Of a DNA stretch of 64,000 nucleotides, positions 1 through 64,000 are shown in pieces. The DNA lies in contig JAHJJF010000126.1 in NCBI GenBank assembly GCA_018823135.1, forward strand, positions 14,302 through 78,301. Direction: 5' to 3'. Numbering within the stretch: the first letter of the stretch is position 1; each line of letters opens with the position of its first letter. This DNA is from Pseudomonadota bacterium (GTDB lineage: Bacteria; Desulfobacterota; Desulfobulbia; Desulfobulbales; CALZHT01). A program made the position numbers and the translations under genes. The notes under the pieces were generated by a model. It was not told where the DNA came from and searched no databases. It worked only from the letters and a program-made list of their open reading frames with translations.

Positions 1-977
1 CAGAGGCCCCGCAATAGAGCCAGAGGCCGAGGCCGAACATGATGATGCCGACATTCTCGATAGTGGAATAAGCCAGTGACTTCTTGAAGTCGGTCTGCTG
101 GATGGCCATGGCAATTCCGTAAAGGCTGCCGGTTATGCCAATACCGGCAACCACCAGACCGCACCAGGGGGGCAGGACCGGAAGAAAGGTGAAAAACCGC
201 AGAAATCCATACAGCGCGCATTTGATCATCACTCCGGACATGAGCGCTGATATATGACTGGGTGCAGCGGTGTGGGCTTCAGGTAACCAGCAGTGGAGCG
301 GGAACATGCCGGCCTTGGTGCCGAAGCCGATGAGCAGACAGAAAAAAATGGTTATCGCGCCAGACGTGGACAGGACTCCCAGCACTGTGAAGGAAGCGAA
401 GTCAAAAGTTCCGGCAAGGTTGTACTCAACAAGAAAGAAGCCGAAAATAAAGGCTGTTCCGAGATGGGTGGCGCTCAGATAAATCCATCCGGCCCGGCGC
501 GCCTGTTCGCTGTCGAGGTCGAAGACTACCAAAAAGAAGGAGGACAGCGACATCAATTCCCAGGCCACAAGAAAAACAAAACTGTCGGCAGCGGTGACCA
601 CCAGGGCCATGCTGAGGGCCAACAGATTGAACAGGAACCAGTGGCGGACCGTGACGAAACGGCTTTTTTCAAAGTCCAGAGACTGGAAGGCATACAACGC
701 GCTACAGAAAACGAGCAAAAACACGGGCATCAGGAAAAATACGGCGAGACCGTCGAGGGCGATGGACGGATTGATGACGCAATCCGTCTGCAGCAATTGA
801 AAACGCTCTGCCGGGCCGCCGGAGAGAACAATAATCGCAGCGATCATGCCGGCCACTGCGCCTAGCATGGCGCAGCTTGTGCCTAGCAGGTGAGAGGCCT
901 TGCCGGCTAAACAGAAGGCAATGGGCAGCAACGCTCCCCCCAGAAAGACAATTAATGCTCCGAGAAACAGTTTCATA
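1..977 (-). CDS. Proton-conducting antiporter-like membrane subunit (NuoL/HyfB/MrpD family), N-terminal part; the gene runs off the left edge
   Basis: Manual reverse translation from the ATG at 977 gives MKLFLGALIVFLGG...WELMSLSSFFLV...GTKAGMFPLHCWLPEAHTAAPSHISALMSGVMIK...LAYSTIENVG, which are typical complex-I antiporter-like motifs. The frame stays open to position 1. It is absent from the ORF track because it is edge-truncated. Confidence 0.8.
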
Positions 978-1011
978 ACAGGGATGGCGATCATGCCGGG
1001 GAAAATCTCTG

Positions 1012-1749
1012 TCACTTCAGAGCGACCTCGTCATGATCAAAAGGCAGGGAGGTTTCCCGAAGCTCTGCCTTCAATTTTCCTGGGGGCAGGAGGGTTTCCT
1101 CCCGTTCCTGGAGATATTGCAGCAGTTCCTTGCGGGGAAGCTGTTTCCGTATTTCGACGCTTACTGCCGGTTCAAGCAGGAGGCGGCGTAAGCGGGTTTC
1201 GAGGATAGCCTGCTCGCTGGCATTGGCAGCAAGAACCAGAATAATGACCTCTGCCGGTAAACCGTCAAGGGCCTTGAAGTCAGTTGGATCTTCGAGAAAA
1301 CCAAAGATAATGAGCGATCGATCGAGAAACACGGGATGATCTGAGCTCGGCGCCATGCAAGCGATCCCGGCAAGGGATGAGGGCGCCAGGGCTTCCCGTG
1401 CGAGAATGGAATATTTGAAGTTTTTGGGATTGAACTCACCTGTCCGGGGAATGGTGAGCAGCAGCTCGTCCAGAGCTTCGTCCCGGTTGCAACCCTGAAT
1501 CCGGTACATTACCGAACCGTTTTGCAAGGCTTTGGCAATGGTGATAGTGTAGTCGATGCTGTCAATGGTTCCGCCGTCTACGGAACGTGGAGAAGTCCAC
1601 TTTTCCACGTTGTCGGCCCGGAACCGCCATTGGCCGCCGATCTTTACCGCAAAAGGGATCTGGTTGTCATTGAGCATGCGATAGACAGTTTTATCCGAAA
1701 CGCCTATTTTTAGGGCAAACTCCTTAACGCTGATGAATAGTCTGTTCAT
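1012..1749 (-). CDS. DNA-binding protein: N-terminal excisionase/MerR-type HTH fused to a PTS EIIA(type 2)-like regulatory domain
   Basis: The N-terminus ISVKEFALKIGVSDKTVYRMLNDNQIPFAVKIGGQWRF is the excisionase-type HTH pattern. The C-terminal half has the EIIA-2-like layout (GIACMAP...LIIFGFLEDPTDF...VIILVLAAN). Confidence 0.6.
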   Translation of the reverse strand: MNRLFISVKEFALKIGVSDKTVYRMLNDNQIPFAVKIGGQWRFRADNVEKWTSPRSVDGGTIDSIDYTITIAKALQNGSVMYRIQGCNRDEALDELLLTIPRTGEFNPKNFKYSILAREALAPSSLAGIACMAPSSDHPVFLDRSLIIFGFLEDPTDFKALDGLPAEVIILVLAANASEQAILETRLRRLLLEPAVSVEIRKQLPRKELLQYLQEREETLLPPGKLKAELRETSLPFDHDEVALK

Positions 1750-1931
1750 GTTTGTCTACTCATGTCTAATTTTGTCCACACACGGGAACTATTATTAGAA
1801 CCAGTTTGATTAATTGTCAAGTCTAAAGAAGTTGTGGAGGAAACAGGATCCCAAAGAACTGACGGAGAGAAGATGGTTTTGCGGATAAAAAAAAGCACCT
1901 AACTCAATATGAGCTAAGTGCTTGATATTAT

Positions 1932-2008
<77 letters not shown>

Positions 2009-2447
2009 ATATATTTAGAATACACATTAATAAGCAGTTGTAAACAACCGTAATCCGCCAGTGCCGGATTCTTCAATATGCCTGACCGGGAAAAAAAACC
2101 TTTACTGTTCCAATAATTTCAACAGGCTAAACGATTAAATCATAAAAACCGAGTTGTCACCCTCTCTGCACGAGAGGGTAGAGACTTCGATGTTTCGCAC
2201 AGAAGGCCTGAAATAGAAACGGTTCTTTATCATTTAACAGATGATTTTGCAACCCCAATCAATTCTTCTTATTACTATTCAAGTGCATGCAAAATCTTAA
2301 ATAAGCTTTCAAATAGAACTGTTCAGCAACGCCCAGGACTTGTTCGAAGAGAGCCTTCATCTATACATCGGTCCACTGGTTGCTCTGGTCGTGCAGGTAA
2401 ACGGCGAGTAGTGGAGAACCCGAAGCTTGAATGCTGCCCATAATTTA

Positions 2448-4775
2448 TTACTTCCTTTTAACCTCTTTCCACATCGTACCCTTTTCCGTGTCAATTACAT
2501 TGATGCCCTGTTTGTTGAGTTCCTCGCGAACACCGTCGGCCTTTTCCCAATCTTTTTCCTTTCTCGCCTCTTCCCTTTCCTTGATGAGTTTATCGATCTC
2601 AGGAGTAAGTGGACAGAAATCGAGCCTTAATATATTGACGATGCTGTTTATTTTTTTGAGAGATTCGAGGAAATACCCCTTTTGATCACGGTCCAGCTGC
2701 CCTTCACTCAAAATTGAATTAGCCTTTTTAATACAATCAAAAACCGCAGCCATCGCCTTTGATATATTAAGATCATCATCAAGGGCTTGAAAAAACTTCT
2801 CTTCCATCTCAGTGAGATACGTTGCCACATGGGGATGAGGCAATCCCTGGGGCAGACAAAGAAGCTTTTGGGTGAATTCATCAAGGCGTTTGAGAATTTT
2901 TCGCGCATTATCAAGCCGTTTATAGGAAAAAAGAATCGGCTTTCTGTAATGAGTTTGAAGCAATAGCAGTCGGACCTCACGCGCAGAATAACCCTTATTA
3001 ATAACATCGGCCAGGGTAACAAAATTGTCCTGAGTCTTGGACATCTTTTTGCCGTCAACCAGGACCAGCTCGCTGTGCATCCAGTAGTTGGCAAGCTTCT
3101 TGCCGGTGAGCGCTTCGGAAATTGCTATCTCGTTTTCATGGTGCGGAAAGATAAGATCACGGCAGCTGGTATGGATATCAATTGTTTCTCCAAGATAATG
3201 ATGCACCATTGCCGCGCATTCAATATGCCAACCCGGTCTGACATTGCCCCATTCAGTCTCGTAGAATATGCCTTTTTTGAGCTCGGTGAGTGTTGAACGT
3301 TTCAAAAGAGTAAAATCAACCGGGCTGTCCTTCTCATAATTATCAAGATCAACGGTCTTGCCGAATTGAATCTTGCTCAAATCTACTCCGGAAAGTTTAC
3401 CGTAATTATTGAATTTAGAAATATCAAAATAGATGGAGCCATGCTTTTCATATGCAAAGCCTTTACCTATGAGTTGTTTGGAAATGTCAATCATGCCGTC
3501 GACATGTTTCGAAGCCTGGGGATAATGGGTGGCCTTTTTAACACCCAACAAGTCAATATCATTCTTGAATTGCTGAATAAATGAGCCGGTGAAATCTTTA
3601 AGTGATTCCCCGCTATTATCCGCACCATGAATGGTGTTGTCATCGAGGTCGGTAAAATTCATGCAGTACTGAACATCATAGCCTTTATTCGTAAGAACCC
3701 GGTTGATCAGATCAGAGAGGATGAATCGACGGCAATGCCCGAGATTTGCATTTTCATGAGCAGTGGGACCGCAGGCATAGAAGGTAACTTTACCCTCAAA
3801 AATCGGTTTAAAAACTTCCTTTTTCTTTGATAACGTGTTGTAAAATCGTAACAGGGATTTTTTTTCCTTCGGGCTCTCTTCCTTGGAAAACAGTGAGGTG
3901 CTGAGATACTTTTCACCACCGTCTGGAAAAATCACCACGAGCAAGCCTTCCTTGATCTGCTCGGCCCGGGTCAAAGCGGCACAGAACGCCGCCCCGGAAC
4001 TCATTCCAACAAAGATCCCTTCCTTTCTGGCTAGGAGTCTTGCCTTATCAAAGGCCTCTTCATCCGGAATATTAATGATCTGATACGGTAATTTTTTATC
4101 AAAAATACCTGGCGTATAGGATTCCTTCATGTTCTTGAGCCCCTGGATCTTATGGGCATAAAAAGGCTCCATGGCGGTAATTCTTACTTCCGGGTGATGT
4201 TCCTGAAAATACTTACAAAGCCCCATTGCAGTGCCGGTGGTGCCAAGGGTCGTAACAATATCGGTTACCTCGCCGTTGGTCTGTTCCCAGATTTCAGGAC
4301 CGGTATTGGTGTAATGGGATTTCCAGTTTGCTTCATTATTGAACTGATCAGTAAGAAAATATCGGTCCGGATGTTCGCGGGCCATGGCATAGGCCTGTTC
4401 TATGGCACCGTCAGTACTTTTCTTTGCGGGGGTTAGCAGGATATCCGCGCCGAAGGCAACCATTATCTTCCGGCGTTCAATACTTGCTGATTCCGGCATA
4501 ACGAGCTGACAGCGATATCCTTTGACTGCACAGACCATGGCGAGGCCGATGCCGGTATTACCGCTGGTTGCTTCTAAGACGATTTTATCAGGGGTAAGTA
4601 AACCCTTCTGTTCAGCATCATTAATCATGAACAGGGCAATCCTGTCTTTGACCGATCCCCCGGGATTAAACGATTCAAGCTTGGCAAAAATCTTAACTTT
4701 TGGATATGGATTAAGCCTGTTTATGGGAACTATCGGAGTATTTCCGATCCGATCAAGAATACTTGTAAATGCCAT
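2448..4775 (-). CDS. Fusion protein: PLP-dependent cysteine synthase (CysK/CysM-like, aa 1-296) plus full-length class I cysteinyl-tRNA synthetase-like module (aa 308-775)
   Basis: The N-terminal half has NPGGSVKDR (PLP lysine), SGNTGIGLA and GTTGT. The C-terminal half aligns by eye to CysRS: FYNTLSKKKEVFKP, YACGPT, WHIECAAM, FPHHENEIA, KMSKT. The HIGH position reads NLGH (nt 3735-3746). Confidence 0.85.
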   Translation of the reverse strand: MAFTSILDRIGNTPIVPINRLNPYPKVKIFAKLESFNPGGSVKDRIALFMINDAEQKGLLTPDKIVLEATSGNTGIGLAMVCAVKGYRCQLVMPESASIERRKIMVAFGADILLTPAKKSTDGAIEQAYAMAREHPDRYFLTDQFNNEANWKSHYTNTGPEIWEQTNGEVTDIVTTLGTTGTAMGLCKYFQEHHPEVRITAMEPFYAHKIQGLKNMKESYTPGIFDKKLPYQIINIPDEEAFDKARLLARKEGIFVGMSSGAAFCAALTRAEQIKEGLLVVIFPDGGEKYLSTSLFSKEESPKEKKSLLRFYNTLSKKKEVFKPIFEGKVTFYACGPTAHENANLGHCRRFILSDLINRVLTNKGYDVQYCMNFTDLDDNTIHGADNSGESLKDFTGSFIQQFKNDIDLLGVKKATHYPQASKHVDGMIDISKQLIGKGFAYEKHGSIYFDISKFNNYGKLSGVDLSKIQFGKTVDLDNYEKDSPVDFTLLKRSTLTELKKGIFYETEWGNVRPGWHIECAAMVHHYLGETIDIHTSCRDLIFPHHENEIAISEALTGKKLANYWMHSELVLVDGKKMSKTQDNFVTLADVINKGYSAREVRLLLLQTHYRKPILFSYKRLDNARKILKRLDEFTQKLLCLPQGLPHPHVATYLTEMEEKFFQALDDDLNISKAMAAVFDCIKKANSILSEGQLDRDQKGYFLESLKKINSIVNILRLDFCPLTPEIDKLIKEREEARKEKDWEKADGVREELNKQGINVIDTEKGTMWKEVKRK

Positions 4776-5240
4776 TCTATAGCCTTTGATAAATGAAGTT
4801 CAGCAGTTATTGATGGCGTCGCAAAAAGTAGCTAATGCATCGCGTCATGTTCACGAAATGCTCAACAGACCATACATGATATGTGTATGCATCTGCTTTC
4901 GCGACGACTCGACTCCTCGGAGTCTGCGCTTTCATGCATATCAACTTTTCGAAGTCTACGCAATCTACTAAGCCATCCTAAAACGATACGATGGACTTTT
5001 CAGGAGTCCAGCTGTTACTGATATTTTGTTACGAGTCTATTAATCAACCACGTTCAAGGCAAGTAACCCAAGATGGGAGACGAATACGATTCGTCCGAAA
5101 AAATATATACCAAGACGCCGAGCAACAGGCAATGCAATCAATGTCATATCCAAAAATGACGGATTAAAGATTACTTATCCGCAAGAAGCCGATGGAAATT
5201 TTAAAATAGCCGCACTTCGTTGAAATTTAAACAAAAAAAA

Positions 5241-5276
5241 GCAAGTTCCCGCTACAACGAGAACTTGCTTTTTTAT
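5241..5276. terminator. Bidirectional rho-independent terminator downstream of dsrP
   Basis: The stem GCAAGTTC (5241-5248) pairs with GAACTTGC (5261-5268). It is flanked by an A-run upstream and a T-run downstream. Confidence 0.7.
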
Positions 5277-5301
5277 AACAAACTTTTTTAAAACCTGGTG
5301 T

Positions 5302-6471
5302 TTATGATTCCTTCGCAAGCTTGACGCTTATCGCAACCTTATAAAGTATGGTGAGAATAAGGAACCCTGATGCCCACACACCCATTGTGATTGCGATTTC
5401 ACCAAAGGATGGGTAATACTCGGTAACATAATCCAACGGACTGGGGACAAAACCGCCGAGCACAAAACCCAAACCTTTGTCGATCCACAGAGAGAAAAAC
5501 ATGAGAAGACAGGCGATCATAATGGTTTTTTCATTTTTTCTTGTCTGAGGTGTAAAGAACAGCGCAAGGGAGGCAAAACCCATGATTACCGAAATCCACA
5601 TGAATTTGACAAGGTTATTATACATATGACCGTCATGCTCAAGGCCAAAGAAAAGATATTGCAGGGTATGTTTATGTCCTGGGATATTGCTGTAATATCC
5701 GACAAAAAATTCCAGGCCGACAAAAAAGAAATTCAGTAGAGCAGCATAACTGATAATGGTAATCAATTTCTGTGTGGCGGTCTCTCCAACATCGAATTTG
5801 CTAACCCTCTTCAAAATCAGAGCAATCAACAGAAGTAAAGATGGTCCTGCAGCAAAAGCTGAGGCGAGAAATCGAGGTGCGATAATCGCTGAAAGCCAAA
5901 AATGACGGCCACCAAGACCACAATAGAGCATTGCTGTTACTGTATGGATACTGATCGCCCAGGGAATTGAAAGATAGATAAAAGGCTTGAGCCATTTAGG
6001 CGGCGGCACTTCTTTAGCCTCGGAATTCAAAACTACCCATCCCACCAGGACATTCAGGAACAAATAGCCGTTAAGCACTATCATATCCCAGAAAAGCATG
6101 GAGTTCGGTGTCGGGTGCAAGAGAACATTCAAAGCGCGAGTCGGTTGACCTAAGTCGGCCATAATAAACATCAGACACATGGCAATGGCAGCAATTGCCA
6201 TAAATTCACCGAGAATGGTAATCCTGCCGAACGCCTTATAATTATGGACATAATAGGGGAGCACCAGCATGACACCCCCGGCGGCAACGCCGACAAGAAA
6301 GGTAAACTGAGAAATATAGATTCCCCAGGACACATCCCTGCTCATCCCTGTATATCCAAGACCATAGTTAAACTGTTGGACATAACATAATGCGCCGACT
6401 CCTATGATAGAGAGGAGAAAGATCATCCATGTCCAGTATCCTTGATTTCCCTTGAGTGCCTTTTCAATCAT
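5302..6471 (-). CDS. dsrP: DsrP, NrfD/PsrC-family integral membrane quinone-interacting subunit
   Basis: A polytopic membrane protein of NrfD length and character. It is the last gene of the M-K-J-O-P order. Confidence 0.8.
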   Translation of the reverse strand: MIEKALKGNQGYWTWMIFLLSIIGVGALCYVQQFNYGLGYTGMSRDVSWGIYISQFTFLVGVAAGGVMLVLPYYVHNYKAFGRITILGEFMAIAAIAMCLMFIMADLGQPTRALNVLLHPTPNSMLFWDMIVLNGYLFLNVLVGWVVLNSEAKEVPPPKWLKPFIYLSIPWAISIHTVTAMLYCGLGGRHFWLSAIIAPRFLASAFAAGPSLLLLIALILKRVSKFDVGETATQKLITIISYAALLNFFFVGLEFFVGYYSNIPGHKHTLQYLFFGLEHDGHMYNNLVKFMWISVIMGFASLALFFTPQTRKNEKTIMIACLLMFFSLWIDKGLGFVLGGFVPSPLDYVTEYYPSFGEIAITMGVWASGFLILTILYKVAISVKLAKES

Positions 6472-6482
6472 GACTTTTCACC

Positions 6483-7331
6483 TTATATGATGTAAAAAAC
6501 TGAAGGTAGGGTTCCCAGAGCTGGTTTACGTTGAATTGTAAATTTTGTCTTTAGGACCTTAGATATTTCCGAATGAGGATCATTCATATCACCGAAGTAC
6601 ATGGCTTGTGCACTGGCGGCAATCTCCACACATTTGGGCGGGAGATTCTCCGCAAGTCTTTCGGCGCAGAAATTACATTTTTCAACAACACCGCGCATAC
6701 GAGTTGGAAATTTTTCATTAAGATCTTTTATAAATTTCAATTTGCCATTTGCATCTTTCTCGCGGGGACTCCGCCAGTTAAAACTTCTCGCCCCGTATGG
6801 GCAGGCAGCCATGCAGAATCGGCAACCGATGCATCGATGGAAATCCATGATTACAGCACCGTTGGCAGCCTTGAATGTCGCCTTGGTCGGGCAGGCCCGG
6901 ACACATGGGGGATCATCACAATGGTTGCAGACTGCAAGAAACGGCAGTTGATGGAGTTCTTCATTCTTTTTATAATGGCTGTGATCCGGAAAGAGGTTTT
7001 CAAATTTTTCAATCCAGAGCCACTTGATTTCATCTTTGGGGTTGCCAAAATCAGGGACGTTATGAATCTGATGGCAGGCTGCTACACATTTTTCAGCCAA
7101 ACCTTTGTTTTCAGCAAACTTCTTGACATCAATCGCCAGTCCCAGGCGGACGCCGGTTGGTTTTTCCGCAGGCATCTCGCCGTGTGCATCACTAGGTGAA
7201 TCACTGTGGCCGGCAGAAGAGGAAGCCTGAACATTGCCTTTCATTAATAAATTTAATGCCGATGGCGCTGCAACACCCGCAATCGCGGACATCCCGGCGA
7301 TCTTCAATAAATTTCTACGCTTCATATCCAT
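6483..7331 (-). CDS. dsrO: DsrO, periplasmic Tat-exported 4Fe-4S ferredoxin-like subunit
   Basis: Twin-arginine signal MDMKRRNLLKIAGMSAIAG. Ferredoxin Cys clusters are present (CIGCRFCMAACP, CNHCDDPPC, CNFC). The start at 7331 overlaps the dsrJ TAA as TAATG, so the longer ORF-track start at 7400 is rejected. Confidence 0.8.
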   Translation of the reverse strand: MDMKRRNLLKIAGMSAIAGVAAPSALNLLMKGNVQASSSAGHSDSPSDAHGEMPAEKPTGVRLGLAIDVKKFAENKGLAEKCVAACHQIHNVPDFGNPKDEIKWLWIEKFENLFPDHSHYKKNEELHQLPFLAVCNHCDDPPCVRACPTKATFKAANGAVIMDFHRCIGCRFCMAACPYGARSFNWRSPREKDANGKLKFIKDLNEKFPTRMRGVVEKCNFCAERLAENLPPKCVEIAASAQAMYFGDMNDPHSEISKVLKTKFTIQRKPALGTLPSVFYII

Positions 7332-7708
7332 TACAGTGTCTCCTTGGGTAGGAAGTGGCAATCCCAACAATAGGGTTTGACAGATGCATATAGATGGCAT
7401 TGATCACAAAACTTCTCTTTGCTGGTATGGCAGACCATACAACCGTTCATCAGGCTTCTATCGTATGTTTTATTGCCGACTTTTAACTTTTCTCGATTAC
7501 CCTCGCGAAGAACATTATCGCGCCATTCGTTAAGCAGAACCATATGCGTAGTACGCATATACTGGGTGTCTTTGACACATTCCTTAACATCTTTAGGCTT
7601 TTCAACATTCGGGATGGCACCTGCATCGCCATGGTTGTACCAGATAGGAAATGTCATAAGGCCAGCAAAAATAATCAATCCGACTATTATTTTTCCACCG
7701 TCATACAT
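7331..7708 (-). CDS. dsrJ: DsrJ, membrane-anchored triheme cytochrome c
   Basis: Three CXXCH motifs (CMVCH, CDQCH, CWDCH) and one N-terminal TM helix. The start MYDGGKII at 7708 is preceded by GGAAGGG and follows the dsrK stop. Confidence 0.8.
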   Translation of the reverse strand: MYDGGKIIVGLIIFAGLMTFPIWYNHGDAGAIPNVEKPKDVKECVKDTQYMRTTHMVLLNEWRDNVLREGNREKLKVGNKTYDRSLMNGCMVCHTSKEKFCDQCHLYASVKPYCWDCHFLPKETL

Positions 7709-7712
7709 AATA

Positions 7713-9365
7713 TCACCCTTCCATTCCTGCAAGCGGAGCAAATCGAAGATCCTGATCGCGCTCTTTTTCACCATCCATTATCAGAGAATTTCCGACCAGT
7801 TCGGAAACGCCGCACACGCCAACATTTGGATTCCAGTATTCCATCAAAGCAAGCAGGGTAGCGCGATCAATAGCGCAGACACAGGAAAGCATGTTGACAC
7901 CGTATTTCTCTTCAACATATTTCACAGCATTTGCCCTAGGCAACCCGCCGCGCATCCTAAGTTCCATAATCTCACCGGTATTCAAGCCCGTGCCGCTGCC
8001 GCAGCAGAACGTCTGCTCACGAATGGCATTTTCCGGCATATCATGAAAATTATTGCAGACATTATTCAAAATATAGCGAGGTTCATCCAGCATCCCCATT
8101 CCCCGGGAAGGATTACATGAATCATGGAAAGTAACAACTCTATGGTCATTCCTGCTCTTATCTATCTTCAGTTTATTATGATAGATAAGGTCAGCAGTGA
8201 ATTCGCTGATATGAACCATTTTCAGGGCCGCGGCGTTATCAAAACGAGTACCGGTAATCGGCGATACGGGAATTTCCATGAAATCCCCCGGTTCATTCAT
8301 TGTCGCCATATATTGATGGACAACCCGCCACATATGGCCGCATTCACCGCCGAGGATCCACTTGACCCCCAGTCGTTTGGCCTCGGCGTACATCTTTCCG
8401 TTAAGCTTCTTCATCAATTCATTATTGGTAAACGATCCGAAGTTTCCGCCCTCTGATGAATAGGTGCTTATCGTATAGTCAAGCCCGATATGATCAAAAA
8501 TCAGCAGATAGCCCATAAAGGTAAATATGCCAGGATCGGCAAAAACATCTGCTGAAGGAATGACAAAAAGCACTTCAGCGCCTTTGCGATTGAAGGTCAA
8601 ACTGTTCAAGTGGATACCGGTTACTTCTTCGATATCATCGAGCAGAAATTCAGCATTTTCCTTGAAGGTATGGGGCTGAAGCCCGAGATGATTGCCGGTG
8701 CGGTTGGAATTTGCCGCAGGCTCAAGTATCCAGTTGGTGCCGACTCCGACCAGGTGGAGAAGTTCACGGGCCATCATGGTTATTTCTGCAGTGTCAATAC
8801 CATATGGACAGAAGACCGAGCATCTCCGACATTCAGTACACTGGTAAAAATACATGAACCATTCCTTCAGAACTCCAAAGGTCATTGGTCGCGCCCCGGC
8901 GAGTTTGCCAAGTATTTTTCCAGCCTTGGTGAAATCGTTTCTATAAACGGAACGCAGAAGTTCGGCTCTTAGAACCGGCATATTCTTCGGATCGCCGGTA
9001 CCCAGGAAGAAATGGCATTTATCTGCACAGGCGCCGCAACGAACACAGCAATCCATGAAGATTTTAAAGGAACGGAATTTATCAAGACGTTCCCTGATGC
9101 CGTTGATGATTATTTCCTTCCAGTTTTCCGGCAGTTTCCAGTCATCGCTTTCAACGTCCCATTCTCTGGGCTCGCCGAAAAGACCCGGTAAGCTTTTATT
9201 GTGGTACGCGACCATGCTGGCTTTTGCTGGATAACAATAATTCCCGGGCTTGAAAATTGCCGGAACATCCATCCAGTCTCTGGTCGGGATGGCTCCCGTC
9301 ATCAGAGAAGGATCTCTAGCAACCATAACACCTAATTCATCTGCTTTCGGCTGTGCCATTTTCAT
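7713..9365 (-). CDS. dsrK: DsrK, HdrD-like catalytic iron-sulfur subunit
   Basis: Contains CVRCGACADKC and CTECRRCSVFCP ferredoxin motifs and the CCG-domain signature FCCGSGTG. Confidence 0.85.
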   Translation of the reverse strand: MKMAQPKADELGVMVARDPSLMTGAIPTRDWMDVPAIFKPGNYCYPAKASMVAYHNKSLPGLFGEPREWDVESDDWKLPENWKEIIINGIRERLDKFRSFKIFMDCCVRCGACADKCHFFLGTGDPKNMPVLRAELLRSVYRNDFTKAGKILGKLAGARPMTFGVLKEWFMYFYQCTECRRCSVFCPYGIDTAEITMMARELLHLVGVGTNWILEPAANSNRTGNHLGLQPHTFKENAEFLLDDIEEVTGIHLNSLTFNRKGAEVLFVIPSADVFADPGIFTFMGYLLIFDHIGLDYTISTYSSEGGNFGSFTNNELMKKLNGKMYAEAKRLGVKWILGGECGHMWRVVHQYMATMNEPGDFMEIPVSPITGTRFDNAAALKMVHISEFTADLIYHNKLKIDKSRNDHRVVTFHDSCNPSRGMGMLDEPRYILNNVCNNFHDMPENAIREQTFCCGSGTGLNTGEIMELRMRGGLPRANAVKYVEEKYGVNMLSCVCAIDRATLLALMEYWNPNVGVCGVSELVGNSLIMDGEKERDQDLRFAPLAGMEG

Positions 9366-9433
9366 TCTTCCTTATAAGCTGATGTTTCTTGCTTGTGACA
9401 GCTCTAAATTTCTCCGGAGCTGGTATTTCCCTA

Positions 9434-10471
9434 TTACTCTTTAGCGGTTTCATCTGCTGCAGCTGGAGGCGGTGGCAATTCCTTTTCCACCGGCAGTCCC
9501 GCGTCAACCATGAACTCACGGAAATCATCCTCATAACCGGCATAGGAATGCGGTTTGATATTCGGATCGTTCCAAGGATTTACATGGCGGACCGAGCGAC
9601 TATTGTTGGCAAGATTCCGCGTCGGACTCATGAACACCCCGCCCAGATGCATCAATTTACTGAATGGGAAATAAGCCATGAGCGTACAAACCAGTGCAAC
9701 ATGGATAAAAAAGATTGATCCTATTTCACCAGTAAACTGCGGTGAAAAGGTGACCAGACCCATAAGCAATTTCTTGATGCTATCGATATCGACACGCAAA
9801 AAATAACGCATCAGGATACCGGTGCTGGCGATACCAAAAATAAGCAGTAATGGGAAATAATCGTTTGCAAGTGAAATGTAACGAATCTGGGGCATAAGAA
9901 CCCGGCGCACAAAAAGAAAGGTGACGGCAAGAAGTAAAATAAGACCCGACTGGTACAGAACCGGAACGCCGAGCTGCATAATACCGTCACCGAATTCCAA
10001 GGCCTGTACAAAAGATGGGACAGGATTGGTAAAAAGGCGCAAATGCCTTATAACAATAACAAGAAATGAATAATGAAACATCAGGCCGAACAGCCAGAGA
10101 TATTTACTTGAGCCGTATACCAGTTTTGGGCCGTCATGTACTTCCGCCTTCGTGTTTCTGAACAACGATCTGAAAAGAAATACCTCCAGAGCCATTCGGA
10201 TAAGCACGCCACTCAGGGTAGACGGATCATCAATCTTATCCTGTTTAATCCATGGCAACGAAGCAGCCTGACCACAGGTAGTTGGAATGCGGAATGGCAC
10301 CGGTGATTTCCCCCAATTTGTCACCCGGTAGATAAAGCCGCCGAGGAAAATTGCGAAGGTCACATAAGGTAAAACCACCCCAAACAACCATTGCCCTCCG
10401 GACACTTGCGCTCCGATAAGTGCCAATAGGATAATTGCCAAGACCGCAATTAAGGGATACAGGATTTTCAT
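9434..10471 (-). CDS. dsrM: DsrM, NarI-like dihaem cytochrome b membrane subunit
   Basis: A polytopic membrane protein that is first in the dsrMKJOP order. Its size and topology fit the NarI/HdrE type. Confidence 0.75.
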   Translation of the reverse strand: MKILYPLIAVLAIILLALIGAQVSGGQWLFGVVLPYVTFAIFLGGFIYRVTNWGKSPVPFRIPTTCGQAASLPWIKQDKIDDPSTLSGVLIRMALEVFLFRSLFRNTKAEVHDGPKLVYGSSKYLWLFGLMFHYSFLVIVIRHLRLFTNPVPSFVQALEFGDGIMQLGVPVLYQSGLILLLAVTFLFVRRVLMPQIRYISLANDYFPLLLIFGIASTGILMRYFLRVDIDSIKKLLMGLVTFSPQFTGEIGSIFFIHVALVCTLMAYFPFSKLMHLGGVFMSPTRNLANNSRSVRHVNPWNDPNIKPHSYAGYEDDFREFMVDAGLPVEKELPPPPAAADETAKE

Positions 10472-10641
10472 TTACTGTTACCTCGCATCAAGTTGTACTG
10501 TGAATGTTGATGATCTCTTAAAACGCCAAAAAAATTATACGCTTCTACCCGCCTCAGGCGGATTAAAGATTAATAAGAGGGAAACGCGTCAGTTGAATCT
10601 TTTCGTTGTCATGTTGGTCTCGCTTTCCAACATGACGGACA

Positions 10642-11247
10642 TCAACCCTGAATATTCTTTCCCTGAGCTTTTTCTCTTCGCACCACCGAGGAGGGACAGG
10701 GCATACCGTCGGTCAAGATGTGATTTCCCCTGGCGAATTCGTTTAACCGCACCTTGAAAATCCTTTCACGACTTTCCATATAAAGATCAAGAATCATGGA
10801 GCCGATTTTGTCCACCCTGGAATCTAATTCCATCCATTCATCCATACTCGGTTCGGGAAATTTTTCTTTACGGCAACAATTAAGGACGATTTTTTTCAGA
10901 TCGTAAACAAAATAAACGGCCTGGGATGGGGTGAAATCCTGTACCGCTCTGATTCTGACAAGTTGCTCAATGATCGAAGTGGCATTAACTGTTTCATCAT
11001 CACCACAGAATATTTTATAAAGATCAGTAAGACCCTGCTTGATACTGTGGCCCAATGGATTTGCAATCTGATCTTTTTGTTTTTGAAGAAAACGGTGTGC
11101 ACCTTCAGGATACGTATTCATGACGCTGTCAATCCATTGACCGAGAATACTTTCCTTATTTTCTTTCAAAAAAACCTGCAATTCCATAATATAATTAAAT
11201 TTTCCCAGGAAGTTAAAATCAGCGGCCTTGAAAATATGAATGCCCAT
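10642..11247 (-). CDS. Hypothetical protein, probably an RsbRD N-terminal-like (non-haem globin-like sensor) domain protein; start uncertain (11247 or 11187)
   Basis: The all-helical sequence QWIDSVMNTYPEGAHRFL...ANPLGHSI...VRIRAVQDFTPSQAVYFVYDLKKIV recalls the RsbRD_N family from memory. No clear Shine-Dalgarno precedes either ATG. Confidence 0.4.
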   Translation of the reverse strand: MGIHIFKAADFNFLGKFNYIMELQVFLKENKESILGQWIDSVMNTYPEGAHRFLQKQKDQIANPLGHSIKQGLTDLYKIFCGDDETVNATSIIEQLVRIRAVQDFTPSQAVYFVYDLKKIVLNCCRKEKFPEPSMDEWMELDSRVDKIGSMILDLYMESRERIFKVRLNEFARGNHILTDGMPCPSSVVRREKAQGKNIQG

Positions 11248-11397
11248 TCAGTAAAGTAAGAGAATTCCTAGCATGTTTAAAATCATTTTTCAACAAGAAA
11301 AAACAAGGGGCTTAAAAAAGGAGACCCAACATGTAAACCAGGAAGTACAACTTGAAGAAATCTTTGAGAATCAGGAACAGGGGATCAACCATTACCA

Positions 11398-11823
11398 TCA
11401 GGAGAGTGTATCAACGATCAAGCCGGTTTCATGATGCAGATTTGCCAATAAATGAGGAAGCTCGTCAAGGTCAATTACCATGTCCCGGACAATCGTACAG
11501 ACATGTTCGTTTGTACAATCGTAAACATCGAGAAAAAAACCGTCGTTGTCCTTGATCAGAACTAGATGAATCATTATGCCATGTGATTCCAGATTCTGAT
11601 TTACCCGATCAATCATGTTACGCACGTCATTTTGTTCGGCCTCAGACAGTGCTATCCTTTTCCCGGGCTTGTCCTCCCTGCTTTTTCTCCTGTTCCAGGC
11701 ACCTGAAAATCTGTCGATCCGCTTGACATGCGCTGCCCTTTCGGCGGGATCCATATCCTTGCGAAGTTCCTCGGGACTGCTGGCTGGAAGCGGCGAGGGA
11801 TTTTTTATTTCCTGAATAACCAT
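11398..11823 (-). CDS. Hypothetical small protein with a FlaG-like C-terminal pattern
   Basis: The C-terminus VNQNLESHGIMIHLVLIKDNDGFFLDVYDCTNEHVCTIVRDMVIDLDELPHLLANLHHETGLIVD resembles the FlaG family consensus as recalled. It lies 8 nt downstream of recD2. Confidence 0.35.
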   Translation of the reverse strand: MVIQEIKNPSPLPASSPEELRKDMDPAERAAHVKRIDRFSGAWNRRKSREDKPGKRIALSEAEQNDVRNMIDRVNQNLESHGIMIHLVLIKDNDGFFLDVYDCTNEHVCTIVRDMVIDLDELPHLLANLHHETGLIVDTLS

Positions 11824-11831
11824 AATCAGCT

Positions 11832-14069
11832 TTACCCTGAAATTCCTGGTCCGGATAATTCACGAGCCATTTTCCGCAACAACACAGATAACCGGGTGTT
11901 GCGCTTCAGTTCTTTATTATTGTGTATTGCAATTCCCAGGGCCTTCAAAGTACCGATGACAATTACCAGCTTCCTGCCTCTGGTGATTCCGGTATACAGT
12001 AAATTACGCTGCAGCATGGGATAATGGGTGGTGTGCACCGGAAAAATAATGCAGGGGAATTCCGACCCCTGGGATTTATGGACGGTGATCGCATAGGCCA
12101 GATCCAACTCGTTCAACTCGGAAATCTCGTAGCTGGTCTTTTTCCCATCGAAATCCACCGACAACACCTGGTCATTATCATCAATATACCTTACGAAACC
12201 GAGGTCACCATTAAAAACATCCTTATCGTAATTGTTCCTGATCTGCATCACCCGGTCACCGACTCGAAAGCGCCCGAGTCCGGTAGAGAAATCGCCGGTT
12301 GTCTTTTCAGGCCGCTCCCCGTCTTTGTTCAGAGTCTCCTGAAGCCGCAGGTTAAGATTCTCGGCGCCGATTATGCCTTTCCGCATGGGGGTTACTATCT
12401 GGATATCCATAAAGGGATCAAAGCCGTATTTTCTGGCAAGCCTTGTGGTGCAGAGGCTGATGATTTCCTGCTCTATTGCTTCAGGCGTCTGCCTGGCAAT
12501 AAAATAAAAATCCTTTTCGCCCTGATAGTCCTTCAATAAATCAATGGATTCGCCCTGGTTGATGCGTGCCGCATTCAAGCTTATCAAACTCCCTTCATCC
12601 TGGCGGAAAATACGCTTCAAAACCGTCACCGGAACCATTCCTGAGTCGATGATATCCCGCAGCACATTCCCTGGTCCCACCGAGGGCAACTGGTTGGCGT
12701 CACCAACAACTAACAGTGAAGATCCTGGGGCAACAGCCTTGATGAGAGAATTGGCCAGCAGAATATCCATCATCGACACTTCATCAATGATCACCAGGTC
12801 GGCGTTCAGGGGATTTTCTTCATTACATCTGAATCCGTAAATTGACGGATCAAACTCCAGCAGGCGGTGGATAGTTTTTGCTTCCCGGCCGCAGGCCTCA
12901 CCCAGTCGTTTGGCGGCCCGACCCGTGGGGGCGGCCAGCTTGACATGAACCCCCTGAGATTCCAGGATAAGGATCAACGCCTTCAAGATAGTACTCTTAC
13001 CTGTTCCCGGACCTCCGGTAATCACCGAAAAAGAAGATTTGAGGGCCATGCGCAACGCCTGATCCTGCTCCGGTGCAAGGGTGATATGCAATTTCTTCAG
13101 GGCCTTGGCAAGGGCCCGGTCCACATCAAAATCAGCTGGTACCAGGGTGCCTCTGGACAGGTCGAGGATGCGCCTGCACACGCCGCGCTCAGCATAAAAA
13201 AGCGGCGCCAGATACACATTGTTCTCCTCAACCACAATTCTTTCGTCCTCAATGAGGGCTGGAATCTGGTTTTCAAGAACTTCAGGCGACAGCTCAAGGA
13301 GTTCTCTGCCAAGGGCCAGGAGATCATCCATTGGCATATGACAATGCCCCTGGTCTGAAGCTTCGTTAAGCGCAAAAAGCAGGCCGGCGCGAGCCCTTCT
13401 GGGGTCCTGGACCGGCACACCCAGAGATAAGGCTATGCGATCGGCGATCTTGAAGCCGATCCCCCAGATATCCTCTGCCAGGCGATAGGGGTTTTCCTGA
13501 ACAACCTTAAGAGACTGTGCACCATAGGTTTTATAAATCTTGATGGCAAAGGTGGCTGAAATGCCGTGGCCCTGAAGAAAAACCATAACCCCGTGGATCT
13601 GCTTCTGGTCGACCCAGGCATCCTTGATACTGGTGATGAGTTTTTTGCCAAGCCCCCGGACTTCCAAAAGCCTGTCGGGATCTTTTTCAAGGATATCAAG
13701 AGTTGCAAGCCCGAAATGTTTAACGATCCGCTTTGCATAGGCCGGGCCGACGCCTTTGATAAGGCCGGAGCCAAGATAACGCTCCATGCCGTTTAAGGTG
13801 TTGGGCTTAAGTATGGTATAGGATGTGATTTTGAACTGTATACCGTGGCGGGAATCATTTTCAAAGTAGCCGGAAAGCCGGAGGGTAGAACCTACAGGAA
13901 CCCCTAAAATAGGACCGACAATGGTGGTGAGATCTCTGCCTTTTCCGGGTTCCTTCAAACGGGCAACAGTGAAACCATTCTCTTCGTTCTGATAAGTGAC
14001 CCGCTCAAGAATACCGGATATTTCTTCGCTGGACGGGTTTGGCATATCTGGCTTCCGCTTATAACTCAA
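11832..14069 (-). CDS. recD2: RecD2-type SF1B ATP-dependent DNA helicase (RecD/TraA family)
   Basis: Walker A TGGPGTGKST, Walker B VIIDEVSMMD, and the C-terminal motif AITVHKSQGSEF. The TTG start at 14069 overlaps the upstream MBL gene; an alternative ATG lies at 14045. Confidence 0.85.
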   Translation of the reverse strand: MSYKRKPDMPNPSSEEISGILERVTYQNEENGFTVARLKEPGKGRDLTTIVGPILGVPVGSTLRLSGYFENDSRHGIQFKITSYTILKPNTLNGMERYLGSGLIKGVGPAYAKRIVKHFGLATLDILEKDPDRLLEVRGLGKKLITSIKDAWVDQKQIHGVMVFLQGHGISATFAIKIYKTYGAQSLKVVQENPYRLAEDIWGIGFKIADRIALSLGVPVQDPRRARAGLLFALNEASDQGHCHMPMDDLLALGRELLELSPEVLENQIPALIEDERIVVEENNVYLAPLFYAERGVCRRILDLSRGTLVPADFDVDRALAKALKKLHITLAPEQDQALRMALKSSFSVITGGPGTGKSTILKALILILESQGVHVKLAAPTGRAAKRLGEACGREAKTIHRLLEFDPSIYGFRCNEENPLNADLVIIDEVSMMDILLANSLIKAVAPGSSLLVVGDANQLPSVGPGNVLRDIIDSGMVPVTVLKRIFRQDEGSLISLNAARINQGESIDLLKDYQGEKDFYFIARQTPEAIEQEIISLCTTRLARKYGFDPFMDIQIVTPMRKGIIGAENLNLRLQETLNKDGERPEKTTGDFSTGLGRFRVGDRVMQIRNNYDKDVFNGDLGFVRYIDDNDQVLSVDFDGKKTSYEISELNELDLAYAITVHKSQGSEFPCIIFPVHTTHYPMLQRNLLYTGITRGRKLVIVIGTLKALGIAIHNNKELKRNTRLSVLLRKMARELSGPGISG

Positions 14070-14967
14070 TCACCATACCCTCACGGGCGAAAAAAACATC
14101 TGTGGGCCCGTACTTTCCCGGAACACAATATACCTTGGAAAGCTCCTCAATATTCTGGTCGGAACGCATCGGGTCATGATGAAACAGGGCCAGAGCTTTC
14201 ACTCCCATTCGATTTGCGGATTCAATGGCAAACTCCATGGGCGTATGCCCCCAGTCAACTTTAGAGGCATACTCCGCCTTGGTGTACTGAGCGTCATAAA
14301 CCAACAGGTCCGCGCCGGTTATAAGTTCTTCAATCATGCGGTTCTGTTCATCAACAATTGGTTGGGCCTCCAAGGCGGTTGCCTCGTCATAGGAAGGGTC
14401 GGAAGGGTCATCAAAGCCATTCCTGAAAGGTTCCGTATCATAACAGGTGCAAAACACCTTGCCGTTATATTCAAATCGATAGCCGATGCAGGTAATGGGG
14501 TGATTCAGATATTTGGTTATCAATTTAGCCCCGCCGCCGAGATCGAACACCTCTTCTTTCAATTCAACATAGCTGATATCCGCTGCAAGCCAGTTCTCGT
14601 TGATAGGGAAATATCGGTAAGTCAACTGGCCGCCCACAGCCTTTTCAAGGGAGACCTCATGATTGATCGGCCCGTGGACTTTTATCTTGGTTCCTGGGAT
14701 ATAACTTGGCGTAAAAAATGGAAACCCCATGATGTGGTCCCAATGGGTGTGGGTCAGATAAATATCAGCATTGATCGGCCCCTTGGGAAGATCATTTGCC
14801 ATTATGAAATTTCCCAGTTCGCGAATACCGGACCCTGCATCAATTATGATCACCCGATCAATGCCTGGAATCCGTACTTCAATGCAGGCCGTATTGCCGC
14901 CGTATTGAACCGTTGCCGGCCCCGGGCAGGGAATCGACCCCCGCACTCCCCAGAATTTTATCTTCAT
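14059..14967 (-). CDS. MBL-fold metallo-hydrolase
   Basis: THTHWDH metal-binding motif with later conserved His/Asp residues (ALFHHDP). Confidence 0.75.
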   Translation of the reverse strand: MKIKFWGVRGSIPCPGPATVQYGGNTACIEVRIPGIDRVIIIDAGSGIRELGNFIMANDLPKGPINADIYLTHTHWDHIMGFPFFTPSYIPGTKIKVHGPINHEVSLEKAVGGQLTYRYFPINENWLAADISYVELKEEVFDLGGGAKLITKYLNHPITCIGYRFEYNGKVFCTCYDTEPFRNGFDDPSDPSYDEATALEAQPIVDEQNRMIEELITGADLLVYDAQYTKAEYASKVDWGHTPMEFAIESANRMGVKALALFHHDPMRSDQNIEELSKVYCVPGKYGPTDVFFAREGMVIEL

Positions 14968-15157
14968 ATTCAGCAGGCACTCCTGAAAAATTGACAGACT
15001 CGTAGATAAGTCTCTGCAGCAAAAGGTCCACCAAACAATAACAGCATGTTACAAGTTAGTAACTCGATGAAATCAGTCTGTTACGATTTCATCAAAAATT
15101 TAATACCGCTTACATACAAATAATCATGAACTGCGCCAAAACACTATGCCGAATCTG

Positions 15158-16045
15158 CTACTTGGTAACTTGGAGAAAAATCTGCGCCTTCTCAATTTCC
15201 TGGTCCACGGTTCCCTGAAGCGCTGCCAAAGCCGGCCAGTCCATTTTGGTAATCTCCAACAGGCGATGAATGGTCGGGACCTCCTGAAAATGGTCCCCGG
15301 CGCTCCCTACTTCATAAACGTTGGCATATAAATTTGCAAGTGCAACAATGGAAACAAGCCGCCTGTTGCTTGCCGCAGCCTTCCCGGGGGCATGATGACA
15401 ACACATCGTATCAACGATGATCTCTGAAAGCTGCCATTTTTCGCCAATCATCTTGCCCACTGCCCCGTGATCAAAACCGAGTATCAGGGCTTCGGCACGA
15501 TGAAGATGTGCTTCTTCAAGCCCGGCCAGTTCAAGTGCCTGGCGGTATTCCTCGGCAAATCGGAAATTCAACGGGATCTTGCCAAGATCATGAAGGAGTC
15601 CTGCAACAAAATATTCCTCCAGCTCCTGCTTGGGTACTCCCTTGATCACCGCAATAGCCTTGGCAGTGACCCCGACGCAGATGGAATGGGTCCAGAAGGC
15701 ATCCATGGGCAATGACCGGAAAGATTCTTCATTGCCGATGTTTTCAAGAATCGCCGTACTCAAGGCAAGATTCTTTACGGTGTTCAGGCCGAGCATGATT
15801 ATCGCCCGGGTAAGCGAGGTGATCTGGTTGGGGAGCGAATAATAGGCGGAGTTAATAAGTTTCAGTACCTGGCCGGTGAGAACCGGATCAAGGGAAATAA
15901 CCCGGTTGAGATCATTGGGGGATGTATTGGGACGGTTGCAAATCTCAAGAACCTTGGTCACCGTAGTCGATAGACTCGGCATCCTGTCGATATAGTTCTG
16001 TATTTTCTTAAATCGCTGCTCAGTGGACAGCACAGGATCAAGCAT
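15158..16045 (-). CDS. HDOD domain signalling protein
   Basis: MPSLSTTVTKVLEICNRPNTSPNDLNRVISLDPVLTGQVLKLINSAYY plus LLHDLGK form the HDOD/HD-like pattern. Confidence 0.75.
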   Translation of the reverse strand: MLDPVLSTEQRFKKIQNYIDRMPSLSTTVTKVLEICNRPNTSPNDLNRVISLDPVLTGQVLKLINSAYYSLPNQITSLTRAIIMLGLNTVKNLALSTAILENIGNEESFRSLPMDAFWTHSICVGVTAKAIAVIKGVPKQELEEYFVAGLLHDLGKIPLNFRFAEEYRQALELAGLEEAHLHRAEALILGFDHGAVGKMIGEKWQLSEIIVDTMCCHHAPGKAAASNRRLVSIVALANLYANVYEVGSAGDHFQEVPTIHRLLEITKMDWPALAALQGTVDQEIEKAQIFLQVTK

Positions 16046-16229
16046 GATTATATTCTAAAGAAGCCTGCCGGCTTCATCTGGAGTTATGTGAATTATTCCG
16101 GTTCACAGGAAGATTTGAATCCGCCCGGCAGCCCACGTAAGCTGCAATCAAAACGGAACCGTTTCGTTCTAACGCATGAATTTATTGAATACGACTATAC
16201 CGCCAAAATCTTTCCGGTTCATCGATTAC

Positions 16230-16469
16230 TGTCGGACTCGCAGATACGCGAGAGTATCGAGACTCCGAAAGCCTTCGTCGGACGTGTACTTCACCTTTTA
16301 CCAACTTAAATTAGTGAAGGCGATAATTCAGTATCCCATTTCTATGAGACTATCAGTTATTGTCGGACTCGTAAAAAACACTCGTCGGACGTGTATTCCA
16401 CCTTTAACTTAACTGAAATTAATGGAGGCGATAATTCAGTGTCCCATTTTCATGAGACTATCAGTTGTT
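16230..16469 (+). repeat. Two tandem, diverged copies (about 131 bp and about 109 bp) of an intergenic element
   Basis: Copy 1 (16230-16360) and copy 2 (16361-16469) share three blocks: TGTCGGACTCG, TCGTCGGACGTGTAYTYCACCTTT, and GGCGATAATTCAGTRTCCCATTTYYATGAGACTATCAGTTRTTG. Copy 1 carries an extra hairpin-forming insert. Confidence 0.8.
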
Positions 16470-16751
16470 GAAGCATAGCAGAATCAATCGCAATAAATAA
16501 AGTGTAATTTTTCCGGCAATGTTTACCACTCAAACTGCATGTAGAACGACCGGAAAGGCAACTTCATCTGTTTTGATCAACAACCGTGCCTTACCAGAAA
16601 ACCCCTGATCATTTCATCAATTATCTGGAATCACGTCCTGCCGGTTTCATTGGTCAGCATCCGGACGCAACACAGAAACCGAAGAAAGGTCCTCCCCAAC
16701 CGGCCTGGTAAAAGTGCTGTTAGCGCTTCATTCAGAGTATTATCCTGCTCC

Positions 16752-17798
16752 TCATTTTTGATCTTCAGCAATGGTCATCCCATCATTTTTTTGATGAATA
16801 AGCCTGTAAACCTTGTCTACGGTGAGATCTTCCATGCAAATCCAATTGTCGCAGGGTTTCCACCGATAGCATGGGGCGCAGGAAACATCTTCACGGATGA
16901 TTGTGTGAATATCGCCATATGGTCCGGTGCGCAGCGGATTTGCCGGACCAAAAATTGCAAAAACCGGCACATTGAGCGCCGCGGCGATATGCATGGGGCC
17001 AGTGTCGTTTGATATAAGAAAACGGGCTTTGCTGATTACCGCAATCAGTTCTTTCAAGCCTGTTTCCCCGGCAACGGAAATAGCCTTGCCCTTTGAAGCC
17101 AGGACAACTTCCTCTGCCAGGGCCGCATCGGTTTTACTGCTGACCACCACGGACTGGACAGGAAGTCTTGAAGCCAGTTCACCAAATCGCGCAGCAGGCC
17201 ACCGGTTGGCCTCTTTCCCGGCCGAAGGGACCATGACCGCATATTGCCGGGGAAGTCGATTCATTACCGGCGGATTTTCGTCATAGGGCGCAAAAGGATA
17301 TTGTATGTCACTGATGTCGCAGCCCAGAAATTGGGCTATTTTCAAATATCTGTCAATGGCATGGATTTCGGTGCCGCCTTCAATTTTATGGGTATAGAAA
17401 AACGGACTGCCCTCATCAGACTCCTTGAAACCGAGTTTGACCCTGGCCCTTGACGCCCAGGTCATGAGCCCGCTCCGCAACAGACCGGACAAATCCACCG
17501 ATATATCAAAACGTTCTTTTTTCAGCCCGGACGAAAGAGCGCTGATCTCCTTTAAGGTCTGAGGCAGGCAAGAGAGTTTTTTCCAGTTATCCTTGTTGAT
17601 AACCCAGAGCTTGTCAATCAGCGGATGACCTTCAAGAAAGGTATGAAGCCCTTTGGCAACAATCCAGTGCACTGAAAGTTCAGGGAACTTTTTTTTCACG
17701 GCATACAGAAAGGGCAGCGAATGAACAATATCCCCGAGAGCGCTGGGCTTGATGATCAGCAGTTTGCGGGGAGATTCTGAAATAACGGACATCGGCAT
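16752..17798 (-). CDS. Glycosyltransferase family 9, heptosyltransferase I-like
   Basis: LLIIKPSALGDIVHSLPFLYAVKKKFPE is a typical GT9 N-terminus, and NDTGPMHIAAAL is also present. The start at 17798 is preceded by GAGGGGA just after the gmhB stop. Confidence 0.7.
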   Translation of the reverse strand: MPMSVISESPRKLLIIKPSALGDIVHSLPFLYAVKKKFPELSVHWIVAKGLHTFLEGHPLIDKLWVINKDNWKKLSCLPQTLKEISALSSGLKKERFDISVDLSGLLRSGLMTWASRARVKLGFKESDEGSPFFYTHKIEGGTEIHAIDRYLKIAQFLGCDISDIQYPFAPYDENPPVMNRLPRQYAVMVPSAGKEANRWPAARFGELASRLPVQSVVVSSKTDAALAEEVVLASKGKAISVAGETGLKELIAVISKARFLISNDTGPMHIAAALNVPVFAIFGPANPLRTGPYGDIHTIIREDVSCAPCYRWKPCDNWICMEDLTVDKVYRLIHQKNDGMTIAEDQK

Positions 17799-17805
17799 CG
17801 TCCCC

Positions 17806-18384
17806 TCAGTCATCCTGCATATCTTCAAGAATCCACTGAACGGCGTCCAGAAGATTCTCCGCTATGTAATGGGGTTGAATTGTCTGCTCCGGGCCGATAT
17901 AATCCCGGTCGCCGCGGCCGTAACCGGTGAGGACAAGCACCCCTTTAGCGCCGATCGCGGCCCCGGCCTTGAGATCAGACCACCGGTCGCCGACAACATA
18001 GGAGCGCTGCAGATCAATCCCTAGAACTTCGGCGGCCTTGGTAAACAGTCCGGTTTTGGGTTTCCGGCAATCACAGTCGAGGCGGAATTTCGCCTCTTTT
18101 GCCTCGGGATGGTGAGGACAGACATAGATGCCGTCAACATGGGCGCCCTTTTCAGCAAGCTCCCTTTCCATGAGCGCATGCATGGCGATTAACAGCGACT
18201 CGGGAAAATAGCCTCGCGCCAGTCCCGACTGATTGGTAACCACCACTGCCGGGATGTCGTGCTCATTTAATAAACGAATAGCCGCGGCAGCATGGGGCAA
18301 CATCCTGAAACGCGAAATATGGTTCAAATAGCCCATCTGCTCGTTGATCGTTCCATCCCTGTCAAGAAACACAGCGGGTCTCAT
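17806..18384 (-). CDS. gmhB: D-glycero-beta-D-manno-heptose-1,7-bisphosphate 7-phosphatase (HAD-IIIA)
   Basis: FLDRDGTIN, CPHHP...CDCRKPKTG and VVGDRWSD motifs. Confidence 0.8.
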   Translation of the reverse strand: MRPAVFLDRDGTINEQMGYLNHISRFRMLPHAAAAIRLLNEHDIPAVVVTNQSGLARGYFPESLLIAMHALMERELAEKGAHVDGIYVCPHHPEAKEAKFRLDCDCRKPKTGLFTKAAEVLGIDLQRSYVVGDRWSDLKAGAAIGAKGVLVLTGYGRGDRDYIGPEQTIQPHYIAENLLDAVQWILEDMQDD

Positions 18385-18408
18385 ATAATTTTCACCTTTT
18401 TGATGATC

Positions 18409-19464
18409 TTATGCTTTATGCAGAGAATTATCGGCTAGAAGTTTTTTGACCGCCTCCAGTACTTCCTCTACATGGATATCCATCATACACCGAAAATCGG
18501 TCTTGCATGTTTCTTTAAGGCACGGGCTGCAGGGCAAATCCTTTTGGATGACCACGGAATTATCTGAAAACGGCCCGGTTGCAACGGCATCTGTCGATCC
18601 GAAAATCGCTGCCAGCGGTGTTTTGAGCGCAGCGCCGACATGCATCAACCCCGAATCATTGGTCACAAAGGCATCACACACACTGATCAGGGCCATGGCC
18701 TCTTCCAGAGTGGTTTTCCCTGCAAGATCAATCACATTATCCGGCGCAAAACCGCTGATTACCGCGGTTGCCTCTTGATCAGCCGCAGTGCCGAAAACCA
18801 ACATGGTTGCGGAAAGCTCCGACGCCAGTCTTCCTGCAAGGCGGCCGTATTTTTCATCAGGCCAGCGTTTAGCCGGCCCATAGGCGGCGCCGGGATTAAG
18901 GCCGATAACCGGACCGGCCTTTTTATCTTTAACAAATTGCCGGGCCCATTGGACAACCTTCGGAGTCAGCTGGAGAAAAAGCTCATCAGGGCCGCATACC
19001 AGGCCAAGCTCCTTCATTATATTCTGATAATAATAAACCTGATGGAGCTGCTTTATGCTTTTTTTCAGTTTGACACCATGGGTAAGCAGCCCTCCCCTGC
19101 CGTCGGTGCTGTACCCGGCGATAGCAGGAATCCGGGCGATCCGGGCAATCACCGCCGCCTCAAAGGCATTCTGCAGGAGAATTGTCAGGTCGAAATCATG
19201 AGTCGCCAGTTGCCGCCCCAAGCGCCAGATGCCGGCGATGCCAATATGTTCGGTTTTCTTTTTGTATTCAATAACTTCATCAACATGGGGGCTTGCACGA
19301 AACACATCCGCAACCCACGGATGGGAGAGAATTGCGATATGCGCTTCCGGAAAATTTTCACGGATGGTACGCACCGCAGGGGTGGTCATTATCGCATCAC
19401 CAATCCAGTTGGTGGAACGGATGAGAATTTTTTCAGGTTGCAGTTTTTTTATTGAATGGGGCAT
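18409..19464 (-). CDS. waaF: Lipopolysaccharide heptosyltransferase II (GT9)
   Basis: KILIRSTNWIGDAIMTTPAVRTIRENFPEA and TNDSGLMHVGAAL, in context with gmhB. Confidence 0.7.
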   Translation of the reverse strand: MPHSIKKLQPEKILIRSTNWIGDAIMTTPAVRTIRENFPEAHIAILSHPWVADVFRASPHVDEVIEYKKKTEHIGIAGIWRLGRQLATHDFDLTILLQNAFEAAVIARIARIPAIAGYSTDGRGGLLTHGVKLKKSIKQLHQVYYYQNIMKELGLVCGPDELFLQLTPKVVQWARQFVKDKKAGPVIGLNPGAAYGPAKRWPDEKYGRLAGRLASELSATMLVFGTAADQEATAVISGFAPDNVIDLAGKTTLEEAMALISVCDAFVTNDSGLMHVGAALKTPLAAIFGSTDAVATGPFSDNSVVIQKDLPCSPCLKETCKTDFRCMMDIHVEEVLEAVKKLLADNSLHKA

Positions 19465-19889
19465 TTATTTAAAAACCCGAAATTATTTTTTATAATGCTC
19501 AATTTATCATTGCTAAACACTTAAACATTACCACCATTTAGGATTATATGCCCTCTTTTATAGATCTGCCATATCCTCTAGAGGGTGTTAAGTCTTCCTT
19601 GAATAAAAAAATGTGCAATGTATTGTATTGGCCCAAGGAGTCAAGTTTTTTTGTAATTGAACAAGGCTTCCACCTTGCAAAATAATTAATCAGATGGTAA
19701 AAGAATGCGTTTCTAATTTTGTATCTCCGGAATACAAGTCGTTTCGGAAGACCACTAACCAGTTTCTGCGCAGAAATAAAGACTTCTGACAGAAACTCAA
19801 TAATCACATCCCACGAAGAACGCCCACTGGTGCCCAAAACGGGTCGGGTCACAGGGATGGATGAACAACCAAAAACGAAGGAGTTAACA

Positions 19890-20684
19890 ATGTCGTACAT
19901 CAACATGAGAGAAATGCTGGACGCGGGATTTCATTTCGGTCATCAGACCCATCGCTGGAATCCAAAAATGAAACCCTATATTTTTGGGGCCCGTAATAAT
20001 ATTTATATTATCAACCTCGATAAAACCCTGCCGCTGTTTAACAAAGCATACAAATTCCTGGTAAAGGATATCTCCAAAGGCGGCACCCTTCTTTTCGTGG
20101 GCACCAAACGACAGGCACAGGAAATCATCAAAGAAGAAGCAGAACGCTGCGGCATGTATTTTGTCAATCACCGTTGGCTCGGCGGCATGCTGACAAACTT
20201 TCAGACCATCAAGAAAAGCGTTGACCGCCTGAAAAGCATCGAAGCCATGAAAGAAGACGGCTCGATTCAGAATTACAAGAAAAAAGAAATTCTGCGCATG
20301 GAAAAAGAACTGATAAAACTCGAACGGACCCTTGGCGGCATTAAAAACATGCGCGGCCTGCCCACTGCTTTGCTGGTCATCGACACCAAACGTGAAAACA
20401 TCGCCATTGAAGAAGCAACAAGACTCGGCATCCCGGTTATTGCCATTGCCGACACCAACGCCGACCCCGATAAAATTTCCTATCTTATTCCAGGCAACGA
20501 TGATGCAATCAAATCCATCAGGCTGATCTCCTCTAAATTCGCCGATGCTGTTCTTGCAGGAAAAGATCAGTATAAGGGAAGCGAGAAGGCAGTATCCGAC
20601 AAGGAACTGGCAGCGCAGATCGAAGGATCTCAAACTGTCAGCGCCAGTGAAGCGGCCCCGGAAGCACCAGCAGCTGAAGCCTGA
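19890..20684 (+). CDS. rpsB: 30S ribosomal protein S2
   Basis: [34 protein letters not shown] lies 7 nt upstream of the ATG at 19890, so the ORF-track 5' extension to 19719 is rejected. Confidence 0.95.
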
Positions 20685-20712
20685 TCCGAAACTATTGAAA
20701 CTGAACTGTATT

Positions 20713-20755
20713 GAGAATCACTCGGATAATGCCGGGTGATTCTCCTTTATTTTAT
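20713..20755 (+). terminator. Hairpin plus T-rich tract between rpsB and tsf (attenuator or terminator)
   Basis: GAGAATCAC (20713-20721) pairs with GTGATTCTC (20736-20744) and is followed by CTTTATTTTA. Confidence 0.5.
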
Positions 20756-20888
20756 ATATGCAAAACTGAAATTTTCCCGGCGTCATCGCTCGCAATGATA
20801 TCAGAGCATCGATTTCTTTTGATGAGCACCAACAGAGTTGGTAAACGCCGGAGTTACAATCAAGATAATTCTGCAGGGAGATATAATC

Positions 20889-21482
20889 GTGAATATCACA
20901 AGCCAGATGGTTAAAGAACTCCGCGACAAAACAAATGCGGGGATGATGGATTGCAAAAAGGCATTGACTGAAACCGCAGGCGACATGGAAAAGGCCATTG
21001 ACCATCTTCGCCAGAAAGGACTCGCGGTTGCGAGAAAGAGATCCGCACGCGCCACCAGCGAAGGCGTTATCGAGACCTATATCCATGCCGGCGGCAGACT
21101 CGGCGTTATGGTTGATGTTGGATGTGAAACTGACTTTGTTGCAAAAAATGATGACTTCAGAAATTTTGCCAAAGACGTTGCCATGCACATAGCTGCAAGC
21201 TGCCCGGTATCAATCAGCCGGGAAGATGTCCCCCAGGAACTGCAGGACAGGGAAAAAGAAATCTACAAGCAACAGGTACTGGACTCAGGCAAACCCGAAA
21301 ATATTGCCGAAAAAATCGTCAGTGGCAAAATGGACAAATTCTTTGCGGACGTTTGCCTGATGGAACAGAAATTCGTTAAAAACCCTGATATTTCCATCCA
21401 GGATCTTTTAAACGAACTTATTGCTAAAATCGGTGAAAATATCACCGTAAAGAGATTTGCACGTTTTCAGGTCGGCGAGTAA
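20889..21482 (+). CDS. tsf: Elongation factor Ts (short form)
   Basis: QMVKELRDKTNAGMMDCKKAL. The GTG at 20889 is preceded by GGGAG; the upstream part of the ORF-track call is non-homologous. Confidence 0.9.
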   Translation: MNITSQMVKELRDKTNAGMMDCKKALTETAGDMEKAIDHLRQKGLAVARKRSARATSEGVIETYIHAGGRLGVMVDVGCETDFVAKNDDFRNFAKDVAMHIAASCPVSISREDVPQELQDREKEIYKQQVLDSGKPENIAEKIVSGKMDKFFADVCLMEQKFVKNPDISIQDLLNELIAKIGENITVKRFARFQVGE

Positions 21483-21595
21483 CCAGAATTACTGAAGGCT
21501 ATAGACTGAAGTCTATCATGCTGAAGGTCTTTCGTGTAATTCATAAAACTAACAGCCTTCAGCCTCAAAGACTAACTACCTAAAAAGGAAGCGCC

Positions 21596-22318
21596 ATGGG
21601 CAACACAAAGTACAAGAGAATCCTGCTCAAAGTGAGTGGCGAAGCTCTTATGGGCAAAGCTTCTTTCGGTATCAGCTCCGATATGCTGTCCTATGTTGCA
21701 CAGGAGCTCAAAGAACTTAACAGCCTCCAGGTCCAGATAGGGATGGTGGTCGGCGCCGGCAATATATTCCGAGGCGTGGCCGGCGCCTCGGTGGGCATGA
21801 ACAGGGCTGCAGCTGATAATATGGGCATGCTTGCAACAGTGATCAATGCTCTGGCCATCAAGGATACCCTTGACCGGAACGGCATGCAGGCCGAAGTTCT
21901 TTCTGCATTCCCAATGGATAGTGTCTGCGAACTCTATGCACGCCGCCGGGCGATTGCCCTACTTGAAAAAGGCAAAATCGTCATATTTGCCGCCGGAACC
22001 GGCAATCCTTATTTCACGACTGACACGGCTGCTGTTTTAAGAGGCCTGGAAATTGATGCGGATGTCATCTTCAAGGCTACCCGAGTCGATGGGGTCTACG
22101 ATAAGGACCCACTGAAAGAACCCGATGCAGTCAAGTTCGATACCCTGACCTACAGTGAAGTACTTCAGCGCAGACTTAAGGTAATGGACGCGGCTGCCAT
22201 ATCACTTGCCATGGACAACGACAAGTCAATCATTGTTTTTGACATGAACATCCCCGGCAATATTTACAAAGCCGTTTCCGGAGGAACAATCGGCACTCTG
22301 ATCAAAGGGGTAGAATAA
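21596..22318 (+). CDS. pyrH: UMP kinase
   Basis: RILLKVSGEAL and GAGNIFRG motifs, plus conserved synteny. Confidence 0.95.
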   Translation: MGNTKYKRILLKVSGEALMGKASFGISSDMLSYVAQELKELNSLQVQIGMVVGAGNIFRGVAGASVGMNRAAADNMGMLATVINALAIKDTLDRNGMQAEVLSAFPMDSVCELYARRRAIALLEKGKIVIFAAGTGNPYFTTDTAAVLRGLEIDADVIFKATRVDGVYDKDPLKEPDAVKFDTLTYSEVLQRRLKVMDAAAISLAMDNDKSIIVFDMNIPGNIYKAVSGGTIGTLIKGVE

Positions 22319-22872
22319 TGAGCGAAATCATATTGGAAATGGCAGAAAAAATGGAAAACAGTATTCATGCGTACCGCAAGGAACTTTCCAGAGTCAGAAC
22401 CGGCCGCGCATCACTGTCACTCCTTGACGGCATCAGAGTCCAGGCATACGGTGCACCGATGCCGCTTAACCAGGTTGCCTCCCTCACCATCCCGGAAAGC
22501 CGGATGATTGTTATTCAACCCTGGGATATCCAGCTGACCAGCGCCATTGAAAAAGCCATACAGAAATCAGATCTGGGGCTCAATCCGGCAAGCGACGGAA
22601 AGCAGATCCGCATTTCAATTCCGCAATTGACTGAAGACCGCCGCAAGGACCTTGTAAAACAGGTTAAAAAAATCAGCGAAGAATACCGTGTGGCTATGCG
22701 CAGTTCCCGCCGCGAGGCAATTGACCTGCTGAAAAAACAAAAAAACAACAAGGAAATCTCCGAAGACGATCTGTTCAAACTGCAGGATGATGCCCAGAAG
22801 GAAACCGACTCCTTTGTCAAACAAATCGATACAATTCTAGCTGAAAAAGAAAAAGAGGTCATGGAGGTCTAG
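22318..22872 (+). CDS. frr: Ribosome recycling factor
   Basis: RTGRASLSLLDGIRV and LTEDRRKDLVK. It overlaps the pyrH stop as TAATG. Confidence 0.95.
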   Translation: MSEIILEMAEKMENSIHAYRKELSRVRTGRASLSLLDGIRVQAYGAPMPLNQVASLTIPESRMIVIQPWDIQLTSAIEKAIQKSDLGLNPASDGKQIRISIPQLTEDRRKDLVKQVKKISEEYRVAMRSSRREAIDLLKKQKNNKEISEDDLFKLQDDAQKETDSFVKQIDTILAEKEKEVMEV

Positions 22873-22974
22873 ACTTCCGAACACCTTAAACTGCAATTTG
22901 ACACTGCAATCGTTTTCCCAGTTCCCTCACACTAATTTAAATCCAAAGGCCGGTATCCCCGGCCTTCTCTACTT

Positions 22975-23724
22975 ATGACGGAATCAGTTACTCTCGACAC
23001 AAACAACATCCCGCAGCACATCGCGATTATAATGGACGGCAACGGCCGGTGGGCCAAGGAGCGCGGTCTGCCCAGGACACTGGGTCACAAGGAAGGCGTA
23101 AAAACCGTAAAAAATATCGTCACTGCGGCCCGGGAACTGGATGTCAGAGTCCTCACCCTCTATGCCTTTTCCACGGAAAACTGGAAACGTCCGCCCTTTG
23201 AAGTTCAGACCTTGATGGGACTGCTGAAATCCTACCTTCAGAGTGAACTGACCACAATGGTTGAAAACAACGTGCAACTCCGGTGCATCGGCGAGAAAGA
23301 ACGAATGCCGGCTGAGGTTATTAACGTCCTCGAAAGGGTTATTGCACAAACCGCAAACAATACCGGCCTTATTCTCAACCTGGCGCTGAGTTACGGATCC
23401 CGCAGCGAAATCATCGCCGCGGTTCAAACCGTGGCCCGGCAATGCATGGATGGCAAGCTCACCCCGGAGGATATAACCGAGACTATTTTCGAAAACCGGC
23501 TGTATACCGCAGGACTCCCCGATCCTGACCTGCTGATCAGGACCGGTGGCGAATCGCGCTTAAGCAATTTTCTGCTCTGGCAGGCATCATACGCCGAACT
23601 GTATATTACCGAAACAAAATGGCCGGATTTTGATAAGGAAAAACTCATTGGGGCGATAATCGATTTCCAGCAACGCCAGAGACGTTTTGGAAAAACCGGC
23701 GAACAGGTGACAGAACAGTACTGA
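22975..23724 (+). CDS. uppS: Undecaprenyl diphosphate synthase (isoprenyl transferase)
   Basis: HIAIIMDGNGRWA, FSTENWKRP and RLSNFLLWQ. Confidence 0.95.
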   Translation: MTESVTLDTNNIPQHIAIIMDGNGRWAKERGLPRTLGHKEGVKTVKNIVTAARELDVRVLTLYAFSTENWKRPPFEVQTLMGLLKSYLQSELTTMVENNVQLRCIGEKERMPAEVINVLERVIAQTANNTGLILNLALSYGSRSEIIAAVQTVARQCMDGKLTPEDITETIFENRLYTAGLPDPDLLIRTGGESRLSNFLLWQASYAELYITETKWPDFDKEKLIGAIIDFQQRQRRFGKTGEQVTEQY

Positions 23725-23876
23725 GTACTGAGTAATGAGTGAATAGTAAGTAAACATTTAATGGTGGGCTTCTGTGTTTTCACATAACTCAGCACTCAGC
23801 ACTATTTATTCTTTACCTGTCGTTTTCAGATAAAAGTCGTGCGAATAATGCTGTAAAAGGTAATTATAGTTCCTCT

Positions 23877-24683
23877 ATGAAACGAATTATTACCGCGTTA
23901 ATCATCGGTGCAATCTGGCTGTTCATTCTCTTTGCCGGATCTTTTGCCCTGTTCTGGTCTGTTATCACCTTGGTGAGCGGTGTGGCCCTGTATGAATATT
24001 TTACCATGGTGACCGCCGTTGACGGTAAAAAACATATCGGCATAGGGATTGTGCTCGGTCTTTTCCCGCTGGCCGCCTCACTTTCAAACCGCCAGGACCT
24101 TGTTACCGTGGCACTTATCGCTGCAATGCTGTTTCTGTTTATTCTTATAATCACCCGTTACCCCGCCCTGAATGATCCTTTCAGTGTCGTGAGCAAGTTC
24201 GGTTTCGGCATCCTGTATATCGGTTTTTTCTCCTCCTATATCATTTTACTGATGGGGCAACCCCTCGGCGCCCATTGGCTGGTAATGCTCACCGCCATAA
24301 CCATCGCCTCGGACTCCTCCGCCTATTATACCGGCTCCTTCTTAGGAAAAACCAAACTCTGTCCTGCAACCAGTCCCAATAAAACCATTGAAGGCTTTAT
24401 CGGCGGTCTTGTTGGCGGAATTGCTGCGGCAGTGCTGGTTTCAAAACTGTTCTTCCCATGGATATCCCTGGTAAATATCGTACTGACCGCGGTGCTCCTT
24501 TCCGGTATCGGCGTCATCGGCGATCTGACTGAATCAACCATCAAACGCGCCATGAAATTCAAAGATTCCGGGACGATCCTTCCCGGCCACGGCGGCATTC
24601 TCGATCGGGTTGATTCACTCCTGCTCACCGCGCCGGTTTTTTATTATATGATTTACTTTAACCTGCTGACTTTGCCGCAATGA
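23877..24683 (+). CDS. cdsA: Phosphatidate cytidylyltransferase
   Basis: STIKRAMKFKDSGTILPGHGGILDRVDS signature in a polytopic membrane protein. Confidence 0.9.
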   Translation: MKRIITALIIGAIWLFILFAGSFALFWSVITLVSGVALYEYFTMVTAVDGKKHIGIGIVLGLFPLAASLSNRQDLVTVALIAAMLFLFILIITRYPALNDPFSVVSKFGFGILYIGFFSSYIILLMGQPLGAHWLVMLTAITIASDSSAYYTGSFLGKTKLCPATSPNKTIEGFIGGLVGGIAAAVLVSKLFFPWISLVNIVLTAVLLSGIGVIGDLTESTIKRAMKFKDSGTILPGHGGILDRVDSLLLTAPVFYYMIYFNLLTLPQ

Positions 24684-24717
24684 AGCGATCCCTGAATCTT
24701 CATACTTCCTGACTGCC

Positions 24718-25959
24718 ATGAAAAGCCTCTCCCTTCTCGGTTCAACCGGATCCATTGGAAAAAACGTCCTTGAAGTCGTCCGCCAATACCCCGGCCGGTT
24801 CAGAATTCTGGGATTGGCTGCCGGCACCAACATTTCTCTTCTCCGTCAACAGATCGAGGCTTTCGCACCGCGAGTTATCTCGGTTGCCGACGGCAAGCTT
24901 GCCGGAGATCTTGCCATGAGTCTTCCTGCCGGCTGGACTGATAAAATTTTTACAGGGGACACTGGAAACATCAAGGTGGCAACCATCGGCGATGTCGATA
25001 CGGTTGTCTCGGCAATTGTCGGCGCCGCCGGGTTATCACCTACTTATGCCGCTATCCAGTCAGGCAAGAATATCGCCCTGGCCAACAAAGAAGTGCTTGT
25101 TATGGCCGGTGATCTGGTCATGAAGGAAATCAAGAAAAACAACGTCCAGCTGCTTCCCATCGACAGTGAGCACAGCGCTGTGGCCCAGGCCCTGGAGGCC
25201 GGTCAAAAAAATGAGGTTGAGAAAATCATCCTCACCGCGTCCGGAGGACCTTTCTGGAATTTTTCGCAAAAACAACTCTGGGACGTCACTCCAGAGCAGG
25301 CCCTTGCCCATCCCAACTGGAATATGGGCAATAAAATATCCATAGATTCAGCAACCATGATGAATAAAGGCCTTGAGGTCATCGAGGCCCGCTGGTTGTT
25401 TAATGTTGCCGTTGAAAAAATCGAGGTATTGATCCACCCGCAAAGCATTGTCCATTCCCTGGTGGAATTTATCGACGGCTCAGTTGTTGCGCAACTTGGC
25501 ATACCGGACATGCGCATCCCTATTTCCTATGCCCTGTCATACCCCAATCGCCTGACAACCGGGCTTCCGCGACTGAATCTGGCTCAATGCGGCAATCTGA
25601 CCTTCCAGCTTCCGGATTTCAATAAATTCCCGGCCCTTAAACTTGCGTATCAGGTATGCAAGCGGGGTGGAATCCTGCCTGTGGCTTTAAACGCCGCAAA
25701 TGAAGTTGCGGTTGCAAGTTTTCTTGATAAACGGATTCGCTTCCCGGAAATCGCCCTGGTGGTTTCCGAAACCGTAAGCAGGACACCGAGCAAGACCGCC
25801 ACAAATCTTTCAGAAATAATGGATGCCGACCTGGCAGCAAGGCTTCAGGCGGAATCCATTATTGAATCGCTCCAATTAATGATGGATCAGAAAAAAAGCT
25901 CCACAGCTTCAACTCATGAATCCTCCTCAATAAACCATTCATTTACCGGAAACACTTAA
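24718..25959 (+). CDS. dxr: 1-deoxy-D-xylulose 5-phosphate reductoisomerase
   Basis: LGSTGSIG, LANKE, IDSEHSA and HPNWNMG. A Ser/Thr-rich C-terminal tail of about 25 aa is present. Confidence 0.95.
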   Translation: MKSLSLLGSTGSIGKNVLEVVRQYPGRFRILGLAAGTNISLLRQQIEAFAPRVISVADGKLAGDLAMSLPAGWTDKIFTGDTGNIKVATIGDVDTVVSAIVGAAGLSPTYAAIQSGKNIALANKEVLVMAGDLVMKEIKKNNVQLLPIDSEHSAVAQALEAGQKNEVEKIILTASGGPFWNFSQKQLWDVTPEQALAHPNWNMGNKISIDSATMMNKGLEVIEARWLFNVAVEKIEVLIHPQSIVHSLVEFIDGSVVAQLGIPDMRIPISYALSYPNRLTTGLPRLNLAQCGNLTFQLPDFNKFPALKLAYQVCKRGGILPVALNAANEVAVASFLDKRIRFPEIALVVSETVSRTPSKTATNLSEIMDADLAARLQAESIIESLQLMMDQKKSSTASTHESSSINHSFTGNT

Positions 25960-25964
25960 TCAAC

Positions 25965-27044
25965 ATGAATTCCCTTATCTCATTTATTCTTGTCCTTGGA
26001 TTATTAATTTTTGTCCATGAATTCGGTCATTTCCTTTTTGCCAAACTCTTCGGGGTAAAGGTGCTGAAATTCTCTCTGGGTTTCGGCCCCAAACTTCTTG
26101 GCACAAAATACGGTGAAACGGAATATGTCATCAGTGCCTTTCCCCTTGGCGGCTACGTCAAAATGCTTGGCGAAAACCCCAATGAACAAATGCCGGAAGA
26201 AGAAATCGACAGTGATCGCTCTTTCTCCCTGAAACCGGTCTGGAAAAAGTTTCTCATCGTCGCAGGCGGCCCGGCATTCAACCTCTTTTTTGCGGTATTT
26301 CTCTTCTTCATGATCTTTCTGTTTACCGGAATCCCGACTCCCGTTGACAACACAGTGGTCGGCGCGGTTTCTGAAAACTCACCCGCCCAGGAAGCAGGTC
26401 TCCAGCCAGGCGATATCATCCAGTCAATCAACGGCAATGAAACTGTGCATTGGGAAGATATCTCCGTTCTCATTCAACAAAGCGACGGCGCGCCGATTAA
26501 ACTCATAATCCAGCGCGGCAAGGAAACCCTTGAGCTTGAGGGCAAGCCAACTATTCAGGAAGTCAAAAATCTTTTCGGCGAAACAGTGGGGGAACGCCTG
26601 CTTCTGGGGATTTCCAGAACCGACGAGGTGGAGTACGAAAAAGTTTCCATTTTCAAAGCATTTTCAGCGGGGCTGACACAAACCTGGGGATTTATTTATC
26701 TGACCTTCATGACCATTGTCAAAATCATCCAGAACGTCGTGCCGGCATCCGACATCGGCGGGCCGATCTTTATTGCCCAGGTGGCGGGTCAGCAACTGGA
26801 AGCAGGCTGGCTCAATCTCTTCTATTTTATGGGACTTTTAAGCGTCAATCTCGGGATACTCAATCTTCTGCCCATTCCGATTCTAGACGGCGGCCACCTT
26901 CTGTTCTTTTCCATGGAAGCCGTCAGACGCAAACCATTAAGCCAGCGCGCCCAGGAAATGTGCCAGCAGGTGGGACTCGTCCTCCTCGGCACCCTTATGG
27001 TTTTTGTTTTTTATAACGATATATTGCGCTTGTTCAAGGGCTGA
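25965..27044 (+). CDS. rseP: RIP site-2 metalloprotease RseP
   Basis: HEFGHFLFA and NLLPIPILDGGH, with a single PDZ-like segment. Confidence 0.9.
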   Translation: MNSLISFILVLGLLIFVHEFGHFLFAKLFGVKVLKFSLGFGPKLLGTKYGETEYVISAFPLGGYVKMLGENPNEQMPEEEIDSDRSFSLKPVWKKFLIVAGGPAFNLFFAVFLFFMIFLFTGIPTPVDNTVVGAVSENSPAQEAGLQPGDIIQSINGNETVHWEDISVLIQQSDGAPIKLIIQRGKETLELEGKPTIQEVKNLFGETVGERLLLGISRTDEVEYEKVSIFKAFSAGLTQTWGFIYLTFMTIVKIIQNVVPASDIGGPIFIAQVAGQQLEAGWLNLFYFMGLLSVNLGILNLLPIPILDGGHLLFFSMEAVRRKPLSQRAQEMCQQVGLVLLGTLMVFVFYNDILRLFKG

Positions 27045-27046
27045 TT

Positions 27047-27179
27047 AGCCTATATACAGATGAGCAGATCTGACGATTCTCCTTCGTCATCCGGGATTCC
27101 GCATAGTGTATACTATAGCGAAATCCCCCTCTTCCTCGGATTTATCGCCAGCTTTACTCGTCTTTATATAGGCTTTTTT
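27047..27179 (+). terminator. Long imperfect hairpin (about 127 nt) followed by a T-run, directly after rseP
   Basis: The outer arms AGCCTATATACAGATGAG and CTCGTCTTTATATAGGCT pair, as do the inner arms GGGATTCCGCATAG and CTATAGCGAAATCCC. TTTTTT follows at 27174-27179. Pairing was judged by eye. Confidence 0.55.
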
Positions 27180-27238
27180 GCTGGCTGAATTTTTTTAATT
27201 TCTGGAAGTTCAAGTACTAAAAAATTAAAGATCAATTT

Positions 27239-27964
27239 ATGAAACAACCATCACAAAACTCCCCGATAATTCTTGCCATTGAGACCTCCGGCCTATGCGG
27301 CAGTGTTGCTCTGGTTACGGAGCATACAACACTTGCTGAATATTCTCTGAATACGAGCACAACCCATTCAAAGAAAATTCTTGTGGTTATCGACCAGATG
27401 ATGACAACTACCGGTCTCGACATGGAAGCAATTGATGGAATTGCTGTGAGCCTCGGTCCCGGAAGCTTTACCGGCTTGCGTATCGGCCTGAGCACTGCCA
27501 AGGGTTTTGCCATGGCCACGGGCAAACCTCTTCTGGGAATTCCGACCCTGGATGCCATGGCAGCTCAGTTCTCTTTTACTCCACAGCTGATCTGCCCGGT
27601 CCTTGATGCCAGGAAAAAAGAAGTCTACGCGGCACTCTATCGATCAGATAAAACCGGCAAGATCGAAAAAATAAGCGATGACATGGTGCTATCGCCTGAA
27701 GCATTAGCAGAAAAAATCAATGAACCAGTCCTGCTTGTTGGTGATGGCGCCAAACAGTATAAAGAACTTTTTCTTGAAAAACTTGAGGGAAATGCCCTGT
27801 TTCCAGCAGGGGAACTCTTTTTCCCGAGAGGTTCGAGTATTGGGATGCTGGCACTGCAATCATTCCAGCAAAACAAAGTCGATCCGGCAAGGGCCGAGCC
27901 CATCTACGTCCGCAAATCCGATGCGGAACTCTCTTTAGGCAAACGGTCGACAGACTTTTTATAA
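27239..27964 (+). CDS. tsaB: tRNA t6A37 modification protein TsaB
   Basis: ILAIETSGLCGSVAL and SLGPGSFTGLRIG. Confidence 0.9.
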   Translation: MKQPSQNSPIILAIETSGLCGSVALVTEHTTLAEYSLNTSTTHSKKILVVIDQMMTTTGLDMEAIDGIAVSLGPGSFTGLRIGLSTAKGFAMATGKPLLGIPTLDAMAAQFSFTPQLICPVLDARKKEVYAALYRSDKTGKIEKISDDMVLSPEALAEKINEPVLLVGDGAKQYKELFLEKLEGNALFPAGELFFPRGSSIGMLALQSFQQNKVDPARAEPIYVRKSDAELSLGKRSTDFL

Positions 27965-27980
27965 GTCTTTCAGGTGCGCC

Positions 27981-28991
27981 CTACTCTCTTTCCTTCGCTC
28001 TTGCCCGTAATTCTCTTAACATTTCCGCAGTAGGAAAACCTCCGACCGTTCCTGCCTTTACCCTGCCCCGCAACGGCTTCCATCTCTCCTGGAGCCAAAA
28101 CCACTGCTCGGGGTAAACTTTGATATAATCACTGATAGCCGTTGTAAAACTCTGGGTATCCTGCCGTGCGGCCTCTTCATCGTCGGGTAGTCTGGACAGA
28201 GCCATCTCTGGACCGATGATTATTCTGTGTTGACCGCCTTGCTGGTGGATAAAGACCGGCAAGGATGCGGTTTTTGTTTCCCTGGCCAGAATGGCCGGCA
28301 TCTTGGTGGTGCAGGCGTCACGCCCGACAAACATTGTTTTATACCCCTCATCCGTAAAAACATCCTGATCCATCAGGATGACTAAACGACCACGACCATC
28401 CAGTTCCTCCCTGATCTTTACCAGGGCGCCGCCTTTATAAATGATCGTATTGCCGCTTTTTACGCGAAGCTTTTCAAGGAGGTCTGTCAAATATGGATTG
28501 CTCTGTCGCTTGGCGACAAAAGAAACAGGGCCGAGCTTCCGGCCAAGAACCAGATTCATCAGTTCCCAATTACCGCAATGTCCGGAGATAAAAAAAACAC
28601 TTTTTCCTGTCGCCACCGCCTTCTGGTAATGCTCCACTCCTTCTATTGCTACATTGGCAATAATATCCTCACCAAGGCCGACATAGATCTTCAGCAGCTC
28701 CACCAGGGATTGCCCCTGAAGCATAAAACATTTTCTGGCTATCCGGCGTGGATTTGTTCCTTGTGAAATCCCTCCTGCGCTGATCGCCTTCCGGATGTTT
28801 TCAATCACCTTTCTCCGAAGGCGAGCAATGAGGAAGTAAAGCAGGAGGCCCATGTTTTTTCCAACAAATAAAGCTATCCTACAGGGAAGCATTACCAGAA
28901 AAAAGGCAAAGAAATAAATCAAGGCTATTTCAATAAGGTGTCTAATTTTCTTCATGGTCTTCCAAAAAGAATAGAGGTGATGGGATACCAC
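27981..28991 (-). CDS. Lysophospholipid/lipid A late acyltransferase (LpxL/HtrB family); start uncertain (GTG 28991 or ATG 28955)
   Basis: An N-terminal TM segment, then an FISGHCGNWE (HX4E-type) acyltransferase motif. Length is typical of the family. Confidence 0.7.
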   Translation of the reverse strand: MVSHHLYSFWKTMKKIRHLIEIALIYFFAFFLVMLPCRIALFVGKNMGLLLYFLIARLRRKVIENIRKAISAGGISQGTNPRRIARKCFMLQGQSLVELLKIYVGLGEDIIANVAIEGVEHYQKAVATGKSVFFISGHCGNWELMNLVLGRKLGPVSFVAKRQSNPYLTDLLEKLRVKSGNTIIYKGGALVKIREELDGRGRLVILMDQDVFTDEGYKTMFVGRDACTTKMPAILARETKTASLPVFIHQQGGQHRIIIGPEMALSRLPDDEEAARQDTQSFTTAISDYIKVYPEQWFWLQERWKPLRGRVKAGTVGGFPTAEMLRELRARAKERE

Positions 28992-29183
28992 TGTTTTGAG
29001 CTATGAGCATAGTACTGCAAGTTGAAAATTCTCCCAATTAATAAGCGGCAGCACATGCTGAATATTCAGTACGTGTGTACTACATTGTGATATATTTTAT
29101 TGACTTATTTTCTATTGTAGTTTCATGGTATTTAAGAGATTGGATACTGTAACCTTTATAAACTCTCACCTGAAAACGATTCA

Positions 29184-29426
29184 ATGCTGAAGGCGCACAA
29201 TAAAAAGATTACAGAGATAATTGGTCAGATACACTGCCCAAAAGATTTCCGATGCGTCACGCCGGATCTCGATAAACTCTGTCTGGCAAGGGATATCGGC
29301 ATGGAAACCTATCTCCAGTGTTTTGCCAGGAATAAAGCAGATTGTCCGTTTTCAGCCCCATTTGCCAACGAAGTTTATTGTAAATGCCCTTTGCGCATAT
29401 ATCTGAAAAAGAATTTACATAAATAA
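29184..29426 (+). CDS. Small cysteine-rich hypothetical protein (80 aa, 7 Cys)
   Basis: An ORF containing HCPKDFRC...LC...LQC...DCPF...YCKCP. There is no obvious Shine-Dalgarno, and coding status is supported only by its length and Cys pattern. Confidence 0.4.
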   Translation: MLKAHNKKITEIIGQIHCPKDFRCVTPDLDKLCLARDIGMETYLQCFARNKADCPFSAPFANEVYCKCPLRIYLKKNLHK

Positions 29427-29807
29427 GCCCTTCGTAAAGCAACCGGCATCAACGTCTTTTAGACGGCACAGTTACCAATACCCCCAAAAAAAGAACTCGT
29501 CGAAGAATTATGTCACAGCAAAAAAACAAACCATGTAATTGCTCCATCCCTGTAAATGGAACGACGGTTGCCATGGAGAGAAAAAGGCTGTTTAAAGTCA
29601 ACCGCCTAACCCAGATAAACTGGAAATAAATCAAGGCCCTGGATAAGTACCTTAACAGTAGGTGTAAGTTATTAGAATTAAATTGGTTATTAAAAGTCTT
29701 GCCACTCAGTTCAGTACTCGCTTGACGGGTAAAAAACACGATAATCACTAATAAGGTACTAAAATACCCAATTGTCAGAGATGATATCGTCACTATAGAT
29801 CACCAGG

Positions 29808-29849
29808 AATCTGGAAGGAATGTTCCCCGCATCTCTTCCAGATTTTTTT
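29808..29849 (+). terminator. Rho-independent terminator (plus strand)
   Basis: AATCTGGAAG (29808-29817) pairs with CTTCCAGATT (29835-29844) and runs into TTTTTTT. Confidence 0.7.
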
Positions 29850-30274
29850 ATTTGGACTTCACCCCTCTCCCATGTCTAACTTGGTTGTCCAGGTAAAAAT
29901 TAAATCCGTTGATATTCCAATCTCTTTAAGATCAACATGCGAGTCAGGGTGTTTTGGAAATACGCAGCCCGGGGCTGACCTTTGTAGTACAAGGTTTTTA
30001 GAACCAAAGGAATGTTGCTAGAAATATATTCGGTTGATAGTTGGCATTAGTTGGAAGCATAATGAATTCTTCATAACTAGATTTTGAATGTATATTCGTT
30101 AGCATTTTTCATTGCTATAAAGCTACACTCCGCCATAATTATTTGTTCAATTTTCTGGAATATTTCTATTTTCCGGAAAGAACAACAGCCCCGTTTAGTA
30201 TATTATTAAATTATAAGATACTGCAACTTGTTGGAATGTTAGGTAATCTTCTAAAGTAATTAAATTGCTTGTTT

Positions 30275-30289
30275 TGGCATAATTCTTGC
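30275..30289 (+). promoter_or_regulatory. Sigma-54 (RpoN) -24/-12 type promoter
   Basis: TGGCAT-AATTC-TTGC matches TGGCAC-N5-TTGC with exact GG/GC spacing. It lies about 310 nt upstream of the ATG at 30597. Confidence 0.6.
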
Positions 30290-30596
30290 CACATTACAGT
30301 AGGATTTATGTGCGCTTTTAAAGTTTTATGTGAGTAGAAAGCATCTGCGTCTCTGTTTCAATTAATAGTGCAACAGATATGCTTATTACTGCAACGAATA
30401 TTGCATTTGATGCAAATAGCATCACTGTTCGGCGGCAACGAAATGATCGCTGGGCGTAACGAAAAGGAGGGTCTGTTTATCGGAAATGACCAGAAAAATT
30501 AATTTTACAAGTAGATGCAAGATGTTCATTCAACATCTTAAAATTTTGAAAAATGAAGATTTACAGTAGTAATCATAAAATGAAAAAGGAGAAAAA

Positions 30597-31208
30597 ATGA
30601 AGAAGAAATTTTTAGCAGGATTGGCAACGGGAGTGGTTATGTTTGGAATGGTAAGTGTTTGTGCCGCAGGAGATGTTATTTGTAGTATCAACCCCGCTAC
30701 TGGTGAATGTTTTGGGGAACGACTTCCACTTAGAGAAAATCTTAACCTTGGTGCCTGCTTGAACTGCGGAGACGGCATCTTTAAAGGCAATAAAATGAAT
30801 GTTGTTTTTGACAATGGTAGTATACGTGGAATCTGGGGAACGGGTGGGACCACGATTCTCTCAATTGAAACCAATACTGGGAAAAGAATTCAGTTTGATA
30901 CCAATCCGAATGGAGCATCTTTTAAATTAAATAACCCTCATACCGTGGCTATCTGGGGGACAGGTGGAACCACGAGGGAGATTACAGAATATATAACTCA
31001 AGAAGACATGGCCGCTATCTGGGGAACTGGCGGTACGACTTTTGACGGTATCTGGGGAACTGGCGGCACTACCATTACCTCATGGGATATAGATGGCGAT
31101 TCAATATTTATTATGTATGACGATGGCCAAGGAAACTTAGGTATAGCCATTGATATTGATGAACGTGCAACCGTGTTAGTTTCCCCAGAACCACCACCTT
31201 TTCAATAA
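30597..31208 (+). CDS. Secreted hypothetical protein with four exact IWGTGGTT repeats
   Basis: AAGGAG Shine-Dalgarno and signal peptide MKKKFLAGLATGVVMFGMVSVCAAG. The repeats are at nt 30831-30854, 30951-30974, 31017-31040 and 31050-31073. A 4-Cys segment follows the signal peptide. The C-terminus is VSPEPPPFQ. Confidence 0.75.
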   Translation: MKKKFLAGLATGVVMFGMVSVCAAGDVICSINPATGECFGERLPLRENLNLGACLNCGDGIFKGNKMNVVFDNGSIRGIWGTGGTTILSIETNTGKRIQFDTNPNGASFKLNNPHTVAIWGTGGTTREITEYITQEDMAAIWGTGGTTFDGIWGTGGTTITSWDIDGDSIFIMYDDGQGNLGIAIDIDERATVLVSPEPPPFQ

Positions 31209-31526
31209 CAATACAGTTTTCTGTAATTGAAGATTCGGTGTATTTGGGAAAACAGTGTAATAGGACAGGATTCCCAATTGTCACCTGAATATTTTGAATT
31301 TTCTAATTAATAATTACAACAACTTGTCTTCAATTTTCGAACAGGTGGAAATTGATGATACCTCTAATGAAGGTCGAAAACTGACAAGACTTAAAATTTA
31401 GGAAAGCCAAAAGACATATTCAAAATGGCATACTCAGCAACATACAGTACATGAAGCTTCATGATGTGCTGGCAGACATCTTAAAAATAGACGAATTGAA
31501 CAAAACGGAAGTAATCTTTACTTTCA

Positions 31527-32012
31527 ATGAAAAAGAAACTTTTAGCAGGATTGGCAACAGGATTGTTTATAGTTGGCAGGGATGGCAAATGCTACCTTAA
31601 TTGGTGATTAAATTACTGCAAGTGGGAGTTTAATTACTCCAAGTGAAGCAACTATTTCTGATGAAGTAGAGTTTCTTTTTGCCGAAATTTATTAGGGCGA
31701 CACTGTTGGTTTTGATTTTGATGCGGACTCTCTTACAATAACAGTCGATGGGTCCAGGCGGTTATAGCTGGGTTTGATACAGCCATAACTGGACTAGACA
31801 TTATGTCTAACTAGGGTTTTCCTGGAAATGTTCTCAGCGATTACAGTTTCACTTCCGATAGTATTACCTTACACTGGGGGGATTCGGATGCTAGTAGCCC
31901 TGCGCAATTGGTTTTTGGTATAGATACTGCGCCAGTCCCAGAACCTGCCACCATGCTCCTCTTCGGCACTGGATTAGTCGGCCTTGCTGGTTTAAGAAGA
32001 AAGAAAAAATAA
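31527..32012 (+). pseudogene. Decayed PEP-CTERM protein gene (frameshifts and in-frame stops)
   Basis: The 5' end encodes MKKKLLAGLATGLFIVG, and 19 nt (TTTTAGCAGGATTGGCAAC) are identical to the 30597 gene. The 3' end encodes an intact sorting signal, VPEPATMLLFGTGLVGLAGLRRKKK*. Between them every frame is interrupted, and no piece reaches 60 aa. Confidence 0.75.
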
Positions 32013-32038
32013 CCCCTTCTCCATATGGAGATTTCAGG

Positions 32039-32070
32039 AAGGCAGGGTCAGTGACGGCTCTGCCTTTTTT
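32039..32070 (+). terminator. Rho-independent terminator after the PEP-CTERM pseudogene
   Basis: AAGGCAG pairs with CTGCCTT and is followed by a T-run. A second hairpin GCCCT..AGGGC plus TTTTTT lies about 40 nt further on. Confidence 0.65.
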
Positions 32071-32355
32071 GCGTTTTCGTATAGCTGCTATGAACCGACG
32101 GCCCTGGTTTTCACTAGGGCTTTTTTATGTCCATAATCAATGAAAGCTTGCGTGAAGTGTATTCTGCCAGTATTTTTTTTGGGGGATAATTTTAACTCTT
32201 ACAAAAATTCATCCGGTGTTATAGATACCACGAAAATTATAATTCTCTCCGATTTGAAAGTGACCCAACAGATCACAACTGATTATCAAAAAAAATGCCG
32301 GTAACAGGATTATCCAACAACCGGACAATAACTTTTCAGGATGCAGTGAAATATT

Positions 32356-33084
32356 ATGAAATCAAGATTTTTATGGCGGGCATTCAGAAATCGTTTCCGC
32401 GACAACAGAACTGAACTGAACGTCCTCAGAAAACATATACAGCCAAATGATATTGTCTGTGATATTGGTGCAAATAAGGGCAGCTATACGTTTTGGCTTT
32501 CAAAGTGGGCTTCCAATGGAAAAGTCATTGCATTTGAGCCCCAGAAAACTTTAGCAGATTATCTGAAACAAGCGACTAACGCATTAAAACTCAATAATGT
32601 TGTCGTTGAGGAAAAAGCGGTTTCAGCCATATCAGGTAAAGCTTGCTTATTTATCCCGGGCGGGTCGGTTTCACCGGGGGCATCATTGAGCAATGCCGTC
32701 TCAGATCGAGAAAACTGCTGCAAAGAAACAGTTGATGTTGTTACCCTTGATGAATATTTTCCAAGCAACCAGAGAGTGAGTGCCTTAAAGATTGATGTTG
32801 AGGGTTCAGAACTGGATGTTTTCAAAGGGGCAATGCGAATATTAAAAGAAAGTAACCCCCTTCTGGTTTTTGAGTGTGAAAATCGTCACCTGACACAGGG
32901 GAGTGTTAACGATGTTTTCGAGTTTTTAATTCCTTTAGGATATCGCGGCTATTTTGTTTTTCAAAATTCATTAGTCAATATTAAACAATTCAATTCACAG
33001 TTACATCAGCGGCAGACAGGGAGCCGTTATTGGGATGAAAAAGATTATGTAAATAACTTTGTATTTTTAAAGGGGCAGTCCTGA
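32356..33084 (+). CDS. FkbM-family SAM-dependent methyltransferase
   Basis: DIGANKGSYT...VIAFEP...LKIDVEGSEL...FEC is the pattern typical of the FkbM family. Confidence 0.75.
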   Translation: MKSRFLWRAFRNRFRDNRTELNVLRKHIQPNDIVCDIGANKGSYTFWLSKWASNGKVIAFEPQKTLADYLKQATNALKLNNVVVEEKAVSAISGKACLFIPGGSVSPGASLSNAVSDRENCCKETVDVVTLDEYFPSNQRVSALKIDVEGSELDVFKGAMRILKESNPLLVFECENRHLTQGSVNDVFEFLIPLGYRGYFVFQNSLVNIKQFNSQLHQRQTGSRYWDEKDYVNNFVFLKGQS

Positions 33085-33197
33085 TTATTCAGCGCAGCGG
33101 ACACTGAAACCATGCCATTGAATTATAAACTTATAGTTTCATTTCCTGCTTGTCATTTACCATTCTGGCAAGGGTCAGGGAATTTTCCGACAGGCTC

Positions 33198-36100
33198 CTA
33201 GACCAGGGCTTTTTCCACTTCCATTGACAATTTCTCCAGGCGTTTTTCCGAAACCGGAAAAGCGGTCTTCATCTGCTGGGCAAAGAGTGAAATTCTGAAC
33301 TCCTCAATCATTTTGCGATATTGGCCAACCAGGTCTTTCTTTTTTTCATAAGAGGCAAAGAAATCATCGGCGCAAGCCTTGAGCTGTTTTTCAAATCGCT
33401 CAAGCCGCGCCAGATACGGTTGCACCTGGGCTGCCTTGGCAATATCCTTTGCCGGGTCGGAATGGGCGCGCTCGATACGGAGGCAGAGGGCCTTGAAATA
33501 CCTTGCCACGGCCAGCACGTCCTCCACCGTGAATGTTTCAAAAAAATCAAAGGGCAGGATGTTTTTGGCAACCTCACGGAACTCCAGAAATTTGCTCTGG
33601 TTAAGAGGTGTTGCCTTCATGGATTCATATTGGGAAATACAATCAAATACCTTGCGTCTTTCGTGCAAGGCGGTGAACACCACTTCCTTTATCTGGTTCC
33701 CGAGGCTGTAAAGACCTTTCTCCCGGACCGCGGTCAATGTCTGCTCATAAGTTGCTTTATCCGGAATCAAGCCTTTCCCTAGATCGAATATTGAATTAAA
33801 AATCAACGCGACAAGCCCTTGATTAAACTCATCATGGGTGCCGAATCCTTCATAGAGCGCCCAGTAATTCCTGGAAAAATGCATGTCCTTGATGAACGCG
33901 CCCTTCTTCTGGAAATTGGTGAGATAAAGGGCGAGCAACCCCTTGCGCGTTTCTTCCCGGCATTGCTGCTGATCCGGAAAAAGTCTGATCGACACATTGT
34001 TATCAACCGCCAGCAAGCCTGGGAAAAAATAACCCGTAAGCGCCCCGCCTTTGCCAATAACCGGAATTCGCTCCGGAAGATCTTGAAAATCCCACTGCTT
34101 TATGTCCTCGCGCTCCCATTGCTTCTTAACCGCCTGAGTCACATCACCGGCAGCCTGGCGGTTGTCGCCCCGCAATTCGATGAAATTCCGGGTTGCCTTG
34201 ATCTGCCTGCCAGCCCCGTCAAGGAGGATGAAACGCATTCGAAAATGATCCGGCAGATTGCCAATGGGCCAATGCCTTCTGTCAACAAGGACATTGAATT
34301 TCCGGGCTATAGCATCCTCCAGAGCGCTTAAAAGCGAACCCTGATAGAGGGTAAGGTTGCCGACAAGTTGTTCGGCAGTCTGGGGAATGGGCACCAGTTG
34401 ACGGCGCAGATTCTTCGGAAGCCCTTTAAGCAGAGCAATGTTTTTTTCAAGCAGCATGCCCGGGACCAGCCATTCAAAAAATTCCGGATCAACATAGGGC
34501 ACAAGACTTAGAGGAATTTCGACACTGACGCCGTCCTCTTCAGATCCGGGGGCAAATCTGTACGATAAGGTAAATTCGAATTCCCCGGTCTTCAGGGTTT
34601 TGGGAAATTGCTCAATCAGTTGCCGTGAAGGTTCACGATTGACAATCTCCTCTTCCTTCATGACCAGAAAATCATCCGCCCCCTTGTTATTGAGAAACCG
34701 TTGCAATCCGGCCCGGTCCCATACATCCTGGGGCAGACGTTGATCGTAAAACGCATACAACGCCTGATCGTCAACCAGGATGTCCCGCTGCCGGACGCGG
34801 TCTTCCATGCCCTGCACCCTGGCAATCAGACTGATGTTCTGCCGGTGGAAGGAAAAATCTCCGGCCAGTTCCCCTTCAATCAACGCTGTCCAGATGAAAA
34901 TATCCCTGGCCTCATCAGGCTTGATCTTGCCGTAATTGATCGTGCGCTTGGCAATGATCACCAGGCCGAAAAGTGTCACCTTTTCAAAGGCCACAACCTG
35001 ACCGCGCTTCTTTTCCCAGTGGGGTGACGAATAGGATGACCTTGTCAGGCCCTGGGCCAGAGGCTCTATCCATTCCGGTTTGATCGCCGCAACCGTCCGG
35101 GCAAAAAGCCTGGAAGTCTCAACAAATTCCGCAGCCATGATCCATTGCCCGGCTTTGCCGAACTGGCCTGATCCCGGGAAAATCATCACCTCTTTGCCCT
35201 GGGCCCCCTGATAGATGTTTTTCTCTTTTTTGAGAGCGATATTACGAAGATTGCCGCTTAACAGGGCCCGGTGCACCGCTTCCGGATCTGCCGGCCGGGT
35301 GTTTCGTATAAAGCCGCCCTCATCATCAAGGATTGAGACAATCTGATCATGGACATCGCGCAACTCCCGCATCCGCTGAAAGGAAAGAAAATTCTGCTTG
35401 CAGAATTTGCGCCGCTGAGTCCTTGTGTAGTCCTTATCCACCATGTTCATGTACCGCTTCCAGATATTGAGCAGGGTCAGAAAATCAGATCCAGGATCAG
35501 CAAAGGCGGCATGGACCTGGTCAGCTTCCTTTTCACTTTCAACGGGCCTGATTCTCGGGTCCTGGATACTCAATGCTGCGGCAATTATCGTTACTTCCGC
35601 CAGGGCATTAAGATCCCGTGCCTCAAGAATCATCCTGGAAATTCTCGGATCAAGGGGAAGTATCGCCATCAGCTTGCCGTGCTCAGTGAGCCTACGGTGA
35701 CTGTCGATTGCGCCCAGTTCTTTTAATAGATTATAACCGTCTTTGAGGGCCCGCGATGATGGCGGATCGACAAAAGGAAACGAAACCGGATCGCCGAGCT
35801 GCAGATAGATCATCCGCAGAATTACTTCGGAAAGATTGGAGCGCAGAATCTCCGGGACGGTGAATTCCTGCCGGTTATTATATGATTCTTCACTGTACAG
35901 CCGATAACAGATCCCGGGGCTGATGCGACCACAGCGGCCTTTGCGTTGATCGGCGCTGGCGCGGGATATGGGGCTGATCGGCAGTTTGGTGGTCCGCGCC
36001 CGGGGATTATACCCCGATATCCTGGCAAGCCCCGTATCAATCACATAGCGGATGCCGGGCACGGTCACCGAGGTTTCCGCGACATTGGTGGCAACAACAA

Positions 36101-36980
36101 TTTTAGCGCCCGTTACCGGCTGGAATATGCGCCGCTGATCCTTTGGCGACAGCCTGCCGAAAAGCGGCATGATCAGCATATTCTTCGGCCAGTTCTGCCT
36201 TGCAGAGCCAGGCTCTCTTGCCTGCAAGTCCCCTTCAAGTGCCTCGACGGTCTCCCGTATATCACGCTCGGTGGGCATGAACACCAGTATATCTCCGGGC
36301 GCTTCTTTCCGGCGGATTTCGCCAACTGCTTTTACTGCCAGTTCAACATAGGCCGCATCATCCTGATCATCCCCATTTTCCTGATAGCGCACCTCAACAG
36401 GATAGGTGCGGCCCGACACCTGAATAACCGGTGCATTGTTGAAATTCTTCGAAAATTTTTCCGTATCAATTGTTGCTGAAGTGATGATGACTTTGAGATT
36501 CTTGCGCCTGGCAAGAAGGCGCTTTAACATGCCCAGGAGGAAATCAATATTAAGACTGCGCTCATGGGCCTCATCGACGATGATCGTATCGTAAGCCTGC
36601 ATATAACGATCCTGCTGAGCTTCGGCGAGCAGGATGCCGTCGGTCATGAACTTTATCTTGTGATATTTTCTGGTTTTATCCTGAAACCTGATCTTGTAGC
36701 CGACAAGTTGTGGCCCTTGTGGGCCCAATTCCTCGGAAACCCTCGCCGCAATGGTGACTGCGGCAATCCGCCTTGGCTGGGTGCAGCCGATCATGCCCTT
36801 TATGCCGCGGCCAGCTTCAAGGCACATCTTGGGAAGCTGCGTGGTCTTACCGGATCCGGTGTCGCCGGCAATGATCAATACCTGATGAGCCCTGATCGCA
36901 TCAACAATCTCCTGCCGATGTCCGGTTATGGGAAGTTCTGGAGGATATTTGATTTTTTCCAAAGAGTCTGGTAGAGACAT
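33198..36980 (-). CDS. hrpA: ATP-dependent RNA helicase HrpA (DEAH box)
   Basis: GDTGSGKTTQLP and VDEAHERS motifs; the 1260 aa length is typical of HrpA. Confidence 0.9.
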   Translation of the reverse strand: MSLPDSLEKIKYPPELPITGHRQEIVDAIRAHQVLIIAGDTGSGKTTQLPKMCLEAGRGIKGMIGCTQPRRIAAVTIAARVSEELGPQGPQLVGYKIRFQDKTRKYHKIKFMTDGILLAEAQQDRYMQAYDTIIVDEAHERSLNIDFLLGMLKRLLARRKNLKVIITSATIDTEKFSKNFNNAPVIQVSGRTYPVEVRYQENGDDQDDAAYVELAVKAVGEIRRKEAPGDILVFMPTERDIRETVEALEGDLQAREPGSARQNWPKNMLIMPLFGRLSPKDQRRIFQPVTGAKIVVATNVAETSVTVPGIRYVIDTGLARISGYNPRARTTKLPISPISRASADQRKGRCGRISPGICYRLYSEESYNNRQEFTVPEILRSNLSEVILRMIYLQLGDPVSFPFVDPPSSRALKDGYNLLKELGAIDSHRRLTEHGKLMAILPLDPRISRMILEARDLNALAEVTIIAAALSIQDPRIRPVESEKEADQVHAAFADPGSDFLTLLNIWKRYMNMVDKDYTRTQRRKFCKQNFLSFQRMRELRDVHDQIVSILDDEGGFIRNTRPADPEAVHRALLSGNLRNIALKKEKNIYQGAQGKEVMIFPGSGQFGKAGQWIMAAEFVETSRLFARTVAAIKPEWIEPLAQGLTRSSYSSPHWEKKRGQVVAFEKVTLFGLVIIAKRTINYGKIKPDEARDIFIWTALIEGELAGDFSFHRQNISLIARVQGMEDRVRQRDILVDDQALYAFYDQRLPQDVWDRAGLQRFLNNKGADDFLVMKEEEIVNREPSRQLIEQFPKTLKTGEFEFTLSYRFAPGSEEDGVSVEIPLSLVPYVDPEFFEWLVPGMLLEKNIALLKGLPKNLRRQLVPIPQTAEQLVGNLTLYQGSLLSALEDAIARKFNVLVDRRHWPIGNLPDHFRMRFILLDGAGRQIKATRNFIELRGDNRQAAGDVTQAVKKQWEREDIKQWDFQDLPERIPVIGKGGALTGYFFPGLLAVDNNVSIRLFPDQQQCREETRKGLLALYLTNFQKKGAFIKDMHFSRNYWALYEGFGTHDEFNQGLVALIFNSIFDLGKGLIPDKATYEQTLTAVREKGLYSLGNQIKEVVFTALHERRKVFDCISQYESMKATPLNQSKFLEFREVAKNILPFDFFETFTVEDVLAVARYFKALCLRIERAHSDPAKDIAKAAQVQPYLARLERFEKQLKACADDFFASYEKKKDLVGQYRKMIEEFRISLFAQQMKTAFPVSEKRLEKLSMEVEKALV

Positions 36981-37034
36981 CTGTCACCGCGCAACTGACA
37001 CATTTACTTTATGGTTCGTATAAGGATTCAGGGC

Positions 37035-37412
37035 ATGACCCAAAATAAATTTTTCCACTTCATTCCATTAATCAGCACAATGGCCGGCATCTTTTATTTT
37101 TCCGGCCTGCCCGGTGATGATATATCCCTTCCCGGCTTTTTCGCATCGGACAAAATCCTGCACGCTTCTGCCTATGCATTTCTAGCCGGCACCGCAATCT
37201 TTGCCGGACATCCGTGGATCAACAGAATATCACCGAATCGGCATACAATTGCACTAATGATTTTCTGCACGCTTTACGGCGCAAGCGACGAGATCCATCA
37301 ATCCTTTGTCCCCGGGCGCATGGCAAGTATTGGCGACCTGGCGGCAGACACCTTTGGGGCGGTTCTGGCAATTTTGCTGTGGAGATGCATTTTGAGTAAA
37401 AAATACACCTAA
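37035..37412 (+). CDS. VanZ-family membrane protein
   Basis: A four-TM small protein with DKILHASAY and SDEIHQSFVPGR motifs. Confidence 0.65.
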   Translation: MTQNKFFHFIPLISTMAGIFYFSGLPGDDISLPGFFASDKILHASAYAFLAGTAIFAGHPWINRISPNRHTIALMIFCTLYGASDEIHQSFVPGRMASIGDLAADTFGAVLAILLWRCILSKKYT

Positions 37413-37415
37413 GGA

Positions 37416-38099
37416 TCAATCCTCGGGAAATTTTCGGACCTGCTCCTCAAACCGGTCATCCTCGGGGGGCGGCTTTATGGAACATTCAGGAGAAGAACAA
37501 TCGCTGTCACCGGTGACTGCTTTATCCCGGGGCGGAATGCCTTCGAACTGCTCCAGATAAAGGCTGGCAATGGCGCCGCACTGCAAAGGCAGCAATAATA
37601 TCTGCAACACTGCAAGCACCGGGATCGCAGTTGAGAGGAGTTTGACCAGAAAAGACGGCACAATGGTGATCACGAAAACAAAGGAAAAATGCATGAAAAA
37701 CCCTTTGTCACTGACCTTGGCCCGGCTCTCTCGCATGGCAAGCCCAAGGGAAAGCTTCCTGTCGACCATCAGTACCAGCACGTAGAGCCACATGGTCATA
37801 AAGATCAGGCCGGGAATAACCATAAGGATGAATCCGGCAATGATCATCCATGACAGAAAGAAAAACGGGAAAAGCTCCCCGAACCGCTTGAACCCCGAAA
37901 ACAACTCGCCGAACTCCGGACGTTTATTGTCGCGAAGAAAGGCGACCATCATCAGGATATAGGCACCCATCACCGGGCCGGACAGAAATCCAAGGCTGAA
38001 AGTAATCATCACCTGGACCAGAAATCCACCGATAATAAAAACAAAGGGTTCCTTTTTAAACAGCTTCAGTACGTTTTCCAGATGTCCTTGAAAATCCAT
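37416..38099 (-). CDS. Hypothetical polytopic membrane protein with an acidic, Cys-containing C-terminal tail
   Basis: Several hydrophobic helices and no catalytic motif that I can recognise. Confidence 0.5.
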   Translation of the reverse strand: MDFQGHLENVLKLFKKEPFVFIIGGFLVQVMITFSLGFLSGPVMGAYILMMVAFLRDNKRPEFGELFSGFKRFGELFPFFFLSWMIIAGFILMVIPGLIFMTMWLYVLVLMVDRKLSLGLAMRESRAKVSDKGFFMHFSFVFVITIVPSFLVKLLSTAIPVLAVLQILLLPLQCGAIASLYLEQFEGIPPRDKAVTGDSDCSSPECSIKPPPEDDRFEEQVRKFPED

Positions 38100-38301
38100 G
38101 TATGCCTCATTCTATGATTGTTGCTTTTGAAGTTTCAATTCTCATACCAGTTTTTCCCCCTGCGCACCACAAATTATCATATAAATCCCGGTATCGTTGC
38201 CACCGAACAAACTATTATCAGGATGACTCTGGACTTTTGATCAACCCATAATTATTTTCTCATTATCTTTTTCAAAGCAAACGTTTTTAAAGGAGTCAGT
38301 T

Positions 38302-38520
38302 ATGCCGATATACGAATACAAATGCCAGGACTGCAACAACATGTTCGAGGCCTTGATTATTTCTGCAAATGATCTCGATCAGATTGAATGCCCGAAATGC
38401 GAGAGCAGGAAGGTAAAGAAAACCATTTCCGCGTCGAGTTTCAGACTTGCGTCCTCAAGCTCAAACTCCATTCCCGCAGGCGCTCTATCCGGCTGCAGCA
38501 CTAAATCCGGCTTTTCCTGA
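38302..38520 (+). CDS. FmdB-family zinc-ribbon protein
   Basis: MPIYEYKCQDCNNMFE...CPKCES (CxxC...CxxC) with an AAGGAG Shine-Dalgarno. Confidence 0.8.
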   Translation: MPIYEYKCQDCNNMFEALIISANDLDQIECPKCESRKVKKTISASSFRLASSSSNSIPAGALSGCSTKSGFS

Positions 38521-38760
38521 GCATAAGTTTTTTCCACCCGGCGGGTGGAATATCAGATTGTCAGACAACCAGCATCGGGTGGCGGGGTTTCGGATACGGA
38601 TATCCTGCCACTCCTTTATTTATCGCCATTCATCCTCCATCGGAACGCTCCTTTCCGCATCAAACAGTTATCCAAAAAAAATATAGATTCTTTCTTTCCT
38701 TTACTGATAGGGTTATGACAGAAGAATTAACCCTGTCAACCGTTTCAAGGTAAAACCGGA

Positions 38761-39291
38761 ATGCAAGAAGACAATCTCCCCCTTCATGTTCGCAGATCCC
38801 CCCGCCTGGGCAGAGGGGCGGCTTTTCGCTGCCTGTTTTTTTTATTTCTCTGGTACGTGCTCACCCCTGAGGGAGCAAGCTGGGTCCTCGGAATACCCGC
38901 AGTATTGCTTGCCGTATACATCAGCCTGCTGCTGGCCCCGGCAACCGCTCACACCCTGAGTTTCATCGGCGCCTGTCATTTTCTGCCATACTTCCTGTCC
39001 CAGTCGCTCTCCAGTGGAATCGACGTAAGCCGTCGCGTCCTTTCGCCCAGCTTGCCGATCAATCCCGGCCTGGTAATCTATTCGACTTTTCTGCCGGAGG
39101 GCTCCCCACGGATTTTTTTTATTAATACCATCAGTTTGCTCCCCGGCACTTTAAGCGCCGACCTCCATGACAACAAGGCGACCATTCATACTATTGATAA
39201 AGATCTTCATGTCTGGGAAAATATTCAAAACCTGGAATGTCGGGTAGCAGCCCTGTTCAGCTTAAAAACAACACCGGAGGGAGAAATTTGA
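38761..39291 (+). CDS. mrpE: Mrp/Mnh antiporter subunit E-like
   Basis: LLPGTLSADL...IHTID...ECRVAALF resembles the MnhE family, and it sits in context with F and G. Confidence 0.6.
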   Translation: MQEDNLPLHVRRSPRLGRGAAFRCLFFLFLWYVLTPEGASWVLGIPAVLLAVYISLLLAPATAHTLSFIGACHFLPYFLSQSLSSGIDVSRRVLSPSLPINPGLVIYSTFLPEGSPRIFFINTISLLPGTLSADLHDNKATIHTIDKDLHVWENIQNLECRVAALFSLKTTPEGEI

Positions 39292-39572
39292 ATTTCTACA
39301 TACTCTGCTCCTTTATCCTTTTGCTTGCCATTGTCCTGGGACTTGTCAGAATCCTCAAAGGCCCCAGTGCAGCTGACCGGATGATGGCGGCACAACTTTT
39401 CGGTACCTGCGGTGTCGCAATTCTTCTGCTGCTGGAGAAAGGACTGGCAGGAGAAACATACCTGTCAGATATTGCATTGGTCTTTGCCCTGCTGGCATCT
39501 CTGGCCACCACGACTTTCGTCCACCGCGCTTGGTCAGCTGCAGACAAGGAGCACTCCAGTGGGAATTCTTGA
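39288..39572 (+). CDS. mrpF: Mrp/Mnh antiporter subunit F
   Basis: VRILKGPSAADRMMAAQLFG motif. The TTG start at 39288 follows GGAGGGA and overlaps the E stop. Confidence 0.65.
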   Translation: MNFYILCSFILLLAIVLGLVRILKGPSAADRMMAAQLFGTCGVAILLLLEKGLAGETYLSDIALVFALLASLATTTFVHRAWSAADKEHSSGNS

Positions 39573-39576
39573 TACC

Positions 39577-39861
39577 ATGGGCATTATATTGATCATTCTG
39601 GGCCTGCCCTTTTTCCTTTCAGGCTCCATCGGACTCATACGCCTGCCGGATATCTACAACCGCCTGCATGCATTGACCAAAGCCGATAATGTCGGGCTCG
39701 GCTTTATACTTCTCGGTCTGACCCTGCAGGCAGATAACCTTACAAGCCTTTTCAAACTATTCTTTATCTGGATACTGGTACTCATCGCCAGTTCAGCCTC
39801 CTGCCACCTCATCGCCCGCAGCGCAATCCGCAAAGGAATCAAACCATGGTCCCGCCAATGA
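39577..39861 (+). CDS. mrpG: Mrp/Mnh antiporter subunit G
   Basis: GSIGLIRLPDIYNRLHALTKADNVG motif. An alternative GTG start lies at 39559. Confidence 0.7.
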   Translation: MGIILIILGLPFFLSGSIGLIRLPDIYNRLHALTKADNVGLGFILLGLTLQADNLTSLFKLFFIWILVLIASSASCHLIARSAIRKGIKPWSRQ

Positions 39862-40844
39862 ACATCATGCTCGCCGGATTTGATATCATCCTGATCGCCT
39901 CGCTGCTCTGGCTTGCCTGGAACATTCTTGCAACAGATGATATTTTCAAGGCAGTTGTACTCTTTATATCTTTCAGCCTGCTCATGGCCCTTTGCTGGGT
40001 GAGGTTACATGCTCCTGATGTTGCAATGGCCGAAGCAGCAATCGGCGCAGGTCTCACCGGCCCGTTATTTCTTGCAGCCCTCAGGCGCATGAAACGTATC
40101 CATAAATCCGAACGCAGAATGGACCTGGAAGAAAAACGCCCGGATCAACAACAAACCGCCGGTCCGGCTTCCGGAAGATTCAATCCTGTATTATTGATGC
40201 TTATCCTGCTGCTTGCCTGCCTCACCGGTTTACTGGCCGTTGTCAGCGGCATCCTGCCCGTGCAGACCGAAGGGCTGGGAAACCTTGTTGCCGACCACCT
40301 GCCGCGCAGCGGCGTAACCAGTCCGGTAACCGCAGTTCTCCTTAACTTTCGCGGGTATGACACCTTGCTGGAGATAATGGTACTCCTGGTGGCGGTAATC
40401 GGCGTCTGGTCCCTGAACCCGGCACCCATGCCCAGACAGACCATGGATACCAGCCCTGTACAGGTATCCCTGGTCCGGTTACTTGCACCGGTTATGACGC
40501 TGGTGGCTTTCTATCTGGTCTGGCAGGGAGCCGCCAGAGTCGGCGGCGCCTTTCAGGGCGGAGCGGTTCTCGGCGGTGCAGGAGTCCTGTTGCTGGTTAC
40601 CAATTTCACCTGGCTGCATGCCATACCTTCCCGACCGCTTCGCCTCGGCCTGACCCTGGGCCCGACAGTCTTTCTCGGCATCGCCGTCTGGTGCATGATC
40701 AGCAATGGAACCCTTCTGGCTTACCCGGAATCCTCGGCCGGTTCATTGATCCTGGTAATCGAAACAGCCTGCGCTCTTTCAATCGGCATTTCGCTCACCG
40801 CCCTTTTTGCAGGAGGAAGACCGAATGATTCTCTCTCCGAGTAA
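39858..40844 (+). CDS. Fusion of a DUF4040-like (MrpA C-terminal-type) segment and an MnhB domain
   Basis: The N-terminus DIFKAVVLFISFSLLMALCWVRLHAPDVAMAEAAIGAG is DUF4040-like. The later segment SPVTAVLLNFRGYDTLLEIMVLLVA is MnhB-like. The start forms an ATGA overlap with the G stop. Confidence 0.6.
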   Translation: MNIMLAGFDIILIASLLWLAWNILATDDIFKAVVLFISFSLLMALCWVRLHAPDVAMAEAAIGAGLTGPLFLAALRRMKRIHKSERRMDLEEKRPDQQQTAGPASGRFNPVLLMLILLLACLTGLLAVVSGILPVQTEGLGNLVADHLPRSGVTSPVTAVLLNFRGYDTLLEIMVLLVAVIGVWSLNPAPMPRQTMDTSPVQVSLVRLLAPVMTLVAFYLVWQGAARVGGAFQGGAVLGGAGVLLLVTNFTWLHAIPSRPLRLGLTLGPTVFLGIAVWCMISNGTLLAYPESSAGSLILVIETACALSIGISLTALFAGGRPNDSLSE

Positions 40845-40920
40845 TGCCCGGAAATATCATCTGCTGAAGACGACTCCCAAGACCGAATATGTTCAAAGTG
40901 AGACACTGAGAGAATAAGTC

Positions 40921-41250
40921 ATGAACACCAACCTCCTTTATGACCTTGCCGGAATACTTTTAGTCGCCTTCGGACTGTTCGCTTTGATAGTCTGCGCACA
41001 CCCTTTACGGAAAATTCTGGCGGTGAACATCATGTCAACAGGGGTTTTTCTTGTTTTCATTGCAACCGCATATGGAACCGGCATGGAAGCAGTCGATCCG
41101 GTTCCGCAGGCAATGGTCCTCACCGGCATCATCGTCTCATTGAGCATCACCGCCCTGGCGCTTATTCTGGCCTGTCGAATCCAGGAAACAACCAATCTTT
41201 TCCGGCTCCGGTCAGAGAAATCCGAGGATCAGAGGGCAATTGAATCATGA
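40921..41250 (+). CDS. mrpC: Mrp subunit C (NuoK-like)
   Basis: A 109 aa three-TM protein containing PVPQAMVLTGIIVSLSITALAL. Confidence 0.7.
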   Translation: MNTNLLYDLAGILLVAFGLFALIVCAHPLRKILAVNIMSTGVFLVFIATAYGTGMEAVDPVPQAMVLTGIIVSLSITALALILACRIQETTNLFRLRSEKSEDQRAIES

Positions 41251-42761
41251 TGCACCTTGATGCACCTTTCTGGATAGTCTGCCCGGTCATCCTGCCGATA
41301 TCAGCAGCCCTGCTCTGCTTCATCAGCCAACGCAGATCTCCAATTATCGCCTTGACAGCCGCCTCTGGAAATATCCTGGCTGCAGGCATTCTTTTCAGAC
41401 ACTTATCACTATTCGGTGCCCGCCAGTATATGCTCGGCAACTGGCCCTCTCCCCTGGGCATTTCCCTGAACCTCGACGCCCCGGCACTGCTGATGCTGGC
41501 GATGACCGCGGTTACCGGACTGGGCATTACACTCTATGCACGAGGATATTTTCTGTTCCGTCTCGCTGCGAAGCATTCGGACACCCACAAGGCCCAGGAA
41601 CAATATTTCTGGCCATTATGGATGATGCTCCTGGCGGCGCTGAATGCCCTTTTTCTGTCCAATGACATTTTCAATCTCTATGTAACCCTTGAGCTTTTAA
41701 GCATTTCAGCAGTCGCCCTCGCCGCACTTTCACGAAAACCCGCATCACAGATAGCCGCTTTCCGCTACCTCCTGGTCAGCCTCCTGGGATCAACCGGTTA
41801 TCTGCTGGGAGTGGCCCTGCTCTATAAGTTCTACGGAGTCCTTGATCTGAGTATGCTTCGGGAGTTGATTACCTCCGAACCCGGGGCACAGACAGCCCTG
41901 GTGCTGATCAGTGTCGGCCTTTTGCTTAAAACTGCGGTCTTTCCCCTGCATTTCTGGCTTCCTCCCACTCATGCAAACGCCCTGGCGCCGGTGAGCGCAA
42001 TCCTTTCAGGGCTTGTGGTGAAAGCATCGTTCTACCTGATGTTCCGCCTCTGGTTCGATGTTTTTACCCCGGTAATTTCCCCACAGGCACTTAATCTCAT
42101 GGGTATTATGGGGGCAGGGGCGATTCTCTGGGGAGCGGTGCAGGCCATGCGCCAAACACGTCTGAAACTGCTTATTGCCTATTCCACCGTTTCGCAGCTG
42201 GGTTATCTTTTCATCGCTTTCCCCCTTGTCCGCCTGGACAGCGGCCCGCATGCCTGGAACGCCGTCATCCTGATGGCCATGGCCCATGCCTGTGCAAAGT
42301 CCGCAATGTTCATGGCAGCGGGCACGATCTCCCTGCATTTCAACCATGACCGGATCAATGATCTAACCCGCGTCAGAGAATTTCTGCCCATGACTGTTTT
42401 CGCCTATGGTATTGCCGGGGCCAATCTCATGGGGATTCCTCCTTCCGGGGGATTCATCGCCAAATGGCTCCTGCTCACCTCGTCATTTAACACATCACAA
42501 TGGTGGTGGGGACTGATTGTCATAGCCGGCAGTCTCCTGGCGGCTGCATATGTCTTCAAAGTCATCAGCAGGCTTTTTGTTGTCATCCCTTCGGAACAGA
42601 CCCTTTTAATCCGCCGGCAGCACAGCGCATCCCTTGAATTCCCGGCTCTGGCCATGGCGATCATTTCAATGCTGATGGGAATACTATACCCCTACATCGA
42701 CCAGATCCTTTCCCTTGAAGGAACTTTCAAGTCGGCTTTTATTGCAGGAGGGATTCCATGA
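41247..42761 (+). CDS. mrpD: Antiporter-like subunit 1 (MrpD/NuoN family)
   Basis: TLELLSISA...LLKTAVFPLHFWLPPTHANALAPVSAILSGLVVK...AYSTVSQLGY. The start forms an ATGA overlap with C. Confidence 0.8.
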   Translation: MMHLDAPFWIVCPVILPISAALLCFISQRRSPIIALTAASGNILAAGILFRHLSLFGARQYMLGNWPSPLGISLNLDAPALLMLAMTAVTGLGITLYARGYFLFRLAAKHSDTHKAQEQYFWPLWMMLLAALNALFLSNDIFNLYVTLELLSISAVALAALSRKPASQIAAFRYLLVSLLGSTGYLLGVALLYKFYGVLDLSMLRELITSEPGAQTALVLISVGLLLKTAVFPLHFWLPPTHANALAPVSAILSGLVVKASFYLMFRLWFDVFTPVISPQALNLMGIMGAGAILWGAVQAMRQTRLKLLIAYSTVSQLGYLFIAFPLVRLDSGPHAWNAVILMAMAHACAKSAMFMAAGTISLHFNHDRINDLTRVREFLPMTVFAYGIAGANLMGIPPSGGFIAKWLLLTSSFNTSQWWWGLIVIAGSLLAAAYVFKVISRLFVVIPSEQTLLIRRQHSASLEFPALAMAIISMLMGILYPYIDQILSLEGTFKSAFIAGGIP

Positions 42762-44257
42762 ACGCACAGGGATGGCTTCTCCTCTCCATACTTTTCTGTT
42801 CATTCGTCCCTGGAATCATCATCTTCACCCTGCGCGAGGAAAGCACCTATCTGCGGACCAGCCTGAACCTTCTGGGCGCAACCCTGCTGATCACCCTTAT
42901 CCTGATCATGGACGTCGGCATCTACCTCGGCCAAACCTACGAAATCCGCCTGCCGGTTCTTGAAGGCCTGGAATTAATCCTCAACGCCGATCCCCTTGCC
43001 GCTCTCTTTACCACATTATCCGGCGTGCTCTGGTTTCTCACCACCATCTACGCCGTGGGTTACCTGGAAGACTCGCCCAACCGCAGCCATTTCTTCGGCT
43101 ATTTCAGCCTGTGCATCACGGTCACCACCGGCATCGCCCTGGCAGGCAACCTGGTGACATTTTTCCTGTTTTATGAAATGCTTACCCTGACCACCTATCC
43201 GCTGATCATCCACCGCGGCACTCCCGCCGCACTCCGGGCCGGCCGCAATTATCTGATTTATACCCTGAGCGGCGGGGCGGTCTTTCTGTTTGCCGTGGCA
43301 TGGTTGCAGACATTAGCAGGATCAACGGAATTCACTGCCGGAGGATTTTCGCCCCTCCTCCTAGAAGGCCACAGCACCGAACTTACCGTTATTTTCACCT
43401 TGATGATCCTTGGTGTCGGCGTCAAGGCAGCCATGTTCCCCCTGCACGGCTGGCTGCCCCAGGCCATGGTGGCCCCGGCGCCGGTAAGTGCCTTATTGCA
43501 TGCCGTTGCCGTGGTCAAAGCCGGCGCCTTCGGCATAATCCGCATTGTCCTTGACGTCTACGGCATCGAAAACACCCAAAGCCTCGGACTGTTAACGCCC
43601 CTCACTACCGCTGCCGCCATAACCATTATTTACGGATCGATCCGGGCAATCCAGCAGGACGATCTTAAGCGACGACTGGCCTTTTCTACGGTGAGCCAGA
43701 TATCCTACATCATCCTCGGGGTCAGTATGGCCTACCAACCCCTGACGGCAATCGGCGGACTGGTGCATCTCGTTCACCAGGGACTGATGAAGATCACCCT
43801 GTTCTTCTGCGCCGGCAACCTGGCAGAAACCCTAGGGATACACAATATAAGCGAAATGCAGGGGGTCGGCCGCCGCATGCCGCTGACCATGGCGGCATTC
43901 ACTGTCGGCGCCCTGGGGATGATCGGCATTCCGCCCACTGCCGGATTTGTCAGCAAATGGTATCTCGGGATGGGCGGTCTTGAAGCCGGGAATTGGTGGA
44001 TCATCGCCGTGCTGGTGATCAGCAGCCTGATGAACGCCTTTTATTTTCTACCCATTATACTTGGGGCATGGTTTAAAGAACCAACCGGCCCCTGGCCGGA
44101 GGCTCGTGACTTCGGCCGCCTGGAAACGGGCTGGATGCTGCTGTTGCCGCCCTTGATTACCGCCCTTGCGGTGATAATCGTCGGACTCCTTGCCAATGCC
44201 CAGATGAGTCCTCTGGCCTGGGCAGAGTTCATCGCTGCCAGGGAGTACGGACGATGA
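42758..44257 (+). CDS. Antiporter-like subunit 2 (MrpD/NuoM family)
   Basis: FYEMLTLTTYPL...VKAAMFPLHGWLPQAMVAPAPVSALLHAVAVVKAG...FSTVSQISY. Confidence 0.8.
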   Translation: MNAQGWLLLSILFCSFVPGIIIFTLREESTYLRTSLNLLGATLLITLILIMDVGIYLGQTYEIRLPVLEGLELILNADPLAALFTTLSGVLWFLTTIYAVGYLEDSPNRSHFFGYFSLCITVTTGIALAGNLVTFFLFYEMLTLTTYPLIIHRGTPAALRAGRNYLIYTLSGGAVFLFAVAWLQTLAGSTEFTAGGFSPLLLEGHSTELTVIFTLMILGVGVKAAMFPLHGWLPQAMVAPAPVSALLHAVAVVKAGAFGIIRIVLDVYGIENTQSLGLLTPLTTAAAITIIYGSIRAIQQDDLKRRLAFSTVSQISYIILGVSMAYQPLTAIGGLVHLVHQGLMKITLFFCAGNLAETLGIHNISEMQGVGRRMPLTMAAFTVGALGMIGIPPTAGFVSKWYLGMGGLEAGNWWIIAVLVISSLMNAFYFLPIILGAWFKEPTGPWPEARDFGRLETGWMLLLPPLITALAVIIVGLLANAQMSPLAWAEFIAAREYGR

Positions 44258-45999
44258 CCGATTATTTTTCCACCAATGCCATTCAGGCCTTTCTTTTATC
44301 GCTGGCTCCCGGGCTTCCCCTGGTGACTGCCTGTGCCTTTCTGGTCCCATCAATACGGTCACTGGCATACAGATTATTTCCCTGGGCGGCCTTACCCGCT
44401 TTACTGGTAGCTCTTTTTGGTTCGACTACTGTGGCCATCGAAATCCCCTGGTTTTTCATGGGAGGCCGCATCGGTCTCGATGACTTAGGTAAAACCTTTT
44501 TGCTGTTCACCTCTTTTCTCTGGCTGGTATCAGGATTATTCGGCCGGGAATACCTGGCGGACGACACCAAACGTTTCCGTTTCCAGATCTTTTATCTCCT
44601 GGCGATGAGTGGTAATTTCGGGCTCATCCTTGCCCAGGACATGCTGAGCTTTTATCTGTTTTTCACCCTGATGAGCTTTGCCGCCTACGTGCTGATTATC
44701 CATGATGGCAGCGACAAAGCCCGCCGTGCAGGCCGGATCTATCTCTGGCTGGTGGTGGTGGGCGAGGTCATCCTCTTTACCGGCATGATCATTCTTGCAC
44801 AAACTTCCTCAAGCATGGCTTTCAGCAAAATAGATAAAGACCTCTCCGGGATTATTCTGCTTGCACTCCTTTTCCTGGGATTCGGAATCAAAGCCGGCGC
44901 CTTGCCGCTTCATTTCTGGCTGCCGGTGGCCCATCCTGCCGCACCTTCCCCGGCCAGTGCAGTCTTAAGCGGCACAATGATCAAAGCCGGCCTCCTGGGC
45001 TGGCTCCGCTTCCTCCCGGTGGGCAGCACAAACCTCACAGAAGGGGGAATATTCTTTCTGATCGCCGGACTTCTTGCGGCATTCTATGGTATTACCGCAG
45101 GTTTCTTCCGAAACAATCCGAAAACCGTGCTGGCCTATTCCAGCATCAGCCAGATGGGACTGATGACAGTCATCGTCGGCAGCGGCATGATCCTCCCCCA
45201 GATCTGGCCGAAGGCAGTAACCGCTGCATCACTGTATGCCTTCCATCATTGCCTGGCCAAAGGCAGTCTTTTTCTTGCAACAGGTGTGGCAAAGAATGGC
45301 TGGAATAGAGGAATTCCGGCATGGTTGTTTCGCGCCGGCCTCATCCTGCCGTCCCTGGCCCTTGCCGGTATGCCGTTCACCAGCGGCGCAATAGCCAAGT
45401 CGGCATTGAAAAGTATAACCACCAATCTTCCCGAACCATGGCATGAAGTATGCTCTATTCTGTTACCGCTGGCCGCCGTCGGTACCATGGCGCTGCTCGT
45501 ACATTTCCTCAGACTCACCTGGCAGCCATCCAGGCAAGACAATAGGCATGGCCAGGGACTTCGCAGGGCGTGGATGTTCAATCTGGCCGGCGTCGCTGTC
45601 ACCCTGTGGCTATGGCCCGGCTCAGAAACAGCGGCACGCCATTCCCTTACTCCGGGCACGGTGATTCACGGCCTCTGGACTGTGGCGGCAGGCTGTCTGC
45701 TGGCTTTCGCCTTAACAAGACTGATCAGACAGCGCCCAACTGCTCAAGAAAGCCATCCCGGGGTTGATTCCTTCCCGCAGAAAATTTTCAAAAAACTCTT
45801 CCTGCATTGCTTTCCGGACAGATCAGCGCGGGGGCAACATGGGGATTTATCGAAGTACAAAGTAGATGGGAGAAACACCAGGTTTCAAGTAATTGAAGTG
45901 CAGTTGGGGAAAATTGAGAAAATTTTCGGAAGATGGACAATCAGCGGTTTATTTTTTCTGATGATCAGCATCCTGATCATCTTATCGCTGAGGTCCTGA
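44254..45999 (+). CDS. Antiporter-like subunit 3 (MrpA-N/NuoL-like) with a unique tail of about 100 aa
   Basis: IKAGALPLHFWLPVAHPAAPSPASAVLSGTMIKAG...AYSSISQMG. The C-terminal region has no recognisable match and ends in one TM helix. Confidence 0.75.
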   Translation: MTDYFSTNAIQAFLLSLAPGLPLVTACAFLVPSIRSLAYRLFPWAALPALLVALFGSTTVAIEIPWFFMGGRIGLDDLGKTFLLFTSFLWLVSGLFGREYLADDTKRFRFQIFYLLAMSGNFGLILAQDMLSFYLFFTLMSFAAYVLIIHDGSDKARRAGRIYLWLVVVGEVILFTGMIILAQTSSSMAFSKIDKDLSGIILLALLFLGFGIKAGALPLHFWLPVAHPAAPSPASAVLSGTMIKAGLLGWLRFLPVGSTNLTEGGIFFLIAGLLAAFYGITAGFFRNNPKTVLAYSSISQMGLMTVIVGSGMILPQIWPKAVTAASLYAFHHCLAKGSLFLATGVAKNGWNRGIPAWLFRAGLILPSLALAGMPFTSGAIAKSALKSITTNLPEPWHEVCSILLPLAAVGTMALLVHFLRLTWQPSRQDNRHGQGLRRAWMFNLAGVAVTLWLWPGSETAARHSLTPGTVIHGLWTVAAGCLLAFALTRLIRQRPTAQESHPGVDSFPQKIFKKLFLHCFPDRSARGQHGDLSKYKVDGRNTRFQVIEVQLGKIEKIFGRWTISGLFFLMISILIILSLRS

Positions 46000-46048
46000 A
46001 AGGATCAAATTTCCCGGCTCTATGCTGCAGACGGGAAGAAAAACCATA

Positions 46049-46906
46049 TCAGGCCAGAAGTGAAATCCACATTCTCACCGCTGCAAGTCCGATCAAGACG
46101 GCAAGAATCAACCGCAATCCCTTCACCGGAAGCCCCCGGCTTACGTAAGCACCGATGGTTGAAGCCGGGATAACGGTCAAGGCAATGGGAAGAGCGAGAA
46201 ACCACTCAATCTGTCCGGTTGCCGCCTTGCCGATAAAACCCGCAAGTGACGAAAGAAAAACAATTGCCAGATTGCTGCCGATTGCAATTCTTGTTGGGAT
46301 CCGCACGTAAGAAGTCATCAGCGGAATTAATATAAACGAGCCGCCCTGCCCCACCAGACCGCCAAGCAAACCTACTCCCGAGGAAGCAAGAACCGCCCTG
46401 ATCCTGGAAAACGAGAGATCATCCACATCAGGTCGTTCGGTGTCTAGTTTGACCGGAATTATCATCAAAAATGCTGCAATGCCGGCAAGGCATGAAAAAA
46501 TAAAAAGCAGAATGTCGTTTGACACGAAGCGGGACCCGGCACCGCCCAGCACCGCCATAACAAATATACTCACTCCCATATAGAGAGTGAGCTGGCCTGA
46601 AACAAAATGAAATTTCTTGTGAATCAACGACCCGAAGAGGCAGCTAAGCAGACCCTGCACAATGGTCAGACCGGCAACAACCTGCATGGCAAGCGGCTCA
46701 AAACCAAAAATTGGCGGAACAAACAGCAGCAGCGGGGCCATGACGATTCCCCCGCCAATACCAAGAAGTCCGGACAAAAATCCGGCGATCATCCCTAATG
46801 CAGAAAGCAAAAAAAATAAATTCACGGCGGTCCATTCATCAATTCTATTAATTACAGTAAATCCATAGGCAATAACTATATTGTACAAAATAAATGTTAT
46901 CAACAA
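46049..46906 (-). CDS. TauE/SafE (TSUP) family anion permease; start uncertain (TTG at 46906, or an internal GTG)
   Basis: Contains GLLGIGGGIVMAPLLLF and a second GLVGQGGSFILIPLM repeat. Confidence 0.75.
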   Translation of the reverse strand: MLITFILYNIVIAYGFTVINRIDEWTAVNLFFLLSALGMIAGFLSGLLGIGGGIVMAPLLLFVPPIFGFEPLAMQVVAGLTIVQGLLSCLFGSLIHKKFHFVSGQLTLYMGVSIFVMAVLGGAGSRFVSNDILLFIFSCLAGIAAFLMIIPVKLDTERPDVDDLSFSRIRAVLASSGVGLLGGLVGQGGSFILIPLMTSYVRIPTRIAIGSNLAIVFLSSLAGFIGKAATGQIEWFLALPIALTVIPASTIGAYVSRGLPVKGLRLILAVLIGLAAVRMWISLLA

Positions 46907-47080
46907 CTAAAATATATTTTCCTCACTAAAAGTGAACTACTCCGGTGCAAGCCGCAGGGAATTAGAGAAAAATCGCTAACTACATTGGATATTTTCAAAA
47001 TTTTACAGTATGTATACTTGGTATTTCATGTATGCTCAAAAGTCCCTTGCCAGCTATCTGTGTCTTTCAGGAGAATCCAC

Positions 47081-47941
47081 ATGCCGCGGAGTAAACGCTT
47101 TGATAGATATAACCCGTTTTTTTTGACCCTGCTTTCCTTCTTTTTCCTCTCTTGGTGCTTAACCTCTCCGGCTTATTCAAATGAGCTTGATCGATTTGCC
47201 GGCAAACAGGGAAACATTACGATAAGCGGCGGCACGGCCCATATACCGGTAATGACCGAACTTGCCAGAAAAGTGCGCGACTTCAACCCTAAGATCTATA
47301 TCACCGTTCATGGAGGAGGTTCGGCCAATGGCATTAAGCAGGTGGGACAGGGCATGGCTGATATCGGCAATAGCGGCCGCCCCCTCAATGACCATGAAAG
47401 GCAACAATACAATCTCAGAGAAATTCCTTTTGCCATTGATGGAATTGCGCCGATTGTGCATCCCTCAAACCCGGTGTCAAATATTTCAAGTGCCTCGATA
47501 CGGAAGATTTTTTCCGGAGAAATCACGAACTGGCGTGAAATAGGCGGCGAAGACCAGCCAATCATCCTTTACGGACGTGAAGCTGCAAGCGGTACGCGAG
47601 ATATTTTCTGGAAGAAAATGCTCCTTAATGGCTCCTTTTCTCCTGAAACACGCATCGTCGATTCAAACAACGCCATGAAAATCGTTGTGTCCTGGGAAAA
47701 ATATGCTATTGGATACTTAAGCATAGGCCATATCGACATGGATAAAGTTAAACCGCTGATCACCGATGATATCCAACCAAATCAGACCAATGCAATGCTT
47801 GGCAAATATACGATCGTAAGAAAACTTTATATGAATATCTCGGAAAATCCTACGGAACTCACCCGTCTGTTTGTTGAATATGTGTTAGGACCGGCAGGTC
47901 ATGATGCGATAAAAGCTTCCGGGTATATCCCGCTTCACTGA
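47081..47941 (+). CDS. PstS-like periplasmic substrate-binding protein (PBP type 2)
   Basis: Signal peptide, then ITISGGTAHIPVM...ITVHGGGSANGIKQV..ADIGNSGRPL. AGGAG precedes the ATG at 47081. Confidence 0.7.
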   Translation: MPRSKRFDRYNPFFLTLLSFFFLSWCLTSPAYSNELDRFAGKQGNITISGGTAHIPVMTELARKVRDFNPKIYITVHGGGSANGIKQVGQGMADIGNSGRPLNDHERQQYNLREIPFAIDGIAPIVHPSNPVSNISSASIRKIFSGEITNWREIGGEDQPIILYGREAASGTRDIFWKKMLLNGSFSPETRIVDSNNAMKIVVSWEKYAIGYLSIGHIDMDKVKPLITDDIQPNQTNAMLGKYTIVRKLYMNISENPTELTRLFVEYVLGPAGHDAIKASGYIPLH

Positions 47942-47967
47942 CTTATGAAATATCCCTGGAAAAGATT

Positions 47968-50283
47968 ATGGATAACAAGCCTACCTCAAAATTAACCATT
48001 ATAATAATCATGCCGATTATCGTCCTGCTCGAAATCATGGGCGGCTGCATGTATTATTATCTGCAGCAAAACACCAATTCATTTATCAAATACCGGATAA
48101 CCAGAGAAGCGGAAAGACACCACAATGATATTTACTCACTGATCACCGATCACTATAACCAGCTCTTAATCCACGAACCGACTTTGGATGCTGCCAAAAT
48201 ACATCAGGCTGAAACGATCAGCGAACTTGAGATCTACTTCAGCCTCAATGGATTAACCGGGCAGATTTTTGAAAATAGCTCCCTGCTGTATTCCATTAAC
48301 GGGCCTGTTTCAAAGCCGGGTTATCCAGAAAATTATGCACAAACCTATTCGGAATATTATTCAGAGACACTATTTGCTCCGTGGAACTGGGAAATCAGCG
48401 TAATAGAGAATCCCGCCAATTATCAACGCCTCAGAGAGAGGATTACCCAGGGTCTGTACCTGCTTTTTGCCTCTTACACCATTCTGGCAATAGCCATTAT
48501 TGTTCTGCTCTGGCGCCTTGTGCTCATCCCCCTGAAACAGATCATTACTCCTTTACGCAACAACCAGCTTCCACAATATAAAGGCATAGATGAATTTGAA
48601 TTTTTAAGTAATACCATTGCCAGTGATATTCAAAAAAGACAGGAGGTCGAAGAACGGCTCATCCATCATCAAGTGAATCTCGAAAAAACCGTTTCCCAGC
48701 GAACCCAGGAGCTTGAAGAGGAAATCCTTTGCCGGGAAGAACTTCTCAAAACGCTCAAGAGCCGCGACGCACAACTTGCAGTCTCCCAGACCGTTGCCCG
48801 CCTTGGAAGCTGGGAATGGGACATTCTTTCCAACAAAGTGACATTCTCTGAAGAACTTTTCCGCCTCCTGGGTTTAAATTCCGATGACGACGTACCCACT
48901 TATGATGGCCTGCTTCAGAGGGTCCATGCCGATGACCGCGATGGTTTTGCTCAGGAAATAAAACGAGCTCTGCATGAAAAACAATCGTACCGGATGGATG
49001 TAAAGATGGTCCGAGCCGATGGCACCCAGTGGATAATGGAAGGCAGGGGTTCGGTGACCACCGACGACCAAGGGTCGCCGCTGATGCTCACCAGCACCGC
49101 TCAGGATATTACCGAGAGAAAACTCATGCGCGATGCCTTGCATAAAAAACAAAAATCCGAGGCAATCGGCACCCTGTCCGCAGGTATCGCCCATGACTTC
49201 AATAATGTCTTGAACATGATCTACGGATATCTTGAGGTCATTAATAATAATATCTCGAAAACCGATGCCAACTACGAAAACTTTCAAGGCATCACTTTGT
49301 CCTGCAATCGTGCCTCAGAACTGGTCAAACAAATCCTCATCTATTCAAGACATGATGAGCAGGACAAACGCCCGGTTCTCCTGCAGCCGATAATTGCCGA
49401 AACCCTGCAACTTCATGAAATATCAGTCCCCGACAATATTGAATTCCAGATTCACGTTGATTCGAGCTGCAGAGCGATTGACGCCAACGTCACCCAGATT
49501 CAACAAGTATGCCTGAACCTGCTGCAGAATGCCTGCCAGGCCATGGCAACAAACGGCGGGATCCTCCGAATCGAATTATCGGAAGTTGAAATCACCAATT
49601 CCTTGACCATTACAAATCCCAGATTAATACAGGGAGAAACATACGCAAGACTCACGGTGAGCGATACCGGCCAGGGGATGGACAATGACACCCTTGAAAA
49701 AATATTCAACCCCTACTTCACTACTAAAACTTTCAGCCTGGGAACAGGCCTGGGACTGGCCATAACCCATGGCATTATCGAAAATAATCATGGCGCAATC
49801 ATCGTTGAAAGCGCCCCGGGAAAAGGTTCGACTTTTCATGTTTTCCTGCCTCTTTCCAAGCAGCCGCTGGAACTGGAAAAACTCACTTCAGCAGCCAGGC
49901 CAATGGAAGCGTCGGACTCAAAGCACATCTTGTTCATAGACGATGAAAAGCTCAACACCCAGGTGTGGAGTATTGCCTTGACTCAGGCAGGGTTTCAGGT
50001 CACAACCGAAACTGATGCCAGAAATGCCTTGCGCCTGTTTAAGGCTGCACCGGACCATTTCGACATAGTAATAACCGATCAGAGAATGCCAGAACTTACC
50101 GGGATTGAACTTGCCGGAGAACTCATAAAAATCCGCGCAGATTTACCGATCATCCTTACTTCAGGATGGGACGATTCCATGGATTTCGAAAAAGTTAAAA
50201 ATGTGAAAGGGATTCGCAAGGTAATTTCCAAGCCGCATACCATGGATGTTCTTCTGCAGGCAATATCTTCCTGCCTGGAATAA
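47968..50283 (+). CDS. Hybrid sensor histidine kinase (TM-periplasmic-TM, PAS, HisKA, HATPase, receiver)
   Basis: H-box GIAHDFNNVL, G-boxes DTGQGM and GTGLGL, and a C-terminal receiver (ILFIDDE...ITDQRMP...TSGW). Confidence 0.85.
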   Translation: MDNKPTSKLTIIIIMPIIVLLEIMGGCMYYYLQQNTNSFIKYRITREAERHHNDIYSLITDHYNQLLIHEPTLDAAKIHQAETISELEIYFSLNGLTGQIFENSSLLYSINGPVSKPGYPENYAQTYSEYYSETLFAPWNWEISVIENPANYQRLRERITQGLYLLFASYTILAIAIIVLLWRLVLIPLKQIITPLRNNQLPQYKGIDEFEFLSNTIASDIQKRQEVEERLIHHQVNLEKTVSQRTQELEEEILCREELLKTLKSRDAQLAVSQTVARLGSWEWDILSNKVTFSEELFRLLGLNSDDDVPTYDGLLQRVHADDRDGFAQEIKRALHEKQSYRMDVKMVRADGTQWIMEGRGSVTTDDQGSPLMLTSTAQDITERKLMRDALHKKQKSEAIGTLSAGIAHDFNNVLNMIYGYLEVINNNISKTDANYENFQGITLSCNRASELVKQILIYSRHDEQDKRPVLLQPIIAETLQLHEISVPDNIEFQIHVDSSCRAIDANVTQIQQVCLNLLQNACQAMATNGGILRIELSEVEITNSLTITNPRLIQGETYARLTVSDTGQGMDNDTLEKIFNPYFTTKTFSLGTGLGLAITHGIIENNHGAIIVESAPGKGSTFHVFLPLSKQPLELEKLTSAARPMEASDSKHILFIDDEKLNTQVWSIALTQAGFQVTTETDARNALRLFKAAPDHFDIVITDQRMPELTGIELAGELIKIRADLPIILTSGWDDSMDFEKVKNVKGIRKVISKPHTMDVLLQAISSCLE

Positions 50284-50420
50284 TCGATTCAACATAGAAT
50301 TAATTGGTATAAGGTGATTGAGGGGCGATGCTGTTTTACTGCAGTTACACCTGCAACCATGTCAAGGGCAGGAGTGAAGGGAAGAAAACATATGAGTTCA
50401 CCTCCGACATATGAACTTGA

Positions 50421-51572
50421 TCATATCCTGTTCATCACAAAGCCGGCAAGTTCGTTTCCGGTTCGGTAATCAATATCCAGGAATGACATGCCTATATTGA
50501 ATTTATCTTCAGAAGAGGGTTCAACCCGCACAACCGTGCTGGCAAAAAGCTGCTGTTTTTCATCCTGAAGGGTGAACTGAGTCAGTAATCTCGTACCAGG
50601 GGAAATATTGTCGCTGCTTTCAACCATCATCCCCCCCCTGCTGATATCTCTGCATTGAGCAGCATGCATGATATCATCGTTGAATCGCTGCTCTTTAAGT
50701 TTGATATCTCCATGGCAGTCAACACGAACATAGCGTCGTTTGTCTCCGGAAAAAAGAACTATCCTGTTCTTTCCGGCGGCTTTGGCGCTGTACAGAGCGG
50801 AATCGGCAGCCTCGACCAGCCTTTGTGGTGCCGTTGTATCATAGGGATATGAAGCAAGCCCCCCGCTTATGGTAACCTTAAGAACCCGACCCTCATAGAC
50901 GAATCGCGCCTCATCAATCTCCTGCCTGATCCGCTCTCCGATCTCATGGGCATGCACTTTGGGGGTATCAGGGAGCAGAAGGAGTATTTCCTCGCCGCCA
51001 TAACGGACCGCAACATCCTCAATTCTCTTGCGCTTGCGGATGATTTCCGCAACACTTTTTAAGATCAGATCACCGCCCAGGTGTCCGTATGTGTCATTAA
51101 TCAGCTTGAAATTATCCAGGTCAAAGAACAACAGCGATAAATCACTGTGATGCCTTTCGGCGCGAGAAACTTCGCGGGTAAAAACCTCGTTAAATACCCG
51201 ACGATTCAATAAGCCGGTCAATTCATCCAGTTTTGAAAACTGGGCGGTTTTTTCATAGAGATGGATTTCTATTACCTTAGGATTCTTCAAGTACTTGTGA
51301 ACCGTACAGAAATAGTCGCAGATGGCGGTCCTTAAGCTTACCGAGCGGCCCAAATCCGATTTCATCTCAGCATAGTGAAGAATAATTTTCTGCCAGTAAT
51401 TTTCAGCCTCGGCGTTAGAGAGGTCAATGCTTGCCAGAATATTCAGTATAACTGAATAAACAGATTTTCCATGTTCGGCGACAAGTTGCCGCATCTCAAC
51501 CAGCAAACCGTCTTCATCATTTGAAAAGTCTTCAAGGGTCGCAAGTATGGTATCTCGTAAGGTCTGATTCAT
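50421..51572 (-). CDS. Diguanylate cyclase (GGDEF) with a C-terminal PilZ domain
   Basis: RYGGEEI active site with an RIED I-site 5 residues upstream. PilZ motifs RRYVRV and DISRGGM are present. The ATG at 51572 is preferred over the adjacent TTG. Confidence 0.8.
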   Translation of the reverse strand: MNQTLRDTILATLEDFSNDEDGLLVEMRQLVAEHGKSVYSVILNILASIDLSNAEAENYWQKIILHYAEMKSDLGRSVSLRTAICDYFCTVHKYLKNPKVIEIHLYEKTAQFSKLDELTGLLNRRVFNEVFTREVSRAERHHSDLSLLFFDLDNFKLINDTYGHLGGDLILKSVAEIIRKRKRIEDVAVRYGGEEILLLLPDTPKVHAHEIGERIRQEIDEARFVYEGRVLKVTISGGLASYPYDTTAPQRLVEAADSALYSAKAAGKNRIVLFSGDKRRYVRVDCHGDIKLKEQRFNDDIMHAAQCRDISRGGMMVESSDNISPGTRLLTQFTLQDEKQQLFASTVVRVEPSSEDKFNIGMSFLDIDYRTGNELAGFVMNRI

Positions 51573-51960
51573 CAAATTGGTTCTGAAAACTCTTTTTACT
51601 GAGTAAAGGAGGCTATATCGATTAGAAAAAAAACTAACCAGTAAATTCTCTTGCTTGGGGAACTGCTTGAAAACGCCGCCCGTTTAATCATTTTGCGAGC
51701 CAGTTAAGACCCGAAACGATATAGTATTTTTGCTTTATTTTATGCAAAAATCATTCCGCGCCGCATGATATAAATCTTTGAGAAACATATCAAACAGTTA
51801 GAGGCAGTCATGAAAATTGACACAGAAAAGATTATGGGAAGCCGTTCGGAACAACGGAAACTATTACATGATTCCGGAAAAACAAAACTACGAAACTCTA
51901 CAGGTTTATCAGGAATTATACATCACAGAAATTTGAACAGCACCAGCCAGTGCATCCTGT

Positions 51961-52368
51961 TCAAAAATAAAGACGATAATCAAGGATTACAGAGACTGGG
52001 CTCGAGCCGAATTCTGATTTGATTTGCATTCCTTCCGGTTCATGGCCATGGGGCAGACTAATAGCAAGAGAAAGCTCTGATTCATCGGAAAGGGAGAACA
52101 TCAGGTTCATGGCCAGAAGTCTGGAATGGTCCGTCCAGTTGGAAATAGCCAGAAAGCTGCCGTTAAGCAAAGGGGTGAAATCATATCCCATGCCCAGGGC
52201 CGGATAATTCTTCCCAAGATATCTGGTTGTAATATTGCCCGCAATAAGTGCAGTATTCGCCTGGTCGATGTTCCGGTAACCACGGCCATGGACAAGGGGG
52301 AAACAAAATGAATACATTTGCGATGTGCGATTTTTCATGATTTGATAATACATCAACGAAAAGTTCAT
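51961..52368 (-). pseudogene. Possible C-terminal fragment of an outer-membrane beta-barrel protein
   Basis: Alternating amphipathic strands ending in ...VILDYRLYF (terminal Phe). No signal peptide is present. The ORF begins immediately downstream of a strong terminator. Confidence 0.3.
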
Positions 52369-52387
52369 GACAATAAAGTGCAGACAT

Positions 52388-52417
52388 AAAAAAAACCCGG
52401 CATGCCGGGTTTTTTTA
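52388..52417. terminator. Bidirectional rho-independent terminator
   Basis: AAAAAAAA-CCCGGCATGCCGGG-TTTTTTT. Confidence 0.8.
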
Positions 52418-52440
52418 TTAGTATGTTAATTATGCCCAAT

Positions 52441-53046
52441 TCATCTTTTTCGTCGTCGGAAAGCCCCGATTCCGATAAGCCCGGTCCCCAAGAGCAGCAT
52501 TGTCGCCGGTTCAGGTATTGAAGCCATGCCGTGATTGGTAATCGATGCTTGGACCATCACCGTGTTACCACTGATAATTCCAAAAACATCAAGAAAATCG
52601 ACACTGATATCATTACCGAAAAGACTGAAATTATGAGGTAATGGCGGCCTGTCCCAGAGTATAGCCCCCGCGGTAAATGACCCGCTAAAGGCGACTGCCG
52701 CAGCGGAAGCTTCCGCTGTTGTATCAGCAGTTACGAGCGGCGAATCAAAAGCAAGTGTTGCCTCCACATCTGCAGATACAAATCCTGTTCCACCTAAAGT
52801 GATCCAGAAAAAATCAATAACTCTGGATTCTCCGTCATTCAGAGTAAAAATTTCCGCGTCCAAAGTGGATGCGAGAGCTGCGTTAAGTGTCAGTGGGTCT
52901 TTTGGATCAGATACGACAAATAGATTACTGAAAGAAAATGATGAATCCGGATCGTCCGCCACATCAAATGTTACTGGTGTTGCCGACGCGAGACTTGAGA
53001 ATAATAAGGCACAGGTGCCTATTGCAAATATGAGCAGTTTTTTCAT
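52441..53046 (-). CDS. PEP-CTERM sorting-domain secreted protein
   Basis: Signal peptide MKKLLIFAIGTCALLFSSLASA. The C-terminus is IPEPATMLLLGTGLIGIGAFRRRKR. AGGAGGG precedes the ATG at 53046. Confidence 0.85.
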   Translation of the reverse strand: MKKLLIFAIGTCALLFSSLASATPVTFDVADDPDSSFSFSNLFVVSDPKDPLTLNAALASTLDAEIFTLNDGESRVIDFFWITLGGTGFVSADVEATLAFDSPLVTADTTAEASAAAVAFSGSFTAGAILWDRPPLPHNFSLFGNDISVDFLDVFGIISGNTVMVQASITNHGMASIPEPATMLLLGTGLIGIGAFRRRKR

Positions 53047-53120
53047 GGCTCCCTCCTTTCCTTCAATAAAATTCAACGCTCCACTGCACTGAGACGGAAT
53101 AAATCTAACAAGCTGATAAT

Positions 53121-53137
53121 ATGCAAAAATCGAGCCT
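53121..53137 (-). promoter_or_regulatory. Sigma-54-type -24/-12 promoter upstream of the PEP-CTERM gene
   Basis: The minus strand reads AGGCTCGATTTTTGCAT, with GG and GC at consensus spacing and a TTGCA -12 element. It lies about 75-90 nt upstream of the start. Confidence 0.5.
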
Positions 53138-53279
53138 TTTTAGGCGAAAAACATTTTGCTTTTTATTACAGGTAGTTATCAGATTATAGGATATAAGCCG
53201 AAGAGTTCGGATTCCAGAAAACCGAACAAATTCGTTCGCGATCACGGAAACCTGACAACCAAAAGGCGTCCAACGCAAC

Positions 53280-53310
53280 AAAAAAAGGCCCCCCAAAAAT
53301 CGGGAGGCCT
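53280..53310 (-). terminator. Rho-independent terminator after the cytochrome operon
   Basis: The minus strand reads AGGCCTCCCGATTTTTGGGGGGCCT followed by TTTTTTT. Confidence 0.75.
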
Positions 53311-53343
53311 AGAGTAGCAATATTGCTCGTTATCGAAATAAAC

Positions 53344-53907
53344 CTACTGCTTGGGATGACACCGCTTGCAATGCTGTATAGAGGTAACACTGAAGGCCTT
53401 ATGACCGTTATGGCAGTTGCCGCAGTATTTGCCCTTTTTCATTTCATCCATGGTGAGATGGCCTTTTTTTACGACATTTTTCCCCACCTTCATAAGGAAC
53501 ACCTTGGGATGGCACTCCACACAGCGCAATTGCTCACGCTCGGTGTGTTTTTTATGGCTGAAAACCGCAGACACCTTGCCATCAGGGGCATCCATGGAAA
53601 AATCATCGGGGAAATAGCCGTGCTGGACCATTTGCTCCATGGCCTTGGCTTTATCCTTTTTGGCGTCCTGCTTATTTTTCTCAGCATCGGCCATGGCTTT
53701 TTCCGCATCCTCAATGGCACGCTCTGCAGCAAGAACCGCTTTTTCCGCCTCGCTTCTCGCCTTTTCAGCCTCCTTCAATGCCTGAGCCGCATACTCGGCT
53801 GAGTCCGACCAGGATATGCGGGGTTGGATCAATACCGCTGTCGAGACAATTGCACAGATTATTGCGGCAGTTGTAATCAATTTCAATATATTATTGCCTG
53901 TTAGCAT
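53344..53907 (-). CDS. Membrane-anchored triheme c-type cytochrome (c7/c3-like) with a long Ala/Glu/Lys-rich helical spacer
   Basis: One N-terminal TM helix, a charged helical region at about aa 37-95, then CVECH, CGNCH and CKRCH. Confidence 0.8.
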   Translation of the reverse strand: MLTGNNILKLITTAAIICAIVSTAVLIQPRISWSDSAEYAAQALKEAEKARSEAEKAVLAAERAIEDAEKAMADAEKNKQDAKKDKAKAMEQMVQHGYFPDDFSMDAPDGKVSAVFSHKKHTEREQLRCVECHPKVFLMKVGKNVVKKGHLTMDEMKKGKYCGNCHNGHKAFSVTSIQHCKRCHPKQ

Positions 53908-53946
53908 AAATTTTCTCCCTTGGTATATAATACCATCAACTCCCGG

Positions 53947-54378
53947 TTATTTATGTTCAACCGTCACATTCGTATCTTCTTTCTCCGGCACGATTTTTCC
54001 TTGCTCGACAAGTTCATTGTAGCCCTTGACGCCGATATGACAGCGGGCGCATTGGGTGGTCGTTGAAAAAGAAATATCGCCATTATGGCATGTTCCGCAG
54101 TATCTTTCGTTACAAAGACTCTGCATATCGAAATCAGCGGTCTCCTGCATGGCCAGCGCTTCCATTTCAAAAGTCTCTTCATGGCACCAGTCGCAATGCA
54201 GACCAAGGTCTTCGGTATGGGCTTTATGGCTGAAAATAACCGCCTTGAGCGGTTTGGTATAAATTATATCACCGCCATGCTCAGGAGCTTCTTCTTCATC
54301 TTCAGCAAACACTGCTGCAGAATTAAGAAAAAACGCTGCTGCAACTGCCAGCAATAAAAGAAATAAAAGTTTTTTCAT
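53947..54378 (-). CDS. Periplasmic triheme c-type cytochrome (c7/c3-like)
   Basis: Signal peptide, then CDWCH, CGTCH and CARCH. The ATG at 54378 follows AAGGTGA. Confidence 0.8.
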   Translation of the reverse strand: MKKLLFLLLLAVAAAFFLNSAAVFAEDEEEAPEHGGDIIYTKPLKAVIFSHKAHTEDLGLHCDWCHEETFEMEALAMQETADFDMQSLCNERYCGTCHNGDISFSTTTQCARCHIGVKGYNELVEQGKIVPEKEDTNVTVEHK

Positions 54379-54478
54379 TTTCTTCACCTTTTATAAGAAT
54401 TCCTGTCCCGGATATTTTTAAATGCCCGTTGAAGCGCATGATCCCGGATCTTTTGCCTATTGATTATCAAATGTATTA

Positions 54479-55279
54479 TTATCTTTCTTCCGCCTGCCTT
54501 CTGAGTTCCCATGGCGAAGATCTGGTTGCCTTCATGTAAAAGACATTGGGCTTGGTACCAGCCTCCGGCCGCAGCACCCATACCTGTTTTTCTATCTGAT
54601 GGACCATTTTATAGATAACATTTTCCGGGTCGGAGACATCACCGAACATCCGGGTTCCGGTTGGACAGGCATTAGCACATGCGGTGAGCTTCTTGCCTTT
54701 TGAAAGACGTGTATCCCAACAGAAATTGCACTTATCAATGGCGTGTACTTCCTCATTGAAGTATCTGGCCTCGTACGGGCAGGCAAGAATACACATCTTG
54801 CAACCGATGCACTTCTTCCTATCCATCATTACAATACCGGTGGTTGGATCCTTGTAAGTAGCTTTGGTCGGACATCCACGGGTGCATGGCGCCTCATTAC
54901 AGTGATTGCAAAGGATCGGGATAAATTCCCGCTGCCTGCCGATGGCATCCGTAACCCTTTTCCGCAGAATTCTGGTCCGGTATCCATAGTCCGGAACATC
55001 ATTGGTTTCTTTGCAGGCGGTTACACATTGTTCACAGTCGATGCAAAGACCCTGTCGAATCACCATACTGTAATGCGGCCGGTAAGGGTATTGCTCTAAA
55101 AAGTCACTCGAGCTTGCAAACGCTTCATTGACATTGGAGACCAGCGACAGCAGTTTGCCGCCGGCAAAAACGCCGGTGACGGCAAAGCCGATTTTTAAAA
55201 ATGCCCTCCGTTCCAGACCGGTGACGGAGCGCAGGCCTTCATCCTTAATTGTATCAAGGTTTATTTTCGAAAACTTCAT
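54479..55279 (-). CDS. Tat-exported 4Fe-4S ferredoxin-type subunit (NrfC/PsrB/DsrO-like)
   Basis: ERRAFLKIGFAVTGVFAGG twin-arginine signal. Cys clusters are CIDCEQCVTAC, CNHCNEAPC, CIGCKMCILACP and CNFC. Confidence 0.85.
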   Translation of the reverse strand: MKFSKINLDTIKDEGLRSVTGLERRAFLKIGFAVTGVFAGGKLLSLVSNVNEAFASSSDFLEQYPYRPHYSMVIRQGLCIDCEQCVTACKETNDVPDYGYRTRILRKRVTDAIGRQREFIPILCNHCNEAPCTRGCPTKATYKDPTTGIVMMDRKKCIGCKMCILACPYEARYFNEEVHAIDKCNFCWDTRLSKGKKLTACANACPTGTRMFGDVSDPENVIYKMVHQIEKQVWVLRPEAGTKPNVFYMKATRSSPWELRRQAEER

Positions 55280-55317
55280 TATATCTATTCCTCCTTAATT
55301 GCTCAGTTCAGAAATCA

Positions 55318-56643
55318 TTAATCGTCACGATCTACCTTGCGAACCCGGTGATGACGCTTGAGGGATTCTTCTTCGGATTCACCTTCCTTCTTGTAGTGAA
55401 TTCCACCACAACCAGGGCAGACATACGCGCCTGGAGGGACGATTTCATGTTTCTGGAACTGATGGCCGTTCAGCATCCTCTCACCTAATAAATAAAAAAC
55501 ACCGGCGAATGAAAGGCCCGCTACCACTACCGAAATTTCATGAAAAGAAGGGGTGTATTCAAGAAGGGAGCTGTACTCATCAACACCAAGTGAATGAAAG
55601 ACCGGAACGATCTGACCGGCAAGCACCAGGTCATAACGCATGAAAAATATGCCGATCATCATAAATGACGATGCAATAAACATCTTCCTGAGGTCCCTGC
55701 CCTCGGACTGAATCAACAGAATAAAAGGAATCACCATGCCCAGCAGTACTTCAGCACCCCAGAAATTAAGGGCATACCTGCCGAGAACAAATGCTTTAAT
55801 GGCTACATATTTTTCAGGGGCGACAACACCGCTGATAATTTTCCATATGGTAAAAAACATGATAATCGCAATCAGCATCGTAGTGAGCTGACACACCGCC
55901 TTGATGCTTCTCTCCATGCGACGGCTCATGATATGCCGGTCGATTCTCCAGGAAATGCAGGTAAACAGAATGATTGCGGCACCGCCTGACATCATTGCCG
56001 AAACAATGAAATAAATCGGCATATAAGGACCGTACCAGAACTCACGACCGTGCAGCATGCCGAACACCGCTCCGAGATTGCTATGGGCCGCAACCCCGAA
56101 GATGACGCCGAACAAACCGAAAATTCTAGACCAGGCGTGATTCTGATCAAGGAGGAAGAAATATTCAATCCCCAGGGCGATCAGATACAGGGTATAGAGA
56201 GTTCCCATCCACCACATATTCGATGTGAGGTTTGGCGAAAACGCATTATAAATCGGCATGCGGAAAGGATTTTCCACATCAAAAAAGATAATAATAAAGC
56301 CGCCGAGCATGAAGGTAATGGAAAGAAATACCGCTCTTTTTGCTATGGGCATATAAGGTTCATAGCCAAAGACATGGCCGATGGATGAAACAAGACAGAG
56401 TCCGGTGGATGTTACAACGCAGAAAATATAGGCAGAAATCAACAGACCCCAGGGGATCTGGCGGGTGACGCCGTAAACATGGCGATACCCGGTAAAAGTA
56501 CCATGCAGGCCAACGGCCAGGCCGTAGAAAACCAGGAGTCCCAACAGGCCAAGAATACCCAGTAAAACCTTATTGGATCGAAAAAGGGCCCCCACCCCGG
56601 TGTACCCCCATCTCTCCGCTGTATCTTTGTGTATTTGAATCAT
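55318..56643 (-). CDS. NrfD/PsrC-family membrane quinone-interacting subunit with a charged C-terminal tail carrying one CPGC motif
   Basis: A polytopic membrane protein. The tail is ...YVCPGCGGIHYKKEGESEEESLKRHHRVRKVDRDD. The ATG at 56643 follows AGAAGGAGAG. Confidence 0.8.
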   Translation of the reverse strand: MIQIHKDTAERWGYTGVGALFRSNKVLLGILGLLGLLVFYGLAVGLHGTFTGYRHVYGVTRQIPWGLLISAYIFCVVTSTGLCLVSSIGHVFGYEPYMPIAKRAVFLSITFMLGGFIIIFFDVENPFRMPIYNAFSPNLTSNMWWMGTLYTLYLIALGIEYFFLLDQNHAWSRIFGLFGVIFGVAAHSNLGAVFGMLHGREFWYGPYMPIYFIVSAMMSGGAAIILFTCISWRIDRHIMSRRMERSIKAVCQLTTMLIAIIMFFTIWKIISGVVAPEKYVAIKAFVLGRYALNFWGAEVLLGMVIPFILLIQSEGRDLRKMFIASSFMMIGIFFMRYDLVLAGQIVPVFHSLGVDEYSSLLEYTPSFHEISVVVAGLSFAGVFYLLGERMLNGHQFQKHEIVPPGAYVCPGCGGIHYKKEGESEEESLKRHHRVRKVDRDD

Positions 56644-56873
56644 TCGTGTTCTCTCCTTCTCTAGTTCTTTTCTGTGATCGGCAAAACCAAAGCCTCGCAC
56701 CCTGCCGGAAAAGAAAATCTCTTTTCTTGTTCCGCCCGGGAAAAAATTTAGTCCCGTCAGAAAATCCGTTCCTTGCGCTCATGCGAGACCGACAAAGATT
56801 AAATAAAAGTGACGCTAATGTTACTTGTTAAGATATACCCCTCCTTTCTTTATTTATTCTTAAGACCAAATAA

Positions 56874-57620
56874 TCAACTATTAAATATTTTTTTAAAGAT
56901 ATCCAAAGGAACCGGAATAAGCGTGGACGTCTTATCCGACGTACCTATTTCACGGATGGTCTGCAGATAACGAAGCTGCAGGGCGGCTGGATGCTGGTCA
57001 ATGAGACTTGCTGCCTCGCAGAGCTTGGCAGCTGCCTGATATTCCCCGTCGGCATTGATGATGGCGGCACGCCGTTCCCTTTCGGCCTCGGCCTGTTTTG
57101 CCATGGCACGCTGCATGTTTTCAGGCAGATCAATTTCCTTGACTTCGACCTTATGGATTTTGACTCCCCAGGGTTCGGTTTCCTGATCAAGGATTACCTG
57201 CATTTTTTTATTGATTGCGTCACGTTCGGATAAAAGATGATCAAGGTCATCCTGACCGCAGATACTTCTGAGTGTCGTCTGGGCCAGTTGCGATGTGGCC
57301 ATCTGATAGTCCTCAACATCGATAAGCGACCTGACAGCATCCACCACCTTGAAATAGACGACAGCACTGACCTTTATCGAGACATTGTCCTTGGTAATGA
57401 CATCCTGACCAGGAACCTCCATGGTTATAGTTCGCAAATCGACCTTGGGCATTCTCTCAACAAGGGGAATAAGAAATACCAGGCCCGGTCCTTTGGTGCC
57501 GATAACCTTACCGAGGCGGAATAAAATGCCTTCCTGGAATTGACTGACCATCCTCACCGAAAGAAAAAAAAGAATTACGCATAACGGAAATAGAAAAATC
57601 ACCCAATACAGCGTCGTCAT
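56874..57620 (-). CDS. SPFH/band-7 (stomatin-like) protein
   Basis: FQEGILFRLGK...DLRTITMEVPGQDVITKDNV...REAAIINAEGE-like region. The ATG at 57620 follows GGGGGAG. Confidence 0.85.
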   Translation of the reverse strand: MTTLYWVIFLFPLCVILFFLSVRMVSQFQEGILFRLGKVIGTKGPGLVFLIPLVERMPKVDLRTITMEVPGQDVITKDNVSIKVSAVVYFKVVDAVRSLIDVEDYQMATSQLAQTTLRSICGQDDLDHLLSERDAINKKMQVILDQETEPWGVKIHKVEVKEIDLPENMQRAMAKQAEAERERRAAIINADGEYQAAAKLCEAASLIDQHPAALQLRYLQTIREIGTSDKTSTLIPVPLDIFKKIFNS

Positions 57621-57719
57621 ATGCTCCCCCAAAAAATGCCCATGCAAGAGTTTCTTTACAATTACTGAATACAACATCCCAAAACACTGAAATATCCCGA
57701 AAATCTTTTTACTGATTTA

Positions 57720-57757
57720 TACCACAGTGTGGTAGTGAATATGCCACATTGTGGTAT
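57720..57757. promoter_or_regulatory. Two palindromic operator-like sites 22 bp apart centre to centre
   Basis: TACCACAgTGTGGTA (57720-57734, perfect 7-1-7) and CCACAtTGTGG (57744-57754). They lie in the divergent SPFH/GNAT intergenic region. Confidence 0.5.
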
Positions 57758-57931
57758 AAATCTGCAAGGTTTTTCTTTATAAGAATGATCTATTTTGATA
57801 CACTTTTCTTATTACTATTTTCGGCATGAACGCTTACGGGTTGCAAACAATATGGCGGGATCAGTTGCCCGCATATTTTCCGATCCATGCGGATTGAAGC
57901 CCAGTGATTATCTTACTCGCAGGAGGTGCGC

Positions 57932-58528
57932 GTGGACTACCTTAAAGCTATTGAATACTCATCAAATCAAAAGGATAAAATTTCAAATATTGAGACAGTG
58001 ATCAGTGCCTTGTGGGAAAACCATAATACTGTCATCCGGACCGGATACGGGGAAGAATTCGATGTCAGGTTTTCTCAAAGAGAAAATTATTTTGATGTGG
58101 TGCTCAGCATAAAAAACAATGACATTGGCTTTATCACCTTGAAACAGAAAAACAGCGGCAGATATTCAATTGTCAACGACTCGTCAATCAATCCGCATCC
58201 GGCAATAACCCAGACCGCGGGCCATGGGCTTGCAGTAAAAGCAGAGCATCGAAAAAGAGGCATAGGCGCAGCCCTCCTGAGTCTCGGGGTCGGAATTGCC
58301 CAGAAAGATTATAAGGCCCGGAGCACTGATGAGCCTTTCGAAGTAATTGCAACCGATGTCACCGGCCTGGGATACGGCTGCTACCTGCATTTCGGGTTTA
58401 AAATTCTCCCTGGGATGAAAGAAACCACCGCACATTACCGAGATGCAAACCGTTTGCCGGAATTGAAAATTCTGCGGAGAAAGGCAGGCCTTCTCCAGCG
58501 CTTGAAAAAAAGAATGCATCGGGATTGA
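57932..58528 (+). CDS. GNAT-family N-acetyltransferase
   Basis: HRKRGIGAALL acetyl-CoA motif. The GTG at 57932 lies 5 nt after AGGAGG. Confidence 0.65.
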   Translation: MDYLKAIEYSSNQKDKISNIETVISALWENHNTVIRTGYGEEFDVRFSQRENYFDVVLSIKNNDIGFITLKQKNSGRYSIVNDSSINPHPAITQTAGHGLAVKAEHRKRGIGAALLSLGVGIAQKDYKARSTDEPFEVIATDVTGLGYGCYLHFGFKILPGMKETTAHYRDANRLPELKILRRKAGLLQRLKKRMHRD

Positions 58529-58643
58529 TTATACGTGTCCCTGGATCCCTTGTCGTCGCGGTGAAAGCCCAGATTCAAAGAAGAGCCTTACCGGGGGTGA
58601 TGACAGAGCAGGCTGGTTTGCCACCGCCACTGACGGATTCAAC

Positions 58644-58678
58644 AAAAAAAAGCCCCTCGATAATCGAGAGGCTTTTTT
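58644..58678. terminator. Bidirectional rho-independent terminator
   Basis: AAAAAAAA-AGCCCCTCGATAATCGAGAGGCT-TTTTTT. Confidence 0.75.
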
Positions 58679-58703
58679 GTTTCATATGAAATAATCCGGT
58701 TTA

Positions 58704-60149
58704 TTACGGCTCGTCATGACAAACACTGCAATCCTGGGAGATTGAATTTCCTTCAGGATTCAGGTGCTCTTCATCATGGCAACGGAAACAACCATAGCCC
58801 TCTTCGGCACGCTGGTGGCCGAGATGTTTCCCGTAAGTTCCCCATAAAACGTTCATCGCCGGCCAGACATTGCCTAAATATCCAGCAAGGAGATATTCCC
58901 CGGCCCGCTTGATATCAGCAGCATATTGCTTGGCCTTGGCAGGATCTCTTTTCTTCTGCAATTCCACCAGGTTTCTGACCATTATTTCCTGGGCCGCTTC
59001 ACGGCTTTCATATTCCTTGGTCAGAACCGCCAAACCATCTTCACGAATACCCGGAACATCAGGATTTATTTTTCTGCTGAGCAGTCCGGCATCAATTACC
59101 TCTTCAGGCATCTGATAGATGTGCGTCGGTCGATTATGGCAGTCAATACAATCCATGATCCGCCATTCATGGGTCTCATCCTCCGCAACATCGATGTCTT
59201 CCTTGACAAATTCATCATGGCTGCCGTCCGGGCGAGTAACCTTGACTCTGGCAATCTGAGTCCGTTTTGCATCGGCTGCAAGGTAACTCACCTGGACATC
59301 TTTACTGACATGCCAGTGAATACCTTCAAATGCATCAGTCTGAGGATTACGTCCACCGATATGCAAGGCGATTTCCGTGACTTCAGGTTGAGCCTGCTCT
59401 TCATTGGAAAAATGCTGGAATATTTTAATCTTTTTCCCATGAAACTTGTCCGGCCAATGGCATTCCTCACAGGTATCCCGAGCCGGGCGAAGATGTTCCA
59501 CCGGTGCCGGGATCGGGCGACTGTAACTACCCGCCATAACCGCCGCGACCTGGCGAAGACCTGAAATTTTCGCGCGAACGAACCAGTCGGCGCCCGGACC
59601 GATATGACACTCAACGCACTTTACTTTGACGTGCGGAGAGCGCTGATAAACTGCATATTCCGGCTCCATGACCGTGTGGCAGACCCTGCCGCAGAAAAAT
59701 GACGAATCGGTAAAATGATATCCCTCATAAGCGATTACCACCAGGATAGAAAGATTGATTACCGTAAGCGCGATAAATCCAACAAGCCATCTTCTATGCT
59801 TGTGATCACTGAGGTTAATATGAAGATGATCCCGTGCAATCCCGTATTTGCGCCAACGGCGGCGTCTTACAAATGCCGCGATGGGGATCAACAAGAGACC
59901 GGTTACCATCCCGCCCGGCAGCAACAGATACGTTGCCATGGCGGCATAGGGATTATGGATAAGCCCAAGGACATCCAGAGCCAGCCCGACGAGCATCAGG
60001 GTGATACTGACTGTAGTGATGGCAACTCCCATCAGGCCCAACGGGGAACGCCACATGCCGCGGATTATATAATGCCAGCCGCTTTTATAATTTTCCCTGT
60101 TTTCCGTATCCTGATCAGATAAATTTTGTTTGTTTTCGTCAACACTCAT
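58704..60149 (-). CDS. Integral-membrane hexaheme cytochrome c, NapC/NirT-related (three predicted N-terminal TM helices)
   Basis: Haem motifs are CGRVCH (CX3CH), CVECH, CEECH, CIDCH, CFRCH and CSVCH. FCGRVCHTVMEPEY matches the NapC/NirT first-haem context. Confidence 0.8.
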   Translation of the reverse strand: MSVDENKQNLSDQDTENRENYKSGWHYIIRGMWRSPLGLMGVAITTVSITLMLVGLALDVLGLIHNPYAAMATYLLLPGGMVTGLLLIPIAAFVRRRRWRKYGIARDHLHINLSDHKHRRWLVGFIALTVINLSILVVIAYEGYHFTDSSFFCGRVCHTVMEPEYAVYQRSPHVKVKCVECHIGPGADWFVRAKISGLRQVAAVMAGSYSRPIPAPVEHLRPARDTCEECHWPDKFHGKKIKIFQHFSNEEQAQPEVTEIALHIGGRNPQTDAFEGIHWHVSKDVQVSYLAADAKRTQIARVKVTRPDGSHDEFVKEDIDVAEDETHEWRIMDCIDCHNRPTHIYQMPEEVIDAGLLSRKINPDVPGIREDGLAVLTKEYESREAAQEIMVRNLVELQKKRDPAKAKQYAADIKRAGEYLLAGYLGNVWPAMNVLWGTYGKHLGHQRAEEGYGCFRCHDEEHLNPEGNSISQDCSVCHDEP

Positions 60150-60537
60150 ACTTCTATTACACTCCTTTCTTGGCGTTAAAAATTACACAACTTAACTCAA
60201 CACAAATATCCGCCCTCTTCAGCAGGAAAAGGAACGAAATCACAAAAACCGCATACAGGCAAATATCGCCAGGAGAGAAAAACGAAAGAATATCCGTGCA
60301 TATAAAATATCCACGGAAACCCGTCCAAACCTTTCAACTGTTTATAAATCCTGTCTGTCGTGAAAAAATTCTCCGAAACAAGGAGATATTGATCAAACTG
60401 CCTTAAATGAAAATTGTCGGCATCGTATTTATGCCCTGTGGTAAAAAAACACGATGAGGTCGCGTATTTCTCTTATTACTACATGAAATTACTGAAGGCG
60501 ATATTTCAGCATCCGACTTTTTGCGATGCCATCAAAA

Positions 60538-60963
60538 TTAATCGATTGATGAGGCGGCGACTTCTTTGGCTTCTATCATTGCCTTAATATAAACTCCGCA
60601 ACTTTCACAAAGTTTCAGTTCCTTGGCACATGCGGTGTTAGCTCTTTCCCAGCAGGGAATTGATCTATCCATAAAAGCCGAACATTTATCGCGTATTTCA
60701 GGATGACAATTCTTTATTTCCCAACAGGGTGTAAGTTCCAGCAGCATTTTAATCCCGGGAATACTGATTCCCTTCTCATGAATCAAGGCCCGGATACAAC
60801 GTACCCACTCAATGTCATCATTGGAAAAATAACGCTTATTGCCCCTTCTTGATGGTTTAATAAGCCCTTCCTGCTCATAAATCCGCAGAGTTCTCGGATG
60901 AACCGAGAGAAGTTTCGATGCAACGCTTATGGGATATATCGGATCACTGTTTTCAACAGCCAT
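60538..60963 (-). CDS. MerR-family transcriptional regulator with a Cys/Trp-rich C-terminal domain
   Basis: The N-terminus ISVASKLLSVHPRTLRIYEQEGLIKPSRRGNKRYF is a MerR HTH. The C-terminus is CWEIKNC...C...CWERANTAC...CESC, with 7 Cys and 2 CW pairs in about 48 aa. Confidence 0.75.
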   Translation of the reverse strand: MAVENSDPIYPISVASKLLSVHPRTLRIYEQEGLIKPSRRGNKRYFSNDDIEWVRCIRALIHEKGISIPGIKMLLELTPCWEIKNCHPEIRDKCSAFMDRSIPCWERANTACAKELKLCESCGVYIKAMIEAKEVAASSID

Positions 60964-61362
60964 TCTCTTCTCCTCGTTTCAGAAATGAAGACCGATGTCT
61001 CTTTCCGAAGGAACTGAGCTTTAATCAACAATAAAAAGGGATACGAATAAACCAAAAAAAAAAGAGACTTGTCAACAACAAAGGAAAGAAAACAATAGAA
61101 AAACATGATCCAGGTTTGGCATTTCCTTATCAGCCATCCATGTTTTCCCCAATCATATCAGCCATTGAGCCGGGATTCTCCAGCATATTCCTTCCTGCGA
61201 ATTCTCCAATGCAATCTACCATAAATATCAGGAGCCGGGGAGATTACAACCTTTTTTTAATTATCGATCAAAAATACAGGTTAAGACAGCTACCTGCAAC
61301 GGATTTGACAAAATTAACGGGTCAACTGCACAATAAATTATTTATAACATCGTCCGTCATTT

Positions 61363-62829
61363 TCATTCGGAACAGATCTGCAAAGCTTTACCCGCCGGCT
61401 TATTCTCTGCAAGAATAATATGGCATGACTCGCAATCAATGGTTATCACCTGACCGGATGCTGATTGCAATGATCCGTCGTGACATCGGAAACAACCGGC
61501 ATTAGCACCCTTGTGGCCGATGAAATTCTTATAGCTTCCCCAGGAAATCTTCATTTCAGGGAAAACATTTTCAGCATAGGCCTTTTGAACCCCCCTTACA
61601 GACTTGGCAAGTATTGTTGCATCGCTTTCGACTATTTCAGGATAGTTGTTTTTATACCAGCTCATTAACTGGATGGCGATCATGTTACTTGCTTTCTCCG
61701 AAGTTTCATACTCCTGGGTGATTATCCTAAGCCCCTCCCGCTTGATAAACGGCAAATCCGTTGATATTTCCCCGCTTAAAAGCTTTTTATCCAGAGCCTC
61801 GTCCGGTGCAAGGAAAATATGGGTCGGCCGATTATGACAGTCCATGCAATCCATGATCCGGGTGCTGCCAGAGGCGTAAGAATACTCATCCGGAGAATTT
61901 TCCTCTGCACACACGGGATCTCTGGAGTAAATCGTTTCCATCCCCTTTTTATCCACAAGGGTTACTTTATAAATATCTTCACGCGCCTGATCGGCATGAC
62001 TGTACTTGATGGTATTTTCCTGGGACACGTGCCAGTGAATGCCATGGGCCTTCTGGCCGCTGTACCCGCCGGAACCGACCTTCATGAGCAGAGCGGTCTG
62101 AACATGGGTATTTTTCTCATCGGGCAAAAATTTATCTTTAACATAAAGCTTATCGCCGTGAATCATTTCAGGCCGATGACACTCTTCACAGGTCTCCCTA
62201 AAGGGACGGAGACCGCCGATGGGGGTCTCTATGGGGCGGCTGTAAGTTTTCATGGCAACCGCGGCAAGCTGTTTCACCCCGGATATCTTAGAACGGGCAA
62301 ACCATTGCGCCGCTTCTCCCAGATGACATTCAACACAGGGCACGCGGGAATGGGGTGAATTCTGATAAGTAATGAATTCAGGCCTCATGACTTCGTGACA
62401 GAATTGGGCGCAGAAACTTACTGACTCTGTGTAATGAAAGGCTGAATAGGAAAACATCACAACAACTAAAAAGGTCAGATTGATAATGACCGTGGTCAAT
62501 AAAATGAGCCGCCGAACTCTGGTGAAACGTCCGGGTTTGGTAAATTGTTCTTTAAGATACTCAAAGGCATAAACACCGATTTCCTCGTCATTCTTACAAA
62601 ATAACACTCCAAAAAGAACCAGTACCAGACCGAGCACAAACACCGGTCCCATGACCATATAGGTGAGAAAGCCGAAATAGGGATTTTTGATAAGCCCTTG
62701 CATATCGAGAGCTGCGGAGATCAACAGAAAAGGAAACATCATCACCGACATGATGGCGCCGATTACCGCAACTTTACTGCGGGCAATTCCATCGAATAAA
62801 ATTCTCAGTATATCTCCGATTTTTGACAC
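61363..62829 (-). CDS. Integral-membrane hexaheme cytochrome c, paralog of 58704-60149
   Basis: Haem motifs are CAQFCH (CX3CH), CVECH, CEECH, CMDCH, CFRCH and CESCH. Blocks shared with the paralog include RIMDCxDCHNRPTHI and GIHWHVS. The GTG start follows AGGGA. Confidence 0.8.
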   Translation of the reverse strand: MSKIGDILRILFDGIARSKVAVIGAIMSVMMFPFLLISAALDMQGLIKNPYFGFLTYMVMGPVFVLGLVLVLFGVLFCKNDEEIGVYAFEYLKEQFTKPGRFTRVRRLILLTTVIINLTFLVVVMFSYSAFHYTESVSFCAQFCHEVMRPEFITYQNSPHSRVPCVECHLGEAAQWFARSKISGVKQLAAVAMKTYSRPIETPIGGLRPFRETCEECHRPEMIHGDKLYVKDKFLPDEKNTHVQTALLMKVGSGGYSGQKAHGIHWHVSQENTIKYSHADQAREDIYKVTLVDKKGMETIYSRDPVCAEENSPDEYSYASGSTRIMDCMDCHNRPTHIFLAPDEALDKKLLSGEISTDLPFIKREGLRIITQEYETSEKASNMIAIQLMSWYKNNYPEIVESDATILAKSVRGVQKAYAENVFPEMKISWGSYKNFIGHKGANAGCFRCHDGSLQSASGQVITIDCESCHIILAENKPAGKALQICSE

Positions 62830-62866
62830 GTCATTCCCTGTTTATTAAGTTAGTCGGGCCGGTATA

Positions 62867-64000
62867 TCAGACTTCAAAATTTTCCGTGACGATAGCCGGA
62901 CAGGCATTGCCTTCTTCCCCTGTCGCCTTTTTTTCACGCATCCTTTTCTGCGTGCATTCAAAGATTATTTCCATTTCCTCCCTATCGAGCACTTCCTCTT
63001 TTAAGAGAATCTCCGCCAGATGCTCGAGAAAATCCTTTTCTCTTGAAAGAATGCTTTTGGCCTTCTCATAGCATGAATCAATCATACTTTTGATCTTGCC
63101 ATCAATTCTCCTGGCGGTTTCCTCACTCATGGCGGCCATCATGCTGCCGCCGGAAAGGAATCCCTGGTCTCCCCTGGCCAGGGAAAGCGGGCCGATCACA
63201 TCATCCATGCCCCACTTACAGATCATATTGGTCGCAATCTCCATGGCCTGCTGAAAATCATCTTCAGCGCCGGTGGTTTTCTGGTTAAGCGCCACTTCTT
63301 CTGCCGCGCGCCCTCCCATAAAAATAGTTATGCGATTCAAGAGATATTCCTTGGAATACACCTGACGGTCATGGAGCGGCATCTGCTGGGTATGACCCAT
63401 GGCTCTGCCTCTGGGAATAATGGTGATTTTATGCAACGGGTCAGTCTCGGGGAGAAACCGTGCAAGAATCGCGTGCCCTGCTTCATGAATGGCAAGAGTC
63501 CTGCGGTCCTTTTCACCGATGACGAAATTCTTCCTTTCAACACCCATGAGCATGCGGTCCTTGGCTGCCTCAAAGTCGCTCATATCAATTGCGTCCTTTT
63601 CAGCACGACCCGCAATCAGCGCGGCTTCGTTCACCAGGCTTGCCAGTTCAGCTCCGGTAAAGCCGGGAGTGCTTCTTGCCAGATGCTCCAGGTCAAGGTT
63701 TTCCACCATCCGGATGCGCCGGGCATGTACTTCAATAATCTGCAGACGCCCCTTTACATCCGGAGGCAACACTGTGATCTGCCGGTCAAAACGCCTCGGT
63801 CTCAAGAGCGCCGTATCAAGAATATCCGGCCTGTTGGTCGCCGCAAGAACAATGACCGTTTCATCGGTGCCGAAGCCGTCCATTTCAACCAGCAATGCAT
63901 TCAGGGTCTGACCGCGCTCATCCTGGCCTCCTCCTGCTGCGCCGCCGCCGCCACGATGGCCGCCCACCGCATCAATCTCGTCAATAAATATGATACAGGG
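62867..64000 (-). CDS. ftsH: ATP-dependent zinc metalloprotease FtsH, C-terminal part; the gene continues beyond the right edge
   Basis: LLRPRRFDRQI (second region of homology) and the HEAGHAI zinc site. The frame stays open upstream of the ORF-track Met through IDEIDAVGG to position 64000. Confidence 0.9.
   Translation of the reverse strand, partial: PCIIFIDEIDAVGGHRGGGGAAGGGQDERGQTLNALLVEMDGFGTDETVIVLAATNRPDILDTALLRPRRFDRQITVLPPDVKGRLQIIEVHARRIRMVENLDLEHLARSTPGFTGAELASLVNEAALIAGRAEKDAIDMSDFEAAKDRMLMGVERKNFVIGEKDRRTLAIHEAGHAILARFLPETDPLHKITIIPRGRAMGHTQQMPLHDRQVYSKEYLLNRITIFMGGRAAEEVALNQKTTGAEDDFQQAMEIATNMICKWGMDDVIGPLSLARGDQGFLSGGSMMAAMSEETARRIDGKIKSMIDSCYEKAKSILSREKDFLEHLAEILLKEEVLDREEMEIIFECTQKRMREKKATGEEGNACPAIVTENFEV

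Follow-up and report, generated by a model that had tools for sequence, protein, structure and literature searches.

Two ImcH-family hexahaem cytochromes bracket a MerR-type regulator with a Cys-rich, probably sensory tail in a Dsr-containing member of the Desulfobulbales

The window analysed here, i.e. the whole stretch of 64,000 nt, contains two cytochrome genes with a regulator gene between them, followed on one side by ftsH and on the other by an operon encoding NrfCD-type proteins and c7-type cytochromes (Table 1). A sequence-only reading had placed three open reading frames on one strand at the core of this locus, and all three were recovered on the minus strand with the same boundaries. 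It had also described the organism as Dsr-containing, which holds, as DsrM, DsrK, DsrO and DsrP (5302-10471) pass the NCBIfam cut-offs. The stop codon of ftsH lies 37 nt upstream of the start of cytochrome B with no terminator between them, and co-transcription of the two genes is therefore likely. The intergenic stretch that separates cytochrome A from the regulator gene harbors two terminator-like hairpins (60465-60449 and 60386-60370), a TACCACA half-site near 60440 that is followed by CATAAAT, and an inverted repeat (60293-60317) that is specific to the window and absent from every related locus checked. No conserved site was found upstream of cytochrome A or upstream of the regulator gene, where the 399-bp region yielded neither a conserved operator nor an RNA family or a credible open reading frame. 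We read the NrfCD-c7 operon as a second module of the quinol:cytochrome c type, whose partners are likely periplasmic. A terminal reductase gene was not found adjacent to the cytochrome unit.

Table 1. Positions of the genes and other features of the locus in the window.
Feature	Position	Strand	Remarks
Membrane-anchored trihaem c7-type cytochrome	53344-53907	-	
Soluble trihaem c7-type cytochrome	53947-54387	-	
NrfC-type 4Fe-4S protein	54479-55279	-	Tat-like leader
NrfD-type membrane subunit	55318-56700	-	
SPFH/Band_7 protein	56874-57677	-	
NrfCD-c7 neighbouring operon	53344-57677	-	SPFH, NrfD, NrfC, two c7-type cytochromes
24-nt inverted repeat with two TACCACAnTGTGGTA copies	57709-57767	not assigned	candidate operator of divergent promoter
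Acetyltransf_1 match	57926-58528	+	weak, 22.2 bits vs. cut-off 20.7; unit membership uncertain
Cytochrome A	58704-60149	-	481 aa; ImcH-family hexahaem inner-membrane cytochrome, subfamily A
A-regulator intergenic region	60150-60537	-	between regulator gene and cytochrome A
Regulator gene	60538-60963	-	141 aa; MerR superfamily
399-bp intergenic region	60964-61362	-	upstream of regulator gene
Cytochrome B	61363-62829	-	488 aa, GTG start; ImcH-family hexahaem inner-membrane cytochrome, subfamily B
ftsH, 3' part	62867-63967	-	AAA protease; runs toward window end

Cytochromes A and B are 36% identical over 463 aligned residues (E = 7e-108). The plan that the sequence-only reading had laid out for them, from their lengths to their shared sequence blocks, was recovered in full: each protein has three hydrophobic N-terminal segments, one CX3CH motif (CGRVCH at 153 in A, CAQFCH at 140 in B) and exactly five CXXCH motifs (178, 227, 334, 454 and 474 in A; 165, 214, 328, 446 and 466 in B), and the blocks RIMDCxDCHNRPTHI, GIHWHVS and ISGxxQxAAV occur in both. 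Cytochrome A ends immediately after haem 6 (...CHDEP), B has a short C-terminal tail beyond it, and the seventh haem of ImcH is missing in both. This plan agrees with the definition of ImcH by three TM helices, an atypical CX3CH beside the membrane domain and five to nine further CX2CH motifs (PMC6295460), and with a second published description (Levar 2014). In a comparison with a Geobacter-type ImcH, for which a 507-aa environmental ortholog was used and not the PCA protein itself, cytochrome A showed 39.7% identity over 453 aa (E = 1e-124) and cytochrome B 36.6% over 478 aa (E = 3.5e-115). Residues E127, H137, K173, Q179 and Y188 of this comparator agree with the published ImcH numbering; cytochrome A has K, Q and Y at +36, +42 and +51 from the CX3CH histidine, cytochrome B has E, K, Q and Y at the published ImcH offsets, and the offsets of K, Q and Y are identical in A and B. 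Judged by this full-length homology, the family definition and the conserved haem-1 residues, both cytochromes are members of the ImcH family, as the sequence-only reading had suggested. Belonging to a characterised family lowers the novelty of the cytochrome half of the locus, a point on which that reading had itself made its proposal depend.

Both proteins also exceed the Pfam gathering score of NapC/NirT (PF03264), and in an alignment with NrfH their CX3CHxVM falls on CXXCHxM. The suggested NapC/NirT relationship stood. The pair is not a recent duplication, as A, B and Geobacter ImcH lie at roughly equal distances from one another (38-41% identity). The arrangement of one CX3CH and five CXXCH motifs was present in 20 of 20 full-length A-type and 47 of 47 B-type orthologs, and by these comparisons A and B are two old, conserved and stable hexahaem subfamilies.

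The regulator is of the MerR type (MerR_1, 67.5 bits; cut-off 21.6) and combines an HspR-like winged HTH (residues 10-77, nt 60733-60936) with a Cys-rich, two-CW-like tail (residues 79-125, nt 60589-60729). Its position between the cytochromes on the same strand, the seven tail cysteines (80, 86, 94, 104, 112, 119 and 122, in addition to C56) and the two CW dipeptides (80-81 and 104-105) were as expected, but the tail cysteines had been assigned to the C-terminal 48 aa and instead span residues 80-122 of 141, i.e. they require the last 62 residues. All eight cysteines are invariant among 120 regulator homologs, and each Trp is found in 119 of them. The best NCBIfam matches of the HTH were HspR models; an HspR identity was rejected, however, since the score remained below the cut-off (74.6 versus 105 bits), only the HTH was covered and the Cys-rich C-terminus lies outside the model.

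All 18 tails tested matched NF045718 (two-CW) as their only family, in each case below its cut-off, and a search of 1.84 billion representatives with a tail profile, which returned 442 clusters, included seven strong two-CW proteins, down to E = 8e-27. The two-CW domain named in the sequence-only reading is thus remotely related, and on profile evidence the tail can be described as a compact form of it that scores below the threshold. Forty-one of 142 tail-domain proteins scanned carried a MerR HTH (37 of the 142 an HspR-like HTH), and others Response_reg, MCPsignal, HD_5, HATPase_c or GGDEF. The module was also seen alone, membrane-anchored, or fused to receiver, histidine-kinase, MCP, HD-GYP-type and GGDEF domains, and six of its Cys are near-invariant and the Trp of both CW pairs invariant across very divergent proteins. 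Given these fusions to kinases, chemoreceptors and c-di-GMP enzymes, the module is probably a sensor. The AlphaFold model of the tail is of low confidence (pLDDT < 50); a solved structure of a tail relative was not found, nor did a literature search identify a paper describing this regulator.

In 185,579 species genomes, a scan found 256 stretches whose match was confirmed, and gene neighbourhoods were evaluated in a sample of 80 loci, 45 of them with full flanks. An ImcH-like gene is located within 3 kb of the regulator in 58 of the 80 loci, an ImcH-like or NrfD gene adjoins it in 68, and in 42 of the 45 fully flanked loci its direct neighbours include an ImcH-like gene or a quinol module of the NrfCD type. 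The unit, which had been thought unusual, recurs in Desulfobulbales, Desulfuromonadales and Thermodesulfobacteria, and only the exact cytochrome-MerR-cytochrome order is a minority arrangement. In loci of Desulfuromonadales and Desulfobulbus the regulator has orthologous cytc-Fer4-NrfD clusters at its flanks, and in Thermodesulfobacteria its gene comes after a membrane-anchored tetrahaem cytochrome. Since the regulator lies beside respiratory genes in most of the 80 sampled sulfur- and metal-cycling species, it is a good candidate for the redox switch of these genes. The cytochromes do not generally depend on it, as none of the three cytA-type genes sampled from long contigs had a regulator within 6 kb.

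The palindrome TACCACAnTGTGGTA is a candidate operator at the nearby respiratory promoters. Its two copies in the window (57720-57734, exact; 57742-57756, one mismatch) each abut an outward-facing, TATAAAT -10-like box. At least 11 related loci carry it at promoters of respiratory genes, and it always lies in promoter regions (NrfD-type operons, a DUF2339-MerR-cytA operon and cytA/cytB-type genes), and exact copies occurred 12 times in 1.29 Mb, against an estimated 0.005 or so by chance. The copies in the window are 2.8 kb away from the regulator gene and outside both intergenic regions flanking it, and the palindrome is missing from most loci carrying the regulator, including the majority FtsH-cytB-MerR type, those of Desulfuromonadales and the closest relatives (L004 and L015). 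Since the recognition helix of the regulator is invariant, another factor may bind the palindrome.

Building on the gene structures, the cytochrome family, the conservation of the Cys module and its fusions to signalling domains, and the synteny, we favour the explanation, with a probability of about 55% as a whole, that A and B are ImcH-family menaquinol oxidoreductases and that a redox-sensing regulator tunes the exit modules of the quinone pool. Each anchored by three helices, A and B would be inner-membrane menaquinol:periplasmic-cytochrome oxidoreductases. By analogy with NrfH and the published ImcH model, quinol would be oxidised at the haem-1 site, formed by CX3CH, a distal Gln and a nearby Lys/Tyr, from where electrons would travel through five bis-His haems to acceptors in the periplasm, likely the trihaem c7-type cytochromes whose genes lie 5 kb away. 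The regulator would be a dedicated transcription factor binding DNA by its HspR-like MerR-type winged helix, in which a module of about 45 residues with six or seven invariant Cys and two Cys-Trp pairs replaces the usual effector region. We infer that the module carries either reactive thiols or a redox-active cofactor, for which an Fe-S cluster is the most likely choice, and that it reports the redox or electron-acceptor state of the cell. By activation or repression, the regulator would tune transcription of ImcH-A, of ImcH-B with ftsH and of the NrfCD-c7 operon, probably via TACCACAnTGTGGTA operators overlapping the promoter -10 regions.

It is conceivable, if rather unlikely, that the cytochromes do not act as gates of extracellular electron transfer and instead serve periplasmic sulfur or nitrogen metabolism or reverse quinone reduction (sulfide oxidation, electron uptake), and that the regulator senses sulfur or nitrogen species and not redox potential. 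The host carries DsrMKJOP and belongs to the Desulfobulbales, its relatives use nitrate or Fe(III) to oxidise sulfide (PMC12545173), sulfur disproportionators, among them Thermosulfurimonas and Dissulfuribacter, have homologs of the regulator, and the haem absent from A and B is solvent-exposed in the published ImcH model. However, their quinol-site residues are kept as in ImcH, cytochromes of the c7 type, the published acceptors of ImcH electrons in Geobacter, are encoded nearby, the unit lacks an adjoining terminal reductase gene, and a survey of few genomes reported ImcH homologs only in Fe(III) reducers (PMC6295460).

We regard it as less likely still that the regulator is an HspR-type stress repressor of ftsH and membrane-proteostasis genes with heat, oxidative or thiol stress as its signal, the cytochromes being neighbours only via the tight linkage of ImcH-B to ftsH. 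Besides the HspR-like HTH in this and other tail proteins, 40 of the 80 loci have FtsH no more than 5 kb from the regulator, usually in the same-strand order ftsH-cytB-merR; the short ftsH-cytB gap in the window fits this, and both the FtsH-cytB order (locus L092) and the FtsH-cytB-cytA linkage are kept where the regulator is absent. SPFH/Band_7 proteins are partners of FtsH, and their genes recur in regulator/cytochrome loci. Against this reading stand the sub-cut-off HspR match confined to the HTH and the lack of any HAIR-like site near the locus, the 64 kb giving two 3-mismatch matches elsewhere at chance level. Furthermore, adjacency to ImcH-like or NrfD genes is more frequent than to FtsH, and in Desulfuromonadales, MerR-cytA and Thermodesulfobacteria loci without FtsH nearby the regulator is still found beside NrfD-type or cytochrome genes. 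Least probable is that the tail is no sensor but a structural zinc or dimerisation module replacing the MerR coiled coil, with DNA binding constitutive or otherwise controlled, as the missing long dimerisation helix after the winged HTH in the AlphaFold model, the C-x5-C ... C-x2-C spacing compatible with zinc knuckles and a weak GATA zinc-finger match (E = 0.061) are outweighed by a spread typical of input domains, which counts against a substitute for the dimerisation helix, and by the two invariant Trp adjacent to Cys and the six near-invariant Cys, which suggest a conserved cofactor pocket.

The favoured combination of ImcH-family oxidoreductases with a redox-sensing regulator can be compared with several known systems. 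ImcH of Geobacter sulfurreducens (GSU3259), an inner-membrane multihaem cytochrome that oxidises menaquinol and exports respiratory electrons from the cell membrane, shares with A and B the three N-terminal TM helices, the NapC/NirT-like region, the atypical CX3CH first haem with distal Gln, the conserved Lys/Tyr at identical offsets, a collinear haem domain (37-40% identity) and c7-type periplasmic cytochromes encoded close by. In contrast, ImcH has seven haems, while A and B have six and lack the C-terminal haem 7 segment. A and B lie side by side, whereas Desulfuromonadia genomes typically have one copy (PMC11492766); their genes are linked to ftsH and the regulator, whereas Geobacter imcH is monocistronic and expressed even during growth with fumarate (Levar 2014); and in this Dsr-containing host their function is putative. 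NrfH, NapC and CymA share the quinol-site architecture, with the TM helix and first haem motif aligning with NrfH (2j7a) and a Lys equivalent to NrfH K82, but have one TM helix and four haems, and CXXCHxM with a Met ligand in place of CX3CH with distal Gln; A and B reached 42-50 bits with the NrfH model (cut-off 134). Geobacter Cbc4 (CbcSTU) and related NrfCD complexes, the type of module that is the regulator's other recurrent neighbour, likewise comprise an NrfD-type subunit, an NrfC-type poly-ferredoxin and c-type cytochromes, but Cbc4 has the membrane-anchored tetrahaem CbcS where the window has trihaem c7-type cytochromes, and the NrfD and NrfC of the window pass no equivalog cut-off.

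With regard to the regulator, HspR, the heat-shock repressor of the MerR superfamily, has the closest winged HTH but differs by the Cys-rich two-CW-like C-terminus, the respiratory rather than dnaK/clpB context and the missing HAIR operator. SoxR, the MerR-family [2Fe-2S] redox sensor, resembles the regulator in principle, with a MerR-type DNA-binding domain coupled to C-terminal clustered Cys that could respond to redox state, but the domain is unrelated: CX2CXCX5C is absent, seven Cys stand against four, the long dimerisation helix is not predicted, and the SoxR model scored 19 bits against a cut-off of 117. The two-CW domain of NF045718, listed as uncharacterised by NCBIfam, differs from the compact tail of about 45 residues in its 80-position model, on which all scores stayed below the 35-bit cut-off, and shares with it both CW dipeptides and the conserved Cys in the same order.

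The three open reading frames of the locus, encoding the hexahaem membrane cytochromes A and B (genes cytA and cytB) and the regulator between them (gene merR), were found exactly at the positions given by the sequence-only reading, all on the minus strand (see table). The regulator had been assigned to the MerR family, which is borne out by PF13411 (MerR_1, 67.5 bits versus 21.6) and PF00376 (41 bits versus 28.2). Its seven tail cysteines (80, 86, 94, 104, 112, 119 and 122) and the CW dipeptides at 80-81 and 104-105 are present as described; however, the cysteines span residues 80-122 and are not confined to the last 48 residues, and a further cysteine is found at position 56. In 120 homologs of 64-100% identity, none of the eight cysteines varies, and each tryptophan is missing from a single sequence. 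An AlphaFold2 model was confident for the helix-turn-helix (HTH, residues 10-77) and uninformative on cofactor geometry in the tail, where confidence fell below 50; short helices only, and no long MerR-type coiled coil, follow residue 77 in this low-confidence part. The closest models of the HTH are those of HspR. However, NF047375 scored 74.6 bits, short of its cut-off of 105, and covered the HTH alone, and the HspR operator HAIR (CTTGAGT-N7-ACTCAAG) was absent near the locus, with matches elsewhere in the window at chance level; the regulator is therefore not HspR. SoxR was dismissed on a TIGR01950 score of 19.3 bits against 116.9.

The proposed likeness of the tail to the two-CW domain stood in part: NF045718 is the one NCBIfam model that the window tail matched, but with 15.4 bits (E = 0.018) the match remained below the cut-off of 35. 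The 18 homolog tails examined all matched the same model below its curated cut-off, at E-values no better than 2.7e-4. Searching 1.84 billion cluster representatives with a profile of the tail yielded 442 clusters at E <= 1e-3, and 142 representatives were scanned for further domains. A MerR HTH was found in 41, and other fusions comprised receiver (3), MCP signalling (2), HD_5 (2), histidine-kinase ATPase (2) and GGDEF (1) domains; most of the others had no match to a signalling or HTH family, and the ones inspected were small stand-alone or single-TM proteins. Seven of the 142 matched NF045718 strongly, down to E = 8e-27, and conservation over these divergent representatives is 90% or higher at C80, W81, C86, C94, C104, W105, C119 and C122. 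Fusions, conservation and strong two-CW matches together place the tail, as a compact form, in a family of portable input domains. A PDB sequence search with the tail profile returned no related solved structure, and our literature searches found no paper on the "two-CW domain" and no description of a MerR/two-CW regulator. An XRE-type HTH protein with the same two-CW-like tail is encoded in the related locus L055 (9763-10212, plus strand). In sum, the sequence marks the regulator as conserved and MerR/HspR-like, with a Cys/Trp input domain that is reusable and uncharacterised.

Across 185,579 species, each represented by a single genome, a pattern scan provided 256 stretches confirmed as encoding regulator relatives, of which the best 80 were compared with 10-kb flanks (related loci carry L numbers). 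An ImcH-like gene lies within 3 kb of the regulator in 58 of the 80 loci, and an ImcH-like or NrfD-type gene is nearby in 68; of the 45 loci whose flanks reach 5 kb or more on each side, 42 have either type (36 ImcH-like, 18 NrfD). Most Desulfurivibrionaceae, including Hydrosulfovibrio ferrireducens, show the order ftsH-cytB-merR, which is extended to ftsH-cytB-merR-cytA in the window, L004 and L015 and reads ftsH-cytB-cytA-(TPR)-merR in Thiovibrio JS02, L030, L035 and L040. In L051, L057, L066 and similar loci, merR-cytA follows a DUF2339-like membrane protein gene and is divergent from a tetrahaem-Fer4-NrfD operon. Desulfuromonadales carry cytc-Fer4-NrfD divergent from merR with a B-like gene alongside, Desulfobulbus carries NrfD-merR...Fer4-cytc without ImcH, and a membrane-anchored tetrahaem cytochrome gene followed by merR is found in Thermosulfurimonas and Thermodesulfatator. 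The constant feature of the regulator loci is a predicted membrane quinol-interacting cytochrome module, and the regulator is the interesting half of the finding, standing beside putative quinone-pool exit modules in most sampled loci. Conversely, no regulator was present within 6 kb of the three A-type genes sampled on long contigs. The tetrahaem cytochromes adjoining the regulator in L051 and L072 were rejected as NapC/NirT proteins, being cytochrome c3/c7-like by Pfam.

FtsH is encoded within 5 kb of the regulator in 40 of the 80 loci. In the window, 37 nt and no terminator separate the ftsH stop from the cytB start, and terminator-like hairpins lie downstream of the regulator gene. ImcH-like genes and those of other membrane cytochromes have FtsH or SPFH/Band_7 genes as recurrent neighbours, with or without the regulator (two in the window; L090 2073-2819, L091 2079-2825, L092 2364-4250), which suggests a link of membrane proteostasis to the quality control of multihaem membrane proteins. 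Several Desulfuromonas loci (L002, 8001-9188; L044, L048, L050, L052, L064) contain two tandem regulator paralogs, and the stretch that separates the NrfD operon from the regulator gene holds a small membrane ORF and TGTTGCA/TGCAACA blocks, both conserved; L002 also has an adjacent sigma-54 activator. The DUF2339-like protein of the merR-cytA loci has about 600 residues, 13-17 TM segments, an N-terminal coiled coil and a weak DUF2339 match, and its gene lies between the regulator gene and the palindrome TACCACAnTGTGGTA (L029 481-2262, L051 6141-7916, L057 7964-9766, L066 7674-9557).

Features of the window around and beyond the cytochrome-regulator locus
Feature	Position	Strand	Remark
PALP domain (PLP-dependent, cysteine-synthase-like) fused to complete cysteinyl-tRNA synthetase	2448-4775	minus	775 aa
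DsrP	5302-6471	minus	
DsrO	6483-7400	minus	
DsrK	7713-9365	minus	
DsrM	9434-10471	minus	
Mrp/Mbh-type multisubunit cation/proton antiporter cluster	39846-45999	plus	
PAS hybrid histidine kinase	47968-50283	plus	
GGDEF-PilZ fusion	50421-51575	minus	
PEP-CTERM protein	52441-53076	minus	
Trihaem c7-type cytochrome	53344-53907	minus	
Trihaem c7-type cytochrome	53947-54387	minus	
NrfC-type poly-ferredoxin	54479-55279	minus	Fer4_11 87.1 bits
NrfD	55318-56700	minus	90.8 bits
SPFH/Band_7	56874-57677	minus	
24-nt inverted repeat with two TACCACAnTGTGGTA copies	57709-57767		between GNAT ORF and SPFH-NrfD operon
TACCACAnTGTGGTA, first copy	57720-57734		exact
TACCACAnTGTGGTA, second copy	57742-57756		one mismatch
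Cytochrome A	58704-60149	minus	481 aa
Inverted repeat TCCGTGCATAT-AAA-ATATCCACGGA	60293-60317		near-perfect, 11-nt arms
MerR-type regulator	60538-60963	minus	141 aa
Cytochrome B	61363-62829	minus	488 aa, GTG start
FtsH	62867-63967		

The cytochromes proved to be built as first described. They are paralogs (36% identity across 463 aligned residues, E = 7e-108), each with three N-terminal hydrophobic segments, one CX3CH motif (CGRVCH in A, CAQFCH in B), exactly five CXXCH motifs and the conserved blocks quoted at the time. The hydrophobic segments cover residues 35-67, 69-95 and 119-144 of A and 18-47, 51-82 and 105-132 of B (Kyte-Doolittle windows); for A, helices at 36-61, 67-102 and 116-146 were modelled by AlphaFold with moderate confidence. 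That AlphaFold2 model, built from a 30-sequence alignment, was judged too poor for fold searches (mean pLDDT 56.5, haem regions below 50). CX3CH stands straight behind TM helix 3, at residue 153 in A and 140 in B, and occurs in all 67 full-length orthologs. The NapC/NirT-like region, which in this family takes in the last TM helix and the first haems, is recognized by PF03264 (28.3 and 30.0 bits, gathering score 24.1). The sole sequence relative in the PDB is NrfH (2j7a), a weak match that aligns over residues 133-232 and sets the NrfH haem-1 CXXCHxM onto CX3CHxVM.

The suggested ImcH-type identity of A and B agrees with each sequence-level family feature that was compared. Functionally, the family stands for menaquinol oxidation and for a requirement with high-potential extracellular acceptors, roles that A and B may share. 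ImcH family members carry five to nine further CX2CH motifs (PMC6295460), and the CXXXCH form of the first motif in ImcH was also remarked by Levar et al. 2014; with five CX2CH motifs, A and B are inside this range and one below the Geobacter type (six). For comparison, a published imcH primer 20-mer was used to recover from metagenome contigs a locus (L087) whose protein product has 507 aa, a single CX3CH motif and six of the CXXCH type. In length and in residues E127, H137, K173, Q179 and Y188 this product agrees with published ImcH; since the other imcH primers had no match in it, it is a close ortholog of the Geobacter type and not the G. sulfurreducens PCA sequence itself. A shares 39.7% identity with this protein over 453 aa (E = 1e-124) and B 36.6% over 478 aa (E = 3.5e-115), both inside the range of 31.5-49% published for Geobacter-group ImcH against the rest of the family (PMC6295460). 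The ImcH characterisation paper singles out H137 (the CX3CH histidine), the distal glutamine Q179 and the conserved E127, K173 and Y188 (G. sulfurreducens numbering). In the haem-1 pocket of both A and B, K, Q and Y are found at +36, +42 and +51 from the CX3CH histidine, and at position -10 B has Glu where A has Asp. An assignment to NrfH falls short at 42.4 and 49.7 bits against the TIGR03153 cut-off of 134.2, and one to TorC scores far under the equivalog cut-off. Membership of the cytochromes in the known ImcH family is secure, and what is new in them is the occurrence of hexahaem ImcH subfamilies in a Dsr-containing Desulfobulbales genome.

The 1+5 haem pattern was found in 47 of 47 B-type and 20 of 20 full-length A-type orthologs from the related loci. 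Mean identity is 70% within A and 66% within B, 38% between them, and 38-41% between either and Geobacter-type ImcH. A-type proteins end in ...CHDEP immediately behind haem 6, and most B-type proteins bear a short acidic tail (...ILAEDE...LRG). The shared haem pattern, the subfamily identities and the distinct C-termini show a conserved pair of old, separate hexahaem ImcH subfamilies, which contradicts a recent duplication as the origin of the pair. Cytochrome B of the window ends in ...QICSE (61363-61380) and its closest ortholog (L004) in ...RICSE, and most other B-type proteins end in ...LRG. MAFFT aligns QICSE with CSDCH, which is haem motif seven in Geobacter-type ImcH; the ending may be what is left of a former haem site, or the alignment may be due to chance. 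The cytochrome A family comprises at least 7,949 sequences at E <= 1e-5, the named ones mostly from Desulfobulbaceae, Desulfurivibrionaceae and Thiovibrio.

About 1 kb beyond cytochrome A lies the minus-strand NrfD operon, whose NrfD and NrfC proteins passed no equivalog cut-off. The claim of a Dsr-containing host is upheld by a DsrMKJOP cluster in which DsrM, DsrK, DsrO and DsrP each score over the respective NCBIfam equivalog cut-off; the gap at 7400-7713 is the presumed place of DsrJ. An Mrp/Mbh-type cluster like that of the window directly adjoins the regulator in Thiovibrio sp. JS02 (L001 10413-16414). The GGDEF-PilZ, PEP-CTERM and histidine kinase genes follow just past the cytochrome operon.

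A dyad search of intergenic DNA in all loci yielded a single outstanding element, the palindrome TACCACAnTGTGGTA, of which 12 exact copies occur in 1.29 Mb where about 0.005 were estimated by chance. Each of the two window copies abuts an outward-facing TATAAAT box. In ten loci (L029, L051, L054, L056, L057, L059, L061, L065, L066 and L068) the palindrome is located in the divergent promoter region between an NrfD-type operon, of a subfamily different from that in the window, and the DUF2339-merR-cytA operon. A two-mismatch copy, TGCCACCTTGTGGTA (L090 5856-5870, same region in L091), sits between TTGACC and TATACA; 145 bp downstream of it begins an A-type gene that follows a cluster of Band_7, 668-aa multihaem and cytochrome b genes and has no regulator within 6 kb. 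A degenerate copy overlaps TGCTATAAT upstream of cytB in L020 and L026, and in L055, where palindromes occur at 9775 and 11186, TACCACATCGTGGTA occupies the 19-bp TTGACA/TACTCT promoter spacer ahead of the XRE/two-CW gene. The motif marks a putative respiratory regulon, and the co-located regulator is the obvious candidate to bind it, a role that we consider possible but rather doubtful: despite an invariant recognition helix, most loci with the regulator lack TACCACAnTGTGGTA, among them L004, L015 and those of the Desulfuromonadales. No conserved site was found in the intergenic regions on either side of the regulator gene, and the signal returned by dyad and k-mer searches upstream of it was cytB coding sequence. 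The near-perfect inverted repeat about 150 bp upstream of cytochrome A was rejected as a family operator, being absent from all related loci and, among the loci examined, unique to this genome. Alignment of the ftsH-cytB intergenic region revealed blocks conserved among close Desulfurivibrionaceae, with a palindrome-like element in L020 and L026 only. When intergenic DNA of the Desulfuromonadales was aligned, the TGTTGCA/TGCAACA blocks again stood out as conserved, and there was no palindrome. Rfam and tRNA scans gave no match in the region.

In the most far-reaching reading, to which we give a probability of about one in five, the MerR/two-CW protein would be a cofactor-based sensor of the redox state of the quinone pool or acceptor that would choose which inner-membrane quinol oxidase is made: ImcH-A, ImcH-B or NrfCD-c7. 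The cofactor, signal and targets of the regulator and the sign of regulation are inferences, as is potential-dependent switching between A and B, which the sequence-only reading had raised as a possibility. According to prior work, bacteria must somehow sense this potential, and the locus, with a small regulator beside ImcH-type and NrfCD-type modules in many species, is a concrete and conserved candidate for doing so. Culturable carriers are Hydrosulfovibrio ferrireducens, a Desulfurivibrio strain and a Thiovibrio strain. A recent study of Desulfurivibrio relatives of these carriers demonstrated sulfide oxidation coupled with iron-oxide respiration and assigned the inner-membrane step to a CbcL homolog; it mentions neither ImcH nor the present regulator (PMC12545173). 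The ImcH family is extended by two hexahaem subfamilies in Dsr-containing Desulfobulbales, and the two-CW domain, also found in kinases, chemoreceptors and c-di-GMP enzymes, is given a first functional context. If the sensor reading is true, Desulfobulbales, Desulfuromonadales and Thermodesulfobacteria would have in the regulator a genetic switch that senses potential and serves extracellular or periplasmic respiration, and the two-CW fold would be a redox-input domain that is new and is widely reused in bacterial signalling proteins.

Compared with known systems, the cysteine spacing of the regulator, C-x5-C-x7-C-x9-C-x7-C-x6-C-x2-C, differs from the CX2CXCX5C of the SoxR [2Fe-2S] site. NrfH, NapC and CymA have a single TM helix and four haems, whereas A and B have three TM segments and six haem motifs; the C-terminal haem 7 segment of Geobacter-type ImcH, as seen in the alignment with L087, is absent from both. 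Cbc4 contains the membrane-anchored tetrahaem CbcS, in contrast to the trihaem c7-type cytochromes of the window operon. Geobacter ImcH reduces the c7-type cytochrome PpcA (ImcH characterisation paper), and the two c7-type cytochromes of the window are therefore plausible partners of A and B.
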